DNA from: Deltaproteobacteria bacterium
GTDB taxonomy: Bacteria > Desulfobacterota > JAENJC01
Direction of reading: 5' to 3'
DNA: 64,000 bases
Assembly (NCBI GenBank): GCA_030646755.1
Contig: JAUSKU010000092.1
Location: forward strand, 14,270 to 78,269
Shown here: one piece after another, positions 1 through 64,000 of the stretch
How the letters are laid out: every line of letters starts with the position of its first letter
Position numbering within the stretch: the stretch's first letter is position 1
Made by a program: the position numbers and the translations under genes
The notes under the pieces: generated by a model
Database searches by the model: none
What the model was told of the DNA's origin: nothing
Seen by the model: only the letters and a program-made list of their open reading frames with translations

Positions 1-651
1 AACAGCATCAAGAACTGGCAGATACTAAAGGAGCACAATAAGCTGGTCGGTTCAAAAATGAACAATATCGTTAAAGCCTTGGGGAATTGCATCTTGCCTA
101 CCGCAGAGCTTGAGAAAGCAGCTATATGGCACGACTCAGGGAAGGCCCATGTGAAGTTTCAGGAATTTTTGTGCGGGGATGATGAGGCAAAAATGAAAGA
201 AGCAATCTGGGCAAAGTCTCCTTTCAGAAACCGAAAACACAAAAGGCCTTATTTCCGGCATGAGCTTGCCAGCGGGCTTGCGGCGCTCCAGAACGGGCAA
301 AGCGACCTTGTGGCATATCTTGCCGCGGCCCATCACGGGAAGGTGCGGCTGTCAATCCGCTCTCTTCCGGGAGAGAAAATACCGGACGACTCAAAGACCC
401 GTTTTGCGCGGGGCATTTGGGAAGGCGATGAACTGCCGCCAACCAAGCTTGCCGACGGTGTGATGATGGACAGGACTGTTCTGGATCTGGAGCCGATGGA
501 AATGGGAACTGGCAAAAACGGCCCCAGTTGGCTTGCCAGAACATTAAAACTGCGGGACGACTATGGACCATTTCGCCTTGCATATTTGGAGGCGCTGTTA
601 AAGGCCGCAGATGAAAGGGGGAGCAGAGAACAGGAGGCAGGCCATGAGTAA
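1..651 (+). CDS. cas3: Cas3 C-terminal HD nuclease domain (5'-partial; gene continues upstream of the window)
   Basis: The reading frame is open from base 1. HD-domain motifs are present: WHDSGKAHVKFQ (HDxGK), RHELASG and AAAHHGK. The stop at 649-651 overlaps the start of the next gene. Its position immediately upstream of csx17-csb1-csb2 matches type I-G loci, where Cas3 carries a C-terminal HD domain. Confidence 0.7.
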   Translation, partial: NSIKNWQILKEHNKLVGSKMNNIVKALGNCILPTAELEKAAIWHDSGKAHVKFQEFLCGDDEAKMKEAIWAKSPFRNRKHKRPYFRHELASGLAALQNGQSDLVAYLAAAHHGKVRLSIRSLPGEKIPDDSKTRFARGIWEGDELPPTKLADGVMMDRTVLDLEPMEMGTGKNGPSWLARTLKLRDDYGPFRLAYLEALLKAADERGSREQEAGHE

Positions 652-2812
652 TACCATCCGACTTGAAGGCTGCCGCCCTGAACCGTTGGCCCATTATCTG
701 AAGGCGCTTGCTGTCTTGCGCCTGGTCGCAGAACAGACAGACAGTGAAGCTGCCGGCTTCTGGGATGGGGACACATTCTGCCTCAACACAAGATTAACTG
801 AACAGGAGTTGGCTGAGTTCTTTCTGAAAGACTACACTCCAACGCCGATCATCGCACCGTGGAACGGTGGTAGCGGTTTTTATTATCAGGAAGAAAAGCT
901 CAAGGATAAAGACCCTATAACTGGCAAGCGGAAAAAGACCGGGCAGCGGAATCAGCCCACAGAGGCAACTAAAACCGTTGAACGATTGTTAAACAGCAAA
1001 TCTGAGCGGCTGTCCAATTATCGGAAAGTTCTTTCTGCAGCAAAACAAACCATTCAGTACTTGGGACTTGACGAAGCACCAAAAGACGACGGTAAATACG
1101 ATTTGCTTACCTCACTTCGGGGACGTTTACCCGAAGAAGCTTTAGCCTGGTTTGATGCAGCTGTATTGTTGGGAACAGAAAAAACCGGTTTTCCCCCGCT
1201 TCTTGGGACGGGTGGAAACGATGGCAATTTAGATTTCAGCAATAACTTCATGCAGCGGATAGTAGACATACTTGATGTAGATAGCGGTACTCCGCAATCT
1301 GAAGCAGTCAAATGGCTTAAAACTGCTCTATTTTCTGCAACAATGCCGGGTTTACAGCGCGACTCGGCAGTTGGACAATTCTACCCAGGTGCCGCTGGCG
1401 GCGCTAACGGTACGGCAGGGTTTGATGCCAAATCAATGCTCAACCCCTGGGACTTTTTACTTATGATAGAGGGTTCATTGGCTTTCGTGGCCGCCTCAAC
1501 AAAAAAACTGGGCAACAGATATGACGGCACCCTCAGTTATCCATTTACGTTCAGAGCTTCAGGTGTTAATTATGCAAGCGCCGATAAAAATGATGAAGAC
1601 CCGCGGGGAGAAATCTGGATGCCACTTTGGGAAAAACCTGCCGGAATTTCTGAAATAATGACGCTGTTTGCTGAAGGTCGAGCCACTGTTAACAGAAGAC
1701 AGGCTGTCAATGGAGTTGATTTTGCCCGTGCCGTCGCTACGCTCGGAACAGATCGTGGAATAACAGCATTCAACCGTTTTGGTTTTCAAAAAAGAAATGG
1801 CAAGGCCTACTTCGCTAATCCATTGGGTCGCTGGAAGGTGAACCCTGTCCCTGAAACCAACCTTATCTCTGAAATCGATGGATGGCTTGACAAATTCCGC
1901 CGCGCTGCATCGGGAGACAACGCTCCTGCAAGTATAGGACGCGCTTTACGAGATGTCGAATCCGCGATAATGGAACTTTGCCGCAGTGGCGCGAAAAGAA
2001 ATGCGCAGGCGCTTTGTATCGCGTTTGGAAAGGCAGAGCAGGCCCTGGCAAGGAGCAGCAGTTTTAGCAAGAAAGCGTTTGTCAAACCTATTCCGCTTCT
2101 TTCTGCAAACTGGCTGACCGCCTGTGATGACAACTCTTTGGAGTTCCGCCTTGCCAGTGCATTGGCTTCTGCGGCTATTCGAGAGAATATGGAACCTGTC
2201 CGAGTGAACAGATGGGTCGGTTGGGATGAAAACGACAAGCCGACCCACGTTGTCTGGGGAGAAGGGCGTTTGACTGAAAAGCTCATCTCAGTATTGGAGC
2301 GCCGCATAATTGACAGCAACAGCGATGATAAATATCAGGCATTCACGGCCTACTCAAGCCGTCCGGCTGAGCTTTCCGATATTGCGGCATTCATTAGAGG
2401 AGAGGTTGACGAAACCAGGCTGGAAGACCTATTGTGGGGGCTTAATCTTATAGACTGGCGCAGTGTTGAATATAAAAATAATCCGAGGGAAGAGGGTCGA
2501 CCTATTCCTATTGCATACGCTATGTTGAAGCTTTGTTTCCTCCCCGGTCTGCTTGACGATATAAAGATTCCCGTTCAGCCTGCCATTATTGCAAGGGCCA
2601 AAGCAGGCGATGCCCCGGCGGCCTCAAGGCTTTCCAGTAACCGCCTGACCGCCAGCGGTTTTGTGCCGAGAGTAAAAGGGATTTCAGAAGATCAGCAGAT
2701 TCTGCGGAGATGCGCTGCAGCCCTTTTGTTCCCGATAAAAAGAGAGGGTATACAGTTATTAGCCGGTATGGTTTTGCAACCAACCCAAAAATCGCAACAA
2801 AAAGGAGAATGA
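644..2812 (+). CDS. csx17: Csx17 / Cas8u2 large subunit of a type I-G (I-U) effector
   Basis: The ORF is 722 aa. An AGGAGG ribosome-binding site at 632-637 sits 6 nt before the ATG at 644, and the ORF-track start at 611 is an upstream extension. It lies between cas3 and the cas7 homologue, and its size fits the Csx17 family. Confidence 0.7.
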   Translation: MSNTIRLEGCRPEPLAHYLKALAVLRLVAEQTDSEAAGFWDGDTFCLNTRLTEQELAEFFLKDYTPTPIIAPWNGGSGFYYQEEKLKDKDPITGKRKKTGQRNQPTEATKTVERLLNSKSERLSNYRKVLSAAKQTIQYLGLDEAPKDDGKYDLLTSLRGRLPEEALAWFDAAVLLGTEKTGFPPLLGTGGNDGNLDFSNNFMQRIVDILDVDSGTPQSEAVKWLKTALFSATMPGLQRDSAVGQFYPGAAGGANGTAGFDAKSMLNPWDFLLMIEGSLAFVAASTKKLGNRYDGTLSYPFTFRASGVNYASADKNDEDPRGEIWMPLWEKPAGISEIMTLFAEGRATVNRRQAVNGVDFARAVATLGTDRGITAFNRFGFQKRNGKAYFANPLGRWKVNPVPETNLISEIDGWLDKFRRAASGDNAPASIGRALRDVESAIMELCRSGAKRNAQALCIAFGKAEQALARSSSFSKKAFVKPIPLLSANWLTACDDNSLEFRLASALASAAIRENMEPVRVNRWVGWDENDKPTHVVWGEGRLTEKLISVLERRIIDSNSDDKYQAFTAYSSRPAELSDIAAFIRGEVDETRLEDLLWGLNLIDWRSVEYKNNPREEGRPIPIAYAMLKLCFLPGLLDDIKIPVQPAIIARAKAGDAPAASRLSSNRLTASGFVPRVKGISEDQQILRRCAAALLFPIKREGIQLLAGMVLQPTQKSQQKGE

Positions 2813-2814
2813 AC

Positions 2815-3783
2815 ATGAGTATTAATCTTGATGCACTGAAAACAGTACCACGCCTGCTTATCGAGGCCGAACTCGCCCCCGTCCAGGGGAGCCGCTTTCA
2901 ACCAACGGGGTTCCCCGACCTTGGCGCCGCAACCTACACCCTGCATGATGGCACGGAGATGTGTCTCGTGGAATCGGCACAGAGCATGGCAAACCGCTTG
3001 GAGGCCGTTTGCTGGGATGGCGCGAATAGTGAGCTGATAGACCCGCTGAAGGGCATCCCATATATTAAGGTTGTGGAGGATGGCAAAACAGTTACAACCT
3101 CCATTCTTGATGCCCATCGGATGAATTCTCCATATATACTTGAAGGCGAAGACAAGAGTTTTTTGGAGACAATCAAAAAAGAAATTAATACAGCCAGTGA
3201 CCGTCCCGTGGATATGAGGGCACTAGCAAAATTTGTCTACAAGTACGACACAAATGCCCTGTTACACGGGATATTCATAGCTAAAAGTGATCTGGCAGGC
3301 GGGAGGTTTAAGATAGCGAGGTCACTCTCTTCTTTTATAGAAGCTCGCGGGATAAATGTAGTGGCATCCGGCGGAGTGAAAAATGACCCTGTTAACCCTT
3401 CCGGCGACACAGCCAAAGGTTACGGCAATGTTCCTTTTCACCGGGATGAGTATACTGCCCAGCAGATTACGGCATACTTCAATCTTGATTTAGCTCAGAT
3501 CCGTGGGTTCGGTTTGGGCGGAAATGCTGAAACTCTGCTGATTACACTGGCATTGTTTAAGATACAAAAGTTTCTACAGGAAGGCCTTCGTCTACGGACT
3601 GCTTGCGATTTGAAAGCAGTGTCAATTCAGGTTAAACAGCCAGCAAACTTCGTATTATCACCTCTCGAAGACCTAGGCATGGAGCTGCCAAAGTTAATTT
3701 CATCCTCGGCTGGTTTCGCAGAACCTAAAGTAACAACAGTAAAGTTTTCTCCGTCTAAGCCGAAAAAGGAGGTCATTGCATGA
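2815..3783 (+). CDS. csb1: Csb1 (Cas7 backbone subunit, GSU0053 family)
   Basis: The ORF is 322 aa. AAGGAG at 2802-2807 precedes the ATG at 2815, and the ORF-track start at 2710 lies inside the csx17 coding region. It carries the glycine-rich RAMP motif RFQPTGFPDLG and sits where cas7 belongs in a I-G operon. Confidence 0.75.
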   Translation: MSINLDALKTVPRLLIEAELAPVQGSRFQPTGFPDLGAATYTLHDGTEMCLVESAQSMANRLEAVCWDGANSELIDPLKGIPYIKVVEDGKTVTTSILDAHRMNSPYILEGEDKSFLETIKKEINTASDRPVDMRALAKFVYKYDTNALLHGIFIAKSDLAGGRFKIARSLSSFIEARGINVVASGGVKNDPVNPSGDTAKGYGNVPFHRDEYTAQQITAYFNLDLAQIRGFGLGGNAETLLITLALFKIQKFLQEGLRLRTACDLKAVSIQVKQPANFVLSPLEDLGMELPKLISSSAGFAEPKVTTVKFSPSKPKKEVIA

Positions 3784-5366
3784 TAGCCATCTCCTTTAAG
3801 TTTACGGGGGGCGGGTATCACGCCACTCCGTGGGGGAGGCATGTGAATGAAGGGGCAGTTGAGTGGCCGCCTTCGCCGTGGCGTATCCTGCGGGCTCTGC
3901 TTGCGACAGGGTATAATAAGCTTGGATGGGAGACTGGAAAGCCGGCATCCGAGGCGACAACCCTCATGGAGAAACTTGCGTCAGCGCCGCCTTCATTTAA
4001 CCTGCCGCCTGCGTCACTTGGACATGCGCGCTATTTCATGCCTGCACCTGAGACAAAGACGAAGATTTTTGACGCCTTTGTTGCCATCTCTCCTGAAGAA
4101 TCATTGGTTGCCATATGGGGCGATGTTGAACTAAGCCCGGATGAGACACAGTTGCTGGAGCGGCTTCTATCATCCCTTTCTTATCTTGGTCGTGCAGAAT
4201 CATGGGTAACTGCCAGCCTGCTCGACAAATGGGACGGCAATGCCAACTGCGTACCTTTAAATGGTCACGATATAAAGGAAGGCCAGCAGGTCCGTTTGCT
4301 TGCTGCGCAACCTTCCGAAGACTATAACTCATGGCGCACCGGATTTATTGAGGCTCAGGGGATAAAAGAGGGTGGTAAGAAGAAGGGTAAAGGTGTTTTT
4401 ACCGTGCCGGAAAGCATCTGGCATGTTCTTCATGCCGATACCGCCGAGCTTCAAAAAGAAGGCTGGTCAGTCCCCCCCGGCAGCCGCTGGGTTGAATATC
4501 TTTGTCCAGACGAGCTGTTTTCCGTCGCATACAGCCCTGTGAGAAAATCCGTGTTCCGTCCCACAGTTGCCCGTTATGCCCTCTCCGGTTCCGTCCTCCC
4601 GTTGTTTACTGATGCTCTCTTTCTTGGTGAACGGATGAGGCAGGCTCTGATGCATCATTCTAAGCGGATTAGCGGGGAAGAACATGCCCATCCTGTCTTT
4701 TCGGGCAAGACTGTGGATGGTAAAGCCGGCAAAGACTCCCATAAACACTCTTTTTATCTACCGGCAGATGACGACGGAGATGGACGGATAGACCACATCA
4801 CGGTATACGCATCCGATGGTTTCGATGATGCAGCTCAAAAGGCGCTTGGCGCTGTCAGGAAACTTTGGGGCAGCAGCGGTCACGATATCTACCTGGCCCT
4901 TGTAGGATTAGGAGAGGGGCCGACATATGGAGGATTCAATGTAAATGATGGGCAGACTCAGCAGCTTGCCGAATCAACGGTATGGGAATCTCGTACTCCT
5001 TTCGTCCTTACCCGACATCTCAAGGTAAAGGGCAGTGAACGTCACGACCCGGATGTTTACAGACGTGCTTACAGACGTGAACTGGAGAAGACACTAACTT
5101 TTGAATTGCAGCGAATTCGTCCGGCCCTGCCGGAAATTCTTAGCATTGAACATATAAACAGCACCGTAAACTCAATCGGAAAGGCAGTTCCGTGGTATAG
5201 CTTCAGACGGCAGCGTACAAAAGGCGGCGGAACCAGGGCGTCATTTCAGGGGCATGGATTTCGGGTAATATTCGCTTCGCCCGTACAAGGCCCTCTCATG
5301 GCGGGTTACGGCTGCCACTTTGGTTTGGGGCTCTTTACCCCAACTACCTTGCAAATTAGAGTTTGA
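3780..5366 (+). CDS. csb2: Csb2 (Cas5-Cas6 fusion, GSU0054 family)
   Basis: The ORF is 528 aa. The N-terminus HATPWG...EWPPSPWRILRAL is characteristic of the GSU0054 Cas5 family. Its start overlaps the csb1 stop as ATGA, and AGGAGG lies at 3765-3770. Confidence 0.75.
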   Translation: MIAISFKFTGGGYHATPWGRHVNEGAVEWPPSPWRILRALLATGYNKLGWETGKPASEATTLMEKLASAPPSFNLPPASLGHARYFMPAPETKTKIFDAFVAISPEESLVAIWGDVELSPDETQLLERLLSSLSYLGRAESWVTASLLDKWDGNANCVPLNGHDIKEGQQVRLLAAQPSEDYNSWRTGFIEAQGIKEGGKKKGKGVFTVPESIWHVLHADTAELQKEGWSVPPGSRWVEYLCPDELFSVAYSPVRKSVFRPTVARYALSGSVLPLFTDALFLGERMRQALMHHSKRISGEEHAHPVFSGKTVDGKAGKDSHKHSFYLPADDDGDGRIDHITVYASDGFDDAAQKALGAVRKLWGSSGHDIYLALVGLGEGPTYGGFNVNDGQTQQLAESTVWESRTPFVLTRHLKVKGSERHDPDVYRRAYRRELEKTLTFELQRIRPALPEILSIEHINSTVNSIGKAVPWYSFRRQRTKGGGTRASFQGHGFRVIFASPVQGPLMAGYGCHFGLGLFTPTTLQIRV

Positions 5367-5396
5367 CGAATTTACCACTGTTCTTTGACAAATGAA

Positions 5397-6165
5397 TATT
5401 GCCTCGGCAAAAGCCACGGCCCCATTGAAGCGACTACATCGAGCGCCTTAGTAATAGGGCGTTCCAGTGATTTCCGTGGCTGAAAAGCCACGGCCCCATT
5501 GAAGCAACGCCATATAAGAGAGATACTTTATTGGAACTTCCAGAATTTCCGTGGCTGAAAAGCCACGGCCCCATTGAAGCATATATTGCGGCATCGCTAT
5601 AGCCGCCCTGCCGGCGGCATTTCCGTGGCTGAAAAGCCACGGCCCCATTGAAGCGAGGCTGGCTTGGTATGCTATTCCGGCCCCTGCCCTCATTTCCGTG
5701 GCTGAAAAGCCACGGCCCCATTGAAGCGTTTCCATGCCGCCGGGTCAATAGTAACAACGTGCTTATATTTCCGTGGCTGAAAAGCCACGGCCCCATTGAA
5801 GCGTTTCCCACATCAAGCAGGCCTCGGAGGTTATAGATATTTCCGTGGCTGAAAAGCCACGGCCCCATTGAAGCGATGAGATTATGGACCTGGAAGAACT
5901 GGATATTTTAATTTCCGTGGCTGAAAAGCCACGGCCCCATTGAAGCGACACTATTCCAAGACTATTTGACAAGGAAGATGTCATTTCCGTGGCTGAAAAG
6001 CCACGGCCCCATTGAAGCAGCACCTGGTGAATAACCACTATGGCCGCGCTGATGTAATTTCCGTGGCTGAAAAGCCACGGCCCCATTGAAGCGTCAAGAC
6101 CAAGGAGCTGTTTGACACTTGCCTGACTCATTTCCGTGGCTGAAAAGCCACGGCCCCATTGACTA
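5397..6165 (+). CRISPR. CRISPR array of 11 repeats (36 bp, consensus ATTTCCGTGGCTGAAAAGCCACGGCCCCATTGAAGC) and 10 spacers of 36-39 bp
   Basis: Repeats start at 5397 (5'-degenerate, tattgcctcggcaaaagccacggccccattgaagc), 5470, 5545, 5619, 5692, 5767, 5839, 5911, 5983, 6057 and 6130 (3'-degenerate, ...CATTGACTA). The repeat has an internal hairpin GTGGCT-GAAA-AGCCAC and ends in ATTGAAGC, which resembles the type I 3' handle ATTGAAAC. That supports transcription on the + strand, in the same direction as the cas genes. Confidence 0.95.
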
Positions 6166-6177
6166 TGACCTCTGCTA

Positions 6178-6954
6178 CTATTTAAATATCTCGGCAAAGA
6201 ACATCCTCATCGCCTCCCAAGAGCGTCTATCGGCCTTTTCATCATATGCGACACCCTTGGATTTATCATTTTCAGACTCAGGATTGGTAAAGCTGTGGAC
6301 CGCACCGCCGTAAACTACAACCTGCCAATCCACCCCGGCCTTGCGCATCTCATCCTGAAAGGCCGCCATCTGCTCTGCTGTGACATAGGGGTCGTCCCCG
6401 CCATGAAGGACCAGGACCTTCCCCTTGATATTCGCAGCATCCTTTGGATCAGACGTATCAAGACCACCATGGAAGCTTACAAATCCTGCAAGGGGAGCGC
6501 CACTTCTCGCCAGTTCAAGGATGGTAGTCCCTCCAAAACAGTACCCTATTGCTGCCATCCGCTTTGTATCGGTCAATTCATGTTTCCTGAGAACCTCAAG
6601 CCCTGCATTGGCGCGCTCACGCATCAGCTTCCTGTCGCCCCTGTATTTGCCGGCCAGCGCTCCAGCCTCTTTTGCGTCCTTTGCAACCACTCCCTTCCCG
6701 TACATATCAAGGGCAAAGGCCACGTACCCGAGCCTGGCCAACTGCTCCGCACGCCTCTTCGAATACGCGTTATTCCCCCACCATTCATGAACAACCAGGA
6801 TGCCCGGCCGCTTCCCCTTGATGGAGGCGTCATAGGCAAGATAACCCTCCAGTACCGTGTCCCCATGCTTGTATTCAATAGTTTCAGTGCGCAGCTCGGC
6901 CCCGGCATTAACTGACCATAAACATAAGAAACATATTATCAGCAGATATCTCAT
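6178..6954 (-). CDS. secreted dienelactone hydrolase family protein
   Basis: The ORF is 258 aa with an N-terminal signal peptide. The alpha/beta hydrolase and dienelactone hydrolase motifs GYCFGG and HG are present. Confidence 0.8.
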   Translation of the reverse strand: MRYLLIICFLCLWSVNAGAELRTETIEYKHGDTVLEGYLAYDASIKGKRPGILVVHEWWGNNAYSKRRAEQLARLGYVAFALDMYGKGVVAKDAKEAGALAGKYRGDRKLMRERANAGLEVLRKHELTDTKRMAAIGYCFGGTTILELARSGAPLAGFVSFHGGLDTSDPKDAANIKGKVLVLHGGDDPYVTAEQMAAFQDEMRKAGVDWQVVVYGGAVHSFTNPESENDKSKGVAYDEKADRRSWEAMRMFFAEIFK

Positions 6955-7089
6955 AAAGACCTCCTTTTATTTACGTCAATTTTACACTTGAATTACCATC
7001 CGCGCAAAGTTCGGTGAAGGAGGTTTATTGGGAATGAGTAGAGGCGGATATTAACGGCAGTTAGTAGGGTGTTTATGAGTTCTTCGGCT

Positions 7090-7140
7090 TTGCCTCAGAA
7101 TGACAAACACACGACTGTCATTCTGAGCGAAGCGAAGGGT
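7090..7140. repeat. palindromic element GTCATTCTGAGCGAAGCGAAGGGTCTCA (CACCCTGAG..GAAGGG family)
   Basis: A longer palindromic copy lies at 39075-39135 (gtcaccctgagtgaagcgaagggtctaagattcttcgcttcgctcagaatgac). The motif also appears inside both MITE copies (ccgttcaccctgagcttgtcgaagggt). Confidence 0.65.
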
Positions 7141-7158
7141 CTCATACTTGAATGTTGC

Positions 7159-7875
7159 CTATTGATATTTTCTGTATCTGTATCTGTATCTTATCTTAGG
7201 TATCATCATCAGGCTCTGCCTCATTATCCTGCTGTTAAAAGTAGACTGGCCGACGGTCCTGTCCTCAAATATTATGGGAAGCTCCTTGATCCTGAAACCC
7301 TTTCTGTGGGCCATGAAAAGTATTTCCTGAAGGATAGAGGGTCCTGTTGAGATAAGGTTATTTAGGTCTACTGCCTCTAAAACCTCTCTTCTGAATATCC
7401 TGAACCCGGAAGTGGCGTCTTTGTAGGGGAGGCCCAGGACAAGCCTTATATATAGGTTTGCACCCTTGGTTATCAATTGCCTGAGGGGTCCCCTCCCTGT
7501 CTCCCCCCCACCTTTCACCATTCTGGAGCCTATTAGCAGATCGCAATCTCCCATCTCTCTTAAAAAGCCTGAGATATAGGACGGATTGTGGGAGAAGTCC
7601 GCATCCATCTCTATGACAAACTCCACGCCATGCTTGACCGCATACTGGAAACCTTCTATTCCCGCAGTCCCCCTACCCCTCCGCCCTATGCGCCTCAGAA
7701 GATGGACCCTGGGGTCTCTTTTGGAGTACTCCTCCACGATCTTCCATGTCCCATCCGGGGAGTCGTCATCCACGACCACCACGCCTACATCATCCCCCTG
7801 GGCTAATATCTCGGTTATAAGCCTCTCTATATTTCCCGACTCGTTATAGGTCGGGACCATTGCCATAGCCCTCAT
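7159..7875 (-). CDS. GT2 family glycosyltransferase (polyprenyl-phosphate sugar synthase-like)
   Basis: The N-terminus PTYNESGNIE...VVVVDDDSPDGT is a typical GT2 and dolichol-phosphate mannosyltransferase-like opening. The C-terminal RYRYRYR is encoded by a (TCTGTA)3 hexanucleotide repeat. Confidence 0.8.
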   Translation of the reverse strand: MRAMAMVPTYNESGNIERLITEILAQGDDVGVVVVDDDSPDGTWKIVEEYSKRDPRVHLLRRIGRRGRGTAGIEGFQYAVKHGVEFVIEMDADFSHNPSYISGFLREMGDCDLLIGSRMVKGGGETGRGPLRQLITKGANLYIRLVLGLPYKDATSGFRIFRREVLEAVDLNNLISTGPSILQEILFMAHRKGFRIKELPIIFEDRTVGQSTFNSRIMRQSLMMIPKIRYRYRYRKYQ

Positions 7876-8984
7876 TTATGGACCCACTTCTCAAGCCTCT
7901 TTACCGCATCATATACCTCATCGACAGTGATAGTATTCATGCAGTTCACTTCCTTTTCGCAGTGCTTCTTGTAGCATGGAGCGCAGTCCACCTTCGGGGT
8001 TATCTTTTCCCCCCTTCCATATAACTCAATCTCCTGGGAGCAGGTGGAGCCAAAAATGGCAAGGACCTGCTTCTTTAATGCGATGGCGATATGCATCCCA
8101 AGGGTGTCCCCTGTCACAACCACGTCGCAGCCGTTGACAATCCCGCAGAATTCGAGGAGCGAGTTGTCAGAGCCAGTATCAATGGCCTTTCCCTTGGACC
8201 TTGAGAGTATCTCCTGGTTCTTCTCTTTTTCGGCCTTCCCTCCGAGAAGCAGGACCTTAACATGCCTTTCCTTGGCAAATCTTTCGATAAGAGCGACGTA
8301 ACCTTCGGTAGTCCAGTCCTTGTGCGCAAAGACCCCCCCTGCCCCGGTATTCAGCCCGATAACCATGTCTTGCTTCGTAACGCCAAAAGATTCAAGCTTC
8401 TTTCTTCCCCACTCCAGGAACCTTTCAGGGACCTCAAGGACATAATCATCCTTATGATAGTCAAGTTTGAGGGCATCAAAAATCAGCTCCTGATAAGCCT
8501 TCCTGTTCTGAAAGAATTTGAGTTCATCGGAGAGCCCCAGGGAAAAGTAATACTCCTCTTCCGGGTTAAGGGGATAAACCGTCCCAAATGGAGAAAGGCC
8601 TATACCCAGCTTCTCATGGGCAATGGTTGTCATGGCAAGGGCAGCCACCCTCGGCTCCTTGTCAAGTGATATGAGGACATCAAACTCCTCCACAGCTAGC
8701 CTTGCCAGCGCTGAGGCATCATATACAAGGAGGGTATTAATAAATGAGTTATAGCGCAGGAGATCGGCAACAGCAGGGTCTGTCACCCATGTGATATGGG
8801 AATGAGGATATTTCCTCTTGAGGCCGTGAAGTATAGGGGTGGTCCTCAGGACATCACCCATGGCTGCGTGTTTCAGGACCAGGATCCTTACACCCATAGA
8901 CCTGTAATCCTCGCACCCTTCACACATCCTTCCGAACTTGCAGGGTTTCTCTCCAAGATAATATATGCAGTCAAGTCTTATCAT
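7872..8984 (-). CDS. GT9 family glycosyltransferase (heptosyltransferase-like) with an N-terminal Cys-rich extension
   Basis: The ORF is 370 aa and carries the GT9 motifs LKHAAMGDVLRTTP and TGDTLGMHIAIAL. Its 4-bp overlap with the upstream GT2 gene suggests an operon. Confidence 0.75.
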   Translation of the reverse strand: MIRLDCIYYLGEKPCKFGRMCEGCEDYRSMGVRILVLKHAAMGDVLRTTPILHGLKRKYPHSHITWVTDPAVADLLRYNSFINTLLVYDASALARLAVEEFDVLISLDKEPRVAALAMTTIAHEKLGIGLSPFGTVYPLNPEEEYYFSLGLSDELKFFQNRKAYQELIFDALKLDYHKDDYVLEVPERFLEWGRKKLESFGVTKQDMVIGLNTGAGGVFAHKDWTTEGYVALIERFAKERHVKVLLLGGKAEKEKNQEILSRSKGKAIDTGSDNSLLEFCGIVNGCDVVVTGDTLGMHIAIALKKQVLAIFGSTCSQEIELYGRGEKITPKVDCAPCYKKHCEKEVNCMNTITVDEVYDAVKRLEKWVHK

Positions 8985-9000
8985 TAAAGAACCTCTTTTA

Positions 9001-9145
9001 TAGATTTATCTCGCAAAGGCGCAAAGGCCGCAAAGTGTTTTTTGACACTGATTCACACTGATTTTAACATGATTTTCACTGTGCAAATCATAAGGAATCT
9101 GTGGTTATCTGTGTCTAATGCTTCCTCTGCGTCTCAGCGGTAAAT
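9001..9145. repeat. intergenic element of about 130 bp (TTGACACTGATT ... ATCTGTG ... CTCTGCG..CAGCGGTAAAT), copy A
   Basis: It is homologous to 40182-40310, sharing tttgacactgatt, aaatcata, atctgtgt and ctctgcg..ctgcggtaaaa. Related CTCTGTG/CACAGAG arrays lie at 39141-39190 and 56478-56560. Confidence 0.65.
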
Positions 9146-10228
9146 TTAATCTTTTTTCAGCTTAATCAAAAACAGGGACATAATTAAAATCAATGGTCCC
9201 GAAAATAGCGCAGGTATAGGGACTGACATTGATTCCATTGCAACCGCAATCCCTGCCGGTGAGGCAACCCATCCAACTACTGCCATTCCAGCGCCTATCT
9301 TGAATCCGGTGCCTATCCTGGAATCCACAGAAAACCAGACAATCAGCATAAGGATACCATAAAAAGAGACCGCAGTGTTATAGAAAACAGTTGATATAAG
9401 GCCTGTAAAAAAGCCTATGGGAAATAAGATAAGCAAGGCAAGAGATAAGGCAAATGCCGATAATGTGAACAAGAATATGGTCCTTTCCATCCTCCTGTCC
9501 CATAAAAGACCGGCAAATATGGCTGATACCGCATGGACGACGCCGTTCCAGAACCATCGCCCTTCCCATGTATGCCTGTAAAGCTCCTCCCTCTTGATCT
9601 CCAGGTGAAAAACAAAGGAATCAATTGCTACGAGAGCTGCAAGAAATAAGACAATTTTCAGGTATCCGCCGTGAAACTCACACGGGTCAGCGGATGGATG
9701 GATATCGGCCTTAGAGGACAAGCAGAGGGAGCCTATTATGACGGTAACGATCCCGTTTATCAGGGCAATCCGCTCAGGCATGGTTATAAAACCACCCATA
9801 AGATTGGCTGCAAGATATACCACGGCCATGATCCATCCTGCGGCGGTTCCACGCTTTTTGGCAGGCCAGGCCTCTACAACCCTTACAACAAGGACGCCAT
9901 TGATTCCCATCAGAAGGCCGATAGCAATGAAGAACGGAGTCAGAAGCCTGTGGTCATAAATAGTAATGGAATAGACAGCGGCAAATCCCTGGAGAATAGA
10001 TAAAAAGCAGGCTAGATTAAAGACCTTTCTCAAGGAAATTGAATATCTATCCAGAAGATACCCTGTCAAAATAGAGAGCGATGCGCCTGTAAGGGCCATA
10101 AGCCCAAGAGGGAGTCCCAGGGATTCTATGGATAGACCGAACCTTTTTTCAACCATACCGAGGAGGCTGAATTGAACAAAGGTTATATAGAAAATGAAGT
10201 TTGCAGAAATGAGGGAGGCGAGGGGCAT
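9146..10228 (-). CDS. polytopic membrane protein, MFS-like transporter
   Basis: The ORF is 360 aa with about 10-12 hydrophobic segments. No specific motif was recognised. Confidence 0.5.
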   Translation of the reverse strand: MPLASLISANFIFYITFVQFSLLGMVEKRFGLSIESLGLPLGLMALTGASLSILTGYLLDRYSISLRKVFNLACFLSILQGFAAVYSITIYDHRLLTPFFIAIGLLMGINGVLVVRVVEAWPAKKRGTAAGWIMAVVYLAANLMGGFITMPERIALINGIVTVIIGSLCLSSKADIHPSADPCEFHGGYLKIVLFLAALVAIDSFVFHLEIKREELYRHTWEGRWFWNGVVHAVSAIFAGLLWDRRMERTIFLFTLSAFALSLALLILFPIGFFTGLISTVFYNTAVSFYGILMLIVWFSVDSRIGTGFKIGAGMAVVGWVASPAGIAVAMESMSVPIPALFSGPLILIMSLFLIKLKKD

Positions 10229-11148
10229 CAGTTAAGTCCAGTCCATATTCCATAGATAAACCCTGCCGAAAGTATTATCCAGGTCAGCACGAATGTCTGT
10301 ATGGTCCCAGCTGAGGATGCTGTCATTGTGGGAATATCCTGAGGGGATACGGAAAGCCTTGTTACAATTCCATTTACCTTCGGTATGAGGAGGAGAGAAA
10401 TGGCAGATATCGCAGGAAGGATATGAAGCGCAAGGCCGATAAGTATGAGGCCGAAAGCAGAATATAATATCGCCCGGTACAGGACCACCCCTCTTTCAAG
10501 TCCCAATATAACTACGAGATTCCTCTTACCAGTCTCTTTATCAGCCTCAAAGTCAGGAAATTCGTTTACAGTAATGATCGCTGAGGAGAATAAGCCGATG
10601 ATTATCGATACAAACAGCGCGTCGAGAGTAAAGGTACGGGCCTGGCTGTAGTATGCGGTCATAAGGATGAAGGGACCGAAGTTCAGCCCTATGAATAACT
10701 CGCCCAGCCCCCGATATGCAAACTTGAACGGTGGTGCGGAATAAAAATATCCCGAAAAAGCGCCTGTAATGGCAAGGAGCAGTATAGTAAACCCTGAGAT
10801 ATATGCCAGGATGCAAAGGGGTATGAAGCCGATTGCAAAGGATGCTATGGCAACATTTCTTATGGCAACGGGGCTCAAAAGGCCTTCAATGATGACCCTC
10901 GTCCCGCCGCTGAAAGGGGTCTGAACCTTGTTTATGACATCGGTTTTAAAGATATAGTCGTAGTAATCGTTTATAAGGTTCGTCCCTATGTGGAAGGCCC
11001 AAATGCCTGAAATGGCAAGGATGAAATTTGTGAATGAAAAGGGATGGCCGCTTCGCAGGGCCAAAAGCAGACCTGTTGATGCCGGGATGAAACTGACGAT
11101 GAAGAATGCCCTGTAAAAACCTATGGCCCTGAGCCAGGACTCAATCAT
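10228..11148 (-). CDS. UbiA family prenyltransferase
   Basis: The ORF is a 306-aa membrane protein with the Asp-rich NDYYDYIFK motif typical of UbiA prenyltransferases. Confidence 0.7.
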   Translation of the reverse strand: MIESWLRAIGFYRAFFIVSFIPASTGLLLALRSGHPFSFTNFILAISGIWAFHIGTNLINDYYDYIFKTDVINKVQTPFSGGTRVIIEGLLSPVAIRNVAIASFAIGFIPLCILAYISGFTILLLAITGAFSGYFYSAPPFKFAYRGLGELFIGLNFGPFILMTAYYSQARTFTLDALFVSIIIGLFSSAIITVNEFPDFEADKETGKRNLVVILGLERGVVLYRAILYSAFGLILIGLALHILPAISAISLLLIPKVNGIVTRLSVSPQDIPTMTASSAGTIQTFVLTWIILSAGFIYGIWTGLN

Positions 11149-12707
11149 TAGAATCTCAACCTGAACTCGCCAACCAGATTTGCCGCATCCCCCGCACCCT
11201 TTCCAAAGTAATCACCGGTAACAAAGAGATGACCTCCGTAGAGGGAGAAGTTCACGTCCGGTGTGAAGTAATATTCAACTAAGCCGTCCAGTTCGAAGCC
11301 AATGTCGGATGAGTCTGTAACAGGATTTGGTTCGCTGGCCTTCAGGTATGCACCTCCGAAATAGAAGCGGTGCCTTGGAAGGCCTGTGTAGTCCCAGGAA
11401 AGCATGGCAAATGTAGTGTTCTCAAGGCCTCCTGTACCAAAGCTGTAATATCCTTTATTTGTGCCTATTGGATGCGGGCCTGGTTTTATATTCAGCATAC
11501 CGGGAACACCGGCACCCGGAGAAAGGTATTCATATACCTCCATATACTTTCCGATATATCTTTCAGTATATCCCTCACCGGTTCCAAAGTTGTTGTCAGG
11601 TGCAAAGAACCCTTCATAGTCAGTGGTCTCAGGATCATCTCCACTCCCGTAACCTGTAGAAAGGGCGATCCTGCTTGTCTCTGACATCTTGTAATCAACC
11701 TTTCCAAATAGGGCTAATCCCTTTATCTCTATATCCTCCTTTGCGGGGTTACTCGCATAGACATTCCCCCAGACATAAGAGCCTTCCAGCTTCGCCGTCA
11801 CTCTTTCATATTGCTTCTCTAACGCCACACCAAGGGCAGCCATATAACTCTCCTGCCCTTCGTAGTCTACCTGTGTAAATCCGGGCAGCAGATAAAGCGG
11901 TGAAAAATCGTTAAGGTCACCGGGCGCCTCGGAGATATGCATCTTGTTCAGCAGACCGAATAACTCCACCTCCAATGGGGTCTTTCTTTTCACATAGGCA
12001 ATATATGTGTCCTCATCATCATTGAGGGGTGAGCTCATCTCGGCATTCTCACCTTCCCACTGCCTTGTGTGCATTATTCCGATTTCATACTTTTCTCCCG
12101 GATAATAGAACCTGAAGCCGTCATGCCGGTTCCCAAACAGCAGGCCGTTCCCGATCTGCATATCCTGCCTTCCTATCCTGCCGCGCAAGCGAGACGGGTA
12201 AAGGCCTATGTCCATATAAAGCTGCTTGAACTCTACCTCCACGCTGTCGAACTTGTTTACAGTATCGCTATTCTGTCCCTCAAATATTGGAGATTGGTTC
12301 CCCCATACGGCATCCTCTATTTCCATGTCTACTATGAGCCTTGCCATAGAGTAAAAATCTGTCTCAGTATTTAACTGGAGCCGGTGGTCCCACCAGCCGT
12401 AATCATGACTTGTGGTCGATCCCTTCTCATAGGCCTTCAGAAGCTTTCCCCCCGTGTTTGTATAGTTGTTGGCGGTATTCACCTGGATCTGGGCCCTGTT
12501 CCTGTACTCTCCGCTTATCCTGAACCTTGAAACAGCCTCGTTGGCCGTCTCATTCTCCTTCTCTTTAAGCCTTTCGTTAAGCTCAGCAACCTGCTTTTCA
12601 AGGGAATCGAGCCTCTCCTCGAGATAGCTATCTTCCGCCATAGAAGCGCAAGGCGTCAGCATGATAAAAAAAATTAAAAACAGTATCTCAATCGTTGCCA
12701 TGATCAT
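11148..12707 (-). CDS. outer-membrane beta-barrel protein (porin or export-channel-like) with an N-terminal coiled coil
   Basis: The ORF is 519 aa. It has a signal peptide (MIMATIEILFLIFFIMLTPCASMA), an EERLDSLEKQVAELNERLKE coiled coil and a C-terminal aromatic residue (…RLRF), which is a hallmark of outer-membrane proteins. Confidence 0.55.
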   Translation of the reverse strand: MIMATIEILFLIFFIMLTPCASMAEDSYLEERLDSLEKQVAELNERLKEKENETANEAVSRFRISGEYRNRAQIQVNTANNYTNTGGKLLKAYEKGSTTSHDYGWWDHRLQLNTETDFYSMARLIVDMEIEDAVWGNQSPIFEGQNSDTVNKFDSVEVEFKQLYMDIGLYPSRLRGRIGRQDMQIGNGLLFGNRHDGFRFYYPGEKYEIGIMHTRQWEGENAEMSSPLNDDEDTYIAYVKRKTPLEVELFGLLNKMHISEAPGDLNDFSPLYLLPGFTQVDYEGQESYMAALGVALEKQYERVTAKLEGSYVWGNVYASNPAKEDIEIKGLALFGKVDYKMSETSRIALSTGYGSGDDPETTDYEGFFAPDNNFGTGEGYTERYIGKYMEVYEYLSPGAGVPGMLNIKPGPHPIGTNKGYYSFGTGGLENTTFAMLSWDYTGLPRHRFYFGGAYLKASEPNPVTDSSDIGFELDGLVEYYFTPDVNFSLYGGHLFVTGDYFGKGAGDAANLVGEFRLRF

Positions 12708-12715
12708 TCCTTAAG

Positions 12716-13201
12716 TCATCGAGAACAAGACGTAAGGTTTAAGAACCTTTCGTACTTTTCCCCGTTTGCAGTAACCTCTATCTCCCTCTCAGTCTCACCT
12801 ATTCTGTTAATGGTGATCCTCAGGCATTCAGCAGGTATCGCCTCTTCGACATTTGATGCCCATTCCAGGGCGGAAACGCCATCGCCATATAGATATTCCC
12901 TGTATCCAATCTCTTCCAATTCATCAAGGTCTGAGAGCCTATAAAGATCGAAGTGATAAAGGGGAATTCTTCCTTCGTGGACGTTCAGGATTGTAAAGGT
13001 GGGGCTCCTGACGTAAGATTCCTTAGATACTTCAAGCCCCTGTGCAAGCCCCTGAATCAGACAGGTCTTCCCAGCCCCCAGATCACCGTCAAGGGCTATG
13101 ACGTCTCCAGGTTGGCAAAGTCTGCCTATTTTGATCCCCAGCTTCCGGGTCTCTTCAGGACAATGACTGACCACTGACCACCGACCACTGACCACTGTCA
13201 T
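12716..13201 (-). CDS. tsaE: tRNA threonylcarbamoyladenosine biosynthesis protein TsaE
   Basis: GDVIALDGDLGAGKTCLIQGLAQGL carries the Walker A motif in TsaE/YjeE context. The annotated N-terminus runs through the GACCACT heptamer array, so the true start may be the internal GTG. Confidence 0.8.
   Translation of the reverse strand: MTVVSGRWSVVSHCPEETRKLGIKIGRLCQPGDVIALDGDLGAGKTCLIQGLAQGLEVSKESYVRSPTFTILNVHEGRIPLYHFDLYRLSDLDELEEIGYREYLYGDGVSALEWASNVEEAIPAECLRITINRIGETEREIEVTANGEKYERFLNLTSCSR
13168..13196. repeat. (GACCACT)n heptamer tandem array, site 1
   Basis: The sequence is gaccactgaccaccgaccactgaccactg. It sits at the 5' end of tsaE and the 3' end of the CBS gene. Confidence 0.9.
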
Positions 13202-13653
13202 CCCTTCGCTGATGCACGAACCACGTCTGCCTTGCCTATGATCCCGACCAGTTTATCTCCATCGACAACCGGTATGGTATAAACCTTCTTTTCTGACATT
13301 ATCGTGGCTATCTCACGAACAGGGGTATCAGAGGTAACAGTTATCGGGTCTTCGGTGTAGATGTCCTCTACCTTAGCCCCTGTCATCTTTTTCAGCTCCT
13401 TCTCAAAGTGTTTTTCGCTTTCGAGAAATATCACTGAGTCAAGAATAGTAAAGACCGTTGGGAGGTGAAGGGACTTGGACTGCTCCACCAGGTCGCTTTC
13501 CGTAACCACTCCTATGACCTTTCCAGAATTATCAACGACTGGGACACCGCTTATCCCGCTCATTGTAAATATTTCAGCCAGCTCAGAAACATTTGTTTCT
13601 TTCTTAACGGTTATTACATCCTTTGTCATTATATCTTTTGCTGTAAGCATCAT
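13198..13653 (-). CDS. CBS domain pair protein
   Basis: The ORF is 151 aa. MMLTAKDIMTKDVITV...GISGVPVVDNSGKVIGVVTESDL contains two CBS motifs. GGAG precedes the ATG at 13653, and the ORF-track extension to 13743 is a heptamer-repeat artefact. Confidence 0.75.
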   Translation of the reverse strand: MMLTAKDIMTKDVITVKKETNVSELAEIFTMSGISGVPVVDNSGKVIGVVTESDLVEQSKSLHLPTVFTILDSVIFLESEKHFEKELKKMTGAKVEDIYTEDPITVTSDTPVREIATIMSEKKVYTIPVVDGDKLVGIIGKADVVRASAKG

Positions 13654-13685
13654 CTGACTCCTTTTAGTGACCGGTGGCCAGTGGC

Positions 13686-13774
13686 CGGTGGTCAGTTGAA
13701 CTATTGATTTAATTGCAATTGCCGACCACTGATCACTGACCACTGACCACTGACTTTATTGCATAAGGTATCTT
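13686..13774. repeat. inverted pair of heptamer arrays: (AGTGRCC)n ... 27 bp ... (GACCACT)n, site 2
   Basis: The left array is agtgaccggtggccagtggccggtggtcagt and the right is gaccactgatcactgaccactgaccactgac. It lies between the CBS gene and nnr. Confidence 0.9.
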
Positions 13775-15274
13775 CTCTATCAGATCCGTTGCCATTATAC
13801 CATACTCGCCCTTTTCTTCCCTTACCATGTCCCCCGCAACTCCGTGAAGGTAAACCGATGCAATGGCTGCTTGTTCAGGGTTGAATCCCTGGGCGAGGAG
13901 TCCCCCTATCATGCCTGTAAGCGCATCTCCGGTTCCGGCTGTGGCCATCCCAGGATTCCCTGTGGTATTTATGAAGACCCTGCCTTCAGGCACCGCAATT
14001 ACCGTATGGGCCCCCTTTAATACGACAAAGACATTGTTCTCTTCGGCAAATGCCTTGGCTGTCCCTACCCTGTCAGCCTGGACATCCATGGAGGAGATGC
14101 CGAGCAGTCTTCCCATTTCCCCCGGATGGGGTGTTATAACTCTTGGCCCTTTGGCGTCTTTCAATATGCCCGGGTTGGCAATTATGGCATCTATCCCGCC
14201 TGCATCTATTACAACGGGCTGATAGAGCTCCTTGATAAGTCCTGCCATGACTTTAACGGCAGCGGAAGTTGGCTCAATCCCTGAGCCAAGGGCAACTGCA
14301 TTTTTATCTTCCGAAAGAGCGAGTATCTCTCCCAGGGCGTTTTCACCTATGGACCATTTCTCGGCCTCGGAAAGAGCTTCAGTCATAACCTCCGTTAATT
14401 TCACCTCGTAAATCGGCTGAAGGTTCTTGGGTGCCGCCAGTGTTACAAGACCTGCTCCGGACCTGAGGGCGGATGTACAGGCCATGGCGGCAGCCCCGGT
14501 TTTCCCCTTGCTTCCCGCAACTACAAGAAGGTGGCCGAATATCCCCTTGTGCGTATCTTTCGGTCTTTCAGGGAATAGCGGTGTGATATCCACTTTTTCT
14601 ATGATCCCGGTCTTAATACCCTCTCCCGAAACAAGGGCTTCCGGGAACCCTATATCTATAACCTCTATCTTGCCAGCGTAGTCACTTCCAGGGAAGAGAT
14701 ACAGGCCTACTTTGGGGATCCCGAAGGTTATGGTAAGCTCGGCCCTTATAGCAGCGCCCATTATCTGGCCTGTGTTCGGATCAATGCCTGACGGGATGTC
14801 CGCGGCAACGACCTTTTTATTTAAGGCGTTTACACCATCGATGACGGCCTTCAACCGTCCTGAGACACCTGAAATAAGCCCGGTCCCCAAGATCGCATCC
14901 ACTATTATATCTGCCTTTGCCGCGCCGGAAACGGTTTTCCTGAAGTCCTCCTCTTCAGATATCTCGAACAGCTTCCCCTTGAATTTATCAAGGTTTACCT
15001 TGGCATTACCATTGATCTCGTCTTTGCGGCACAGCAGGAAAACAACGACATTTGCCTTACCTGAAAGGTACCTGGCCGCAACAAGGCCATCTCCTCCGTT
15101 GTTCCCTTTACCGCAGAAGATGGCAATCCTTTTCGCATCAGGATAGTGCTTCTGGATAACCTTTGCCAGCCCCTTCCCTGCATTTTCCATGAGGTCAAGG
15201 GTTGGTGTCCCGAAGACCTCTGCGGCCGTCCTGTCAATCTCCTTCATCTCAGATGCTGTGACTAATGGTAGCAA
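13733..15274 (-). CDS. nnr: bifunctional NAD(P)H-hydrate repair enzyme Nnr (epimerase/dehydratase)
   Basis: The ORF is 513 aa. The N-terminal half is YjeF-N-like (GKGNNGGDGLV) and the C-terminal half is a carbohydrate-kinase-like dehydratase (GPGMATAGTGD). Confidence 0.85.
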   Translation of the reverse strand: MLPLVTASEMKEIDRTAAEVFGTPTLDLMENAGKGLAKVIQKHYPDAKRIAIFCGKGNNGGDGLVAARYLSGKANVVVFLLCRKDEINGNAKVNLDKFKGKLFEISEEEDFRKTVSGAAKADIIVDAILGTGLISGVSGRLKAVIDGVNALNKKVVAADIPSGIDPNTGQIMGAAIRAELTITFGIPKVGLYLFPGSDYAGKIEVIDIGFPEALVSGEGIKTGIIEKVDITPLFPERPKDTHKGIFGHLLVVAGSKGKTGAAAMACTSALRSGAGLVTLAAPKNLQPIYEVKLTEVMTEALSEAEKWSIGENALGEILALSEDKNAVALGSGIEPTSAAVKVMAGLIKELYQPVVIDAGGIDAIIANPGILKDAKGPRVITPHPGEMGRLLGISSMDVQADRVGTAKAFAEENNVFVVLKGAHTVIAVPEGRVFINTTGNPGMATAGTGDALTGMIGGLLAQGFNPEQAAIASVYLHGVAGDMVREEKGEYGIMATDLIEKIPYAIKSVVSGQ

Positions 15275-15372
15275 AAAAACCTCCGACTCATTTAGTCTTT
15301 GGAGCCTGTATTTATTAACATTTTGCTGACCTGCTTTTACAAAAAAAAACGCATCTGATTGCGCCCTCGCCC

Positions 15373-18063
15373 TTATTTTTTATTATCCCTTATCGCCGCC
15401 TGCGCTGCGGAAAGCCTTGCAATAGGCACCCTGAAAGGAGAACAGGATACATAATCAAGCCCGTTCTTATGGCAGAATTCAACGGATGCAGGGTCACCTC
15501 CGTGCTCGCCACATAGACCAAGCTTGAGCTTAGGCCGTGTTGCTCTCCCCTTCTCAACTGCCATCTTTATAAGGAAACCTACCCCGTCCTGGTCCAGGGA
15601 CTGGAAAGGGTCGGCCTTGAATACTCCGGCCTTTTTCTCATCCACGTAATCGGGGAGGAACCTTCCGGCGTCATCCCTCGACATCCCAAGGGTCATCTGC
15701 GTCAGGTCGTTGGTGCCGAAGGAAAAGAACTCCGCAACCTCTGCTATCCTGTCGGCAAGCAAAGCCGCCCTGGGAACCTCAATCATTGTGCCAACGAGGT
15801 ATTCAACCTTTACGCCCTTCTCGGCCATGACGGCATCGGCCACCTCTCTTGTCTTTGTCTCAAGTATCTTGAGTTCCTTTTTATCTATGACGAGTGGATG
15901 CATTATCTCAGGAAATACCTTCCCCCCGTTGGCTTGGCATTCACAGGCAGCCTCCATTATTGCCCGAACCTGCATCTCCAGTATCTCAGGATAGCTTATG
16001 GCGAGCCTGCATCCTCTGTGCCCCAGCATGGGGTTGGCCTCATGAAGTCTCTCGACCCTGCGCCTTACGAGTTCATAAGGGACATCAATCTTTCTGGCAA
16101 GTTGCTTCTGACCACCCTCATCCTGGGGAACAAATTCGTGAAGAGGAGGGTCAATAAGCCTGATGGTAACGGGCTTCCCGTCCATGGCCTTGAATATCCC
16201 TTTAAAATCCTCTCTCTGAAAGGGTAGTATCTTCTCAAGGGCAATAATCCGTTGCTCGAGAGTATCCGCAATTATCATCTCCTGTATGGCAAGGCGGCGT
16301 TCCTCGGTCTCAAAGAACATATGCTCCGTGCGGCAGAGACCTATGCCCTCGGCACCAAGTCTCACTCCATTTTGGGCGTCATGAGGGGTGTCGGCATTGG
16401 TCCTGACTCTAAGCTTCCTCACTTCATCGGCCCATTTCATGATGGCATAATAGGCCTCAGGAAGTTCGGGCTTTATAAGGCTAAGGGATGTCATGTATAT
16501 ATCGCCGGTTGAACCGTTTATAGTTATCTCATCCCCTTCGACCAGGGTCTTGCTCCCTATAACCATGGTCTTATTATTGTAGTCTACAGAAAGGGCCTCG
16601 CACCCGACAATGCAGCACTTTCCCCATCCTCTGGCAACGACAGCGGCATGAGATGTCTTCCCTCCTGTGGCTGTCAATATCCCCTGTGCCGCGTGCATAC
16701 CTCCAACGTCTTCAGGACTGGTCTCCTTGCGGACAAGTATGACCTTCTTCCCTTTTGCAGACCATTCCTCCGCGTCCTTGGCAGTGAACACTATCTTCCC
16801 CGCCGCTGCCCCCGGAACCGCATCAATTCCACTGGCAAGGTACTTTTCCTCCAGCTCACCCTGGGATATCTTAGAATCTATGACAGGGTAGAATAGCCCC
16901 TCTATCTCCTTGTCAGTCATGCGAAGAAGTGCTTCTTCCTTTGTTATGAGCCCCTCATTTACCATATCAACCGCTATCTTGAACGCAGCTAGAGGAGAAC
17001 GCTTGCCTGAACGGCACTGGAGGATGTAGAGTTTTTCCTCTTCCACTGTAAACTCTATGTCCTGCATGTCTTTGTAGTGTTTTTCCAGGTTCAGACGCAC
17101 ATCGCAGAGCTGCTCATAGACCTTAGGCAGCTGTACATTGAGTTCGCTCAGGTGTATAGGGGTCCTGATACCTGCAACCACGTCCTCGCCCTGGGCGTTC
17201 ATCAAAAGGTCGCCGTAAAAGGTATTCTCCCCCGTATTGGGGTCTCGGGTAAAACAGACGCCGGTACCGGATGTCTCACCCTTGTTTCCAAAGACCATCT
17301 GAACAACGTTCACGGCTGTACCGTGGAGACCGCTTATTTTTTCTATCTCCCTGTACGTTACGGCCTTATCCGCCATCCAAGAGCCGAATACAGCATTTAT
17401 TGCCCCCCACATCTGCTCTACAGGCTCCTGCGGGAAATCTTCTCCGGTATGTTTCTTATAGACACCCTTTAGCAGGGGGATCAACTGTTCAAGTTCGGCC
17501 TCATTTACATCGGTGTCGAGGACCTTCTGATTCTTGGGTATGTTGAGCCTCGCCCTTGTCTTATTCTCTTTTATCTCTTCAAACTTATGCTCGAACTCAT
17601 CCTTTTTAACCCCCATGGCAATGGAGCCGTACATGACAATAAAACGCCGGTATGCATCGAGAGCAAACCGGCGGTTACTTGTCTTCTTTGCAAGGCCTTC
17701 AACAGACTTGTCGTTAAGTCCAAGGTTTAGAATAGTCTCCATCATCCCCGGCATGGAGCGGGCAGCCCCTGAACGTACTGAGACCAGCAGTGGGTCATTG
17801 GCATCGCCAAGCCTCTTTCCAACAAGGGCTTCAAGCCTGTCGAGGTGCTCTTTTACCTCTTTATCAAGGCCGTTGGGGTAGCTCCGGTTGTTCTTGTAAA
17901 ACTGATCGCAGACCTCAGTGGTTATGGTAAAACCCGCGGGCACGGGCAACCCCAAGTTTGTCATCTCTGCAAGGCCTGCGCCCTTACCGCCAAGAAGGTC
18001 CTTCGCGTCTCCCCTGCCTTCGGCCTTTCCACCCCCGAAGAAATAGACATACTTCTGAGCCAT
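15373..18063 (-). CDS. ppdK: pyruvate, phosphate dikinase
   Basis: The ORF is 896 aa. It begins MAQKYVYFFGGGKAEG...GGKGAGLAEM and carries the PEP-utilising His motif GGKTSHAAVVARGWGK. A GGAGG ribosome-binding site precedes the ATG at 18063. Confidence 0.9.
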   Translation of the reverse strand: MAQKYVYFFGGGKAEGRGDAKDLLGGKGAGLAEMTNLGLPVPAGFTITTEVCDQFYKNNRSYPNGLDKEVKEHLDRLEALVGKRLGDANDPLLVSVRSGAARSMPGMMETILNLGLNDKSVEGLAKKTSNRRFALDAYRRFIVMYGSIAMGVKKDEFEHKFEEIKENKTRARLNIPKNQKVLDTDVNEAELEQLIPLLKGVYKKHTGEDFPQEPVEQMWGAINAVFGSWMADKAVTYREIEKISGLHGTAVNVVQMVFGNKGETSGTGVCFTRDPNTGENTFYGDLLMNAQGEDVVAGIRTPIHLSELNVQLPKVYEQLCDVRLNLEKHYKDMQDIEFTVEEEKLYILQCRSGKRSPLAAFKIAVDMVNEGLITKEEALLRMTDKEIEGLFYPVIDSKISQGELEEKYLASGIDAVPGAAAGKIVFTAKDAEEWSAKGKKVILVRKETSPEDVGGMHAAQGILTATGGKTSHAAVVARGWGKCCIVGCEALSVDYNNKTMVIGSKTLVEGDEITINGSTGDIYMTSLSLIKPELPEAYYAIMKWADEVRKLRVRTNADTPHDAQNGVRLGAEGIGLCRTEHMFFETEERRLAIQEMIIADTLEQRIIALEKILPFQREDFKGIFKAMDGKPVTIRLIDPPLHEFVPQDEGGQKQLARKIDVPYELVRRRVERLHEANPMLGHRGCRLAISYPEILEMQVRAIMEAACECQANGGKVFPEIMHPLVIDKKELKILETKTREVADAVMAEKGVKVEYLVGTMIEVPRAALLADRIAEVAEFFSFGTNDLTQMTLGMSRDDAGRFLPDYVDEKKAGVFKADPFQSLDQDGVGFLIKMAVEKGRATRPKLKLGLCGEHGGDPASVEFCHKNGLDYVSCSPFRVPIARLSAAQAAIRDNKK

Positions 18064-18087
18064 TAGAAAACCTCCTGAAATTTTATT

Positions 18088-18126
18088 AGTGGCCGGTTTA
18101 AGGGACCACTGATCACTGACCACTGG
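18088..18126. repeat. heptamer array, site 3 (partial inverted copy then direct copies)
   Basis: The sequence is agtggccggtttaagggaccactgatcactgaccactgg. It lies between ppdK and glyS. Confidence 0.85.
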
Positions 18127-20194
18127 TAGTTGTTATTTTTGAAAAATCTGCAAACCCTGAGAATATATCAGAGACCCCCCATAAAAGGGCAAGCCTGTTG
18201 TTTTTTATCTTCTCGTCCTTATCCATTACCATAACGCCGTCAAAAAAGGCATCTACAGGACCTTTAAGTGTTGAGACTTCAATCAACGCGGAGTCGAAAT
18301 CCTCTTGAAGTGTAAGTTTCGGAACCGTTACCCTAACCATGCTTGAAGAGTCATAAAGTACCCTCTCTGCCTGATGCTGAAACAGCGATGAATCAACAGT
18401 AGTTCTTGCTGTCCCCCTGGTGATATTTCCAGCTCTCTTAAATGCAATGGCCAAGGGCTCAAAATCAGGCCTCTTCTTAATCTCTGAGAGAGCCCTTACT
18501 ATCCTGGCTGACCTTACAATATCATCGAAATTAGCGGACAGCACTGCATCCACCACATCAGCAGGATATCCATCCCCAGTCAGGAGGTTCATAACCCTGA
18601 CTCTTATATACTCCATGACCTCTTTTTTTACGTCTTCGGCAGGCCTTGTAATCTTGCCGCTCAAAAGTTCTATTGCCTTATCTGCAAGCATTGAGATTGA
18701 AATCCTGTAGTTTCTTGTCAGTATGATGTTAATAATCGCTATGGTATGTCTTCTAAGGGCAAAAGGATCGGTTGCGCCGGTTGGAATCTGGCCTATGCCA
18801 AAACAGCCGCAGATAGTATCAATCCTGTCTGCTATGCTTAAAATAGCCCCGGCATCGCTCACAGGAACACCATCCTCCGCAAATCGAGGCAGATAATGGT
18901 CATAGATAGCTGCGGCAACTTCCGCATCCTCATTGGCAACACGGGCATACTCCCTGCCCATGATACCTTGAAGCTCAGGGAATTCACCTACCATACCTGT
19001 CACAAGGTCGGCCTTGCAAAGGTATGCAGCTCTTGAAACGGTTTCTTTTACTTCCGGCTTTAAGATATCGGCCAGAAACAGAGTGATACTCTTAAACCTC
19101 TCCATCTTTTCATAGACAGTGCCCAACTTGGCCTGAAAGACTACGCCTTTCAGCTTCTCCACCCTTTTTTCTAAAGGTATCTTCTTGTCCTCGTTATAGA
19201 AAAAGGCAGCATCTGAAAGCCTTGCCCTGAGAACTCTTTCATTTCCTTTTCTCACCACATCTATATCTTTAGCCGCAGTGTTGCTTACTGCTATGAAATG
19301 AGGGAGAAGGATTCCATCCTTGTCAACAAGCGAGAAGTACTTCTGATGCTTCCTCATGGCAGTAATCAAGACATCTTTAGGGAGATTCAGGAACTCCCCT
19401 TCAAAGCTGCCAAGTAAGGCTACCGGATATTCAACGAGAAATGCAACCGTATCAAGCAACTCCTTGTCCTCTATTACCAAGCCATTAGAAGAAGATGCCA
19501 GCTTATGAACCTGCTCCCTGATTATCGCCTTTCTCTTCTCATGGTCTACAATCACAAACCCCTTCTCAGTCTTGTCGAGATAATCCGCAAGGCCGCTTAC
19601 CTTGAATGACGCAGGCGCCATGAAACGATGCCCGCGAGACTCATTTCCGCTTTTTACCTCTCCAAAGCTGAAGGGTATTACATCGAAGCCAAACAGGGCG
19701 ACTATCCAGTGGATAGGCCTTGCAAACCTCACATCCAGGTCTCTCCAGCGCATAGACTTCCTGAAAGATATGGATGAAATGAGTCTTGGGAGTATTTCTT
19801 CCAAAAGGTCAGCAACAGGCCTTCCCTTCTCCTCTTTCTGTACAGCGAGGTACTCCCCCTTTGGGGTCTCGACTACCTTGAGGTCGGAGACATCAACACC
19901 CTGAGACCTGGCAAACCCTTCTGCCGCCTTTGTAAGGTTCCCTTTATCATCAAATGCAGCCTTCTTTGCAGGCCCCATCACCTGGATGGAGATGTCCTCC
20001 TGCATTTCCGCTACATTGGAGACGGAAAGGACAAGCCGCCTCGGAGTCCCGAAGGTCTTCACATCTCCATGCTTGATACGCAGGGAGGAAAGCTCCTTTC
20101 TAATAAGGGCATCCATCTCTTCAAGGGCCTTGGGGACAAACCCTGCGGGAATCTCCTCTGTGCCTATCTCTAAAAAAAGTTCTTTCAAAATCAC
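18113..20194 (-). CDS. glyS: glycine--tRNA ligase beta subunit
   Basis: The ORF is 693 aa with the N-terminus MILKELFLEIGTEEIPAGF typical of GlyS. It is adjacent to glyQ. Confidence 0.9.
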   Translation of the reverse strand: MILKELFLEIGTEEIPAGFVPKALEEMDALIRKELSSLRIKHGDVKTFGTPRRLVLSVSNVAEMQEDISIQVMGPAKKAAFDDKGNLTKAAEGFARSQGVDVSDLKVVETPKGEYLAVQKEEKGRPVADLLEEILPRLISSISFRKSMRWRDLDVRFARPIHWIVALFGFDVIPFSFGEVKSGNESRGHRFMAPASFKVSGLADYLDKTEKGFVIVDHEKRKAIIREQVHKLASSSNGLVIEDKELLDTVAFLVEYPVALLGSFEGEFLNLPKDVLITAMRKHQKYFSLVDKDGILLPHFIAVSNTAAKDIDVVRKGNERVLRARLSDAAFFYNEDKKIPLEKRVEKLKGVVFQAKLGTVYEKMERFKSITLFLADILKPEVKETVSRAAYLCKADLVTGMVGEFPELQGIMGREYARVANEDAEVAAAIYDHYLPRFAEDGVPVSDAGAILSIADRIDTICGCFGIGQIPTGATDPFALRRHTIAIINIILTRNYRISISMLADKAIELLSGKITRPAEDVKKEVMEYIRVRVMNLLTGDGYPADVVDAVLSANFDDIVRSARIVRALSEIKKRPDFEPLAIAFKRAGNITRGTARTTVDSSLFQHQAERVLYDSSSMVRVTVPKLTLQEDFDSALIEVSTLKGPVDAFFDGVMVMDKDEKIKNNRLALLWGVSDIFSGFADFSKITTTSGQ

Positions 20195-20206
20195 CTCATC
20201 TAAAAA

Positions 20207-20280
20207 TCCCCCTCAATCCCCCTTTTTCAAAGGGGGAGCTAATATTCCCCCCTTTAGCAAAGGGGGGCGAGGGGGGATTT
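20207..20280. repeat. GC-rich palindromic element (C5-7 T3-5 ... G5-7), family copy 1
   Basis: It contains cccccttttt-caaa-gggggag and ttcccccctttagcaaaggggggcgaggggggattt. It lies between glyS and glyQ. Confidence 0.7.
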
Positions 20281-20281
20281 A

Positions 20282-21154
20282 TTACGTGGTTTTCAACAGC
20301 GGAAACCCCAGCGTCTCCCTTTGCCTGAGATAACCTTCAGCGCATAACCTTGCCATGTTCCTTACCCTTCCTATAAACCTCGTCCTCTCAGTCACACTTA
20401 TGGCCCCTCTTGCGTCAAGGAGGTTGAAGGTGTGGGAGCACTTGAGGCAGTAGTCGTACGCAGGGAGTACAAGCCCTGTCTTAATAAGCCTCAATGCCTC
20501 CGCCTCATACATATCAAACAGCTTGAAGAGCATCTCTTTGTCGGCCTCTTCAAAGTTGTACTTTGAAAACTCCACCTCTGTCTGATAGTGGACTGCCCCG
20601 TATTTTATACCATGGCCCCACTCTATGTCGTAGACGTTGTTTCTCCCCTGGAGGTACATGGCAAGCCTCTCAACGCCGTATGTTATCTCTGCTGAAACAG
20701 GCTTGAGGTCTATCCCTCCCGCCTGCTGGAAGTAGGTGAACTGGGTTATCTCCATCCCGTCAAGCCACACCTCCCAGCCCAATCCCCAGGCGCCAAGGGT
20801 CGGGGACTCCCAGTCGTCCTCAACAAAACGGATGTCGTGCTCCATAGGATCTATCCCAATGGTCTTAAGGCTTTCAAGATAAAGCTCCTGGATATTGGAA
20901 GGTGAGGGCTTCATTATTACCTGGAACTGGTAGTAGTGCTGGAGGCGGTTTGGGTTTTCGCCGTACCTTCCATCAGTGGGCCTTCTTGATGGTTCAACGT
21001 AGGCCACGTTCCACGGTTCAGGCCCAAGGACCTGAAGAAATGTTGAGGGATTAAATGTCCCGGCCCCAACCTCAATGTCATAAGGCTGGCGGATGAGACA
21101 TCCTTTTTTTGCCCAGTAGTTTTGCAGAGAAAGGATCAGTTCCTGGAAGGTCAA
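20282..21154 (-). CDS. glyQ: glycine--tRNA ligase alpha subunit
   Basis: The ORF is 290 aa and begins [36 protein letters not shown]. Confidence 0.9.
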
Positions 21155-21305
21155 TGTCTACCTCAAAATTGTATACAATTTTAATAGATGGGGCTGAAAT
21201 TAGCACTTTCAGGGGCTTATGTCAAGACAATTCCATATTCTAAACTACATGCCAGCTCTTCGAACCCGCCACACGGTAAAGATTACTATTCAGGCAAGAT
21301 TATTC

Positions 21306-21335
21306 TTGACCCGGGATGCAAATAGCGGGTAAAAT
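21306..21335 (+). promoter_or_regulatory. predicted sigma70-type promoter for the cupin gene
   Basis: A TTGACC element at 21306-21311 and a TAAAAT element at 21330-21335 are separated by 18 nt. GGAGGAGG at 21349-21356 precedes the ATG at 21369. Confidence 0.4.
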
Positions 21336-21368
21336 CTCTGAACTATTTGGAGGAGGTGTGTAATTATA

Positions 21369-21722
21369 ATGTATACTGATGAACGTCCTTGGGGTTCTTA
21401 CACCGTACTTGACGAGAATAATGGGTATAAAATAAAGAGAGTGGAGGTAAAACCAAAGCAGAGGCTTTCCCTTCAGAAACATCATCATAGGAGCGAGCAC
21501 TGGATAGTTGTCTCCGGCACCGCCCTTGTAACAAACGGGGACAAAACGATAACAATCAATGTCAACGAAAGCACTTACATCCCCAAGGGAACTGTTCATC
21601 GACTGGAAAATCCGGGTATTATCCCGCTGGTGCTGATAGAGGTCCAGAATGGAGAATACCTTGGGGAGGACGACATAGTCAGGTATGATGATGACTATAA
21701 CAGGAAAGATGAAAATATATAA
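21369..21722 (+). CDS. cupin domain protein (mannose-6-phosphate isomerase type II C-terminal-like)
   Basis: The ORF is 117 aa. The metal-binding motifs QKHHHRSEHW and GTVHRLENPG are present in cupin_2 arrangement. Confidence 0.7.
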   Translation: MYTDERPWGSYTVLDENNGYKIKRVEVKPKQRLSLQKHHHRSEHWIVVSGTALVTNGDKTITINVNESTYIPKGTVHRLENPGIIPLVLIEVQNGEYLGEDDIVRYDDDYNRKDENI

Positions 21723-21753
21723 AAGCCAGATATTCCAAAAAAGAACTTGAGGA

Positions 21754-23667
21754 TTATTTGCCAGGCTTCATTATAACCATGCTGAGAGGTGGAAGCACCA
21801 TGGAAAGTGAAAAGGGCCGTCCGTGACATGGAACGGCTTCAGCCATTATCCCGCCGAAGTTCCCAATGTTCCCACCCCAGTATGCCCCGGAATCGCTGTT
21901 CATAGCCTCTTTATAGAATCCACCATTTGGAACCCCTACCCTGTAACCTATTCTCGCCACAGGAGTAAAATTATACACAAAGACAAGGAAGTCATCAGGG
22001 TTCTTTCCCCTTCTCATAAAGGATATGATACTCCCTTCCGCATCACGGAAGTCTATCCATTCAAACCCGTGATAATCAAAGTCCACCTCATACAGGGCAG
22101 GTTCCGACTGATAAAGCCTGTTTAAATCCCTCACATATCTCTGCAAGCCCTGGTGAGACTCATGTTGCAATAAGTGCCAGTGGACACTCTCATCATGATT
22201 CCACTCCCACCACTGCCCTATCTCCCCTCCCATAAAAAGAAGCTTTTTACCCGGGTGCCCGTACATATAACCAAACAATGCCCTGAGGTTTGCAAACCTC
22301 TGATGGAAGTCTCCGGGCATCTTGTCAAGTAGGGAGCGCTTTCCATGGACCACTTCGTCATGGGAAAGGACAAGGATAAAGTTCTCGGTAAATGCATAAA
22401 TAAGACTGAATGTCAGGTTGTCATGCTGGTATTTCCTGTGGATCGGGTCCTTGGAAAAGTAGCGCAGTGTATCGTTCATCCATCCCATGTTCCACTTCAG
22501 GCTGAAACCAAGCCCTCCAAGGTATGTGGGTCTGGAGACGCCAGTCCATGCTGTAGACTCCTCCGCAATGGTCAACACGCCGGGATATGTGGAATGGAGG
22601 ACCTCGTTGAATCTCTTGAGGAAATCTATCGCCTCCAGGTTTTCATTCCCGCCGTACTGATTAGAGATCCATTCACCCGGCTGCCTTGAATAGTCAAGGT
22701 ATATCATGGAAGCTACTGCATCCACCCTGAGGCCGTCTATATGGTATTTGTCGAGCCAGAAGAGGGCGTTGGACAGCAGGAAGTTTCGAACCTCATTCCT
22801 TCCATAATTGAATATAAGTGTCCCCCAGTCCTGATGTTCGCCCTTTCTTGGGTCCGCATGCTCATACAGGCAGGTCCCGTCAAAACGCGCTAGCCCGTGA
22901 CCATCCTTTGGAAAGTGGGCTGGAACCCAGTCCAATATAATCCCTATCCCTTTCTGGTGCATGTAATCAACAAAGTACATGAACTCTTCAGGTTTCCCGA
23001 AACGGCTGGTAGGGGCAAAGTATCCGATGGTCTGATAACCCCATGAGGCATCAAGAGGATACTCTGTCACAGGCATAAGCTGGACATGGGTGTATCCCAT
23101 TTCTTTTACATACTCTGCAAGTTTTTGGGCAAGTTCCCTGTATGTAAGATAGCGGTTTCCATCTTCCGGGACCCTCATCCATGACCCGAGGTGCACTTCG
23201 TACATAGAAATAGGCGCATCAAGGGCGTTGTGACGCTCCCTCTCAGACAGCCATTTAGCATCATTCCAGGTATATTTATCTATATCATAAACAATTGAGG
23301 CTGATTTTGGTCTAATCTCAGAACTGAAGGCGTATGGATCGGCCTTTTCCAGAACCTCTCCGCTCTTTGATTTAATATTGAATTTATATATCTCACCTTC
23401 GGACAAGCCAGGTATGAATGTCTCCCATATGCCCGAACTACCCAGCATCCTCATCTTATGACCGTTCCCATCCCATCTGTTGAAATCGCCTATCACGCTA
23501 ACAGCTTCAGCATTCGGGGCCCAGACGGCAAAATGGACGCCATTCACGCCTTTCACCTCTCTTACATGGGCTCCAAGCTTCTCATAGTTCTTATAATGGG
23601 TTCCCTCCCCTAATAGGTGAAGGTCAAAATCGGTAAGTATCTGTGGAAATGGATAATCTGCTTTCAT
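21754..23667 (-). CDS. glgB: 1,4-alpha-glucan branching enzyme
   Basis: The ORF is 637 aa. It has a CBM48 N-terminus ([23 protein letters not shown]) and the GH13 catalytic motifs GLRVDAV and EESTAW. Confidence 0.9.
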
Positions 23668-23748
23668 TTAGGCCTCTGTTAGTAAAATCATTTTCCTTGA
23701 CTCAAATAAAGTATACTAATAAATTAGAGCTGTCAATAAGGCTACCCT

Positions 23749-24147
23749 ATGAAGATAACTCAAACAATTATAGATGAAATATTGGTTCATGCCAGAGAGG
23801 GTTATCCTGATGAGGTCTGTGGACTTATGGCTGGAAGGGATGGAACCATATCAAGGGTTTTCAGGACAACAAATATAGATAAGAGCTCGATAAGTTATAT
23901 GATGGAACCTGCGGAGCAGTTCAGGGCATTTAAAGAGATGAGGGCAGAAGGGTTAGAGCTGCTGGCTATCTACCATTCCCATCCTACATCCCCTGCGTAT
24001 CCCTCTCAAACAGATGTCAGACTCGCATTTTATCCTGAGGCTGTCTATGTAATAGTGTCCTTACGGAAGGTGGGAAACACTGAGGTTAAGGGATTCAGGA
24101 TCTTGGATGGAAAGATATCCGAGGAGGTGCTGGAAATCATTCCCTGA
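23749..24147 (+). CDS. Mov34/MPN/JAMM family metalloprotease
   Basis: The ORF is 132 aa. The JAMM motif is present as E...HSHPTSPAYPSQTD. Confidence 0.8.
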   Translation: MKITQTIIDEILVHAREGYPDEVCGLMAGRDGTISRVFRTTNIDKSSISYMMEPAEQFRAFKEMRAEGLELLAIYHSHPTSPAYPSQTDVRLAFYPEAVYVIVSLRKVGNTEVKGFRILDGKISEEVLEIIP

Positions 24148-24679
24148 TATTCCTTGGGACACCGTATATCGTGGCCTTTCTCTGAAGCTCTTCCAATTCA
24201 TCCTTAAGCTTTTTTAGTTTTTCCTCAATAACAGGAATCTCAGTTCTATATTGCTCAAATCTTGAAGCCTCGTCTTTTGTTAATAGAATGCCATATATTC
24301 GTCCTCTTACATAGAAAGCTATGAAATCCTGTTTCTTTCCGAGATCTTCTTCAGTATCAGCGATATCCTTCCTCAACGCCTTAAACTTATAAACCCACCA
24401 GTCAAGCGGATAGTCCCCGTAAAGCTCTCTCTTTTCAGTTTCAGGACCTGGAGGTTGCTGGACAGGTTGCGCAGGTTTGGTTTCAGGAGCGGTTTTGACC
24501 TCTTCCTTCTTTACCTTTTCTTGCTCCCAATACTTGTCAGGGACCTTGGTGGGATCGTCTGTCACATGGATGACGCCTTCATCATCGGTCCATTTATATG
24601 TCTCGGCGGATGCGGAAAACGGGTCTAAGATCAAAACAAAGGCAATGATTAATATTACTTCAAGAGCCTTACTTTTCAT
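24137..24679 (-). CDS. secreted DUF4124-like protein
   Basis: It has a signal peptide (MKSKALEVILIIAFVLI). The sequence YKWTDDEGVIHVTDDP resembles DUF4124. The start is taken at the ATG at 24679, which carries a GGAGG ribosome-binding site. Confidence 0.5.
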   Translation of the reverse strand: MKSKALEVILIIAFVLILDPFSASAETYKWTDDEGVIHVTDDPTKVPDKYWEQEKVKKEEVKTAPETKPAQPVQQPPGPETEKRELYGDYPLDWWVYKFKALRKDIADTEEDLGKKQDFIAFYVRGRIYGILLTKDEASRFEQYRTEIPVIEEKLKKLKDELEELQRKATIYGVPRNIRE

Positions 24680-24690
24680 GGCCGCCTCCG

Positions 24691-25602
24691 TTATTCTATG
24701 ACAACAGCCTTCCACTCATCACTGTTTTTTATATCTTCCCATCCAGCCTTGCCATGATACCAGCCGTTGCAGAAACCTATCTTTTCCAAGGGTGATAGTC
24801 TGGTTTTTGCCTCTTCAAGAGTTATCTTACCGTCAAGCTTATCCTTGAAGATCTTTATAACATCCCCTGTAACTCCGTACTGGGGCGATATCCTGGCCTT
24901 TGCAATCCCGATATCCTTGAGTTCATCCAGATAATCAATAAGGTTCATGGTCAGGGCACTCATAATCTGGGTCCCGTTTACTATAAACAAGGGCCTCTTT
25001 TCAAGGGTCTCTATAAGCATCCCTTCAGGAAACTTGCGACAGTCTAACTTGCAGTTGCTCTTGAGGAGGCCGAAGGTCCTTGATGTATAACACCTCCAGG
25101 AAAAGGCCAGGGGAAGCTTACCGTATACAAACGCCTCGGTCTCTATATCAGTATTCTTTGCTATCGCTGCCATGGCATCTTTAGAAAGTTCCACCGGGAA
25201 TACTACTCGATTTACCCCGATACCTTTAAGGAACTCCACACTATCGTAATTATAGCTGGTTATATGAGGGCCTGCCACAAGACCTTTCTTCCCCTTTGCC
25301 AGTTGCAGGGCAGATGCGTCGTTTGCCTCTATTGCAAAGGGAAGCCGGCAAGCCTCTCTTACAACATCAAGCTCCGTATCGTCAGAGACCAAGGCGAGAG
25401 TAGACACAACCACATTCTTCCCAGCCTTCTGAAGCTCCTCCCCTACCCTCCTGATATCATCAAGAGTAAGCCCCCGCTTCCTATGGCAGACCACCTCCCC
25501 CAGATATACGTCGGATACAGGCCACCCGGCGGCCTCCTTATAAAATTCCAAAAGGTTATCCCTGCTCCAATCAAATAGGACAGGGCCTAAAGTAAATTCC
25601 AT
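24691..25602 (-). CDS. peptidase U32 family protein (YhbV/UbiV-like)
   Basis: The ORF is 303 aa with a U32 TIM-barrel-like N-terminus and conserved Cys residues. Confidence 0.65.
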   Translation of the reverse strand: MEFTLGPVLFDWSRDNLLEFYKEAAGWPVSDVYLGEVVCHRKRGLTLDDIRRVGEELQKAGKNVVVSTLALVSDDTELDVVREACRLPFAIEANDASALQLAKGKKGLVAGPHITSYNYDSVEFLKGIGVNRVVFPVELSKDAMAAIAKNTDIETEAFVYGKLPLAFSWRCYTSRTFGLLKSNCKLDCRKFPEGMLIETLEKRPLFIVNGTQIMSALTMNLIDYLDELKDIGIAKARISPQYGVTGDVIKIFKDKLDGKITLEEAKTRLSPLEKIGFCNGWYHGKAGWEDIKNSDEWKAVVIE

Positions 25603-25696
25603 TTACTTCTCCTGTAATGGTAAGTAATTCATGAAGATAATAACACAGGCAGGCAATATCAGCCAAATAGAAAGTTATAGAAGCAAAAACGGGGCT

Positions 25697-26209
25697 TTAA
25701 ACAACCGGCATCCAGAGAGTCAATCCTGGTACGCTTTTGAAATCATTATCGCCTGTTGCAATATGGCGAATGCCCTTCCTTTCCATCACTGCATAGTGGG
25801 CCGCATCTGCAGTAATCAAGCCATATTCCATTGTTTTTTGAAGCGCAGTCATAATATCGCTGTCCTTAAGCTCAAGAACCGTCATACCGGACTCTTTCAG
25901 CAAGGCAATATAGCCCATATACTTCAGGACAGAATCAAGTACCTGCTCCCTTTTCTTTTCGTTATGCAAAAGGGTCTTTACCTTCGGAACGGTAACTTTG
26001 TCGAGGAAATTTGATGCCGACTGCATCAAGAGCTTGAAAGAGACCTCTTCCAGTACAAGGGATGATGTGTATATCTTGAGATTATGCAGCTCTGCCATGT
26101 TTAAGAATTCTACCGAGACATGATTAATGTCAAAGGCATGATGGAGAAAGATATTAGAATCAATGAAAATGGCCTCTTTGCCGTTAAAATACCTAAGATT
26201 TTTCTGCAT
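25697..26209 (-). CDS. vapC: PIN domain toxin (VapC-like)
   Basis: The ORF is 170 aa. The acidic N-terminal motif IFIDSNIFL and its overlap with the upstream AbrB-type antitoxin support the call. Confidence 0.65.
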   Translation of the reverse strand: MQKNLRYFNGKEAIFIDSNIFLHHAFDINHVSVEFLNMAELHNLKIYTSSLVLEEVSFKLLMQSASNFLDKVTVPKVKTLLHNEKKREQVLDSVLKYMGYIALLKESGMTVLELKDSDIMTALQKTMEYGLITADAAHYAVMERKGIRHIATGDNDFKSVPGLTLWMPVV

Positions 26210-26441
26210 AGAGATCCTCCAGAGCCGCTAACGAAAGCTTCCCCCTCACAACCCCCTTATATTTATCCGCATGAGACTCTTTGATGGGAAGGATAAGTAT
26301 TCCCTCCTTCGTCATCTTTACTTCAACCTTGTCACCCTGGGAGATATGCGCCTTATCCCTTAACTCCTTCGGAATAACAATCTGCCCCTTAGCCAAAACC
26401 CTTGCCAAAGACATAAATAACACCTCCTTAAGTTTAACCAA
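26193..26441 (-). CDS. vapB: AbrB/SpoVT/MazE family antitoxin (VapB-like)
   Basis: The ORF is 82 aa. GQIVIPKELRDKAHISQGDKVEV is a swapped-hairpin motif. It overlaps the PIN gene by 17 bp. Confidence 0.65.
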   Translation of the reverse strand: MVKLKEVLFMSLARVLAKGQIVIPKELRDKAHISQGDKVEVKMTKEGILILPIKESHADKYKGVVRGKLSLAALEDLYAEKS

Positions 26442-26822
26442 ATCTTTAGTTTAACTGATAAAATAGTAATACCTTGTAGAGTGGGTGTCAAGGGGAAAAA
26501 GTGGTAGAGGAGAGCAGGATACGAAGCTGACTCAGGGATATTTCAGAAAAATCAGGGACGGGTTAAGATACCGAAATGCAAACCCGTCCCCGATTAGCGC
26601 TCACCCTACAAGGCTGCTTAAGGGTATTCGATTCTAAGGGGCCGCGCCATACGGTCTCCTCTGTTAAAATAAGTGGCCTCGTTTCCTTATAGCGGAAAAT
26701 ACCTTTCATTGCAAGACCCGACCCCAAATGCACCCGCAGCCGAAAACAAACCGCGTTCACCTCCAGACTTGGCGCAGAGAAATACCAGTTCGATTCACTT
26801 TCACTGGCATCTTCACTTGGAA

Positions 26823-29558
26823 TCACTGCTTCGCGCCAAACGAACCTATTAGGGTCATCCCGGGACCGGGAGTGCCACTCTGGACGTGGCTGATCGTGAA
26901 TGTGCCCGCAATTTCATCAGCGTTCGCTCCGTAGAAATAACCATTCATGACCCGGGTACCTGCTCCTGGTGAGGTTATGGTCGTGGTACCTGCTGCGGGT
27001 ATGGAAAGTGTCGTTACTGTGGGGTCGGTGAAACTATTGCCGTTGATGGTACCGTTCACCGTGATGTCACCGAACGTAAGAGGGAGCCCCTCAGATGGCG
27101 CATATAAGGCATATGTACATGAAGAAGCGGCCACAGGCCACACACATGGGGTGATAGTAGACGCACCGGGAAGAGGAGTGATATTAGTAATTAGCCCGGT
27201 AATCGTGCCCGTGCCGCCGGTATAGCTAACGGTCAGGCTTACATCGCCGCTCACGTCATCAGAGCCACCAATGGGCGAGTGCGACAAAACGCCTGTCATC
27301 TTCCCGGTGTAGGTTATCGCAATGGGGTTCGGCATGGTGGTCGTCAGCGTGCCGCCGGCATACGCACTGTAGGTCATGACCGGGACTGGTGACGGCGGCT
27401 GGTTGGGGATGTCGTTCGTTATCGCCCACACACCAAAATCCGCAGAGGCCAACGGGATCGTGTTCCACAAGCTTGTGGCAGTCATAGATAGCGCAGGAGC
27501 ACCCGAAGCCAGTAAAATCGAGCTGGGTAGTGTGGCAATGGCTCCGACGAGGGTAGTCTCGGTGGGAGTGCTCGAAAGAGTGAATATGCTGTCGGGGGCG
27601 ACGCCGAAGGGGCCGGCAGTCACATTGGCAGTACCGCTATTACCACTGATAGTGCTGGTAAAGTCGGTCGACGTTTGTAGCGCGGTGGGAATCATGGCGA
27701 TCGTAGAAACTTGCAGCGTTGGCCCACCAGTCGCTGTGAAAGGGGTCGGGTTGGTCAGATTCTCATTGATGAAGGTGCAGGTGACGTTAGCCCCGGCCTC
27801 CAGATTCACGGTGAAGGTTCGGTTGAGTTGGTCCGTGAAGGTGGTCGTCGAGCCCGGAACCGCGACAAGACATTGAATGGAGGGCACGGTCCAGCCGCTC
27901 ACCGCGTCCTCGGTCACCGTGAAGTCGACACCAGCCGCAAGATTGATGAATGTTTTCGTGTTGGAAAGCGTGGTGTTTGTCGGGTCATCGTCCAGATCGA
28001 AGGCGCTCAGACCCGTTCCCACGGTGGTGAAGTGGAAGTCCTGCGGGCCATCGGGTTGCGCGTCCTTCACGATCGTGAGCGTGCCGGTGCCCGCCGTAGT
28101 CATGACGTTGACGAAGGTGCAGGTGACGTCAGACCCGGCCTTCAGAATCACGGTGAAGGTACCGTTGAGTGGGTCGGTGAAGATTGAGGCGCCCGGCGAG
28201 CCCGGGCTCATGGCCGAGCCCGGGATAGCGGCCGCGTCAGTGCATTGAATGGAGTTCACGGTCCAGCCGCTCACCGCGTCCTCGGTTACAGTGAAGGGGA
28301 CGCCAACCGCCGGTGTGAATGTCTTCGTGTTGGGAAGCGTGGCGTTTGTCGGGTCATCGTCCAGATCGAAGGCGCTCAGGCCCGCTCCCAGGGTGGTGAA
28401 GTGGAAGTCCTGCGGACCATCGGGCTGCGCGTCTTTCACGATCGTGAGCGTGCCGGTGGCGGGTATCGTCAGCTCCAGGCAGGCAGCCGACTCCGTGATG
28501 TTGCTGGTACCCGTTATTATCGCGAGCGCCACGGAGACCACATTGCCATTCACTGCCTGGATGGAGGCGGCGGCATTGCTTTTCACCGCCACGGTGAAGT
28601 TGCCGTTGGCGTTCGTCGTGGTAGATGCAGTACCGGTGTAGTCCGTACCTGTCGAGGTCACTAGAGCCCCCGCCACAGGATTGCCGTTGATGTCCTCAAC
28701 ACAACTGGTGTAGGTGACGGTCTCCAGGATCTGATCCGCGTTCCAGAAGCTGAAGTGGGTCACGCTACCTTCGTAGTACTGATTCGGTGCTGTGCCTTTC
28801 AGCGTCGCCGTGCCTTCTTGCACCCACAGCCCCGTGCTGGTATTGAAGAAGAACAGGGGGATGAAGTTGGGAAGTGTTTGACCCGGAAGCGAGGAGACCG
28901 GGATGCGGATAGTCGATGTCTGACCGCTGGCCAGATTGAGCGGGCTGCCGTTGGCATCGGTGAACGCCACATTGATGGCGCCAAAGCTTTCGATGGACAC
29001 GCTGGAGCCGCTCTGAGTAGTGGCGAGGTAATTGCCGGGCATTGTGCCAAGGTTGTTGGCAGGATCGATGGGCGTCACCTGCGCCGTCACCTGGCCGACT
29101 GGCAAACTGTTACTCGCAGTGCGCAGCCCGCCTGCGGGTAGCGTCACCTGCGCCGTGGAGTTCGGATCGCTGATGGTTTGTGCCACAGTTGGATCGAACG
29201 TCGCCGTGTGCGCCACGGCCAGCATGGGCACGTTGATAGACACCTGCGAACTGGAGGTGGTGTAGGCCGTCGTCGTGCGGTTCTGCGGAACGAAGCCAGT
29301 CTTGGCAAAGGTCACGATTAACGAAGATGCAGGACTCGCGCCGCTAAGTGTGTAAGCACCGCTGCTGTCCGTGATCGTGCTCTTGTTGCCCGCACTCACC
29401 TGCACACCCTGCACGCCGCTATAATTCGCGGCATTGGTGACGAAGCCGGAAATCGTGCCCGACGTCACGGGGGTGTCGCCTCCGCCGCCTCCGCCGCACC
29501 CTGCTACAATAACGGCTGATAGTAATCCCATAAAGCAGAACCTTAATAGCATCTTCAT
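26823..29558 (-). CDS. large surface lipoprotein with Thr/Ser/Gly-rich repeats and duplicated beta-sandwich-like domains
   Basis: The ORF is 911 aa. It has a lipoprotein signal (MKMLLRFCFMGLLSAVIVAGCGGGGGGD). An internal domain of about 120 aa is duplicated (TGTLTIVKDAQPDGPQDFHFTT...FDLDDDPTN...TVTEDAVSGWTV). Ala, Thr, Ser and Gly are strongly enriched. Confidence 0.7.
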   Translation of the reverse strand: MKMLLRFCFMGLLSAVIVAGCGGGGGGDTPVTSGTISGFVTNAANYSGVQGVQVSAGNKSTITDSSGAYTLSGASPASSLIVTFAKTGFVPQNRTTTAYTTSSSQVSINVPMLAVAHTATFDPTVAQTISDPNSTAQVTLPAGGLRTASNSLPVGQVTAQVTPIDPANNLGTMPGNYLATTQSGSSVSIESFGAINVAFTDANGSPLNLASGQTSTIRIPVSSLPGQTLPNFIPLFFFNTSTGLWVQEGTATLKGTAPNQYYEGSVTHFSFWNADQILETVTYTSCVEDINGNPVAGALVTSTGTDYTGTASTTTNANGNFTVAVKSNAAASIQAVNGNVVSVALAIITGTSNITESAACLELTIPATGTLTIVKDAQPDGPQDFHFTTLGAGLSAFDLDDDPTNATLPNTKTFTPAVGVPFTVTEDAVSGWTVNSIQCTDAAAIPGSAMSPGSPGASIFTDPLNGTFTVILKAGSDVTCTFVNVMTTAGTGTLTIVKDAQPDGPQDFHFTTVGTGLSAFDLDDDPTNTTLSNTKTFINLAAGVDFTVTEDAVSGWTVPSIQCLVAVPGSTTTFTDQLNRTFTVNLEAGANVTCTFINENLTNPTPFTATGGPTLQVSTIAMIPTALQTSTDFTSTISGNSGTANVTAGPFGVAPDSIFTLSSTPTETTLVGAIATLPSSILLASGAPALSMTATSLWNTIPLASADFGVWAITNDIPNQPPSPVPVMTYSAYAGGTLTTTMPNPIAITYTGKMTGVLSHSPIGGSDDVSGDVSLTVSYTGGTGTITGLITNITPLPGASTITPCVWPVAASSCTYALYAPSEGLPLTFGDITVNGTINGNSFTDPTVTTLSIPAAGTTTITSPGAGTRVMNGYFYGANADEIAGTFTISHVQSGTPGPGMTLIGSFGAKQ
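27765..28465. repeat. intragenic tandem duplication with a period of about 365 bp and about 2 copies, inside the lipoprotein gene
   Basis: Positions 27880-28130 are nearly identical to 28245-28465, for example ggtccagccgctcaccgcgtcctcgg and gtggtgaagtggaagtcctgcgg. A third partial copy sits at 27770-27860. Confidence 0.8.
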
Positions 29559-29703
29559 TTCTGAACCCTCCTTTTTATGGCTTCATGGCAATTTAGAAAA
29601 ACCGCTGGATACCGAAAATAAAAATGCCCTTCCCGTAAATTTACAGGGAAAGGCATTTTATACCCACCCGGGTATAAATAAAGATCATTAACGACGGTGC
29701 TAT

Positions 29704-29764
29704 GAGTTGAGTTGAGTTGAGTTGAGTTGAGTTGAGTTGAGTTGAGTTGAGTTGAGTTGAGTTG
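29704..29764. repeat. (GAGTT)12 pentanucleotide microsatellite
   Basis: The tract is a perfect tandem gagtt repeat. It lies 146-206 bp upstream of the lipoprotein start codon at 29558 and 70 bp downstream of the coiled-coil gene stop. Confidence 0.95.
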
Positions 29765-29785
29765 CAGTATGTATGCCATCTTTAT

Positions 29786-29830
29786 TCCCCTCACCCTAAC
29801 CCTCTCCCACAAGGGGCGAGGGGACTTTCC
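29786..29830. repeat. GC-rich palindromic element, copy 2 (TCACCCTAACCCTCTCCC-ACAA-GGGGCGAGGGG)
   Basis: It shares the core CACCCT(A/G)ACCCTC(T)CCC...GGGGCGAGGG with copies 4 and 5. Confidence 0.75.
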
Positions 29831-29833
29831 TTT

Positions 29834-30145
29834 TTACGCATGAACCGCCTTGCCCTTTATCTGCTTCACTTCTCTCGACGTTTCCAGCAATGCATCAGCA
29901 AGGGCGTTGACAGTAGTCTTTACATCGGACACATCGTCTTCCAGGACATCCATCCGGCCTTCGAAGTTATCCATTCTGCCTTCGAAATTGTCCATTCTGC
30001 CTTCGAGCCTGTCCATCCGGCCATCAAGTCTCTGTTGACCTTCTTTAAGAATAGTGACATCTTCTTTAAGCTCAAACTGGCCCTTTTTCAAGTCACCAAT
30101 GTCAGCCTTTATGTCCAACAGGATATTTATGATCCGTTCTTCCAT
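29834..30145 (-). CDS. small coiled-coil protein with heptad EGRMDNF repeats
   Basis: The ORF is 103 aa. It contains RMDRLEGRMDNFEGRMDNFEGRMDVLE, a 7-aa tandem periodicity reflecting a 21-bp DNA repeat. Confidence 0.5.
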   Translation of the reverse strand: MEERIINILLDIKADIGDLKKGQFELKEDVTILKEGQQRLDGRMDRLEGRMDNFEGRMDNFEGRMDVLEDDVSDVKTTVNALADALLETSREVKQIKGKAVHA

Positions 30146-30230
30146 ACATACACCTGTGTTTTTATATCCTTAAACTCGAATATATGTCAAGTTTTTTTAT
30201 CACCTAAAATAGAGGTTGATCTCCCGTTTT

Positions 30231-30332
30231 CCTCCTCCCCCTTGATGGGGGAGGATTGAGGTGGGGGTGAGGAACTATCGATAAGGTGCCCCCTCCCCTT
30301 CATCCCCTCCCGCCAGGGGAGGGGAGTTATTG
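30231..30332. repeat. GC-rich palindromic element, copy 3 (two stem-loops)
   Basis: It contains cctcccccttgatgggggagg and ccctccccttcatcccctcccgccaggggagggg. Confidence 0.7.
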
Positions 30333-30398
30333 TGGGTTGATATTTTCATGTCTATTTTTAAGTATCAAACGATGTTGCAACTCCAGCATGAAGCCCTC

Positions 30399-31406
30399 TT
30401 ATTTCTCTAAATAACACCCAAGCGTCGGCGTTGATCCTTCAAATGAGGAGTTTGCCTGCCTTATCCACTCCTCCTTCATGACAAATCTGGATGGATTCTG
30501 ATAATAGTTGTCAACTGCCGTCCTCAGGGTCTTTGTCACCAGGGCCACATAAGACTTTGTCCTCTGCCTTCCCTCTACCTTCAGTGCGTCAATCCCTGCA
30601 TCTGCAAGCTTTGGTATCAGTTCCATTATATTCAGTGATTCCGGGTCTTCGAAGGCATAAAAAGGCCTTCCGTCAACATAATAACGCCCCTTGCAGCATG
30701 TGGGATATGGGGAAGACTCATCTGGGCCGAGTTCATTCAGGCGGATGCCATTCAGGGTGATCCTGAGCTTGTCCTCCTTATTGTCGAACCTCACGAATCT
30801 GGACGGCGAGCAGACTCCCCCTGTGTTACAGGATACACCTGTTACGTATGATGAGAGATAACAGCGCCCCTCGACATTTATACAGAGTCCTCCCAGGGCA
30901 AAGACCTCCAGTTCAACATCTGTCTTTGACCTCAGTATCTTCATCTCATTAACAGTCATGACCCTTGGGAGGACAACTCTCTTGACGCCGAAGTTTTCTT
31001 TATAAAAGTTTATACTTTCTATATTGGAACAGCTTGCCTGGACGCTAAGATGGAGGTTCATATCAGGATACCTGTCACGGGCGTATCTCAATACACCCAT
31101 ATTTGCAAGAATTACGGCGTCAGCCTTGAGCTTATAGGCGTCGTCCACTGCCTGAAACCATATCTTTGCATCATCAAACTGGGGGAATGTATTTATTGCG
31201 ATAAAAACCTTCTTACCTCTCGCATGAGCGTATGCCACCCCTTCTTCTATGTCCTTTAAGGAAAAATTCAGCCCTTCGAAGTTCCTGGCATTGGTGGCAT
31301 TCTGAAATCCAAGATAGGCAACATCTGCACCATTATCAATGGCTGCCTTGAGCGACGGGAGACTTCCTGCAGGGCAGCATAATTCAAGTTTTTTCATAAT
31401 CGGCAC
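30399..31406 (-). CDS. peptidase U32 family protein (YhbU/UbiU-like)
   Basis: The ORF is 335 aa. The N-terminus MKKLELCCPAGSLPSLKAAIDNGADVAYLG is typical of the U32 family. Confidence 0.75.
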   Translation of the reverse strand: MPIMKKLELCCPAGSLPSLKAAIDNGADVAYLGFQNATNARNFEGLNFSLKDIEEGVAYAHARGKKVFIAINTFPQFDDAKIWFQAVDDAYKLKADAVILANMGVLRYARDRYPDMNLHLSVQASCSNIESINFYKENFGVKRVVLPRVMTVNEMKILRSKTDVELEVFALGGLCINVEGRCYLSSYVTGVSCNTGGVCSPSRFVRFDNKEDKLRITLNGIRLNELGPDESSPYPTCCKGRYYVDGRPFYAFEDPESLNIMELIPKLADAGIDALKVEGRQRTKSYVALVTKTLRTAVDNYYQNPSRFVMKEEWIRQANSSFEGSTPTLGCYLEK

Positions 31407-31624
31407 TCCCTAATGTACTTACAATTGACGGTTACATATAGCAAATAACTGATATTTTTACAAGAGACCAATACCACCCAGGGTAACATCAAAGTCCTTT
31501 GATGGATTCGGCCTGCGGCCTTAATCCACCCTACTTTCTCCAGGGAACTTTTTTCTTGATTTTTTTCGGCAATGTGATAAAGTGTCGCAATGCAATATCT
31601 ATGCGAAAGGAGGTGAACAATTAA

Positions 31625-31806
31625 TGCGTAAACTCTTGATTATGGCCGCTATGGTCCTTGCCATGGCTGTAACATTTGGCTGCAAGAAGGCTGAGGAACC
31701 AGCTCCTGCCCCTGTTGCCGCTCCAGTTCCAGAAGCTGCTCCAGCACCTGAGACTGCCCCAGCACCAGAAGCCGCTCCGGCTGCTCCTGCTCCTGCAGGT
31801 CATTAG
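31625..31806 (+). CDS. small Pro/Ala-rich lipoprotein
   Basis: An AAAGGAGG ribosome-binding site precedes the ATG at 31625. The lipobox is LAMAVTFGC and the mature part consists of (APxPE)n-like repeats. Confidence 0.55.
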
Positions 31807-31840
31807 TATGTTAGGGGCGTAATTGCGCCCCTACAAAGTA

Positions 31841-31871
31841 AAAAGGCCTGTATACATTACAGGCCTTTTAT
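31841..31871. terminator. bidirectional rho-independent terminator hairpin
   Basis: AAAAGGCCTGTATACATTACAGGCCTTTTATTTTTT has a perfect 9-bp stem flanked by A and T runs. It sits between convergent genes. Confidence 0.55.
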
Positions 31872-32726
31872 TTTTTCGTTCATACTGCCGGTGCGGTAAC
31901 CCTCTATATCAAGGGTTACATAGGTAAACCCTTCTTTCTTAAACACACTCACTACTTGTTCCTTTATATCCTTGTTCAAGAATAACTGTATCTCAGCCTC
32001 AGGAACTTCTATTCTCGCTAATTCCCCATGATACCTTACCCTGAACTGGCTGAATCCAAGCCTCTTTAAGGTATCTTCACAATTGCCGACCTTTTTCAGC
32101 TTATCAATCGTAATCTCTGTTCCATAAGGAAATCTCGAGGACAAACAGGCAAAGGAGGGTTTGTCCCAGGTAAAAAGCCCGAGTCCCCTGCTCAATTCCC
32201 TTATTTCGTCCTTGGAAAGTCCGGCCTCCATAAGGGGGCTCCTGACGCCTAATTCAATGGCCGCATCCCTCCCAGGCCTGTAATCCCTTAAATCGTCAGA
32301 GTTAGAACCATCCGCAACCCATGAGAAACCGAGATCTCCAGCTTTTTCCTTCAGCTTTTCAAAAAGCTCACTCTTGCAGAAATAGCACCTTTTTAGGTTG
32401 TTCTCGGAAAAGCCAGGGATTTCGAGTTCATTGGAGTCGAAGATGATATGCCTGACACCCATTTCGGCGGCAAGCCTTACTGCATCCGTTAACTCTGATT
32501 CAGGGTATGTAGGAGATGTGGCAGTAGCCGCAATAACCCTGTCACCGAGGGTATCCTTCGCGACTTTAAGGAGAAAGGTAGAATCAACTCCACCTGAAAA
32601 GGCCACTATAACAGAGCCCATTTCTTTCAAGATATGCTTGAGATGGAGAAGCTTCGAGTTTCGGGCTTCGGATTTAGAGTCAGGTATTTCCGATCGCTGA
32701 CCACTGTCTTGGAAGCTTTCCATCAT
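31857..32726 (-). CDS. PP-loop ATPase of the LarE/TIGR00268 family (ATP-dependent sulfur transferase-like)
   Basis: The ORF is 289 aa. It has the SGGVDS PP-loop and the CYFCK and FACLSSRFPYGT motifs. Confidence 0.7.
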   Translation of the reverse strand: MMESFQDSGQRSEIPDSKSEARNSKLLHLKHILKEMGSVIVAFSGGVDSTFLLKVAKDTLGDRVIAATATSPTYPESELTDAVRLAAEMGVRHIIFDSNELEIPGFSENNLKRCYFCKSELFEKLKEKAGDLGFSWVADGSNSDDLRDYRPGRDAAIELGVRSPLMEAGLSKDEIRELSRGLGLFTWDKPSFACLSSRFPYGTEITIDKLKKVGNCEDTLKRLGFSQFRVRYHGELARIEVPEAEIQLFLNKDIKEQVVSVFKKEGFTYVTLDIEGYRTGSMNEKIKGL

Positions 32727-33730
32727 ATCCTCATAGAGTCTAAAACTGACTCTTCTATTGGCGCCGTCACCGTGAGGTTCCCCGATGAACTCCCATTCTG
32801 ATATTCAACAGAAGGCATTTCATCGTCCTTTACCTTGCCGTATCTGAGGATTATGGAGCCTATCAATTCTCTATCTTCCTCGGTCAACTCTCCCTTTGCC
32901 AGAGCGACCGGCCCAGAAAATCCAGCAGCTTCGAAGAAAGTATCGCCATTGCCTTTGAATGCCAAAAGCTTCTTATTGTCGTCTTCATCCCTGCCGACTA
33001 TGACCTTAAGGTCACTGCTGACCCTGAAATGACGCCCTATTTGAAGGAGCTTCATCTCAGACCAGACATTCCTTTCTGAGTGGCCAAAATAGTCTTTGAG
33101 GCGTCTTCCAAAATTCTGATCTGTTAGGAGACACCCCCCGGAAGAGCATGGATAGTCCTCTACCTCAAACTCTTTAGCTATCTTTATCTGTTCCTTCCTT
33201 GATCTGCCTGATATGCCAAGCATCTTTTCTCTGTCAATTATTCCCATCTTTTCCGGTATAGTAATGGGCAGAAGCTTTGCAGAAAGAGGCCTGACTATCA
33301 GACCTTCAAGCCCAGCTTCTTTCTCTATTGTAAACATGGGGTCCCTTCTCTGGGACATCGGCCTCTGACCGAGGACCTCTCCTGTTATTATGAATGATGC
33401 CCCGACCTTCGGCAGAAGGTCCTTCGCCATCTGGAAGGAGAATATCCTGCAGTCGACACAGGGGTTCATCCCGCTTCCATACCCATATTTTGGATGCCTC
33501 ACAACCTCAAGGTACTCCAGCCCCTTGTGTACAACCTTTATATCCACCTGAAAATCTTCAGCCACCTTTATGGCGTGGGACTTACACCCCTCCCTGTCCT
33601 TACCATCACAATTACAGAAGGGTGACTTGAAGTTCAGCGCAACCACCTCAATCCCCTGTTCCAGCATAAGCTTTACAGCCAGTGTACTGTCAAGCCCGCC
33701 GGACAACAGGGCAATAGCCTTTTTGTTCAA
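32723..33730 (-). CDS. PP-loop ATPase, MnmA/ThiI-like putative tRNA thiolation enzyme
   Basis: The ORF is 335 aa. SGGLDS lies at residues 10-15, and NPCVDCRIFSF resembles the catalytic Cys region of MnmA. It overlaps the downstream LarE-like gene by 4 bp. Confidence 0.55.
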   Translation of the reverse strand: MNKKAIALLSGGLDSTLAVKLMLEQGIEVVALNFKSPFCNCDGKDREGCKSHAIKVAEDFQVDIKVVHKGLEYLEVVRHPKYGYGSGMNPCVDCRIFSFQMAKDLLPKVGASFIITGEVLGQRPMSQRRDPMFTIEKEAGLEGLIVRPLSAKLLPITIPEKMGIIDREKMLGISGRSRKEQIKIAKEFEVEDYPCSSGGCLLTDQNFGRRLKDYFGHSERNVWSEMKLLQIGRHFRVSSDLKVIVGRDEDDNKKLLAFKGNGDTFFEAAGFSGPVALAKGELTEEDRELIGSIILRYGKVKDDEMPSVEYQNGSSSGNLTVTAPIEESVLDSMRI

Positions 33731-33870
33731 TCCTAAACCTCCCTCTTTGGATGTTAGTGGTTAACATTTTCGATATACAGCTATAAATCTCTTTTAGAGT
33801 TTGGTACGAAGGTAACTCGAGTTGCATTAATACTGATTTTTAAGGAGTAGTGCAACGTATCGAAACCGCT

Positions 33871-34539
33871 TTATGGTCTTATTTCCCATACAAGCTCTCC
33901 TCTGCCTGGAGGGCCGGTCATCACAAACTTTACAGATTTAGTCTCATTTGTTATCAGCTGCCTCTGATCAAGCAAATTCAAGGGGAATTTCACAGAATAC
34001 CCAACGCTCCAATCATCGAAATACGGAAAAAACCGAGTGATGTTCGGCCCTTTCCCCTTGAGTTTTTTTATCTCCAGGGGAGATACCCTTTCACCCATTT
34101 CATTTACAAGGTAAAGGGCCCATATAGGCTCTTTTCTTTCCAAATCACTCCATTCCTGAATCGGGGTATGAATTGAAATAAAGAACTCATGATATCCCCT
34201 TGGGGCCTCTATCTCATCCTCAGCAAGTTTTTTCACCTTCTCTGTGTCAAGCATGTAAACTGTTGAATATTCTCTGACATAAGACTCCCTGAACTCTTCG
34301 GTCTTAAAGGTCGCGTTAATAAGCAATTTCGTTTCAAAATTACTATAAACTTTACCTTCCCTTGTCCATTTTTTAAGGACAGACCCGTATCCATTCTCAG
34401 TAGGCTTTGTCACCTTTTGGGTAGCGCAGGAGGTTAAAAGGAGGCAACAAATAACGTAAGACGTGAGACGTGAGACGTGAAACGTCTGATACCGAGCACT
34501 GACCACTGACCACTGACCACCGACCACTGTTTTCATCAT
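33871..34539 (-). CDS. hypothetical lipoprotein (start uncertain)
   Basis: The lipobox is LLLTSCATQ. The annotated N-terminus is translated from the heptamer-repeat arrays GACCACT and GACGTGA, so the true start is probably downstream, giving a protein of about 190-200 aa. Confidence 0.45.
   Translation of the reverse strand: MMKTVVGGQWSVVSARYQTFHVSRLTSYVICCLLLTSCATQKVTKPTENGYGSVLKKWTREGKVYSNFETKLLINATFKTEEFRESYVREYSTVYMLDTEKVKKLAEDEIEAPRGYHEFFISIHTPIQEWSDLERKEPIWALYLVNEMGERVSPLEIKKLKGKGPNITRFFPYFDDWSVGYSVKFPLNLLDQRQLITNETKSVKFVMTGPPGRGELVWEIRP
34459..34530. repeat. (GACGTGA)3 followed by (GACCACT)4, site 4
   Basis: The sequence is gacgtgagacgtgagacgtgaaacgtc...gcactgaccactgaccactgaccaccgaccactg. 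It lies between pyrE and the lipoprotein gene. Confidence 0.9.
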
Positions 34540-35087
34540 TTCCCTTCAACATCTCTCTTTGTAAACAACACTTCCAGATCGTAACCTGCCTCTTTGACAG
34601 CCTCCATTCCACCTTCCTCCCTGTCAACGAGGGCCAGGACCCTGACAACGTTGAACCCCTCTGCTTTGACCCTTTCAATGGCCTTGATCATGGAACCGCC
34701 GGTTGTCACCACATCCTCTACAACAGCTACATTGGCCCCTTCTCCCAGGTTCTTTCTACCCTCTATCCACTGGCCTGTGCCATGACCTTTAGGCTCTTTC
34801 CTCACTATAAACGCGGGAACAGGATTGCCCTCCATGTAACTCGTCATGGATATGGCTGTAACAATAGGGTCGGCCCCTAAGGTAGGCCCGCCAACGCCTT
34901 CTACCTGTTTGCCTTGCTTAAGCATACCATACATGAGCCTGCCTATCAAACAGGCACCCTCCGCATTAAGCGCGGTCTGCCGGCAGTCTATATAAAAGTC
35001 GCTCTCCCTGCCTGATGCAAGGGTGACCTTTTTCTTCTGGTATGATTTATCCCTGAGTATCTCTAAAAGCCTGGCTTTATCATCCAT
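34536..35087 (-). CDS. pyrE: orotate phosphoribosyltransferase
   Basis: The ORF is 183 aa. The PRPP-binding motif VAVVEDVVTTGGS is present, and the short-form PyrE architecture fits. Confidence 0.8.
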   Translation of the reverse strand: MDDKARLLEILRDKSYQKKKVTLASGRESDFYIDCRQTALNAEGACLIGRLMYGMLKQGKQVEGVGGPTLGADPIVTAISMTSYMEGNPVPAFIVRKEPKGHGTGQWIEGRKNLGEGANVAVVEDVVTTGGSMIKAIERVKAEGFNVVRVLALVDREEGGMEAVKEAGYDLEVLFTKRDVEGK

Positions 35088-35141
35088 AATGGAAATTAAA
35101 CCTCCGGTTACTGTAGGGGCAGGGATTGCCCCTACAAATAT

Positions 35142-36533
35142 TTATTTTTCAAACAGCCTTAACTGACCCTGCCCCATCCATGGGAATTCCACTGGATAAC
35201 GCCCGCTGAAACATGCGTCGCAAAAGTAATCACCTTTTGCTACAGAAAGCATCCCTTCTGTGCTCAGATAACCGAGGGTGTCGGATGTAATATACTTATT
35301 TGTTTCTTCAACTGTATGAGTTGAGGCAATCAGCTCCTGCCTCGATGGCGTATCTACGCCGTAAAAGCACGGGAACATAGTAGGAGGGGAAGAGATGCGG
35401 AAATGGATCTCTTTGGCCCCGGCAGCCTTTATCATCTTTATTATCTTCCTGGCCGTCGTTCCCCTCACGATAGAATCATCCACAACGACAACCCTTTTAC
35501 CGGAAAAGGCCCCCCGGACCGCATTCAATTTTATCTTTACTCCGAAGTGGCGAATAGACTGTCTCGGCTCTATGAAGGTACGTCCTATGTAATGGTTCCT
35601 GATAAGCCCCGTCTCAAAAGGAAGACCGGCCTCTTCGGCATATCCTATGGCCGCAGGAACTCCTGAGTCAGGCACGGGAATGACCATGTCCGCCTCAACA
35701 GGATGTTCCCTCGCGAGCTGTTTCCCGAATCCCTTCCTCACCTCATAGACGTTACTTCCGAAGACGTTACTGTCAGGCCTGGCAAAGTATATAAATTCAA
35801 AGATACAGGGTGAAGGCTTGACCTCCGGAAATGGTTTGTATGAGTGCAGACCTTTCTCATCTATAACCAAAATCTCACCGGGTTCAATATCCCTGACATA
35901 TTCCGCCTCTACCAGGTCAAGGGCACAGGTCTCAGAGGCCACCACATAAGAATCCTTCATCCTGCCGAGACAGAGTGGCCTGAACCCGTTCGGGTCTCTC
36001 ACCGCCACCATGGAGGTCTCTGTAAGGAAGAGTAGGGAATAGGCCCCTCTCACCTGTTCCAATGCACTTACAAGCCTTTCAAATAATGCCCCCTCCTTAG
36101 AGGTTGCAATCAGGTGGACGATTACCTCCGTATCGGTAGTCGACTGGAATATTGACCCATGGGCCTCCAATTCATCCCTGAGAATAGCGGCATTGACCAG
36201 GTTCCCGTTATGGGCAACGGCCAGAGGCCCCCTGGCATAATCAACAACGATAGGCTGGACATTTTTTAGATGGCTCTCTCCGGCGGTGGAATATCTAACA
36301 TGCCCTATGGCGTTGTTGCCGGGAAGCCTTTTTAAGACATCCTCACTAAAGATGTCAGCCACAAGTCCCATTTCCTTATGGCTGTGTAATTTACTACCGT
36401 CGGAAGAAACTATCCCGGCGCCTTCCTGTCCTCTGTGCTGCAATGCATAGAGCCCAAGATAAGTGAGGTTTGCCGCCTCCGGATGACCGTATATGCCGAA
36501 TATCCCGCATTCGTCTTTGAATTTATCAAACAT
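35142..36533 (-). CDS. purF: amidophosphoribosyltransferase
   Basis: The ORF is 463 aa. It begins [16 protein letters not shown] with an Ntn Cys, carries a PRTase motif and ends in a Cys cluster. Confidence 0.9.
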
Positions 36534-36582
36534 TTTACCCCTTATATTATATAGGGGCAGGTTTTAAACTTGCCCCTACGGT

Positions 36583-38796
36583 TTACACCCCTAATCTCCT
36601 CGGTATCGCTTCGCTCCAGGCCTTTTCCATCTCCTGAACCGGCAGCTCTATAAGATCATTTATAGAAAGCCTTTCTCCCCCTACCCTTCCTATGACCGTC
36701 ACTGGAGCCTTACAATTCTCAGCTATCCCTTTAAACTCCTGCAAATCCGTTTCAGAAACCGTAACGACAATCCTAGACTGAGATTCACCGAAGAGGAGGG
36801 CATCCTTTCTTATATCCACAGGCAGCTCGATCCTTGCCCCTATCCTGTGCCCTTCTGCCGTAAAACAGCACTCGGCCAAAGATACGGCAAGGCCTCCCTC
36901 AGAACAGTCATGGGCCGATTTTATAAGCCCCTTCTGAATGCCTTCGAGACATGAATCCTGCACCGCCTTTTCAAGAGTCAAATCCAGAGATGGCGGCATC
37001 CCCTTTTCAAGGGCGTGGATCACCTTCAGGTACTCGCTTCCTCCTATCTCCTCCCTGTTCAGCCCCAGGAGGATTATCACATCCCCATCGTTCTTGAACC
37101 AAGAGGTACAGTGATGAGCGACATCATCCAGTAGGCCGACCATTCCGACTGTCGGTGTCGGATGTATGGCAACCCCCTGGGTCTCGTTGTAAAGACTGAC
37201 GTTTCCGCCGATAACAGGTGTATCAAGCGTACTGCAGGCCTTGCTCAGGCCAAGGGTGGCTTGCTGGAACTGCCACATGATTTCAGGCTTTTCTGGATTG
37301 CCGAAGTTCAGACAGTCCGTAACGGCCATGGGCTTACCGCCGGAACAGACAATGTTCCTCGCAGCCTCGGCAACTGCAATCATCCCCCCTGTGTACGGGT
37401 CCAGATAACAGTAACGGGAATTGCAGTCGGTGGTCATTGCCAGGCCCTTAGTTGTCCCCTTCACCCTTATGACTGCTGCATCAGAGCCAGGCAGAACAAC
37501 AGTGTTGGTCCTTACCATATGGTCATACTGCCTGTAAATCCATCTCTTGCTTGCAATAGTCGGAGAGTCCAGCAGTTTCAGCAGGACATCGTTATAATCT
37601 ACAGGCTCTTTGATTGTTTTCAGATCAAGGGTCTGTAGCTCGGTTTGATACTCCGGTCTCTTTACAGGCCTATTGTATAAGGGGGCTCCGTCTGCGAGAG
37701 GTTTCACAGGAAGCTCTGCGACGGTCTGTCCATGCATCTTGATGCGCATGAATCCGTCGTCAGTTACCCTTCCAACTACAACTGCATCCAGGTCCCATTT
37801 CTTAAATATCTCAACAATCTTCTCTTCAGTCCCTTCCCTTGCAACCAGGAGCATGCGCTCCTGGGACTCGGAAAGCATTATCTCATATGGGGTCATCCCC
37901 TCTTCCCTCATAGGAACATCGTCAAGGACCATCTCTATGCCTGTCCCTGCCCTGGAGGCCATCTCAAAAGACGAAGAAGTAAGTCCTGCTGCCCCCATGT
38001 CCTGGATACCAACCACATAGTCGGTCTTGAAGACTTCGAGGCAGGCCTCAAGGAGGAGCTTCTCCGTAAACGGGTCTCCAACCTGCACTGTAGGTCTCTT
38101 TTCTTCCGACCCCTCGCCGAACTCGGCAGACGCCATTGTCGCCCCGTGGATACCATCCCTACCTGTCTTGGACCCCACATAAACCACAGGGTTTCCTATA
38201 CCGGAGGCGTTCCCCTTGAATATCTTGTCTACCCTCACAAGGCCGACCGTCATGGCATTGACAAGGATATTCCCTTTATAGCAATCATTAAAATAGACCT
38301 CTCCTCCCACTGTCGGAATCCCCATGCAGTTTCCGTATCCTGCGATACCGGCCACAACACCATTCAATAGATACCTCTGCTTCGGCTCTTCAAGACTACC
38401 AAATCTCAGGGAGTTAAGATTTGCAACAGGTCTTGCACCCATGGTGAAGATATCTCTCAGGATGCCTCCAACTCCAGTAGCAGCACCCTGATAAGGCTCT
38501 ATAAAGGATGGATGGTTGTGAGACTCCATTTTGAAGACCACTCCAATGCCTTCACCTATATATATGACTCCGGCATTTTCTCCCGGCCCCTGAATGACCC
38601 ACTGCGCAGTCGTAGGGAAGTTCTTCAGGTAAACCTTGGAGGATTTATAAGAGCAATGCTCACTCCACATGACAGAGAATATCCCAAGTTCAACCAGATT
38701 TGGTTCGCGGCCAAGGATCTCAAGAACCTTCTGGTATTCCTCCACACTGAGGCCGTGGGATGCAACAACTTCTTTTGTAATTTTTGTGTCTGTCAT
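36583..38796 (-). CDS. purL: phosphoribosylformylglycinamidine synthase subunit PurL
   Basis: The ORF is 737 aa with the N-terminus [27 protein letters not shown]. Confidence 0.9.
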
Positions 38797-38996
38797 CCCA
38801 TCTTCTCCGAAATCTCGTCCACAGCAACCTTAAGGTCTTCCACAGCCGTTTCCATAGAGTCTATAGCGAACTTGATCTCTGTCAGAAGACCGTAAAGCTC
38901 ATCATTCATGGCAATAAAGGTGCATTTCTTGGAATCCTTTGAAAAAAGTTCACATTCAGTGGTGCACTCGCATTTCATAAACGGGCATAAAGCCAT
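38793..38996 (-). CDS. small Cys-rich protein translationally coupled to purL
   Basis: The ORF is 67 aa. [25 protein letters not shown] has 6 Cys in the first 25 residues. Its stop overlaps the purL start as ATGA. Confidence 0.45.
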
Positions 38997-39163
38997 ATCT
39001 TTCTCCTGAAATCGTAAAATTTACCGCAGAGGCGCAGCCAAAAGTAGACGCTTCTAAGCGAGACGCAGAGTTTTATTGTCACCCTGAGTGAAGCGAAGGG
39101 TCTAAGATTCTTCGCTTCGCTCAGAATGACATGTTTAATGAGCTTTCTCTGTGCCCTCTGTGG

Positions 39164-39850
39164 CTAAAAGGAACTTAACACTGATTCAAAAAACCTCTTC
39201 CCGTCAACATTCCCGAGTATGTCCTCCGCACACCTCTCCGGGTGCGGCATAATGCCAAGGACGTTCCTTTTTTCATTGCAGATCCCGGCAATATTCAGGA
39301 GGGAGCCGTTGGGATTTGCATTCTCTGTAATATTTCCATCCGCATCGCAGTAGCGGAAGATTATCTGGCCATTATCCTGAATCCTTTTTAATGTCTCATC
39401 ATCTGCAAAATAGTTCCCGTCCGCATGGGCGATAGGCATCCTTACAACCTCCCCTTTCTTATAAAGCCTTGTAAATGGAAAATCATTGCTTTCCACACGA
39501 ATATACCTGTTTTCGCAGATGAACTTTAAATCTTTGTTTCTCATCAATACGCCTGGAAGAAGCCCTGCCTCAACCAGTATCTGAAAGCCGTTGCATATCC
39601 CTATGACAAGTCCGCCTTCATCCGCAAACTCCTTCACTTCTTTCATAACAGGAGAGAACATGGCTATTGCCCCTGTCCTCAGGTAATCGCCATAGGAAAA
39701 CCCTCCGGGAAGTATAAGGCAGTCAAACCCGTTTATTTGGGTCTCCTTATGCCAGATATACTCTGCCTCCTGCCCAAGAACATTTTTTACGACATGATAG
39801 CAGTCATGGTCGCAGTTTGAACCAGGAAATACAACTATTCCGAATTTCAT
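39164..39850 (-). CDS. purQ: phosphoribosylformylglycinamidine synthase glutaminase subunit PurQ
   Basis: The ORF is 228 aa. It begins [16 protein letters not shown], and the class I glutamine amidotransferase motif GICNGFQ is present. Confidence 0.85.
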
Positions 39851-39917
39851 ATTTCACCTTTTTGTAGGGGCAACCCTGTGTGGTTGCCCTAATTGGGACG
39901 GCCACATAGGGCCGCCC

Positions 39918-40157
39918 TTACAATATTTCAAACCTGTAATTCTCAATCACCGTATTTGCAAGGAGCTTCTCGCACATCTCTTTGACCTTCTTCTCTGCAT
40001 CAGGCTTAGGGATATCGGCAAGCTTAATCTCTATAAACTTCCCTATCCTTACATCCTCCGCCTCTTTATAACCGATCGACTCCAGGGAGTGCTGAACTGC
40101 TTTCCCCTGCGGGTCCAAGACCCCTTTTTTAAGCGTAACATAAACCTTTGCAATCAT
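39918..40157 (-). CDS. purS: PurS
   Basis: The ORF is 79 aa. It begins MIAKVYVTLKKGVLDPQG. A GAGGAG ribosome-binding site lies 8 nt before the ATG at 40157, and the ORF-track start at 40181 would include that site. Confidence 0.8.
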   Translation of the reverse strand: MIAKVYVTLKKGVLDPQGKAVQHSLESIGYKEAEDVRIGKFIEIKLADIPKPDAEKKVKEMCEKLLANTVIENYRFEIL

Positions 40158-40181
40158 AATAGAACTCCTCTCATTTGACAC

Positions 40182-40310
40182 TGATTAATACCGATTCAAT
40201 GTGATCTTCACTGATGCTTTTTTGAAAATCTGTGTAAATCATAGTTCTTCTGTGTCAATCTGTGTCGAAAATGTTTTTCTCTGCGCTCTCTGCGGTAAAA
40301 TAATTTTACT
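40182..40310. repeat. intergenic element of about 130 bp, copy B (between purS and mscS)
   Basis: See copy A for the shared sequence blocks. Confidence 0.65.
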
Positions 40311-41337
40311 TTGAATATACGACTCTTGTCGGAAACGGTATCTCTATCCCATTTTCCTGAAACCTCTTTAATATTAACATGTTAATAGCATCCTGACTCG
40401 GGACCTTGTCTCCAAACTTTTCAGTGGTATAAATCAACAGCAGTTCAAGGGAAAAATCGCCAAACTTGGTTAAAAAGACATCGGGGGCAGGCTCCTTTAC
40501 TATAGAAGAAACCGAAAGAGCGCTTTCCTTCATGATCTGTTTGGCCTTCTCTACATCGCTACCATAGGCAACACCGACAGATATCATGTTCTTTATCTTT
40601 GGACTTGGAAAGCTGAGATTTACGACCTTTGTGTTTACCAGTTCCGCGTTGGGCACCACCAGGACGTTCTGCTCAGGGGTCATTATCTTTGTACTCCTTA
40701 GTCCTATATCAAGGACATCTCCGATCTGCCCGCCCGTAAGCTCAATCCTGTCTCCTATCCCGAAAGGCCTGTCCACCATGATAGTGAATCCAGACAGCAT
40801 ATTGGTCAGGGTTTCCTTTGCGGCAAGACCTATGGCCAGAGAGCCGACTCCCAGAGCCGTTAGAAGGGAAAGGACGTCATACCCAAAATGCCTGAGCACC
40901 GTTATGAGTCCCATCACAAAGATAAAAATATTTATAATCTTTTCTACCAGCGGGATGAGCTGATCATCAACAGTTGATTCGGTCTTTGCAGCAATCTCAC
41001 TGGCATACCACTCTATGATGGTATCAGCAACCTTCAGCGCCAGGGTTATGACAATAATTACTCCAAAGACAAAGACTATCCCGTCTGCTATTGACTTGAC
41101 CTTTGGAGAAAGAGGAAGTCTGGCGATGGCTATATACAAGCCTATAAGAACAATTATGAAAGAGATCGGCTTCTTTACTGCCTCGATAATACGGTCATCC
41201 AGGTCGCTGGCTGTAAACTTGGTAAACTTGGGAGCCCAATGGGTAAGTATATAAAGGGTTATCTTGCCGGCTACCCACGAAATAGCGAGGATGCCAAAGG
41301 AGACCAAAGTTTCGCTAAGCCAGAGGGGTATTTGCAT
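40306..41337 (-). CDS. mechanosensitive ion channel, MscS family
   Basis: The ORF is 343 aa. It has N-terminal transmembrane helices and an MscS beta-domain (VDRPFGIGDRIELTGGQIGDVLDIGLRSTKI). Confidence 0.8.
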   Translation of the reverse strand: MQIPLWLSETLVSFGILAISWVAGKITLYILTHWAPKFTKFTASDLDDRIIEAVKKPISFIIVLIGLYIAIARLPLSPKVKSIADGIVFVFGVIIVITLALKVADTIIEWYASEIAAKTESTVDDQLIPLVEKIINIFIFVMGLITVLRHFGYDVLSLLTALGVGSLAIGLAAKETLTNMLSGFTIMVDRPFGIGDRIELTGGQIGDVLDIGLRSTKIMTPEQNVLVVPNAELVNTKVVNLSFPSPKIKNMISVGVAYGSDVEKAKQIMKESALSVSSIVKEPAPDVFLTKFGDFSLELLLIYTTEKFGDKVPSQDAINMLILKRFQENGIEIPFPTRVVYSK

Positions 41338-41339
41338 CT

Positions 41340-42632
41340 TTATTTAAAAACCCTATTGAATATGTAGTCTACGTTCTTAAGATGATAGTTTAAATCGAAC
41401 GAATTTTCAATCTCTTTTTTGTCAAGGTACCTTGTCACATCTTGGTCTGAAAGGAGGAGTTCCTTGAAATCCTTCCCCTCAGCCCATACCCTCATGGCGT
41501 TCCTCTGAACCAGGTTGTAGGCCTCCTCCCTGCTTGCCCCCTTTACCGTCAAGGCAAGCAATACCCTCTGTGAATGGATAAGGCCGTGGAGTTGGTTAAT
41601 GTTCTTCATCATGTTTTCAGGGTAGACGATGAGCCTGTCCATCAGGTCCGCAAATCGGTTGAGCATATAGTTCATCATGATGGTGCTGTCGGGGCCTATG
41701 ACCCTCTCTACGGATGAGTGGCTTATATCCCTCTCATGCCACAGCGCCACATTCTCCATGGCAGCAAAGGAGTTGGACCTAACCAGCCTTGCAAGACCTG
41801 TCAGATTCTCGGCTGATATGGGGTTCCTCTTGTGAGGCATGGCTGAGGACCCCTTCTGTCCGGGAGAGAAATATTCTTCAGCCTCCAACACCTCTGTCCT
41901 CTGAAGGTGCCTCAGTTCAACGGAGAAATTCTCTATGGACGATGCTATCAAGGCAAGGGTTGTAAAGAACTCGGCGTGCCTGTCCCTCTGGACCACTTGG
42001 GTTGATACAGGCTCAGGCGTCAGCCCCAGGTGCTTACAAACATACTCTTCCACGAACGGAGGGATATTGGCGAATGTCCCGACAGCCCCGGATATGGCCC
42101 CGCAGGATATCACATCCTTCGCCCTCTCCATCCTCGCAAGGTTTCTTTTCATCTCTTCATACATCAAGGCCATCTTCAGGCCGAAGGTCACAGGCTCGGC
42201 ATGAATGCCGTGGGAACGCCCCATAGCAGGGGTCATCTTGTGCTCCATCGCCCTCCTCTTCAAGACCTCCATGCACCTCTTTATGTCGGATATGATTATC
42301 TCCGACGCCTCTTTTAGCAGGACTGCAAATGATGTGTCAATAAGGTCCGAGGATGTCATCCCCTTATGCAGGAACCGCGATTCAGGCCCTATGCTCTCGT
42401 TGACGGATGTGAGAAACGCTATCACGTCATGCTTCACCACCTTCTCAATCTCATCAATCTTCTTGGGATCGAAGCAGGCCTTCTTCTTAATGACCTCAAT
42501 CGCCTCCCTCGGCACCTCCCCAAGCTCCGCCCAAGCCTCAGTGGCCAGTATCTCCACCTTTAACCATGTCTGGTACCTCTTCTCCACTGTCCATATCGCC
42601 GCCATCTCCGGCCTTGTATAACGCTCGATCAT
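41340..42632 (-). CDS. purB: adenylosuccinate lyase
   Basis: The ORF is 430 aa. It begins [14 protein letters not shown] and carries the fumarate-lyase signature [11 protein letters not shown]. Confidence 0.9.
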
Positions 42633-42662
42633 TTACGATTCTCCTTTTGTTCTAATATTATG

Positions 42663-42791
42663 AGGTTCTTGCAAAAGTCTAATTTGTGGTTCGACAGGCT
42701 CACCACGAACGGGAAAAATCAATAAATTCAACTGAACCACCGTTCACCCTGAGCTTGTCGAAGGGTATTCGAAGAGCTTTGCAAGAGCCTC
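42663..42791. mobile_element. MITE-like element, copy 1 (about 129 bp, 18-bp terminal inverted repeats)
   Basis: The left terminal repeat is GAGGTTCTTGCAAAAGTC and the right is GAGCTTTGCAAGAGCCTC. The core TGTGGTTCGACAGGCTCACCACGAACGGGAAAAA...CCACCGTTCACCCTGAGCTTGTCGAAGGGTA is about 90% identical to copy 2. Confidence 0.6.
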
Positions 42792-42820
42792 ATTATCATT
42801 ATCAGCTTCTTTTCATGGGG

Positions 42821-43009
42821 CTATTTATCTTGAACTATATCTTCGGGCTTTAACCAGACTGTCTTTCCGTCACGCCAGACAGCAACAGGGTTTCCGGCCT
42901 GTTTGTGCCGTAAGAGGGCTTCATGGACGCCATCTGGCAATGCTTGAGTGATTTTTTCTTTATTCTCAAATATCTCGGAAATTCTATCTCTGACTTTTTC
43001 TTGTGACAT
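42821..43009 (-). CDS. hypothetical small protein of 62 aa
   Basis: The ORF encodes MSQEKVRDRISEIFENKEKITQALPDGVHEALLRHKQAGNPVAVWRDGKTVWLKPEDIVQDK. No family was recognised, and it is bracketed by the MITE and the inverted repeat at 43041-43113. Confidence 0.35.
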   Translation of the reverse strand: MSQEKVRDRISEIFENKEKITQALPDGVHEALLRHKQAGNPVAVWRDGKTVWLKPEDIVQDK

Positions 43010-43113
43010 TATATTCCTCCTCTATCTGCTGCCAGATACCGTAGGATGGGTGAAACCCATCACACAAAACCTACATTATAACGATGGGTTGCGTTTCACT
43101 TCACCCATCCTAC

Positions 43114-43560
43114 TTACTGATGAACCAGGACGTTACGACTCCAGCCATGTTCGATGGCCTTCCGGGCATACCATTCCCGTTCTTTTCTGGATTTGAGCTT
43201 GGTAATAATGGTGATATTTTGCCCCCACGGTATTTGTCCAACGAGCTGTTGGACAATTTGCTCTGTATCCCATGCTTCGGCAAAGCTTCGCATATACATG
43301 AGATTCGCCCTCGAAAACCCTTTCATATCCGGGAACTCCCGTCGAAGGTCTGTTGCCAGGCGCTCGACAACCTTTGCTCCCCAGCCTTCCTGTTCCTGTC
43401 GGGTCAGGATGTCACGGCCAATCTGCCAGTAGAGCAAAACCAGTTCGCTGTTGACCGCCAAAGCGGCCCGCACTTGGGCCTGGCGGATTCGCGCCTTCAG
43501 GTCGCGCAGGAACTCTTCATATCCCTTGAAAGTGGTAATGTTCATCCCCTTCCCCTTCAC
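43114..43560 (-). pseudogene. DUF1016/YhcG-like N-terminal fragment (the PD-(D/E)xK nuclease C-terminal domain is missing)
   Basis: The ORF is 148 aa and ends at ...AIEHGWSRNVLVHQ, where YhcG-like proteins continue into the nuclease domain. The truncation coincides with a long imperfect inverted repeat at 43041-43113. Confidence 0.5.
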
Positions 43561-43996
43561 AACCGCCTTTCCGCCGCCTGCCGCAAGAGACGCAGGCCTT
43601 TAAATACTGACAAATATGCAACGACTGGTTATTCCGCAGAGCCTATTGTTCCCTTTCCCATATCTGGCAATTCAGCAATTCAGTGTCATGTCCTCAAAAT
43701 TCCAGGTTTCCTTGGTCTCTGGTCAACGGGGCAGACGACAAGCAACTGATGCACAGCACAGTAATAAGCAAAGCTTTGATCTTAGATACTGTTTTGTTCA
43801 TCATGTTTTTGTTCTCCTGTATGTTCATATGCACCTCCGAATTGAGTTTAATGCCTTTGGCCACCTGCAAGGTTGCACTTGCAGCTACTATTGGCTGTGC
43901 TATGGCATCAGGATGCCTATGTATCGTATGCCCTATCTCCCCCGAAGGCCAGAGATCAAGGAATATTAATTATGCTTTATTAAATTTGTCTCTTAT

Positions 43997-44126
43997 GAAC
44001 CTCTTGCAAAAGTCTTTTTGTGGTTCGACAGGCTCACCACGAACGGGAAAAAGTCAATGATTCCAACCCGACCACCGTTCACCCTGAGCTTGCCGAAGGG
44101 TAATTTCGGACTTTTGCAAGAGGCTC
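43997..44126. mobile_element. MITE-like element, copy 2 (about 130 bp)
   Basis: The left terminal repeat is GAACCTCTTGCAAAAGTC and the right is GACTTTTGCAAGAGGCTC. The core is the same as copy 1. Confidence 0.6.
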
Positions 44127-44235
44127 CCATCTCAGACAATTCAGTATCAAGTCACCGGGTTACATTACCTAATTCGTCGTTTCCTTCTCTAAGGGACTTT
44201 GGTAAATACTAAAATACCGTTTTTGATAGGTCAAA

Positions 44236-44312
44236 CCCATCCCCACCCTAACCCTCCCCTTGAAAGGGAGGGAGGTTTACTTCTCCCCCTATATTGAGAG
44301 GGGGATGGGTTG
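44236..44312. repeat. GC-rich palindromic element, copy 4
   Basis: It contains ccccaccctaaccctccccttgaaagggagggagg and tctccccctatattgagagggggatggg. Confidence 0.75.
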
Positions 44313-44342
44313 TTAAGCGGTATGTTTGAATGTTCTAAGTCC

Positions 44343-45353
44343 CTAACTTACAATTGTTTTTATCCAGCAATTTTCGCTGCATGAATCAAAAAAATCAATG
44401 TCTGCTTTAATCCCAGCACGATTTAATTGCTGCTCCATCCGATTGATGTCTTTGTAAATCTCCACTTGTGGCCGATCTGTATAAACAGATACAGCAATAT
44501 CTGTTAGACGTGCTTTCGCTAATTGTTTCAGTATATGAAAATCCATCTCTTCCATGGACCAGCCATAAATCACCAATGTTGGCCCCACTGCCGGCAAAAC
44601 AGAATCATATAATGTGCTTAAATAGTGACTTCTCTTAATAGCCTTTAATTTCTGTTCCGATAATCCTTCACTTACAAATAATGGAATGGTAGTCCCAGAT
44701 TCCCATTGCTTCAATATCTTGTTCAAGAGGTTAATCCCGTCTGTAACATTTATCTTGGTTTCATTCCCGTAAATATCAGTAGATAAAACAAGATTTCCAT
44801 GAGGATAGAAAAGCAGTGAAGCCCCTTTTGCATTATAGGGTTTTGAAAAGCCTGACCAGTTATCGGGAAACGATCCACTTACAAAGCAGTCCTTAAACCA
44901 GTTGCCAAGTTCATTATTCCCTTCCAAGATAGACCAATAAATTATCAAGTCATAATTTAAACTTACTATCACTGAAAACCTTTTTAGAAAATTATATATA
45001 GACTTAATAAATGGTCTTACTGCTTCAACTGTAGTGTGATTGTGTCTAACAGTGCCTATTAAGGCGTTACGCAATTCTTGATACGTATGATAAGAAACCG
45101 ATTCTTTTATCTGCAAAGCTGTATTAATGTGATATGTATGCCAAAGTAGACTTAAAACATATTCAAAATCCTCTGTTTCCAGATATTTGAAAATCATATC
45201 TATGTTTGTGCTGATTAACTTTATATCTTTTGAAGTCTTCAGAAGCGACTTATACGAAAAACAGCCATCTATAGCAATGCTGGCTCCATTGCCTAGTAAA
45301 ATACTATGTTGGTATTTCTCTGAGATATCATTCCAATCATGAATATTCGTCAT
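44343..45353 (-). CDS. DUF4917 family protein
   Basis: The ORF is 336 aa. The N-terminal motif SILLGNGASIAIDGCFSY matches the LLGNGFSIA signature of DUF4917. The gene is markedly AT-rich (about 38% GC against about 50% in the flanks), which suggests horizontal acquisition. Confidence 0.55.
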   Translation of the reverse strand: MTNIHDWNDISEKYQHSILLGNGASIAIDGCFSYKSLLKTSKDIKLISTNIDMIFKYLETEDFEYVLSLLWHTYHINTALQIKESVSYHTYQELRNALIGTVRHNHTTVEAVRPFIKSIYNFLKRFSVIVSLNYDLIIYWSILEGNNELGNWFKDCFVSGSFPDNWSGFSKPYNAKGASLLFYPHGNLVLSTDIYGNETKINVTDGINLLNKILKQWESGTTIPLFVSEGLSEQKLKAIKRSHYLSTLYDSVLPAVGPTLVIYGWSMEEMDFHILKQLAKARLTDIAVSVYTDRPQVEIYKDINRMEQQLNRAGIKADIDFFDSCSENCWIKTIVS

Positions 45354-45558
45354 AGCTTTTTCTTGTATATCCCTTTAGGGAATTCTCCGCTTCTTCCGAG
45401 GACTACGAACTATATGTAACGTCTTAAATAATAGCGCATAGCGTGCGCAATACCCCATTTGGAAATTCGGGGGACCTTTTTCCGCCCCCCTCTTTACCGA
45501 ACTGATTTTTCATAACGCCCTTTAATTCCTTTATGCCCTTGGGTACTCTTACCTTAAG

Positions 45559-45618
45559 AGGGGGAACGTGCCAGTTGGCCCCTCACCCTGACCCTCTCCC
45601 CCCTTTTGGGGCGAGGGA
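45559..45618. repeat. GC-rich palindromic element, copy 5
   Basis: The sequence is cccctcaccctgaccctctcccccttttggggcgaggg. Confidence 0.75.
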
Positions 45619-45654
45619 ATAATGGATTGCGGAAATGACAATTTCAAATCTCCC

Positions 45655-45852
45655 TCACTCCAGCCCCTCAAACCTCGCATCAGTAATCGCCCTTTTTTTG
45701 AAACCTATAGTCTTGTTGATGAAAAGGTTTGCCTCTTCAAGCCACTGGAGCCGCTGTCTGACCGACATATCCTTGAACTCCTCCAGCTTCTCCTTGGTGA
45801 AGGTATACACGATGTCTATATGTTCCTTGCTATCATCGCCCACTTTTTTCAA
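45655..45852 (-). CDS. small protein of 65 aa, downstream partner of the nucleotidyltransferase
   Basis: It overlaps the 3' end of the upstream nucleotidyltransferase gene by 20 bp. No family was recognised. Confidence 0.35.
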   Translation of the reverse strand: MKKVGDDSKEHIDIVYTFTKEKLEEFKDMSVRQRLQWLEEANLFINKTIGFKKRAITDARFEGLE

Positions 45853-46324
45853 TCTCCTTCAGCGCCGCAATGTCGGCAAGATCCTGGGGTCTGCCGGAAA
45901 TCTCCTTAAGTCTAATGAGATTTTTTACAGAGACAACAGGTATGGGAACGTTGCCGGACATTATTTCGACTGCATCAGACATTATCAGGCCGTAGTCCAC
46001 TGGTTCTTCAACAAACACGTCAACCAGATTGATCGGCATCTGAGGATGGAAAAAACTGAAGACCTTCATATTCTTTTCGCTGATCCAGGTTGCCCTATTC
46101 TTAGCACTGATAAAGTCTTCTGCTTTTATAGGCACCTTTGGCCTGTATCCAAGCTCGTTCATGACATTAACGAACTTGCTGAGATTCTCCTCTTCCAGAT
46201 GGACCATAAGGTCAAGGTCTGCCGTCAGCCGGACGACTCCATGAAGGACGAGGGCGACTCCCCCCACAACAACGTAATCAACATTACTGCTATTCAGTTT
46301 TTCAAATAATTCCTCGTAAAACAT
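45833..46324 (-). CDS. minimal nucleotidyltransferase (Pol-beta superfamily, MNT/AbiEii-like)
   Basis: The ORF is 163 aa. NVDYVVVGGVALVLHGVVRLTADLDLMV fits the hG[GS]x9-13DhD nucleotidyltransferase motif. Confidence 0.55.
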   Translation of the reverse strand: MFYEELFEKLNSSNVDYVVVGGVALVLHGVVRLTADLDLMVHLEEENLSKFVNVMNELGYRPKVPIKAEDFISAKNRATWISEKNMKVFSFFHPQMPINLVDVFVEEPVDYGLIMSDAVEIMSGNVPIPVVSVKNLIRLKEISGRPQDLADIAALKEIEKSGR

Positions 46325-46386
46325 CCTTACCCCTCTCTACTTCTTTACTCCCACTCAAACACCTCCAAATCCCCTCATCCCTTCCC

Positions 46387-46710
46387 TTATCTCAACACCC
46401 TTTTCTGCAAAAGTTCTTGCAGGTCGCGCCTTCCGTCAAGAACACAATGGACAAAGACCTCTGATTTGCGAATCTCGTAGATTATTCTGAATGGCTTGTA
46501 ATGGATCTCCTTGAAATCAAAAACGCCTATCCGTTCCAACTCCGGCGGAATATGGCCGCGCAAAGGAAAGGTTTCGAGCCTTTGAACAGCTTCTTCAATA
46601 TGGTCAAGCAGCGTGTCGGCCTGTTCCACTGAATCGTTCATTGCAATATATTGATAGATATCGAGGAGGTCTTTTTCTGCATCTTCAATCAGATGGACAG
46701 TGAATCTCAT
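46387..46710 (-). CDS. parE: type II toxin, RelE/ParE family
   Basis: The ORF is 107 aa. Its size and pattern (…FDFKEIHYKPFRIIYEIRKSEVFVHCVLDGRRD) fit ParE, and it overlaps the antitoxin gene by 4 bp. Confidence 0.7.
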   Translation of the reverse strand: MRFTVHLIEDAEKDLLDIYQYIAMNDSVEQADTLLDHIEEAVQRLETFPLRGHIPPELERIGVFDFKEIHYKPFRIIYEIRKSEVFVHCVLDGRRDLQELLQKRVLR

Positions 46711-46991
46711 TTCTCACGAAGTCCCGCGGCTCTTTTCCTCACATCCCTGAAAGCCTCTTTGAAAGGCTTGATTTTCCCATCTTCAAGATTTTTCCTGCTC
46801 ATTGCCAGGATTTTCAACAATGCAAGGGACTCCTGCATCTTTTCATATTCGTTTATGTCCTGCAAGATCACTTTCGCCTCACCGTTTTGCGTGATTACCA
46901 TAGTCTTGTGGCCTTCGACAATATCTCTAATGACCTCCGACGCATGCGCCTTAAAATAACTTATTGGTTTAATATCTTCGCTAAGTTTCAT
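46707..46991 (-). CDS. type II antitoxin, Phd/YefM family
   Basis: The ORF is 94 aa. The N-terminus ISYFKAHASEVIRDIVEGHKTMVITQNGEAKVILQDINEYE is typical of YefM. Confidence 0.75.
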   Translation of the reverse strand: MKLSEDIKPISYFKAHASEVIRDIVEGHKTMVITQNGEAKVILQDINEYEKMQESLALLKILAMSRKNLEDGKIKPFKEAFRDVRKRAAGLREK

Positions 46992-47243
46992 CTTCCCCTC
47001 CCGCAGATTGACTAAAATATAGTCTATATTTTAGTCGTTCGCAATGCAACTTCTTTTCGCCCGTCCTTATGATATGAATAAAAAGGAATAAAAAGGGTAG
47101 ATTTATTTCCCTTTCCCCGCTTCCAGCCGCGCCTCGCTTACTCTTTGATAACCTTTAAATCTGTGTCAGTGGCTTCGTTTATCTTTGGCATAACCGCCCT
47201 TAGATTCCCGCTTGAACACTTCGGGAATGACAAAATAAGAGGC

Positions 47244-47469
47244 TTATCTGTATACTTCTCTGCGATGGGCAACACGGTAAACCTTGACAATCCTTTGTGC
47301 ATCATCAAGCTCGTAGAGTATCTTGTAATCACCCACTCTGATGCGCCATTTCGAGCCGCCGCCGCTGAGCTTTTTAGAGTTCCGTGGCGTATAGGCCAAG
47401 AATCGCATCCTCAAGCCTCGTTAAAAGCCGGTCAGAAAAACAGTCAAGGTCTTTCTGGGCTTTCGGCAT
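47244..47469 (-). pseudogene. RelE/ParE-family toxin gene with a frameshift
   Basis: Manual translation on the minus strand gives MPKAQKDLDCFSDRLLTRLEDAILGLYATEL* and then, in another frame, PRNSKKLSGGGSKWRIRVGDYKILYELDDAQRIVKVYRVAHRREVYR*. The second stretch is the RelE C-terminal signature. Confidence 0.55.
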
Positions 47470-47488
47470 TATCTGCACATCGTATTGA

Positions 47489-47710
47489 TTCAAGCTGTAT
47501 CCCCGGTTTTACGCCGTTTTGTGAAATAATCTTTGGCAGAGACAGGTTTACCCTTTACCTTCTTTGCCTCATCAATCAATGCAGCATCCATAAGGTCTTC
47601 CCTGATCCGGCGGTTTTTTAATATTTTTTCAAAAAAGCCTCTCGCACGCTACTGTCAAGCACCTTGAATGCCGTAAAGAAAACCTCTGCCGTGGCCTGAT
47701 TTGCCTTCAT
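47489..47710 (-). pseudogene. cognate antitoxin gene interrupted by a stop codon
   Basis: Manual translation gives MKANQATAEVFFTAFKVLDSSVREAFLKKY* and then ...MDAALIDEAKKVKGKPVSAKDYFTKRRKTGDTA*. It lies immediately upstream of the decayed RelE gene. Confidence 0.4.
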
Positions 47711-47800
47711 AAATTAACCTTCTTACTCTATTTCCCTCTGATACACCGGGCATTTCCTGCGCAACTGATGTTGATGGTGCGTGGGACGCACCCTACAAAA

Positions 47801-48202
47801 CTATGCCTTAAGTTTATCAAGAACAAACCCTTTAACTTTCACCGCTATCTCATACGCCTGCTTTGACTCTTCTATCGTGGGTTCATACCACTCATCAGGA
47901 TACCGAATCTCAACTGCATAATCTGTCAGGACATCGGCCTCTGATAAGTCCTCTTTAAACGACTTATCCACCTTAGAACAAAGGTTTAGAAGCATCATTA
48001 TGCTGTGCGTCTTTGAAAACTCAATCTGGTGTTTAACTAAAAAAGCCTTTAAATACTTCTCTACCGCCTGCTGGCAATGAAAACTCACAGTTTCTGTAAC
48101 GACGGTTTCAGCCTCCAGGCCCTGTTTAGCAGTCAGCAAATCCCTTTCTGCTATATGAATCCATTGATGAACCAAATCCTGTATGGTCTTCCCTTTATCC
48201 AT
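47801..48202 (-). CDS. HEPN domain protein (toxin of a HEPN/MNT pair)
   Basis: The ORF is 133 aa with the all-alpha HEPN pattern (…FHCQQAVEKYLKAFL…EIRYPD). It overlaps the upstream MNT gene by 8 bp. Confidence 0.65.
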   Translation of the reverse strand: MDKGKTIQDLVHQWIHIAERDLLTAKQGLEAETVVTETVSFHCQQAVEKYLKAFLVKHQIEFSKTHSIMMLLNLCSKVDKSFKEDLSEADVLTDYAVEIRYPDEWYEPTIEESKQAYEIAVKVKGFVLDKLKA

Positions 48203-48506
48203 ATACTATCCTGCCATATTTGTTGGCCGTATAAACTATTGTTCCAACAACATCTTTGAGGGTCTCAAACTCTTTTCTTGTCTTTACGATAACATCAACC
48301 GGGAATGTAAAGTCCCTCAGATAACTTCTTGCCACGCGATTCCTCTTGATTATAGGCAATTCATCATCTTTGATCACCAGTAAATCAACGTCACTATCCT
48401 TTGTCGGCTCCCCGTAGGCGTAAGAACCGAACAAGATGATCTTTTCCGGCTTATAACCGTTGACAATAGCCGTAATTGCCTGATTTATCTGTTCCTGAGT
48501 TATCAT
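48195..48506 (-). CDS. minimal nucleotidyltransferase (MNT antitoxin)
   Basis: The ORF is 103 aa. ILFGSYAYGEPTKDSDVDLLV is the GSx10DxD nucleotidyltransferase motif. Confidence 0.75.
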   Translation of the reverse strand: MITQEQINQAITAIVNGYKPEKIILFGSYAYGEPTKDSDVDLLVIKDDELPIIKRNRVARSYLRDFTFPVDVIVKTRKEFETLKDVVGTIVYTANKYGRIVYG

Positions 48507-48688
48507 CTCCCCTCATCACCACTCAATCCCCTGCCTCCTCAACCAATCCTGCTCCCCTTTATGCCACAATCCCGGCAGTCTCGCAGGGTGCGTGGGACGC
48601 ACCCTGCGAACTCCTTATGTTTTATTATCAGCGCGGCATGACTTGAAGCTTCATAGATTCAAAATAACTATCAAAAGAAAAGGCAGTC

Positions 48689-48967
48689 TCAATCTTTAAT
48701 CGCTCCATTACTGCAAAGCTGGTGCAGTTTTGCATAGAGGTATTTGTCATGCTCTCTTGCAACAGGGGAACCGTCTCCGGCCCCGATCCCAATTATCTTC
48801 ATTATCGGGTCACTTTTCGTGATTGCGGTCTGCCTGGAAAACTTTTCGGTCACAAGCTCTCTGACAATACTGGAAAGACTCTTCTTCGTTTTTCTGGATG
48901 TCTCAAGCAACACTTGATACTGCCAATCTTCAAGCGACACCTGTGTTCTATGTTTTGCACGTTCCAT
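48689..48967 (-). CDS. ribbon-helix-helix (CopG/Arc-like) DNA-binding protein
   Basis: It begins MERAKHRTQVSLEDWQYQVLLETSRKTKKSLSSIVRELV, which has an RHH pattern. An AGGAGG ribosome-binding site lies 8 nt before the ATG at 48967. Confidence 0.5.
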   Translation of the reverse strand: MERAKHRTQVSLEDWQYQVLLETSRKTKKSLSSIVRELVTEKFSRQTAITKSDPIMKIIGIGAGDGSPVAREHDKYLYAKLHQLCSNGAIKD

Positions 48968-49022
48968 AAGGTCACCTCCTGAGTTACACCTTACATCATT
49001 CAAAATCTGATGTCAATTTACC

Positions 49023-49454
49023 TTATTCCCACTCAAACGCCTCATAAATTCCCTCTTCCCTCCTCCTCTGGGCAGTCTTGCTCTTATAGCTCCCTTTCTT
49101 CACCTTAACACCTTTCCGACTAAGTATCTTTTCGATATAGTCAAGATGCGGGCATGGCGGGTAATGGGCGCTGTCTGTGACCATGCAGGATGAGAGGTGT
49201 ATCACTATCTCGTCCTTCTCTATGTTCGCCTTCTTCTTTGCCCTCTTTATAAGGTTTTCAGTGACCCTCCCGATCCTTCTGCCGGGGCATCCGCCGCAGT
49301 TGAAAGGGACGACCATTATCTTATCTTCGTTTGAATAGCCGGTAAATGCATCAATCCTATCATGAAAAGAGTTGACGCAGGCGAACCCGCTGCATCGCTC
49401 CTTTGCGAAGTCGCACTGGATGATGCCTATGAGCTTGATGTTTTTATTTTCCAT
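49023..49454 (-). CDS. CGGC domain protein
   Basis: The ORF is 143 aa. The Cys-rich motifs CGGCPGR, CSGFAC and CPHLD are present. Confidence 0.55.
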   Translation of the reverse strand: MENKNIKLIGIIQCDFAKERCSGFACVNSFHDRIDAFTGYSNEDKIMVVPFNCGGCPGRRIGRVTENLIKRAKKKANIEKDEIVIHLSSCMVTDSAHYPPCPHLDYIEKILSRKGVKVKKGSYKSKTAQRRREEGIYEAFEWE

Positions 49455-49554
49455 TGTTTATTACTCCCTTGCCGGGGACAGTCCCGATTCTACCACCCCG
49501 CACTTCGTGCTCCCCTCCTTATTAAGGAGGGGAATTAAAGGGGTGGTTAAATCC

Positions 49555-52500
49555 TTACTCAACCACCATTGCCTTGTACCCAAACAGTTTCTCCACCCCT
49601 TCTTCAAGGGCAGGAGTTGGCGAAACACCGTCGTGCAGGGCGATTACAGTCTCACCTGTATTTGGAATAGAAATATGCAGGAATGACGGACAGTTACCAT
49701 TATACCCTTCAAGTAATTTCTTAAGTTTTACCAGGTGATCTTTTGTCAAGCCAAGGGCATTTATTTTGAAGTGTACAGCCTTAACTGTCTTCTCCTTTGC
49801 CTGTGTAAGGGACATTATCTCAGAGGCAACGATCTTTGCTCCCTTCTTCGGAGTCTTGTTCCCGTTCCCTTCATCCTCACCGTTTTCATCCTTCCCATCC
49901 TCTCCAAGGTCAAGGTTTCCCTTCACAAGTATCGGCTCGTCCCCAAAGAAGAGGTGGGAGGACTTTTTGAATATCTCCGGCAGTACAATGACCTCCACGA
50001 ACCCGTCCAGGTCTTCCAAGGTAATAAACGCCATCCTATCGCCCTTTTTGGTGTTTATCTCCTTTGATGCCGCAACTATCCCTGCCACCCTGACCTCCGA
50101 CCTGTCAGCCATCTCCGAAAGGGTCACTGTTGAGGCATTGGCAAGTTTCTTTATGTCATCACTGAATCTTGCCAGGGGATGACCGGTTATAAAGAAGCCG
50201 AGGGCCTCCTTCTCGTTGGCAAGGAGGATATTTTCAGGCCATTCAGGGATATCAGGAAGGTTAAAGTCTGTCGTGCTCTTCAATGCCGCACCGCCGAACA
50301 GCCCCATCTGCCCGGCATTTGTGTCCTTCCGCAACGACTGCCCGACCTCCATGGCCCTGTCGAGCCCCTCCATCATCTGGGCCCTGGCGGCTCCAGTGGA
50401 ATCAAAGGCCCCGCATTTAATAAGACCCTCCATGACCTTCCTGTTGACCTTCCTCAGGTCAACCCTCTCGCAGAAATCAAGGAGGGCTGCAAAACCGCCT
50501 CCCTTCTCCCTCTCTTCTATCACAATGTCTACGGCAGCAGCGCCAACTCCCTTCACTGCCGCAAGACCGAACCTGATCTTGCCGTCTATGACGGAGAAGT
50601 CCCTCTGGCTATCATTTACATCCGGAGGAAGTACAGTAATATTATGATCTCGGCATTCGCCAATGTACTTTATTATCTTGTCCGTGTTGCTGACCTCGCA
50701 GGTCAGGAGGGCAGCCGTGAACTCCACAGGATAATGGGCCTTCAGATACGCAGTGTTATAGGCGATCAGGGCATATGCGGCGCTGTGGGACTTGTTGAAC
50801 CCGTATTCGGCAAACTTGGCCATAAGGTCAAAGATCTTCTCTGCCTTTTTGGGATTGACCTTCTTGTGCCTTGCACCTTCCAGGAACCGCTCCTTCTGCT
50901 TGGCCATCTCATCGGCCTTCTTCTTACCCATGGCGCGCCTGAGAATATCGGCTTCACCAAGGGAGTACCCGGCCACAGCCTGGCTTATCTGCATCACCTG
51001 TTCCTGGTAGACCATAACGCCGTAAGTATCCTTGAGGATCGGTTCAAGCTCAGGGATCTCATACTTGATCTCAACCCTCCCATGCTTACGGTCTATAAAC
51101 TCAGGGATCATATTCATCGGCCCGGGCCTGTATAAGGCGATAAGGGCTATGATATCCTCAAAGGTAGAGGGTTTGAGTCTTGCAAGGAGGTCCTTCATTC
51201 CAGAGCTCTCAAGCTGGAAGACCCCTGTTGTATCCCCTGAAGAGAGGAGCCTGTATGTGGCCTCATCGTTTAGGGGAAGCTTGGTCATGTCAATCGTCTC
51301 ACCCCTTACAGCCTTTATAAGCTTTAGTGCATCCTCTATAAGCGTCAGGGTCTGAAGCCCAAGGAAATCGAATTTTATGAGCCCCAGCTTCTCTATGTAT
51401 TTCATGTCGTACTGGGTGGTCACCTCATCATCGGCAAGATAGAGAGGGGTATATTCTACAAGAGGCCTGTTGGCTATGACAACTCCTGCTGCGTGCTTGG
51501 ATGCATGCCTTGTAAGACCTTCAAGGGCCTGGGCGATATCCAAGAGATCCTTTACCTGTGGAGATGACTTGTAGAGTTCATTGAGCCTTGGCTCCTGCTT
51601 CAGGGCGTCTTTTATAGTGATGCCGAGGGTGTTGGGAACGAGCTTTGCGATCCTGTCCACCTCGCCGTAAGGTACGTCCATCCCCCGACCGACATCCCGG
51701 ATTGCCGCCTTTGCCTTCATGGTGCCGAAGGTTATTATCTGGGAGACGTTCTCCCTTCCATACTTATCCCTGACGTATTTGATGACTTCATCCCTCCCGG
51801 CGATGCAGAAGTCCACGTCTATATCGGGCATTGATACCCTTTCAGGGTTCAGGAACCTCTCGAAGAGGAGGTTGTAAGGCAACGGGTCCAGGTCCGTGAT
51901 CCTCATGGCATAAGCCACAAGGCTTCCGGCAGCGGAGCCCCTTCCCGGTCCGACAGGGATACCCCTCTCCTTTGCATGGTTGATGAAGTCCGCTACTATA
52001 AGGAGATACCCCGGAAACCTCATCTTCTTTATCATCTCTATCTCGAATTCAAGCCTGTTCCGGTAAACCTCCCTTTGGTCATCAGAGAGGTTCATGACGG
52101 CAAACCTGCCCTCCAGCCCTTTCCTGGCCTCCTCCTCAAAATACAGGTCCATATCTGTATGCCCTTCCGGGAGGTGATAATGAGGAAGGTGGTACTTCCC
52201 GAACTCCAGCTTCAGGTTGCACCTTTCCGCAATCTCTATGGTATTCTTTATCGCGTCAGGGCAGTATGAAAATGCCTCTATCATCTCTTCGGGGGACTTC
52301 ACGTAGAACTGGTCCGTTGAAAATCTCATCCTTTTGGGATCGTTTATCGTCGCCCCGGTCTGGATGCAGAGAAGCACCTCGTGGGCCTTGGCATCTGCCT
52401 TTTTAAGGTAATGGCAGTCGTTGGTGGCAACCAGAGGAATGTCCAACTCCTTTGAAAGCTCCAGCAGAGCCTTATTGGCTATGGTCTGCTCCTTTATGCC

Positions 52501-53052
52501 GTTCTCCTGTATCTCCAGGAAGAACCTCCTGTCAGGGAATATGGACTTGTACTCCTCTGCGACCTGGTACGCCTTTTCCTTATTCCCCCTGGTCAGGTGA
52601 TAAGGTATCTCTCCCTTCAGGCAGGCCGACAGGGCTATTAGCCCTTCGCTGTGCTGCCTTAGAAGCTCCTTGTCGATCCTGGGTTTCCTGTAAAAGCCTT
52701 CGATATACCCAACGGACACCAGTTTCATCAGGTTCTTATACCCGGTCTCGTTCTTAACAAGAAGGACAATATGATAAGCAGTGGCCTCCTCGGACTCACC
52801 CTTTATCCCAGTCTTCTCGAACCTGCTCCCTGGCGCAACATAGACCTCGCAGCCTATGATCGGCTTTATCCCGTGTTTAACGGCAGATTCATAGAACTCC
52901 ATGGCCCCGAACATGTTCCCGTGGTCTGTAATGGCAATGGCAGGCATCTTGAACTCTCTGGCCTTCTCCATCAGGTCATTGATGCGGTTTGCCCCGTCAA
53001 GGAGTGAGTATTGGGTATGTAAGTGAAGGTGTACGAAATCGGAGTGATGCAT
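49555..53052 (-). CDS. dnaE: DNA polymerase III alpha subunit
   Basis: The ORF is 1165 aa. The N-terminus MHHSDFVHLHLHTQYSLLDGA is a PHP domain, and the polymerase core and OB fold follow. Confidence 0.95.
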   Translation of the reverse strand: MHHSDFVHLHLHTQYSLLDGANRINDLMEKAREFKMPAIAITDHGNMFGAMEFYESAVKHGIKPIIGCEVYVAPGSRFEKTGIKGESEEATAYHIVLLVKNETGYKNLMKLVSVGYIEGFYRKPRIDKELLRQHSEGLIALSACLKGEIPYHLTRGNKEKAYQVAEEYKSIFPDRRFFLEIQENGIKEQTIANKALLELSKELDIPLVATNDCHYLKKADAKAHEVLLCIQTGATINDPKRMRFSTDQFYVKSPEEMIEAFSYCPDAIKNTIEIAERCNLKLEFGKYHLPHYHLPEGHTDMDLYFEEEARKGLEGRFAVMNLSDDQREVYRNRLEFEIEMIKKMRFPGYLLIVADFINHAKERGIPVGPGRGSAAGSLVAYAMRITDLDPLPYNLLFERFLNPERVSMPDIDVDFCIAGRDEVIKYVRDKYGRENVSQIITFGTMKAKAAIRDVGRGMDVPYGEVDRIAKLVPNTLGITIKDALKQEPRLNELYKSSPQVKDLLDIAQALEGLTRHASKHAAGVVIANRPLVEYTPLYLADDEVTTQYDMKYIEKLGLIKFDFLGLQTLTLIEDALKLIKAVRGETIDMTKLPLNDEATYRLLSSGDTTGVFQLESSGMKDLLARLKPSTFEDIIALIALYRPGPMNMIPEFIDRKHGRVEIKYEIPELEPILKDTYGVMVYQEQVMQISQAVAGYSLGEADILRRAMGKKKADEMAKQKERFLEGARHKKVNPKKAEKIFDLMAKFAEYGFNKSHSAAYALIAYNTAYLKAHYPVEFTAALLTCEVSNTDKIIKYIGECRDHNITVLPPDVNDSQRDFSVIDGKIRFGLAAVKGVGAAAVDIVIEEREKGGGFAALLDFCERVDLRKVNRKVMEGLIKCGAFDSTGAARAQMMEGLDRAMEVGQSLRKDTNAGQMGLFGGAALKSTTDFNLPDIPEWPENILLANEKEALGFFITGHPLARFSDDIKKLANASTVTLSEMADRSEVRVAGIVAASKEINTKKGDRMAFITLEDLDGFVEVIVLPEIFKKSSHLFFGDEPILVKGNLDLGEDGKDENGEDEGNGNKTPKKGAKIVASEIMSLTQAKEKTVKAVHFKINALGLTKDHLVKLKKLLEGYNGNCPSFLHISIPNTGETVIALHDGVSPTPALEEGVEKLFGYKAMVVE

Positions 53053-53258
53053 AGGGGAGAGATATTAACACAATAGGATGTAGATTTGAAGGAACTTATT
53101 CAGGAATGATTCAAGCGAGTTACGGGGTCACCTTACTTATTGTACACTGAGTTGAGAATGGTCCGAGATTCTTAGCTTTGCTCAGATTGACAATCCCTCG
53201 TGTGCTGGATTTTTCACCAACCCACACACCCCCTTATTATTCCCCCCTCGATTAACAT

Positions 53259-55310
53259 TTACTGAACACAAACCAGGTTTCTTCCACTACTCTTTGCTTC
53301 ATACAGTGCCTCATCCACCCTTTTTATGATGGTCGAGGCGTCGTCAGTTTTACAGTATTCTGTAACCCCGAAGCTGCATGTGAGGCTACTGGAGTAAAAA
53401 CTGGTCGATTCTATATCCCTTCTGAGCTTTTCAGCAAAGCTCTTTGCGTCTTCAGCATGAGTCTCCAGAACCAGAATGACAAACTCCTCACCTCCCCATC
53501 TGGCGAACATATCAATTGTCCTGATATGTACTGAGATAATTTGGGTCAGTTTCCTGAGTACATTGTCTCCCACCTCGTGGCCAAAGGAGTCATTTATCTT
53601 TTTGAAATGGTCTACATCGAACATTATGAGCGAGAACGTCCTGCTATGCCTCCTGGCCCTCTGGATTTCAGTTTCGAGGACATTCTCGAATTTCAGCCTG
53701 TTGAATATCTGGGTCAAATGGTCTGTCACGGACAAGCGTTCAAGGGCTGCTTCTGCCTTTTCGCGCTCAAAGATACTCACAAAAAACTCTCCAACTATCC
53801 TGAGAAGCGAGATCTCTTGTTCCGTCCACTTCCTTTCAATCCTGATGGAATTAAACCCCAGAAATCCGATGGCTGTCCCGTGGTATCCCAGAGGAATGAT
53901 GAGTATGGAATTTACGCCGGTGGCCTGCCATACGGCTTTTTCTGCGCTTGCCTCGGAAGGAAGATCTTCCACACTAGGGATATTGAGGCTTTCGAAATTC
54001 TTAAGCTTTCTTATTGCCCACGGGAGCTTGTCAACGGGTAGTTGAGTGTAAACGTCTTTTTGAGGCTCGATCCCTTCAGAGCACCATTCGTAGAGAGTAT
54101 CTATCATAAGGCCGTCGCTTGAGAAAAGGGATACATAACACGTATCAACATGAACAAACTCACCGATCTTTTGCAATGCCTCGCTCATCAGACTCACTGT
54201 ATTTCCATTCGAAGTGTTGACAAACCTGGTTGAGATGGAAGCAACGAGTTTTTCAAATTCAACCTGGTGTCTTAGATCGTCTCTAGCAACCCCAAGAGTG
54301 ACCGTATTTCTTGCGAATGCGATGAATAGATAAAGAAATATGGTAAATATAGACAAAGGGACGGCAATGAAGATAATTTTTTCGGTCTGATATCTGGATA
54401 TGCGCGCCTGCAAGAGATTGTCCAAAGAGGGGTATACCGCATCATATAGTTTAAAGGCTGCGTTTAGCGCATCTGTAGCATCCCTATAATAGACGCCTTC
54501 ATTTACTTTTATTTCCGGCGCATCAATGATCTTGTTATCGATTATTCCAAGAAAACTGTTTACCTTAGTATCAAGTTCATTAACAGCGCCCTCCAATGGA
54601 ACCATAATGTCCGGCTCGCTTAAGATGGCCTTTTTAACCCTAACTTCGGTTTCTGCCATTGAGTATATTATAGACCCAGTCAGGACTGTGAGCCGCCTTT
54701 TATTATCTGGAGTAATCTTGCGACTTATCGCTGCCATCACACCAAGTACCCTTGATTGGCCGAGGCTATCAATCAATATGGGGAGGTGAATAGTTATAGA
54801 ATCCATCAGGTAGTAAGTTGTTATGTGAGGGTCGAGGATCAGATTGGATGTCTCGCCAATATAGGAAATTAACTCTATGGTATTATCAATTATCTTTGTG
54901 TGTGTGTCAAAGCTCTCTTCTATTGAGGAGGTGTGCTCTGAAAATTCTAATTTCTGCCATTCCTTCTTAAAATCTTCCCATTTGTACTCCATTTTTAATG
55001 AAGTACCGTATCTCTTACTTAATGAGTCAACGGCCTCAATCTCTGTTACTATTAAGGAATGTTCATTCTCAATGTCGGTCTTGAAAGAGGCATCGCCTGT
55101 AAGATATGCCACCATCATCCCCCTGTGATGCAGGAGATGCTCCATCAATCTTCTTAAAGACCTGTTGACCTCGGCCCCCATCCGCTCTTTTCGGGTAAAG
55201 TCTATCCGCCTGTTTACTTCTTTGATCTCAAGGAATAGCAGAACTGTCAAGGGGACAACAAACAACAGGAACAGCACGGTCATTATTGATTTGGCATATC
55301 GTTGGGTCAT
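53259..55310 (-). CDS. sensor diguanylate cyclase (transmembrane, periplasmic sensor, GAF-like domain, GGDEF)
   Basis: The ORF is 683 aa. The C-terminus has the GGDEF domain (RWGGEEF, FDVDHFKKINDSFGHEVGD). Confidence 0.85.
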   Translation of the reverse strand: MTQRYAKSIMTVLFLLFVVPLTVLLFLEIKEVNRRIDFTRKERMGAEVNRSLRRLMEHLLHHRGMMVAYLTGDASFKTDIENEHSLIVTEIEAVDSLSKRYGTSLKMEYKWEDFKKEWQKLEFSEHTSSIEESFDTHTKIIDNTIELISYIGETSNLILDPHITTYYLMDSITIHLPILIDSLGQSRVLGVMAAISRKITPDNKRRLTVLTGSIIYSMAETEVRVKKAILSEPDIMVPLEGAVNELDTKVNSFLGIIDNKIIDAPEIKVNEGVYYRDATDALNAAFKLYDAVYPSLDNLLQARISRYQTEKIIFIAVPLSIFTIFLYLFIAFARNTVTLGVARDDLRHQVEFEKLVASISTRFVNTSNGNTVSLMSEALQKIGEFVHVDTCYVSLFSSDGLMIDTLYEWCSEGIEPQKDVYTQLPVDKLPWAIRKLKNFESLNIPSVEDLPSEASAEKAVWQATGVNSILIIPLGYHGTAIGFLGFNSIRIERKWTEQEISLLRIVGEFFVSIFEREKAEAALERLSVTDHLTQIFNRLKFENVLETEIQRARRHSRTFSLIMFDVDHFKKINDSFGHEVGDNVLRKLTQIISVHIRTIDMFARWGGEEFVILVLETHAEDAKSFAEKLRRDIESTSFYSSSLTCSFGVTEYCKTDDASTIIKRVDEALYEAKSSGRNLVCVQ

Positions 55311-55610
55311 TTTTTAATGCTATCATAGAAGCAGCAAACTTGCCAGAATTTGCTCAGAATTTGCTCTGACTTTCAAATCTGCTAAGCTGAACCCAGGGAC
55401 AACCCCCAGTGGGAAAATGGTTCTATTTTTTAAAGCTATAGACATTCAATGCTTGAAGGCTCCCTGGTATCAAGGATAAAAAGGAATTAGCGCATACACC
55501 CGATGTCAAACCTAAAGGTTTTAGTTACAAGGATTTTACCTCCGATGTCTATTTCCCGGCCTTTAAATTCTCTGGACTCTATGCCTTTTTTCATGTAATC
55601 TGTCCAGCCA

Positions 55611-56522
55611 ATGATTGACCTCCACATCCATACTATAGCAAGCTCCGACGGCCAGCACACACCGAGGGAGATATTCGGGATGGCCAAAGAAATCGGGCTT
55701 GAGGCCATTGCCTTTGCTGACCATAATACGGTGGCGAGTCTGGACGAAGGATTCGAGCTTTCCAAGGAGTTCGGGATTGAATTTGTACCGTGTATAGAGA
55801 TAAACACCGTATTCGAGGAACTCGACCTGCACCTCCTGGCTTATTATGTGGATTACAAAAAACCTGAGTTCCTGAAATGGCTGGGTGACATAAACCAGGA
55901 AAAGATAGAGCAGGGATTCAAAAGGTTTGAAAGGCTTAGAGAACTTGGTTTTGTATTTGACATTGAAGATGTGGAAAGGATATCGAAAGGCCAGATACCG
56001 AGCGGAGCCACATTCCTTAAGGCCATCCTGAGCAGGAAGGAAAATGCTGGAGACCTGAGGCTTCAACCTTACATAGACGGGGACAGGTCTGACTCCCCTT
56101 CCCTGAACTTCTATCTCGATTACCTTAGAGGAGGGAAGCCTGCATATATCCCCCTTACGGCATGTGATACGATTAACGGGATCAAGAAGGTAAAGACCTT
56201 CGGGGGTATACCTGTCCTGGCACATCCTTCAGATACGCCGATAGAGGCCATAGACCATTTGATAGAAGAAGGTCTCGCAGGGCTTGAGGTGTACTCCTCC
56301 CGTCATACGCCTGAAGAAAGCATCTTTTTTATGGGACTGGCTGAAAGATACGGCATCCTCTATACCGCCGGTTCTGACTTCCATGGGAAACTCATCAAGC
56401 CGAATGTAGAACTGGCATCTATCAAAGGTAACGGGTATGAGGTGCTTCAAAGACTGAAGGATTATAAGAAAAACATGCAAATAAACTTGCCACAGAGCAC
56501 ACAGAGACCACAGAGACAATAG
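55611..56522 (+). CDS. PHP family metal-dependent phosphoesterase
   Basis: The ORF is 303 aa. It begins MIDLHIHTIASSDG...AFADHN, which carries the PHP His motifs. Confidence 0.8.
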   Translation: MIDLHIHTIASSDGQHTPREIFGMAKEIGLEAIAFADHNTVASLDEGFELSKEFGIEFVPCIEINTVFEELDLHLLAYYVDYKKPEFLKWLGDINQEKIEQGFKRFERLRELGFVFDIEDVERISKGQIPSGATFLKAILSRKENAGDLRLQPYIDGDRSDSPSLNFYLDYLRGGKPAYIPLTACDTINGIKKVKTFGGIPVLAHPSDTPIEAIDHLIEEGLAGLEVYSSRHTPEESIFFMGLAERYGILYTAGSDFHGKLIKPNVELASIKGNGYEVLQRLKDYKKNMQINLPQSTQRPQRQ

Positions 56523-56649
56523 AAATAAAAAGCCTTCTCTGAGAACTCTGTGAACTCTGTGGCTGTCAAGATGGTCACGTTGAAATTCTTTACAATCCAT
56601 AATTTTTTAAGTATACTTTCGCCTCATAATCAAATTACAGGAGGTCTTT

Positions 56650-57495
56650 ATGGCTACTATTATTGATGGAAAGGCTATTTCTGAAAAGATAAGGTCAGAG
56701 GTAAAGGCAGCAACTGAAAAACTTATAAAGGAAAAGGGCGTAACCCCAGGCCTGGCTGTTGTCCTTGTGGGCGATAACCCTGCTTCAAAGGTCTATGTGG
56801 GTAGCAAGGAGAAGGCCTGTTTAGAGATGGGGTTCTACTCTGAGAAACATGTCCTTCCTGTCGATGCAAGCCAGGATGAGCTTCTAAAACTAATTGATAA
56901 ACTGAACAAGGACAAAAAGATCCACGGCATTCTCGTTCAGCTCCCTCTGCCTAAGCAAATAAACGAGGATTTAGTCCTTGAGGCCATATCTCCTGAAAAG
57001 GATGTAGACGGGTTCCATCCATACAATGTCGGAAGGCTTGCTGTAGGGAAACCTCTCTTTCAGCCATGCACACCCTATGGCATGATGAAGATGCTTGAAT
57101 ATTCCAATATCAGCGTTGAAGGTAAGCATGCAGTGATAATCGGACGCAGCAACATCGTCGGCAAGCCTATCGCCCTTATGCTTTTACAGAAAAGCGCCAC
57201 AGTAACCATATGTCATTCAAAGACAAAAGACCTGAAAGAGGAAGTAAAGAGGGCGGATATCGTTGTGGCAGCCATTGGTAAACCTGGATTTGTAACAGGG
57301 GACATGCTGAAAGAAGGTGCTGTAGTCCTCGACGTTGGAATCAACAGGCTTGAAAGCGGAAAGCTTGTAGGCGACGTGGATTTTGCATCCGCCGAAAAAG
57401 TTGCCTCGGCCATCACCCCGGTCCCAGGCGGCGTGGGCCCCATGACCATAGCCATGCTTATGTATAATACGCTGGAATCTGCAAAGAGGGTTTAA
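56650..57495 (+). CDS. folD: bifunctional methylenetetrahydrofolate dehydrogenase/cyclohydrolase
   Basis: The ORF is 281 aa. The motifs [26 protein letters not shown] and [10 protein letters not shown] are present. Confidence 0.9.
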
Positions 57496-57501
57496 CAAAA
57501 A

Positions 57502-57524
57502 GGAGCGAATATTCGCCCCTTTTG
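57502..57524 (+). terminator. rho-independent terminator after folD
   Basis: GGAGCGAATATTCGCCCCTTTT forms a stem-loop followed by a T run. Confidence 0.55.
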
Positions 57525-57589
57525 CATCTGAGATAAGCTGAAAAAAGTGGACACCAAAGTATCGTATAATACGAAACGGAGGTGTCGGT

Positions 57590-57892
57590 ATGAAAAGGAT
57601 TCCAAACGGTAGGTACACAAAGGAGTTTCGGGTAGAAGCAGTAAAATTAGTGACAGAAGGAGGGCTGTCAGTCCCTGAGGCTGGACGCAGGTTGTCATTG
57701 CCGCCTTCTACGCTAAACACGTGGGTAAGAGCTTATAAATCTGGAAAACTCGGAGAAGTCGGCAAGAACCAGAAGCCACTTTCTGAAGTAGAAATGGAAC
57801 TGTCGAAAGTCAGGCGAGAACTGGCAGAAGTAAAGATGGAGCGGGACATCTTAAAAAAAGCCGCCGCGTACTTTGCGAAAGAGTCGCTGTGA
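57590..57892 (+). CDS. IS3 family transposase OrfA (HTH)
   Basis: The ORF is 100 aa. It begins MKRIPNGRYTKEFRVEAVKLVTEGGLSVPEAGRRLS, and a leucine zipper follows. Confidence 0.85.
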   Translation: MKRIPNGRYTKEFRVEAVKLVTEGGLSVPEAGRRLSLPPSTLNTWVRAYKSGKLGEVGKNQKPLSEVEMELSKVRRELAEVKMERDILKKAAAYFAKESL

Positions 57893-58764
57893 GGTACGCG
57901 ATGATCCATGAGATGCGACTCCAGTATCAGGTTCCAGCCATGTGCCGGATATTTGAGGTATCTGCAAGCGGCTATTACTCGTGGCGCAGCCGCCCTATAA
58001 GCAAGCGTGCCCAAGAAGACCAGAGACTTGAAATAGAGATACAGGCATCCCATAAGCGCACCCGTAAAACCTGTGGTCCAAAACGAATACAGGAGGATTT
58101 AACGGAGCATGGGATAAATATAGGGACTCATCGCATCAGGCGCATCCGCAAGAAGCTTGGGATAAGGTGCATACAAAAGAAGAAGCTCAAGGCAACAACC
58201 GATTCAAATCACAACCTTCCTGTAGCGGAGAACCTGTTGGAACAGAACTTTGATGCAACGGCTCCCAACCAGGTATGGGTTACGGACATAACGTACATTC
58301 CGACAGATGAAGGGTGGCTCTACCTTGCCGGACACAAGGATATATTTACCAAAGAGGTAGTAGGTTATGCAATGGATGGACGGATGACAAAGGGCCTTGT
58401 CAGCAGGTCGTTATCCAGGGCAGTACGAGCAAAACAGCCGGATGCAGGTCTTATCCATCATTCAGATCGTGGAAGCCAATACTGCTCCTATGAATACAGA
58501 GACTTGCTAAAGCAATTCGGCATGAAGGCATCAATGAGCAGAAGAGGTAACTGCTATGACAACGCTCCTATGGAAAGTTTCTGGGGTACCTTAAAGAGTG
58601 AGGTTGTGCATCATCGTCGTTACAGAACACGGCAAGAAGCTATGCAGGAGATTACAGAATACATTGAGATATTTTACAATCGTCAGAGAAGGCAGGCAAA
58701 ACTAGGGTTTCTCTCTCCAGCAGTCTATGAACAAAAGTTTTATGAAAGGAAACTTGCAGCATGA
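57889..58764 (+). CDS. IS3 family transposase OrfB (DDE integrase core)
   Basis: The ORF is 291 aa. The DDE motifs WVTDITY...HSDRGSQY...NAPMESFW are present. The frame stays open upstream through the slippery site, so an OrfAB fusion by -1 frameshifting is predicted. Confidence 0.85.
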   Translation: MRYAMIHEMRLQYQVPAMCRIFEVSASGYYSWRSRPISKRAQEDQRLEIEIQASHKRTRKTCGPKRIQEDLTEHGINIGTHRIRRIRKKLGIRCIQKKKLKATTDSNHNLPVAENLLEQNFDATAPNQVWVTDITYIPTDEGWLYLAGHKDIFTKEVVGYAMDGRMTKGLVSRSLSRAVRAKQPDAGLIHHSDRGSQYCSYEYRDLLKQFGMKASMSRRGNCYDNAPMESFWGTLKSEVVHHRRYRTRQEAMQEITEYIEIFYNRQRRQAKLGFLSPAVYEQKFYERKLAA

Positions 58765-58782
58765 GGTATTTCGTGTCCACTA

Positions 58783-59040
58783 TTGACAGCACACCTCAAT
58801 GCCACTGTCGTCAAGTTTATGGACAGGATAAAGGATACCCGCATAAACGTCCTTAGAATAACCGAAGATATTGAAACCGCTGCAAAGACAATGTTCAGAA
58901 AGTTTGATGATAGAAAACTTAGCTTTACCGACTGCACAAGCTTTGCCGTGATAAACCATCTCGACCTCCGCGCTGTCTTTGTCTTCGACGACCATTTCAG
59001 ATACCACCCCTATTCGCATCCTGTAGAGTTCTTGGGATAA
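58783..59040 (+). pseudogene. vapC: vapC (PIN) C-terminal fragment abutting the IS3 right end
   Basis: The ORF is 85 aa, and ...LSFTDCTSFAVINHLDLRAVFVFDDHF matches a VapC C-terminus. It begins 4 bp after the IS3 right end, and the N-terminal catalytic Asp region is missing. Confidence 0.5.
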
Positions 59041-59085
59041 TCCCCCCCTCATTGAATCCTGTAAAGGTTTTTAAATGTGTCAGTT

Positions 59086-59143
59086 GTGAGTGAGTGAGTG
59101 AGTGAGTGAGTGAGTGAGTGAGTGAGTGAGTGAGTGAGTGAGT
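59086..59143. repeat. (GTGA) tetranucleotide microsatellite, about 14 units
   Basis: The tract is a perfect tandem repeat. It lies between the vapC fragment and the helicase-nuclease gene, 527 bp upstream of the start at 59670. Confidence 0.95.
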
Positions 59144-59669
59144 GCAATTCAGGTGCCACAGAATCTCCCAGGTGAGTTGCGTGATAAATAACAATCTCTA
59201 TTATTATTGAGATTGTATTACTGGAGCACAGAATCAAACTTTTTTCAATAGTTTATTTATTTTTCGTTTTTGCCTTAAATACCAAGACGTTACAAGATCA
59301 GCAAAAATCACAAAAAGCAAGATCGTCCATGTGGAATAAGAAAAACCTGGATTCGCAGGTTATTGAGCAGGTCAACAAACTCTTTGCTACCAGGCATCTG
59401 AACACCATCACTCTGCGCATAACTATAGCTGTGACTTGGCTACAAGTGAAGTCATGGGCACCCTGCGGATGAATATCTTCTCGCATTGACAAATAAATAC
59501 ATTAACCCTATCATAAAAGTTAACAAGGAGCACCGCGAAACCCTCAGGAAGCTTCCAAAGTAAATGATATGAGCGATATCCTCTTTTTGACCCTGGCCAA
59601 GGTTATAGAAATTCCTTCAGACCAGATAGATTTGCTGATATTCTGAAAACTCTTAAAGCATAAGGACAG

Positions 59670-62600
59670 ATGATTAACGGTACTGATTCAATCCCTGATC
59701 TGAAAGAAAGGGAAGAGGCGCTTGACCCTTCCAGGTCTTTCATAGTCCAGGCCCCTGCCGGTTCAGGCAAGACAGAGCTTCTGATGCAGAGGTTCCTGAG
59801 GCTCCTGGCAATAGTTGAAAGGCCTGAGCAGATACTGGCCATAACGTTCACAAGAAAGGCGGCTGGCGAGATGCAGAGCCGCATCATACAGGCCCTTCAG
59901 AGCGGCAAGGAAGTTCTCCCCCCATCCGAAAGGCCTAATGTAAAGAAGACCCATGAACTGGCAAAGACAGCTCTGAAAAGGGATTCGGAGATGGGGTGGA
60001 ACCTCCTGGAAAACCCTGGAAGGCTGAGGGTCCAGACAATAGACTCCCTCTGTTCGTCCCTCACAAGACAGATGCCGCTGCTCTCCCATTTAGGCAGGCA
60101 GCCGTCCATAACAGAGACACCTGATGAGCTTTACAGGGAGGCCTCAAGGCAGACCATCCTTATGGTCGAGAAAGACGGCAGGACCGGGGATTCGGTACGC
60201 AAGGCGCTGAGGCATCTGGATAACTCCGTCCAGGGGCTGGAAGACCGGCTTGTTATAATGCTTCAGAAGAGGGACCAGTGGCTGAGGCATGTGAACAGGG
60301 AAGTGAACGAGGATGATCTGAGAGAACTGCTGGAGGGCTCTGTCAGGAGGCTCGTGGAGGACTCCCTGGAAAAGGCAAAGGAAGAGCTCCCTGGCCACCT
60401 TATCGATGACCTGACAGTATCTGCAAGATACGCCGCCTCAAATCTCTTAAAAGAAGGTAACAGTTCTCGCATAAGCTGTCTGACTGCTCTGCATAACCTG
60501 CCGGATACGGTGGCAGACAACCTCCCAATATGGCAGGGGATAACAGAACTCCTTCTGACAAAGGAAGGTGAGTGGAGGAAGCCAGGCGGCATAAACAAGA
60601 AGTTAGGTTTCCCTGCCGATAAGACCGACGATGCAAAGAAAAACAAGGAAATGTTTCAGGGGCTTCTCACTACCCTGTCGGACAACGAACGGCTCCGCGA
60701 GGCCCTGGCTGTCATTCCCACTCTTCCCGGTGCTGGATACGATGAAGAGGAATGGCAGATACTCGATGCCCTCCTGCACCTCCTCCCTGTGGCGGAGAGG
60801 CGCCTCAAAAAGGTATTTGGCGAGGAAGGGGTTGTAGACTTTGCGGCCATTGCCATCTCTGCGTTAAATGCCCTGGGCACTGACGACAATCCTACAGACC
60901 TCATGCTCTCGCTGGATTACAGGATCCAGCACATACTTGCTGATGAATACCAGGACACATCACGGACCCAGCTCGAACTTGTAAAGGCCCTTACAAGAGG
61001 ATGGGAGCCTCACGACGGCAGGACCCTCTTTATAGTTGGAGACCCGATGCAGTCTATCTATCTCTTCAGGGAGGCGGTAGTCGGCCTTTTTCTTGAAGCC
61101 AGAAATATCGGGGTTGGGCACGTAGAGCTGCATCCGTTGACCTTGACAAGCAACTTCAGGTCACAGCAAAAAATAGTCGAATGGGTAAATGAGACATTTC
61201 AGGATGCATTCCCGGAAATAGAAGACAGCCTGACAGGCGCGATAAGTTATGCCCCTTTCGAGGCGACCCATCCGCCTCTGGACGGAACAACCGTTGATCT
61301 CCGCCTGTTCAGGGAAAGGGACGATATCAGGGAGGCCGAGGAGATTTCCGGGATAATAAAAGAGATAGACAGGTCAGGGGAAAGCGTTGCCATACTGGTG
61401 CGCTCGCGGCCCCATCTCGGCGAGATAGTAAAGAGGCTGAAGAAGGAAGGGATAGAGTTCAAGTCTGAGGAGATTGACCCGTTGATAGACAGGCCGGTTG
61501 TCCAGGACCTCTTTTCACTCTTGAGGTCTCTGATGCACCCCTGCGACAGGGCTGCATGGCTTGCCATATTGCGTGCTCCCTGGTGCGGCCTGACACTCTC
61601 CGACATCCACAAACTCTGCCTTGGGGACAGAGAGACACCTGTCTGGGCGCTGATGAACGATCAAGATCGCATAACCTCCATTTCTGAAGACGGGCAGAGA
61701 CGCCTTTCAATGATAAGCCGGAGACTGAGTAATGCCCTGAGATTATGGGGCAGGGTCTCCCCGAGGGTCTTGCTGGAAGGGTTGTGGGTAGAGCTTGGAG
61801 GCCCTGCGTGCATAGATGATTCTTCCATGAAGGATGCGGATGCCTTCTTCGAGATGCTGGATTCTGTGAGCACAGGCGGAGAGGTCGGCTCCATGGGCAG
61901 CCTTGAGTTCAGGATAAAGACCCTTTATGCCAGTCCATCAGGAAGGGGCGAAAAAGCAGTTGAGATAATGACCATCCACAAGGCAAAGGGGCTTGAGTTC
62001 GACCATGTGATCCTCCCAGGGCTCGCTAAGCCCACCAGGGGCAGGGACAAAAAGCTGCTCCTCTGGCTGGAAAGAGGTGAAGACCTGCTCCTTGCGCCGA
62101 TCGACAGCAAAGGAGGGGACACGGAAAGCGCCATCTACCGGTACATGGACGGAGTCGATGCGTTGAAGGAGGATCTTGAAAGAACGAGACTTTTCTATGT
62201 TGCAGCCACAAGGGCAAGGAAGAGGCTCTATCTATTCGGGGACGTCAAGGTAAAGGATACAGGGGAGATCAGTGTCCAGTCAAGGTCGCTCCTCTCATGC
62301 ATACAGCACATTATCATTCAAGTCCCCTCACCCTCACCCTCGCCCCCTCCGGTCAAGGTAGGGGAAAATACTTATCTCCGTCTCAGGAGGCTTCCGTCGT
62401 CGTGGGAGCTTCCTGAACCGGCCAGGCCTGTAGAGGTCGACAGCAAAGGGGCTGAAACTGCCTCCATATCTGTTGAACCAGAATTTAATTGGGCTGGAGA
62501 GGCGGTTAAGCATCTTGGGACAGTTGTGCATAAGTATCTGTGCAGAATGGCTGGCGAAGGCCTTTCGGAATGGAATGATGTGAGGGTGAGCATGGAAAAA

Positions 62601-63020
62601 GAGCGCATGACGGCCATGCTTTGTCAGCTTGGACTGAATAAGGGTGAGGCAGAAGAGACGGCTAAAAAAGGGATCGATATACTCATCAGAACCATCAAGG
62701 ATGAGGTCGGACGCTGGAGCCTTGAGAACCATCCAGAAGGCCATTCCGAGCTGCCGATAACCGGCGTGATTGAAGGAAAGGTCATCCATGCAGTCATAGA
62801 CCGGACATTTGTTGATAATGATATACGCTGGATAATAGACTACAAGACCTCTCTCCATGAAGGCGGGAAGATTGAGGCATTTCTTGAAGAGGAGAAGGAG
62901 AGGTACAGGAAACAGCTCAAAACATATGCGGAACTGCTTAAGGCCAGTGGTGAAAAGAGGGAGATCAGGAAGGGGCTTTACTACCCTGCCCTGTCGGCAT
63001 GGGTTGAGCTTACGGACTGA
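59670..63020 (+). CDS. UvrD-family helicase fused to a PD-(D/E)xK nuclease (AddA-like)
   Basis: The ORF is 1116 aa. It has a Walker A motif (QAPAGSGKTE), helicase motifs (ILADEYQDTS, TIHKAKGLEFDHV) and a C-terminal nuclease motif (IIDYKTS). Confidence 0.8.
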   Translation: MINGTDSIPDLKEREEALDPSRSFIVQAPAGSGKTELLMQRFLRLLAIVERPEQILAITFTRKAAGEMQSRIIQALQSGKEVLPPSERPNVKKTHELAKTALKRDSEMGWNLLENPGRLRVQTIDSLCSSLTRQMPLLSHLGRQPSITETPDELYREASRQTILMVEKDGRTGDSVRKALRHLDNSVQGLEDRLVIMLQKRDQWLRHVNREVNEDDLRELLEGSVRRLVEDSLEKAKEELPGHLIDDLTVSARYAASNLLKEGNSSRISCLTALHNLPDTVADNLPIWQGITELLLTKEGEWRKPGGINKKLGFPADKTDDAKKNKEMFQGLLTTLSDNERLREALAVIPTLPGAGYDEEEWQILDALLHLLPVAERRLKKVFGEEGVVDFAAIAISALNALGTDDNPTDLMLSLDYRIQHILADEYQDTSRTQLELVKALTRGWEPHDGRTLFIVGDPMQSIYLFREAVVGLFLEARNIGVGHVELHPLTLTSNFRSQQKIVEWVNETFQDAFPEIEDSLTGAISYAPFEATHPPLDGTTVDLRLFRERDDIREAEEISGIIKEIDRSGESVAILVRSRPHLGEIVKRLKKEGIEFKSEEIDPLIDRPVVQDLFSLLRSLMHPCDRAAWLAILRAPWCGLTLSDIHKLCLGDRETPVWALMNDQDRITSISEDGQRRLSMISRRLSNALRLWGRVSPRVLLEGLWVELGGPACIDDSSMKDADAFFEMLDSVSTGGEVGSMGSLEFRIKTLYASPSGRGEKAVEIMTIHKAKGLEFDHVILPGLAKPTRGRDKKLLLWLERGEDLLLAPIDSKGGDTESAIYRYMDGVDALKEDLERTRLFYVAATRARKRLYLFGDVKVKDTGEISVQSRSLLSCIQHIIIQVPSPSPSPPPVKVGENTYLRLRRLPSSWELPEPARPVEVDSKGAETASISVEPEFNWAGEAVKHLGTVVHKYLCRMAGEGLSEWNDVRVSMEKERMTAMLCQLGLNKGEAEETAKKGIDILIRTIKDEVGRWSLENHPEGHSELPITGVIEGKVIHAVIDRTFVDNDIRWIIDYKTSLHEGGKIEAFLEEEKERYRKQLKTYAELLKASGEKREIRKGLYYPALSAWVELTD

Positions 63021-63025
63021 TTGTT

Positions 63026-63361
63026 CTAAGCCGCCACCTTTTCTTCCAATGCCTTCTGTACCAATTGATTCAGGGATATCCCAAGTCTTATTGCCTTTTC
63101 TACCGCCTTTCTGTGCAAGTCAAGGGGAACCCTTACGTTGAAGCTGCCTTTGTATGACTTCTCAGGCTCTTTGCCGACCTCCTTGCAAAGTTCCAGGTAA
63201 TCTTCCACAGCCTCATGAAACGCCGTTGTCAATTCTGCTACGCTCTGCCCTTCAAACAGAATGAGGTCTCTGATACCTTCAATCTTTCCGTGAAAAACCT
63301 CATCCGCTGCACTGAAATGCACAGACCCGGTAAAGTCTTTGTAGATCAATACATCCTTCAT
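63026..63361 (-). CDS. hicB: HicB family antitoxin
   Basis: The ORF is 111 aa. A HicB/UPF0150 N-terminal fold is followed by a C-terminal RHH (KAVEKAIRLGISLNQLVQKALEE). It overlaps hicA by 4 bp. Confidence 0.7.
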   Translation of the reverse strand: MKDVLIYKDFTGSVHFSAADEVFHGKIEGIRDLILFEGQSVAELTTAFHEAVEDYLELCKEVGKEPEKSYKGSFNVRVPLDLHRKAVEKAIRLGISLNQLVQKALEEKVAA

Positions 63362-63618
63362 TTAATCACCCCCGCCTTTTTTAATACCTCTTCTACGTCG
63401 TTCAACTGATACCGTTTAAGCTCCAGATTTGGATGCGGTTTATGCATCCTGATTACGCTCTTGGTCTGTTTATTGAGAAATGCCACCCGTGAGCCTGATG
63501 TCTTGCCGGTCTTTGCCTCCTCATAGCCAAAGCCCTTCAGGAACCTTTCAAGTTCATCAAAGGTAAAATCCGTTGGTTTTGCCAGGAACCTCTGTAACAG
63601 CTTTTCGGCTTTGCTCAT
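63358..63618 (-). CDS. hicA: HicA family toxin
   Basis: It begins MSKAEKLLQRFLAKPTDFTFDELERFLKGFGYEEAKTGKTSGSRVAF...MHKPHP, which fits a YcfA/HicA dsRBD-like fold. The ORF-track start at 63642 is an extension. Confidence 0.75.
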   Translation of the reverse strand: MSKAEKLLQRFLAKPTDFTFDELERFLKGFGYEEAKTGKTSGSRVAFLNKQTKSVIRMHKPHPNLELKRYQLNDVEEVLKKAGVIK

Positions 63619-64000
63619 GAAGAAATAATAGCACCGGGTCAAGATTTATGCAACTGTTTTTTAGTGGCAAGCATAACCTCCCCGCGCCAGATGGAACGAT
63701 GCCTGGACGAATGAAGAAGGTAAATACATCCGGCATGCCTTTTACTCACCCGCCAAAGACAATACCTCCAGCCCCCAAAGAGCTCCCAAATACGTATAAT
63801 GGCTTGAAAATGCTTGAAAGCTAAAGAGAGATTGTGATATTATCTGACCGATTTTTAGGCTTACCATCGGTGCATTTGAGAGCAATAAAGAGCAAATCTA
63901 TAAAATAGGGAGACCCTGACTCGAATGCAGAATTTACTTGAAGAACTAAAAACCCTTCTTGGACAGGATGAACGACTGACTGCGGAAGGGAAAGCTCCGC

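Follow-up and report, generated by a model that had tools for sequence, protein, structure and literature searches.

Genes and remnants between purB and dnaE

The window (the whole 64,000-nt stretch of DNA analysed here) carries an island of small minus-strand genes between purB (adenylosuccinate lyase; 41340..42632, minus strand), which was 100% identical to NCBI MDO8446778.1, and dnaE (DNA polymerase III alpha subunit; 49555..53052, minus strand), which was 87-95% identical to the genes of relatives, in which Pfam identified PHP, DNA_pol3_alpha, and HHH_6 domains. All features listed in the earlier note were found on the minus strand, each at or near the place given for it, and its reading of both flanks as housekeeping genes was borne out. 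It had taken the whole stretch up to 49500 as accessory, which holds for the interval to 49022 but not for the CGGC-domain gene (49023..49454, minus strand; PF08821, 8e-23), a core neighbour of dnaE. Because this gene was conserved at 92-93% identity in all six relatives with dnaE at the locus and its GC3 (0.625) resembled that of purB and dnaE, the island was taken to end at 49022, with the CGGC gene as the left-hand frame and purB as the conserved right-hand frame.

The intact cargo consisted of a Phd/ParE pair, an MNT/HEPN pair, a nucleotidyltransferase (NTase) pair, and a DUF4917 gene. In agreement with the proposal that many genes had decayed, seven scars were identified in the island, comprising two frameshifts, four gene stubs, and one duplicated CGGC 3' end, with two MITEs besides. 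Since no integrase, recombinase, or tRNA gene was found in or beside the island, the mechanism of gain is read from the scars alone. Plus-strand ORFs of 158-224 aa antisense to island genes matched no family. The GC content was 0.437 in the island versus 0.482 in the window, the window gene mean being 0.491 ± 0.031 (27 long ORFs), and it ranged from 0.35 to 0.53 from cassette to cassette. Most cargo (0.42-0.46) was just 1-2 SD under the gene mean, so that composition by itself singles out only DUF4917 (0.351, more than 4 SD low) and HEPN/MNT (0.40-0.42).

Next to the CGGC gene lies an orphaned gene for an RHH antitoxin-like protein (48689..49003, minus strand), whose match to RHH_4 (0.0037) was weak and under the Pfam cut-off. 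The earlier note had paired it with the CGGC gene; its 3' flank turned out to be the final ~36 codons of a PIN-domain toxin (48628..48738, minus strand), which the RHH reading frame enters out of frame. Evidence for this stub was modest (tblastn): it was 33% identical to the C-terminus of a PIN gene in L087 (14288-14395; E 7e-4 in a small database) and also matched a PIN fragment at window positions 58921-58998. The RHH protein is thus probably the orphaned antitoxin of a deleted PIN toxin rather than a CGGC partner.

The adjoining MNT (48195-48506; PF01909, 4.3e-12; PADLOC PDC-S09) and HEPN (47801-48202; PF05168, 2.2e-27) genes, both on the minus strand, are intact and overlap by 8 nt. Judging from family membership, they would form a nucleotidyltransferase-antitoxin and HEPN-toxin pair; on inspection of the HEPN sequence, an Rx4-6H motif was not obvious. 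A 17-nt palindrome, GGTGCGTGGGACGCACC, occurs in the window only at 47776 and 48587, on either side of this pair (0.08 matches in shuffles). Copy 1 (GGGTGCGT-CCC-ACGCACCC; 47776..47799) directly follows the HEPN stop codon, copy 2 (48587..48610) directly follows the PIN remnant, and the same palindrome was found 3' of the DUF3368 stop codon in L082 (7452-7469).

Toxin-antitoxin genes are frequent cargo of integrons. The position of the palindrome GGGTGCGTCCCACGCACC directly 3' of three toxin-type genes (HEPN, the PIN stub, and DUF3368 in L082), together with the co-orientation and tight packing of the small cassettes, could be taken to indicate an integron-like cassette array lacking a nearby integrase, with attC-like sites 3' of the toxin genes. 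We consider this barely credible: no integron integrase was present among the island ORFs, the palindrome (8 bp of perfect stem around a 3-nt loop) is much shorter than attC and follows three cassettes only, and the overlapping two-gene operons and stubs of neighbouring genes seen in several cassettes are not expected under precise attC x attI recombination.

Between the HEPN gene and the NTase, a DUF3368 (PIN-like) gene is represented by 11 codons of its middle part (47742..47774, minus strand; peptide SVAQEMPGV), which were recognized by 94% identity over 35 nt to L082 positions 7186-7220, within the DUF3368 gene of that relative. They are followed by a decayed toxin-antitoxin pair (47244..47710, minus strand), which base-by-base alignment showed to be 87% identical to intact 73-aa and 78-aa genes of L088. 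Relative to these genes, the antitoxin pseudogene (47490-47710) has a 1-nt deletion near 47637 and the ParE/RelE-family toxin pseudogene (47244-47469) an 11-nt deletion near 47388; once repaired, the toxin matched PF05016 at 2.4e-11. The intact Phd (46707-46991; PF02604, 6e-18) and ParE (46387-46710; PF05016, 2.2e-18) genes, on the minus strand with a 4-nt overlap, cover nearly the full profiles and would, from family membership, constitute a type II pair. Just upstream of the NTase, a direct repeat (46345..46384, minus strand) duplicates the last ~40 nt of the CGGC gene and matches the CGGC 3' end of L082 (6608-6648) at 90%.

On the purB side, a GC-rich double hairpin (44236..44310) lies directly 3' of the DUF4917 stop codon; this short repeated element contains a terminator-like match (44252-44272), and a 38-nt copy, 95% identical, is present in L087 (2837-2874). 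The truncated DUF1016/YhcG-like gene (43114..43560, minus strand; PF17761 [DUF1016_N], 1.4e-45) matched only positions 6-145 of the 346-position PADLOC PDC-S02 model and so lacks its nuclease half. The gene orf62 (42821..43009, minus strand) encodes a small conserved protein with 62-92% full-length identity in five relatives and an invariant C-terminal half, and it had no match in Pfam, NCBIfam, or PADLOC. Listed in the earlier note as a 62-aa ORF, it proved to be the partner of an AAA_33/Zeta-like kinase gene in three relatives (L081, L082, and L088), where its homologue overlaps the end of that gene. In the window, the last 16 codons of the kinase gene are left (42990..43037, minus strand), detected with tblastn as residues 185-200 of the L082 protein (87.5% identity), and the blastn match to L082 stops at 43037. 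By these sequence comparisons, orf62 is the leftover downstream partner of the lost kinase gene.

The two MITEs share a 36-nt core (100% identical; chance expectation 0), and their terminal inverted repeats measure 18-24 nt and are 83-94% complementary. Copy A (42657..42796), of ~140 bp and without an ORF, has 24-nt repeats; copy B (43993..44130) is 79-100% identical to it, its own repeats being 94% complementary. In L081, L082, L087, and L088 the spacer between orf62 and purB is uninterrupted, and compared with it copy A is an insertion. A further copy was found in L087 (12415-12523).

Cargo at the locus in related genomes

The locus was compared between the window and six relatives representing five haplotypes, all of them metagenome assemblies, in which mis-assembly across repeats is possible for any single contig. 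The purB gene was 95-98% identical across 11 related loci. In the six relatives, the dnaE-CGGC ... purB frame was kept and the cargo between CGGC and purB differed, each of the five haplotypes and the window having its own content in an interval of 1.3 kb (smallest) to 6.4 kb (window, the largest load). The cargo was an NTase and a 57-aa gene, with nothing else, in L091; an NTase and a 59-aa gene, then orf61, in L087; an NTase and a 62-aa gene, a 274-aa gene, and AAA_33 with a 61-aa gene in L081; a 64-aa gene with DUF3368, a DDE transposase, and AAA_33 with a 62-aa gene in L082; and a 73-aa antitoxin with ParE, a 421-aa HNH-like gene, and AAA_33 with a 61-aa gene in L088/L089. DUF4917, the DUF1016 fragment, Phd/ParE, HEPN/MNT, and RHH were found only in the window. 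One relative (L090) had a wholly different upstream neighbourhood.

In place of the conserved synteny and uniform composition that would have spoken against an accessory island, content differs between relatives and composition is uneven, which upholds the earlier proposal of an integration hotspot or defence island. In a species-level genome collection, the nearest purB was 68% identical and no genome had purB beside dnaE; the hotspot is therefore documented in one narrow lineage only.

The NTase163/orf65 pair and the DUF4917 gene

NTase163, a DUF6036 nucleotidyltransferase (45833..46324, minus strand; PF19502, 4.9e-6, above its cut-off), overlaps by 20 nt the gene of a small partner and proposed antitoxin, orf65 (45655..45852, minus strand; motif (K/R)LxWLEEAN). 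Far from being a newcomer, the pair is the commonest and most conserved occupant of the slot, shared by the window with three of the five haplotypes of relatives, and an orf65 homologue accompanies the NTase in L081, L087, and L091. Two alleles exist at the locus, with NTases 51% and partners 25-28% identical, versus more than 90% for the flanking core genes. Among metagenome loci, an orf65 homologue (~60 aa) lay downstream of the NTase in 74 of 77, usually across the NTase stop codon, and the upstream neighbours were mutually unrelated in 61, so that, by gene context, NTase and partner are an autonomous two-gene module. For all its constancy downstream of the NTase (74/77 loci), the ~60-aa partner matches no known family, and orf65 itself had no sequence match in Pfam or PDB.

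NTase163 had 669 homologues, and its residues G21 G22, T34, D36, D38, D102, K140, D148, and D151 were invariant. The predicted structure (pLDDT 91.9) had MenT1 as its best PDB match (E 7.5e-7, TM 0.67), MenT1 ranked first by structure and by profile, and the profile alignment spanned both motifs. Residues T39, D41, K137, and D152 of Mycobacterium tuberculosis MenT1 have been tested (PMC10435456, PMC11375011); the equivalent T34, D36, K140, and D151 of NTase163 are all conserved (4/4). NTase163 is accordingly a candidate MenT1-like minimal toxin, on the basis of sequence and model. Going by its family, it would add nucleotides to tRNA 3' ends and thereby block translation, and orf65 would restrain it by binding or by inducing T34 autophosphorylation.

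A housekeeping or resistance enzyme with an accessory protein, such as an LnuA- or ANT(2'')-like small-molecule NTase outside any toxin-antitoxin system, would account for the constant position of the pair as the most conserved occupant. Structural matches ranking below MenT1 included TM1012, LnuA (a lincosamide NTase), and ANT(2'')-Ia (an aminoglycoside NTase), at TM 0.58-0.66, and there is a weak match to Pfam Aminoglyc_resit (7.5e-4). Such an enzyme nevertheless appears rather unlikely, as the MenT1 toxin is the best match by fold and profile, with agreement extending to the C-terminal K...RPQD..D motif, a hallmark of AbiEii/DUF1814 toxins, and the alleles of L087 and L091 match Pfam AbiEii. 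Divergent alleles between conserved core genes are also the pattern of exchangeable cassettes, and the module lies in unrelated contexts in 61 metagenome loci.

The intact, low-GC DUF4917 gene (44343..45353, minus strand) matched PF16263 (2.6e-87) and PADLOC PDC-S21 (2.3e-102). The GNGxS, NYD, and HG motifs are invariant, and the predicted fold (AlphaFold pLDDT 91.7) is nearest to SIR2 of the SIR2-HerA antiphage system (best PDB matches; E 7e-9, TM 0.53). Homologues were found inside a type I restriction-modification operon with McrB adjoining (L198), beside KAP NTPase, Fic, and transposase genes (L197), and on 24 IMG/VR contigs. The DNA of the nearest homologue, L172, is 94% identical over a stretch that begins 47 nt before the start codon and runs through the stop codon, and there a 213-aa T5orf172/MUG113 gene precedes DUF4917 and overlaps its start. 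Comparison with L172 revealed that the window retains the last ~15 codons of such a gene (45354..45400, minus strand); by this alignment, the DUF4917 gene has lost its upstream operon partner.

The DUF4917 protein is thus a SIR2-fold defence candidate by its model, already listed as PDC-S21. By family membership, it would be a SIR2-type NAD+-consuming effector of abortive-infection-type defence, here separated from its T5orf172 partner. In the literature searched, SliP of Campylobacter jejuni was the one DUF4917 protein found to have been studied; sirtuin deacetylase activity and action on host histones were reported for it (PMC10421069), which could suggest a deacetylase or secreted effector in place of a defence NADase. 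This seems improbable here: the source lineage is an uncultured groundwater bacterium and no pathogen, deacetylase sirtuins matched the structure at E 4e-4 or worse, homologues occur with defence genes and on viral contigs, and PADLOC carries the family as a defence candidate. DUF4917 and the NTase pair, offered in the earlier note as examples of an undescribed system, are uncharacterised, but both belong to known kinds (SIR2-fold and MenT1-like, respectively).

Proposed history of the site

The interval from the CGGC stop codon (49022) to purB (42633) is very probably a strain-variable insertion hotspot and not one mobile element. Cassettes for toxin-antitoxin and defence functions, each small and self-contained, would have entered the site, accumulated head-to-tail on the same strand, and afterwards decayed. 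The simplest state would be that of L091, in which CGGC is followed by the NTase, its small partner, and purB; the NTase lies directly 3' of CGGC in L081, L087, and L091. A block of 2.66 kb, consisting of RHH and the PIN stub, MNT/HEPN, the decayed antitoxin/ParE-RelE pair, and Phd/ParE, would have been set between CGGC and the NTase in the window. Because a copy of the CGGC 3' end lies on either side of this block, the sequence suggests recombination between haplotypes at this conserved end in preference to transposition. On the downstream side of the NTase pair, the low-GC DUF4917 cassette and the DUF1016 fragment would have replaced the 274-aa gene and AAA_33 kinase of relatives, leaving stubs, and the two MITEs would be later additions.

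Co-orientation of all genes, the overall lower GC content than the surroundings, and the many pseudogenes and stubs might also be left by one integrated prophage, integrative element, or genomic island that had decayed, and the duplicated CGGC 3' end resembles the att-site duplication made by elements that integrate into gene 3' ends. Such a remnant is very improbable, since no integrase, structural, transfer, or tRNA gene was found, the duplication encloses just the 2.66-kb sub-block, and sub-blocks occur independently in relatives (antitoxin/ParE alone in L088, the NTase pair alone in L091, L087, and L081). These independent sub-blocks and the wide GC spread among cassettes point to several separate events. 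A single-entry origin was rejected, as the same cassettes were found individually at the site in different strains. As an insertion hotspot, the island is an ordinary, textbook-type example, in which the cargo is mostly of known kinds and one module is modestly novel.

Conserved frame and variable cargo between the CGGC gene and purB

ORFs of at least 40 aa were listed between positions 40000 and 53000, and the minus-strand candidates were searched against Pfam, PADLOC, and NCBIfam. The features identified, all on the minus strand, were a fragment containing DUF1016_N only (43114-43560; Pfam/PADLOC), the DUF4917 gene (44343-45353; Pfam/PADLOC), a 163-aa nucleotidyltransferase (NTase) gene (45833-46324; hereinafter NTase163) overlapping that of its 65-aa downstream partner (orf65; 45655-45852), a ParE/Phd pair (46387-46991; Pfam), a HEPN/MNT pair (47801-48506; Pfam), an RHH-like gene (48689-49003; weak profile match), and a CGGC-domain gene (49023-49454; Pfam). 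All items listed in the earlier note, which had proposed 42650-49500 as an integration hotspot or defence island, were recovered in the ORF, profile, repeat, and six-frame analyses of the window, and nearly every cargo gene matched a toxin-antitoxin (TA) or defence family in Pfam or PADLOC. Plus-strand ORFs antisense to the cargo matched no family and were treated as spurious. The purB of the window was identical to NCBI MDO8446778.1, and DUF4917, NTase163, orf62 (the small gene beside purB), and the CGGC gene were adjoining entries on the same contig.

About 30 purB proteins at 92-98% identity were present in a large protein collection, and the contigs of six were retrieved for comparison. 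Five haplotypes shared the gene order dnaE, CGGC, cargo, purB, an MscS-like gene, purS, and purQ. Protein and DNA comparison of the frame with the window gave identities of 87-95% for dnaE, 92-93% for CGGC, and 95-98% for purB among the six relatives. Between CGGC and purB, the cargo differed in all six haplotypes (that of the window and five from relatives), and ranged from 1.3 to 6.4 kb. L091 carried only an NTase and a 57-aa gene, with a dnaE-purB distance of 1.3 kb; L087, an NTase and a 59-aa gene, then orf61; L081, an NTase with a 62-aa gene, a 274-aa gene, and an AAA_33 kinase with a 61-aa gene; L082, a 64-aa gene with DUF3368, a DDE transposase, and AAA_33 with a 62-aa gene; and L088 and L089, a 73-aa antitoxin with a 78-aa ParE-family toxin, a 421-aa HNH-like gene, and AAA_33 with a 61-aa gene. 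Slot genes of the relatives also matched TA or defence families, namely DUF3368 (PDC-S70), ParE, and AbiEii. DUF4917, the DUF1016 fragment, Phd/ParE, HEPN/MNT, and RHH were present only in the window among the relatives compared. The proposal of an accessory island or hotspot was supported by this direct comparison: the frame was conserved, the CGGC-purB content varied, and synteny of the whole block was not maintained among the compared relatives. In a species-level genome collection scanned with purB, the closest protein was 68% identical (Nitrospirota MAGs), and dnaE lay beside purB in none of 80 loci.

The earlier note had also counted the CGGC gene as cargo and as the partner of RHH. Neither point held, as the CGGC gene was present and highly conserved in every relative, with a core-like GC3 of 0.625, and all relatives kept it without RHH. 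The RHH/CGGC pairing was therefore rejected and, with CGGC being a core gene, the island ends at 49022.

Two further differences were observed around the frame. In L090, purB was 96% identical and had no dnaE or CGGC upstream, where HIT, a 301-aa gene, and an ATPase/HNH cluster were found; the strain has either undergone a rearrangement here or has its chromosome arranged differently. In L087, the interval between the MscS-like gene and purS (12415-14419) contained a MITE copy and two PIN-type cassettes, with nothing at this position in the window, and forms another small variable slot, at a distance of about 2 kb from the CGGC-purB one.

The 27 long ORFs of the window had a mean GC of 0.491 ± 0.031 and a mean GC3 of 0.543 ± 0.061. 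DUF4917 had a GC of 0.351 (over 4 SD below the gene mean) and a GC3 of 0.332 (over 3 SD), HEPN/MNT had a GC of 0.40-0.42, the other cassettes were mildly low (0.42-0.46), and the DUF1016 fragment was at 0.53. This spread between cassettes argues for several acquisitions from different donors.

Neither a recombinase nor a transposase was detected by Pfam in the island of the window, which contained MITEs only; in L082, a DDE transposase occupied this slot. ARAGORN detected no tRNA in the 64 kb, and no RNA family was found by Rfam, either at the gathering threshold on the whole window or at E ≤ 1 on the island, so that no RNA anchor or RNA antitoxin was visible to these tools. A promoter and terminator scan was no better than on shuffled sequence (15 vs 12.6 and 5 vs 6.0, respectively).

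The region resembles defence islands and TA hotspots in its conserved flanks, its cargo differing between close relatives, its TA and defence genes, its atypical composition, and the presence of small mobile repeats. Unlike such islands in general, it has no integrase or tRNA anchor, its cargo lies on one strand and is mostly decayed, and its growth apparently proceeded via recombination at the CGGC 3' end.

Intact cassettes, gene remnants, and repeats in the slot

Phd/ParE and MNT/HEPN each consist of two overlapping, full-length genes from well-known families. In the first, a full-length Phd/YefM gene was followed by ParE with a 4-nt overlap (profile coverage 1-69 of 74 and 5-88 of 89). In the second, MNT (48195-48506; PF01909, 4e-12) was followed by HEPN (47801-48202; PF05168, 2e-27) with an 8-nt overlap, and MNT matched PADLOC PDC-S09 at 1.9e-10. 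By inspection, no Rx4-6H motif was present in HEPN, whose conserved Arg (…VEIRYPDEWYEP…) has no His within 4-6 residues. Because this motif was absent and the protein belongs to PF05168 and not to the HepT family DUF86, the unit was filed as a HEPN/MNT pair, not as a HepT RNase. The DUF1016/YhcG gene matched PDC-S02 (1.9e-72) over the N-terminal 40% only.

Other cargo was broken. Six-frame reading revealed a disrupted antitoxin and a ParE/RelE-family toxin between 47244 and 47710, and the repaired toxin matched ParE_toxin at 2.4e-11. The DNA of this pair was 87% identical to the intact pair of L088, relative to which the antitoxin carried a 1-nt deletion and the toxin an 11-nt deletion. Eleven mid-gene codons of DUF3368 remained at 47742-47774 (minus strand), the intact gene being found in L082.

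The orf62 gene was conserved in five relatives (62-92% over the full length, with an invariant C-terminal half), and in three of the five its homologue overlapped an AAA_33/Zeta-like kinase gene at the 3' end of the latter. Of this kinase, the window retains no more than the final 16 codons (42990-43037), and orf62 is thus an orphaned partner. Intact pairs of AAA_33 and orf62-type genes were observed in L081 (9181-9953), L082 (9192-9960), and L088 (6405-7177). In these, a Zeta-toxin-like kinase of about 200 aa was overlapped by a downstream 61-62-aa gene belonging to no family, which looks like another two-gene module with a small partner downstream.

Downstream of RHH, in another frame, a 36-codon stretch matched the C-terminus of a PIN protein (a weak match, E 7e-4 in a small database), and RHH is best read as a putative antitoxin whose PIN toxin was deleted. 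No NCBIfam match was obtained for orf62, orf65, RHH, or the PIN stub. Elsewhere in the window, an 85-aa ORF on the plus strand (58783-59040) matched only the C-terminal half of PIN (positions 61-115 of 120, E 5e-4); this further decayed toxin is similar to the PIN stub of the island.

A trace of how the slot was filled was found directly upstream of NTase163, where the last approximately 40 nt of the CGGC gene recurred as a direct repeat (46345-46384). CGGC is directly followed by the NTase in L081, L087, and L091. The window has a 2.66-kb block (RHH to ParE) bracketed by the two copies of the CGGC 3' end, and from this repeat we infer that the block arrived by recombination between haplotypes at the conserved CGGC 3' end.

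Three kinds of small repeats were observed among the cassettes. The MITE was present in two copies of about 140 bp with terminal inverted repeats of 18-24 nt (copy A, 42657-42796; copy B, 43993-44130), and a third copy occurred elsewhere in L087. In four relatives, the spacer into which copy A is inserted is uninterrupted, and the insertion site resembles the end of the element itself. A 36-nt core of the MITE (TTTGTGGTTCGACAGGCTCACCACGAACGGGAAAAA; 42683-42718 and 44017-44052) was 100% identical between the two copies, with the rest only about 79% identical, which could point to gene conversion or to a core with a function. Derivation of the MITE from the IS of L082 was rejected, as the two had no common inverted repeat.

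A 17-nt palindrome (GGGTGCGTCCCACGCACC) occurred in the window only at either side of HEPN/MNT. As GGGTGCGT-CCC-ACGCACCC, it was located at 47776-47799 and 48587-48610 in the window and at 7452-7469 in L082, in each case at most about 20 nt past the stop codon of a toxin-type gene (HEPN and the PIN stub in the window, DUF3368 in L082). No further occurrence was found among 171 loci examined. The palindrome could be a hairpin at the end of transcripts or a junction prone to recombination. In addition, a GC-rich hairpin element was observed right after the DUF4917 stop codon (44236-44310) and approximately 200-270 nt upstream of its start (about 45549-45620). It has a spurious translation of the form '...SPxxGGEGxGEG...', a 38-nt copy is 95% identical in L087 (2837-2874), and it looks like a short dispersed repeat or a terminator-like element.

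The DUF4917 gene and the operon of its nearest homologue

About 1,900 homologues of DUF4917 were detectable; apart from one relative at 91% identity, the nearest were 50% identical and came from unrelated phyla. Residues G21, N22, G23, and S25, N133, Y134, and D135, and H185 and G186 were invariant in an alignment of 38 sequences. Judged from the order of these motifs, N133 and H185 would correspond to the catalytic Asn and His of sirtuins, and G21-S25 to a nucleotide/NAD-binding loop. A sequence search of the PDB gave no match. The AlphaFold model (pLDDT 91.7) had a SIR2 fold consisting of a Rossmann domain and a small domain, and its best 30 PDB matches were all the SIR2 subunit of E. coli SIR2-HerA (Nezha), with a top E of 7e-9 and a TM of about 0.53; these 30 chains had E below 1e-5 and identities of 12-15%. 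SIRT2, SIRT1, and bacterial Sir2 followed, with human SIRT2 and bacterial Sir2 at E of about 1e-3 to 1e-4.

DUF4917 has the SIR2 fold, nucleotide loop, Asn, and His in common with the SIR2 subunit of SIR2-HerA, and more broadly with ThsA and DSR1/2. Unlike SIR2-HerA, the protein of the window is a single 336-aa domain with no HerA or other ATPase partner, and no other sensor or partner of SIR2 effectors (SLOG, pAgo, or a long sensor domain) was found in or beside it. It matched the PADLOC single-gene candidate PDC-S21 (2.3e-102). The window genes match PDC-S21, PDC-S02, and PDC-S09 strongly, yet these are candidates by genomic association only. In the literature searched, no paper mentioning PDC-S21 and no experimental report of DUF4917 in defence were found. 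The only DUF4917 protein studied there was SliP of C. jejuni, which has been described as a secreted deacetylase and whose best threading template was ThsA (PMC10421069). SliP belongs to the same Pfam family but is described as the secreted deacetylase of a pathogen, whereas DUF4917 of the window and its homologues sit among defence and mobile genes. In L197, a homologue lies between a KAP NTPase gene and transposase, Fic, and HTH-peptidase genes, and the family occurs on 24 IMG/VR contigs. In L198 (1511-8164), a homologue at 46% identity was observed between hsdR and hsdM/hsdS of a type I restriction-modification system, with a McrB-like gene downstream.

The 91% relative is encoded in L172, where the DNA was 94% identical to the window from 47 nt before the DUF4917 start to exactly the stop codon. 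There (113-1761), a 213-aa T5orf172/MUG113 gene, whose product has a winged-helix-like C-terminal tail, overlaps the DUF4917 start by 4 nt, and a PIN gene comes after. By comparison with L172, the window has lost T5orf172/MUG113 apart from its last approximately 15 codons (45354-45400, minus strand), and its DUF4917 gene is the surviving half of a T5orf172-DUF4917 operon. T5orf172 was rejected as a general companion of DUF4917: it was absent from the 24 viral loci, L197, and L198, and the pairing is thus specific to the nearest homologue. The T5orf172-DUF4917 pair is not listed by PADLOC under its single-gene label. DUF4917 of the window is probably a SIR2-type NAD+-consuming defence effector that was recently acquired and is now parted from its operon partner; the effector may or may not still work. 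It is a possibility that T5orf172 and DUF4917 (SIR2) constitute a two-gene defence system, of which the window would hold a broken copy.

The DUF6036 nucleotidyltransferase and its small partner

NTase163 exceeded the Pfam cut-off for DUF6036 alone (26.9 bits against 23.6), and matched PADLOC AbiEii weakly (5.5e-4). PF08843 (AbiEii) was matched by the same-site alleles in L087 and L091 and by several NTase homologues. A total of 669 homologues of very uniform length were found, and G21, G22, R32, T34, D36, D38, D102, K140, R145, Q147, D148, and D151 were invariant in 34 of them. This set contains a Pol-beta-type NTase core, with GG (G21 G22), DxD (D36, D38), and a third acidic residue (D102), as well as a conserved C-terminal motif K...R.QD..D (K140, R145, Q147, D148, D151).

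The earlier note had suggested NTase163 and its 65-aa partner as a possible undescribed system, but both the fold and the sequence profile of NTase163 matched the known toxin MenT1. The best PDB matches of the model (pLDDT 91.9) were MenT1 (Rv0078A), alone and in the MenAT1 complex (E 7.5e-7, TM 0.67-0.68), followed by TM1012, LnuA, and ANT(2'')-Ia, and MenT1 was also the first match of the family sequence profile (E 0.004). MenAT1 (Rv0078B/Rv0078A) of Mycobacterium tuberculosis consists of a short AbiEii/DUF1814 tRNA nucleotidyltransferase toxin and a 68-aa helical antitoxin (PMC10435456, PMC11375011). In the profile alignment, RLT34AD36LD38 corresponded to RFT39RD41VD, and K140...RPQD148LAD151 to K137...RPQDRSD152 of MenT1, so that T39, D41, K137, and D152, the positions mutated in studies of MenT1, appear as T34, D36, K140, and D151, and every residue shown to matter is kept. 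K137 and D152 are required for toxicity (PMC10435456), and the autophosphorylation induced by the antitoxin takes place at T39 (PMC10435456, PMC11375011). A Ser/Thr phospho-acceptor is located two residues before DxD in MenT1 (T39) and MenT3 (S78) (PMC11375011). T34, invariant and aligned to T39, is a putative phospho-acceptor.

Of 80 metagenome loci retrieved by means of the NTase alignment, 77 had enough downstream DNA, and a downstream protein of 47-78 aa with the motif (K/R)LxWLEEAN was encoded in 74 of these; one further locus had a partner that escaped the motif pattern. The start of the partner usually lies 3-13 nt ahead of the stop codon of the NTase. Among 67 distinct partner sequences, position 19 was S/T in 60 (Asp in 5), and K/R34, W37, L38, and E39 were conserved in 67, 66, 67, and 64, respectively. 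Upstream of the NTase no conserved gene was found; the upstream genes were mutually unrelated in 61 loci, indicating that the NTase and its partner form a self-contained two-gene module. Short stand-alone partner proteins were limited to 31 clusters in an exhaustive search. Two alleles of the module occupy this locus in the lineage, with 51% identity between the NTases, 25-28% between the partners, and over 90% between the flanking genes. In L142 (3538-4462), the WLEEAN partner ORF downstream of a DUF6036 NTase was observed to read through into an MNT domain without a change of frame (180 aa altogether), with a HEPN gene coming next; two antitoxin-like proteins are fused here, or else a stop codon has been lost.

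The module is similar to MenAT1 in the minimal NTase fold of the toxin and in the size of the partner (65 vs 68 aa), which is predicted from sequence to be helical. We concluded that it probably works like MenAT1, as a candidate tRNA-directed NTase toxin with a small helical candidate antitoxin. Sequence identity between MenT1 and NTase163 is, however, only about 19%, and the Pfam family of the window allele is DUF6036, not AbiEii. The partner is encoded downstream, overlapping the stop codon of the NTase, whereas menA1 is located upstream of its toxin gene, and, unlike MenA1, the partner has a motif of its own (S/T19, (K/R)LxWLEEAN). The orf65 family had no consistent Pfam match across 34 members, a partner profile found no chain in the PDB, including MenA1 of 8an5, and no upstream antitoxin homologous to MenA1 or AbiEi/COG5340 was found at the NTase loci. 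With a partner that is downstream and unrelated in sequence, the module departs from MenT/AbiEii in two of the features by which membership is defined. The DUF6036 NTase and its '(K/R)LxWLEEAN' partner could well be an undescribed MenT/AbiEii branch, comprising a minimal tRNA-modifying toxin with reversed gene order and a third, unrelated class of small antitoxin, a reading to which we give slightly less than an even chance. The partner might, like MenA1, force autophosphorylation of the conserved active-site T34; given the near-universal S/T19 (60 of 67, with Asp in 5 more), the partner itself is possibly the modified substrate. The module is widespread, and no publication under the family name DUF6036 was found in the literature searched.

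Overall, the region adds one more case to a known kind, and each of its genes already carries an annotation in the public record. The new part is modest: a reconstruction of the filling and erosion of the slot, the interpretation of the DUF6036 module, whose partner family had gone unrecognised, as MenT1-like, and the T5orf172-DUF4917 operon remnant. The region is a well-documented, unsurprising example of TA and defence cassettes accumulating and decaying at a chromosomal hotspot in an uncultured lineage, and intact versions of the broken genes exist in sister strains, making it useful for teaching and annotation. The occurrence of DUF4917 in restriction-modification operons and viral contigs supports, as a candidate, a stand-alone or T5orf172-coupled NADase defence, a reading that differs from that published for C. 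jejuni SliP. If NTase163 and orf65 are a TA pair, the recently proposed control by autophosphorylation would reach a new antitoxin class and many environmental phyla.

Follow-up and report, generated by a model that had tools for sequence, protein, structure and literature searches.

What does a stand-alone gene of the DUF4917 family do in an environmental deltaproteobacterium, and how did it come to lie where it does? The gene occupies positions 44343–45353 on the minus strand of the 64,000-nt stretch of DNA analysed here (the window), and the original prediction had described it as a conspicuously AT-rich ORF of 336 aa, bracketed by a MITE and GC-rich palindromes and possibly imported as a one-gene defence or abortive-infection module. 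The ORF was confirmed at this position; it has an ATG start, is intact, encodes a single SIR2-like domain and yields a product that opens, exactly as described, with ...HSILLGNGASIAIDGCFSYKSLL.

The proposed assignment to DUF4917 (PF16263) was correct: in a Pfam search, the protein matched the full length of the profile (positions 1–311 of 311; E = 2.6e-87), and its 293.6 bits exceed the gathering threshold of 28 bits with the whole domain covered. The PADLOC model for PDC-S21 (PDLC04961), a single-gene system, matches residues 1–333 with E = 2.3e-102, and all 39 columns that are invariant in a 40-sequence alignment of the family are kept. The NCBI record (MDO8446780.1), from an environmental Deltaproteobacteria MAG, already reads "DUF4917 family protein". 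The gene is an already-annotated, typical member of DUF4917, and not a novel type of system. The family comprises 3150 clusters at 50% identity, and nearly all of its top 150 representatives consist of one domain, with a typical length of about 335 aa (range about 320–450 aa). It is distributed patchily, including in free-living bacteria and archaea without an animal host, and it occurs on 37 plasmids; a phage origin of the gene was ruled out by the absence of any tblastn match in phage records (0 of 50,697) and of any structural match in BFVD.

The family had been described as lacking an established function, which is incomplete, because SliP of Campylobacter jejuni (Cjj81176_0779), the only characterised DUF4917 protein, has been reported as a secreted NAD+-dependent deacetylase. 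SliP is reported to be secreted through the flagellum and to act on lysine and histones, with stimulation by NAD+ and Zn and consumption of NAD+ in the assays. The PDC models go back to genes found inside type I R-M, BREX or DISARM systems ("guilt-by-embedding"; Payne et al. 2024), and the PDCs were presented there as untested candidates, identified through a genomic pattern from which validated defence genes have come. Another study left the PDCs out as unvalidated, the eight candidates assayed in a cold-seep study did not include PDC-S21, and anti-phage protection by any DUF4917/PDC-S21 member was not found in the literature searched.

The AlphaFold (AF2) model of the window protein has a pLDDT of 92.3 and a pTM of 0.91, and a Foldseek search with it, the check that had been proposed for a SIR2-like fold, returned a SIR2 Rossmann fold closest to the SIR2 NADases of defence systems. 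The top 32 matches are all chains of SIR2-HerA/Nezha-system entries (best E = 1.2e-9, probability 1.0), with a moderate fit (TM about 0.55, rmsd 7–8 Å, aligned identity 12–16%), and they are followed by DSR2 and then by canonical sirtuins. The SIR2 subunit of SIR2-HerA, a NADase effector in defence, resembles the window protein in being a SIR2 of Rossmann type that lacks the Zn ribbon; it differs in that no HerA partner was found in the island or in the homologue loci, and in that the two lack a match at the sequence level. From the model, the window protein is predicted to be a single-domain, Rossmann-type SIR2 fold that binds NAD. No Pfam SIR2 or SIR2_2 match was obtained at E ≤ 1, and PDB sequence searches with both the protein and the 40-sequence profile as queries returned no relevant match, so that no solved DUF4917 structure is available for support.

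A complete set of NAD+-binding and catalytic residues, namely G21-N-G-x-S25, N133, D135 and H185, is predicted within this fold. The glycine-rich loop G21-N22-G23-A24-S25 (45279–45293, minus strand), which follows β1 and, judging from conservation and the ThsA alignment, probably binds the NAD phosphates, has G21, N22, G23 and S25 invariant and A24 conserved in at least 90% of the 40 aligned sequences. The putative catalytic asparagine, N133 in the SLNYD motif (codon 44955–44957, minus strand), aligns with TTN112YD of ThsA, of which an N112A mutant has been deposited (PDB 8bto); at least 90% of the sequences keep N133, and Y134 and D135 are invariant. The putative catalytic histidine, H185 in the YPHGN motif (codon 44799–44801, minus strand), aligns with KMH152GD of ThsA and KFHGD of KomC, and P184, H185 and G186 are invariant, as are G264, D271 and H273. 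Likeness to the SIR2 domains of ThsA, KomC and DSR2 thus consists of a GxGxS loop, an xxN-Y-D motif and an H-G motif in the same order, at a marginal E of 0.028. That value comes from hhalign in a greedy local setting, in which the family profile and the PDB-verified ThsA/KomC SIR2 domains gave one single-order alignment that pairs GNGAS with GAGLS of ThsA, N133 with N112, H185 with H152, and YGWS..D with VGFS..D. Only a single short motif was aligned against ThsA alone (E = 0.13) or, at default settings, against a four-sequence SIR2 profile (E = 0.031). Because the full ThsA alignment arises from the greedy local mode only, it is treated as supporting and not decisive, and, given the E-value, the mapping of the Asn and His leans on the fold plus the motifs.

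The same NAD loop is found in SliP (G24/G26), which belongs to the same Pfam family, and the window protein could on this basis, like SliP, remove acetyl groups from protein lysines in an NAD+-dependent reaction; it would then be a sirtuin with a regulatory or effector role, acting by protein modification and not by depletion of NAD+. [quoted passage not shown] However, canonical sirtuins (CobB, Sir2Tm and SIRT) have a Cys4 zinc ribbon, whereas C156 (90%) and C329 (82%) are the only conserved cysteines in DUF4917, so that the window protein has no such ribbon. The closest folds are those of defence NADases, with E-values of 1e-9 as against 3e-4 or worse for deacetylases, and the fit to deacetylase structures is far weaker (E of at least 2.8e-4, TM about 0.3). 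The effects reported for SliP are small (about 2- to 4-fold), and SliP has been reported as a secreted deacetylase of a pathogen, whereas the gene studied here belongs to an environmental deltaproteobacterial MAG and to a family that is also found in free-living bacteria and archaea without an animal host. A deacetylase role for the window protein is therefore considered unlikely, and the genomic context described below argues further against it.

The gene lies in a strain-specific segment between housekeeping genes. Two syntenic relatives (L165 and L168), found via the dnaE 90% cluster, keep the dnaE–CGGC…purB backbone at high identity (purB 96–97%, dnaE 93%, CGGC-domain gene 92%), with other cargo and without DUF4917. 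On one side of the site, the conserved CGGC-domain gene (49023–49454, minus strand) stands beside dnaE (49555–53052), and on the opposite side lies purB, encoding adenylosuccinate lyase (41340–42632, minus strand). Backbone homology to both relatives breaks off at 49027 and begins again at 43037 in L165 and at 42928 in L168, and the cargo segment defined by this comparison (43038–49026) holds the DUF4917 gene and all of the TA-like modules. Its place is taken by 3.1 kb of cargo with DUF3368, DDE transposase and zeta-toxin-like genes in one relative, and by 0.8 kb with an AbiEii gene in the other (L168). A purB-based scan of metagenome contigs returned only relatives of at most 68% identity, which have neither the island genes nor the linkage to dnaE.

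Besides the DUF4917 gene, Pfam searches identified in the segment, all on the minus strand, a truncated DUF1016 fragment of 148 aa (43114–43560) that has the N-terminal domain only and stops within it (DUF1016_N, E = 1.4e-45), a DUF6036/AbiEii-like nucleotidyltransferase (45833–46324) with an overlapping 65-aa ORF (45655–45852; together 45655–46324), a ParE toxin/Phd-YefM antitoxin pair (46387–46991; E = 2.2e-18 and 6e-18), a ParE toxin fragment with the C-terminal 36 profile positions only (47244–47414), and a HEPN/minimal nucleotidyltransferase (MNT) pair (47801–48506; HEPN E = 2.2e-27, NTP_transf_2 E = 4.3e-12). At the same position, L168 has an AbiEii protein that shares 51% identity with the DUF6036/AbiEii-like protein. 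The dnaE/CGGC–purB site is a hypervariable hotspot that gathers TA and Abi-like modules in this deltaproteobacterial lineage, and the three-way dnaE–purB comparison shows cleanly how cargo is replaced while the chromosomal site stays fixed. The strain-to-strain variability of the DUF4917 gene, which lies amid TA modules as cargo, also speaks against a deacetylase.

Base composition sets the gene apart from its surroundings, as had been noted, although with other figures: its GC content is 35.1% (not about 38%) and that of the 5-kb flanks is 46–47% (not about 50%), with a window mean of 48.2%. Among 1011-bp windows slid across the 64 kb, it has the lowest GC, about 3.4 sd under the mean (fraction at or below it, 0.0008), and homologues likewise have a lower GC than their flanks in 94% of 69 loci. 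The closest relative (L162) carries a copy in an unrelated context, with 93.9% nucleotide identity over 44343–45400 only, which corresponds to the ORF with 47 nt upstream. In L162, a T5orf172/MUG113-like gene overlaps the DUF4917 start, and the 47-nt leader of the window copy (45354–45400, minus strand), at whose end the homology to L162 stops, is what is left of the 3′ end of such a gene, as 17 leader codons match the C-terminus of the protein encoded upstream in L162 at 59% identity and a CTATGA stop/start overlap is common to both. These limits point to a gene-sized cassette as the transferred unit, bounded by the stop codon on one side and by a point 47 nt before the start codon on the other. 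Recent horizontal acquisition, as originally proposed, is well supported, being borne out by the gene-less relatives with the same backbone and by the 94%-identical copy elsewhere.

An alternative reading is that the window copy is a decaying orphan, which has lost a T5orf172/MUG113 partner and its native promoter and, with them, expression and function. Only 47 nt of the upstream gene are left, and no convincing promoter was found, since sigma-70-like promoter matches upstream of the gene number 4 against 5.0 expected and are not over chance; the DUF1016_N and ParE fragments nearby further indicate that the segment is eroding. Yet the ORF is full-length and retains every invariant residue, and the window and L162 copies, which differ synonymously at 22 codons and non-synonymously at 29, have no frameshift or stop between them. 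T5orf172/MUG113 is not a recurrent partner and was rejected as an obligatory one (0 matches in 80 loci), and in 30 of 68 homologue loci the gene stands alone in the same way. Decay of the window copy is accordingly regarded as very improbable.

The repeats around the gene are real, but they are not the vehicle of its transfer. An inverted repeat search delimits a MITE-like element of about 130 bp (copy 2, 43997–44126) with 18-nt terminal inverted repeats (94% complementary) and a fold far beyond that of shuffles (z = −6.2), and direct repeats shared with it define copy 1 (42662–42791), between a 62-aa ORF and purB. Copy 1 is precisely absent at the same site in L165 and L168 and is an insertion relative to both, and L168 carries a 91%-identical copy at a different site. 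The element is non-coding, short, multicopy, polymorphic in presence and absence and bounded by terminal inverted repeats; it is a MITE and it is mobile. In a target-site duplication check, the sequence of the empty site resembled the element's own end, so that the element boundaries are ambiguous. The GC-rich palindromes form a family of five copies in the window (29786, 30289, 44238, 45578 and 62323), with 0 expected by chance, and the copies at 44238 and 45578 flank the DUF4917 gene. The former belongs to nested palindromes just downstream of the stop codon (44229–44312; −47 kcal/mol, z = −2.3), which contain a terminator-like stem on the plus strand, and the latter is the palindrome that had been placed at 45559–45618 and was indeed present there, some 200 nt before the start codon (with an unremarkable fold, z = −1.5). 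Roles of the palindromes as terminator or promoter were rejected, since consensus-level matches occur at chance frequency only, and an Rfam scan of the whole window found no known RNA family. Thus, the MITE and palindromes reported at 43997–44312 do exist, but the MITE itself spans only 43997–44126, and the MITE pair was rejected as a composite vehicle for the DUF4917 gene, as both copies flank the DUF1016 fragment instead. Two palindromes do bracket the gene, as had been noted, but the ends of the transferred unit do not coincide with the repeats.

The neighbourhoods of homologues often include defence genes. Type I R-M genes lie within four genes of DUF4917 in 13 of 76 loci, with DUF4917 between hsdM/S and hsdR in 11 of those; McrBC occurs in 5 of 76 loci and PglZ in 3 of 76, and the union amounts to 18 of the 76 loci with DUF4917 inside or adjacent to a type I R-M, McrBC or BREX-like system. 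No recurrent ATPase neighbour was found in the 76 loci apart from McrB in 5, and an Anaerospora homologue adjoins a KAP NTPase, IS200, Fic and a type II CBASS. In a PADLOC scan of immediate and distal neighbours, the output consisted mostly of redundant HsdS models and the distal genes matched defence models too; the distal genes are therefore not a valid enrichment control, and the scan was put to no quantitative use. The sliP gene adjoins type I hsdR, a position that is typical of embedded defence genes and recurs in 11 of the 76 loci, which argues against the deacetylase reading. This position between hsdS and hsdR, held by many DUF4917 homologues, is also prrC-like, although PrrC is an ABC-ATPase anticodon nuclease and DUF4917 has a SIR2 fold. 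The window gene shares with PDC-S21 a near full-length match, its single-gene nature and homologues embedded in type I R-M/BREX-like loci, but differs in that it is not embedded in R-M, BREX or DISARM and lies in a TA-rich hotspot between housekeeping genes. As R-M is not adjacent, R-M guarding cannot be its mode of action here.

The company of ParE/Phd, HEPN/MNT and AbiEii-like TA modules in a hypervariable site, together with the low GC content, the patchy distribution and the plasmid occurrence, would also fit a toxic gene of the selfish or addiction type, or an ADP-ribosyltransferase or other enzyme that uses NAD+, persisting in the hotspot by transfer and without phage defence. Some SIR2-fold enzymes ADP-ribosylate rather than hydrolyse NAD+, which fits the latter form of this alternative. 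However, no constant partner gene, antitoxin-like genes included, recurs in the 76 homologue loci; moreover, embedding between hsdS and hsdR, or beside McrBC or BREX, is the pattern behind validated defence genes. A selfish or other NAD+-using role is thus judged improbable.

The reading that we prefer is that a horizontally acquired, intact, stand-alone SIR2 protein acts as a one-protein, NAD+-depleting abortive-infection module. As a whole, this statement is given a probability of roughly 0.55; its parts on identity, fold and acquisition are, taken alone, very likely, and for the window protein we infer the NADase chemistry, the triggering by phage and the abortive outcome. Horizontal transfer brought the gene into the dnaE/CGGC–purB hotspot as a cassette the size of a single gene (the ORF and 47 nt), and its protein would be held inactive in uninfected cells. 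Upon infection, NAD+ would be hydrolysed or otherwise consumed at the predicted Asn/His site, in the manner of ThsA, DSR1/2, KomC and the SIR2 of SIR2-HerA, and the loss of NAD+ would stop phage replication, with sacrifice of the cell.

Thoeris ThsA, Kongming KomC and DSR2 carry or need sensors, namely SLOG plus ThsB for ThsA, KomA/B for KomC and a large C-terminal domain for DSR2, which is a protein of about 1000 aa whose C-terminal part senses phage proteins. In contrast, the window protein consists of SIR2 only, and no sensor domain is evident in its 336 aa; of the Thoeris features, neither a SLOG domain in the protein nor a TIR/SLOG gene among the annotated island ORFs was found. The candidates for trigger and sensor are a family-specific helical insertion at about residues 37–123 and oligomerisation. 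Extended to the family, it can be put forward tentatively, at somewhat below even odds, that DUF4917 proteins are self-contained SIR2 NADase immune modules, widespread in bacteria and archaea, that sense infection without a partner, perhaps through the helical insertion or an oligomeric change.

The locus itself is ordinary accessory cargo in a defence/TA hotspot, and its value lies in the light that it sheds on the DUF4917 family. The family profile that emerges is that of a small SIR2 protein (about 335 aa) with an intact predicted Asn/His site, no sensor, no partner and single-gene mobility; its members are often nested in R-M, McrBC or BREX operons, and the sole role reported from experiments, that of a secreted deacetylase in Campylobacter, is a very different one. 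If a minimal SIR2 protein of this kind is a complete immune system, the question would be how a bare NADase stays silent and senses phage, and the role of SliP as a secreted sirtuin virulence factor would be secondary or would need reinterpretation.

The DUF4917 gene lies at 44343..45353 on the minus strand, exactly where the original prediction had placed it, and encodes, from an ATG start, a protein of 336 aa with the N-terminus MTNIHDWNDISEKYQHSILLGNGASIAIDGCFSYKSLL. The family call was borne out by Pfam, in which the protein matches DUF4917 over the full length of the profile (positions 1-311 of 311, E=2.6e-87); NCBIfam holds no model for it, and an identical protein is present in NCBI as MDO8446780.1, a "DUF4917 family protein" on a 78.5-kb contig of a Deltaproteobacteria MAG. 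The protein also matches the PADLOC model PDC-S21 (E=2.3e-102). This model belongs to the set of 145 "phage defence candidates" described by Payne et al., whose source was genes lying within type I R-M, BREX, and DISARM systems; its authors state that the set is untested. PDC models have been excluded elsewhere in the literature as unvalidated, PDC-S21 is absent from the tested candidates of a cold-seep study, and no mention of it by name was found in the literature searched. The gene adds one more member to a known family, which is already annotated and is listed as a defence candidate but unvalidated. A word-indexed search returned 1875 family matches at E<=1e-5 and an exhaustive search 3150 representative clusters at 50% identity, spread over many bacterial phyla and archaea, and, of the top 150 representatives, almost every one is a single-domain protein of ~335 aa.

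The neighbourhoods of homologues were compared at 76 genome loci with up to four genes on either side (532 neighbours in 464 clusters), and clustering of the neighbours revealed no universal partner gene. HsdR, HsdM, and HsdS each occur at 10-12 loci (13 in union), McrB and McrC at five, and PglZ at three, all identities being confirmed with Pfam; the union of R-M, McrBC, and PglZ loci covers 18 of the 76, and DUF4917 is placed between hsdM/S and hsdR in 11. In a near-versus-far PADLOC comparison, distal genes match defence models too, so that this control is not clean. Among 68 loci that have a neighbour on both sides, 30 resemble the window in that no same-strand neighbour is tightly linked to the gene. 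The homologue of Anaerospora hongkongensis resides in a dense defence island (L163/L164:5854-16884) with a KAP NTPase, an IS200 Y1 transposase, Fic, DUF5986, an HTH/M78 regulator, and a complete type II CBASS (CD-NTase, E1-like ThiF, JAB, and SAVED effector). Homologues are carried by 37 plasmids; none was found in 50,697 phage records, and BFVD gave no structural match. A 686-aa ORF in a type I R-M locus (L046:10001-12061), perhaps a rare fusion or else an artefact of assembly or a frameshift, matches DUF4917 over residues 1-325, followed by ~360 residues without a match to DUF4917 or HsdR.

An alignment of 40 sequences yielded a confident AlphaFold2 model (pLDDT 92.3, pTM 0.91), and the SIR2-like fold raised in the original prediction was recovered by Foldseek. 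Of 35 PDB matches at E<=0.001, the first 32 are without exception chains of SIR2-HerA (Nezha) entries (best E=1.2e-9, probability 1.0, TM ~0.55), followed by DSR2 and then, at much weaker scores, by canonical sirtuins. Since a sequence-level search of the PDB gave no match and Pfam no SIR2 match, the relationship is visible only at the level of fold and motif. Invariant in the alignment are G21, N22, G23, S25, Y134, D135, P184, H185, G186, G264, D271, and H273, and N133 is kept in at least 90% of the sequences. For residue mapping, the SIR2 domain of ThsA (100% identical to PDB 6lhx; the N112A catalytic mutant is represented by 8bto) served as the reference, together with three further verified SIR2 NADase domains (8wc0, 7uxt, and KomC, 8zsf). 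Profile comparison at default settings aligned only isolated motifs (E=0.13 and E=0.031); greedy local hhalign joined them in one collinear alignment of 192 columns with marginal statistics (E=0.028), pairing GNGAS with GAGLS, SLN133YD with TTN112YD of ThsA, PH185G with MH152G, and YGWS..D271 with VGFS..D. The predicted mapping of N133 and H185 onto ThsA N112 and H152 is thus statistically marginal, but coherent with the fold match and with residue invariance.

The only studied DUF4917 protein, SliP of Campylobacter jejuni, has been reported to be a deacetylase that is secreted and is stimulated by NAD+/Zn, the fold changes being modest; this raises the alternative of a deacetylase role throughout the family. 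However, only two cysteines, C156 and C329, are conserved in DUF4917, and the family therefore lacks the Cys4 zinc ribbon found in deacetylase sirtuins; the defence NADases, which it resembles more closely, lack it as well. The environmental and archaeal distribution also argues against such a role, as does the position of sliP itself: in C. jejuni 81-176 (Cjj81176_0779/0780) it adjoins hsdR and shares an operon with this type I restriction R-subunit gene, the same embedded position that is seen in 11 of the 76 homologue loci. The paper describing this "secreted sirtuin" does not discuss a defence role.

In the window, the gene belongs to a minus-strand run flanked by housekeeping blocks, with purL, purQ, MscS, and purB on one side (up to 42632) and a CGGC-domain gene and dnaE on the other (49023-53052). 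The interval between purB and CGGC further comprises a 62-aa ORF, a DUF1016 fragment (43114-43560) of which only the N-terminal domain is left, a DUF6036/AbiEii-like nucleotidyltransferase with a small overlapping ORF, a ParE/Phd pair, a ParE fragment (47244-47414) retaining only the last 36 profile positions, a HEPN/MNT pair, and an RHH protein; the two fragments are signs of ongoing erosion of the cargo segment. The DUF4917 copy could likewise be regarded as a decaying orphan, but it is full length, with its frame intact and all invariant residues kept.

Two close relatives, L165 and L168, reached through the dnaE cluster at 90% identity, share this backbone (purB 96-97%, dnaE 93%, and CGGC 92% identical). 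Nucleotide homology stops at window position 49027 and restarts at 43037 (L165) or 42928 (L168), enclosing 6.0 kb of cargo in the window (43038-49026), 3.1 kb in L165 (10353-13452; DUF3368, a DDE transposase, and a zeta-toxin-like AAA_33 protein), and 0.8 kb in L168 (14045-14866). The L168 cargo includes an AbiEii protein 51% identical to the window DUF6036 protein, and this nucleotidyltransferase is the only cargo common to the two. As the cargo differs and tblastn finds no DUF4917 in either relative, the gene is cargo specific to this strain, in a dnaE/CGGC-purB interval that is a hypervariable hotspot. P0001, the closest homologue (91% amino-acid identity, on a contig from a different sample), has a different setting: a T5orf172/MUG113 gene lies upstream of it, and downstream is a PIN gene. 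Its 93.9% nucleotide identity to the window is confined to 44343..45400, between unrelated flanks, and the shared unit begins 47 nt before the start codon and ends with the stop codon. These 47 nt, with a common CTATGA stop/start overlap, match the 3' end of the upstream gene at the P0001 locus, so the window retains a remnant of a former neighbour; as a recurrent partner, T5orf172/MUG113 was ruled out (0 of 80 loci). Absence from the backbone site of the relatives and homology limited to the ORF plus 47 nt firmly establish the horizontal acquisition that had been proposed.

That proposal had drawn on AT-richness and on bracketing repeats. The direction of the former stands at slightly different values (35.1% GC against a window mean of 48.2% and 46-47% in the 5-kb flanks, rather than 38% against 50%), and the gene is the lowest-GC 1011-bp stretch of the 64 kb (0.0008 of the sliding windows are at its level or lower); low GC is typical of the family, the gene lying below its flanks in 94% of 69 loci by a mean of 5.9 points. 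The repeats are real, and two GC-rich palindromes (44229-44312 and 45559-45618), from a family with five copies in the window, do flank the gene. The two copies of the ~130-bp MITE-like element (42662-42791 and 43997-44126, the latter with 18-nt terminal inverted repeats and folding much stronger than shuffled sequence, z=-6.2) instead enclose the DUF1016 fragment. The element is genuinely mobile, its first copy being an insertion polymorphism beside purB that is precisely missing from L165 (13673-13675) and L168 (14983-14994); L168 carries a 91%-identical copy at a different site (17435-17543). Promoter- and terminator-like consensus matches near the gene are no more frequent than by chance, so the promoter region proposed at 45559-45618 is no more than putative, and Rfam gave no family match across the entire window.

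Other repeats in the window include a (TGAGT)n microsatellite of ~16 units (29693-29772) adjoining a palindrome copy at 29786, short (GACCACT)n-like heptamer runs at gene junctions (13161-13197, 13716-13752, 18096-18132, and 34479-34529), and a 32-nt sequence, TGTCATTCTGAGCGAAGCGAAGGGTCTCATAC, at two distant intergenic sites in inverted orientation (7116-7147 and 39100-39131), probably another dispersed family. A surface-type protein of 911 aa (26823-29558) with a SpaA_4/CarboxypepD_reg domain contains an internal tandem duplication (27766-28471; period ~370 bp, 85-90% identity). A CRISPR array (5396-6183) with 11 copies of the 36-nt repeat ATTTCCGTGGCTGAAAAGCCACGGCCCCATTGAAGC at a period of 72-75 lies directly 3' of three plus-strand ORFs (611-5366); that at 2710-3783 is Cas_GSU0053 (E=6.6e-44), suggesting a type I-G/I-U-like CRISPR-Cas locus, and its neighbours of 733 and 528 aa have no Pfam match.

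The best-supported reading of the fold, residues, architecture, mobility, and context documented here is that DUF4917 is a one-protein, NAD+-consuming abortive-infection module, whose chemistry, trigger, and outcome we infer. An intact SIR2 Asn/His site would be held silent before infection and, on infection, would deplete NAD+ as ThsA, DSR2, KomC, and SIR2-HerA do. No sensor domain is evident in the protein, and sensing may involve a predicted family-specific helical insertion (~residues 37-123) and oligomerisation. A rival reading gives the same protein no part in defence and takes it for the product of a selfish toxic gene or for an ADP-ribosyltransferase. For the family as a whole, what is most worth following up is how the defence-island biology of DUF4917 conflicts with the function published for SliP.
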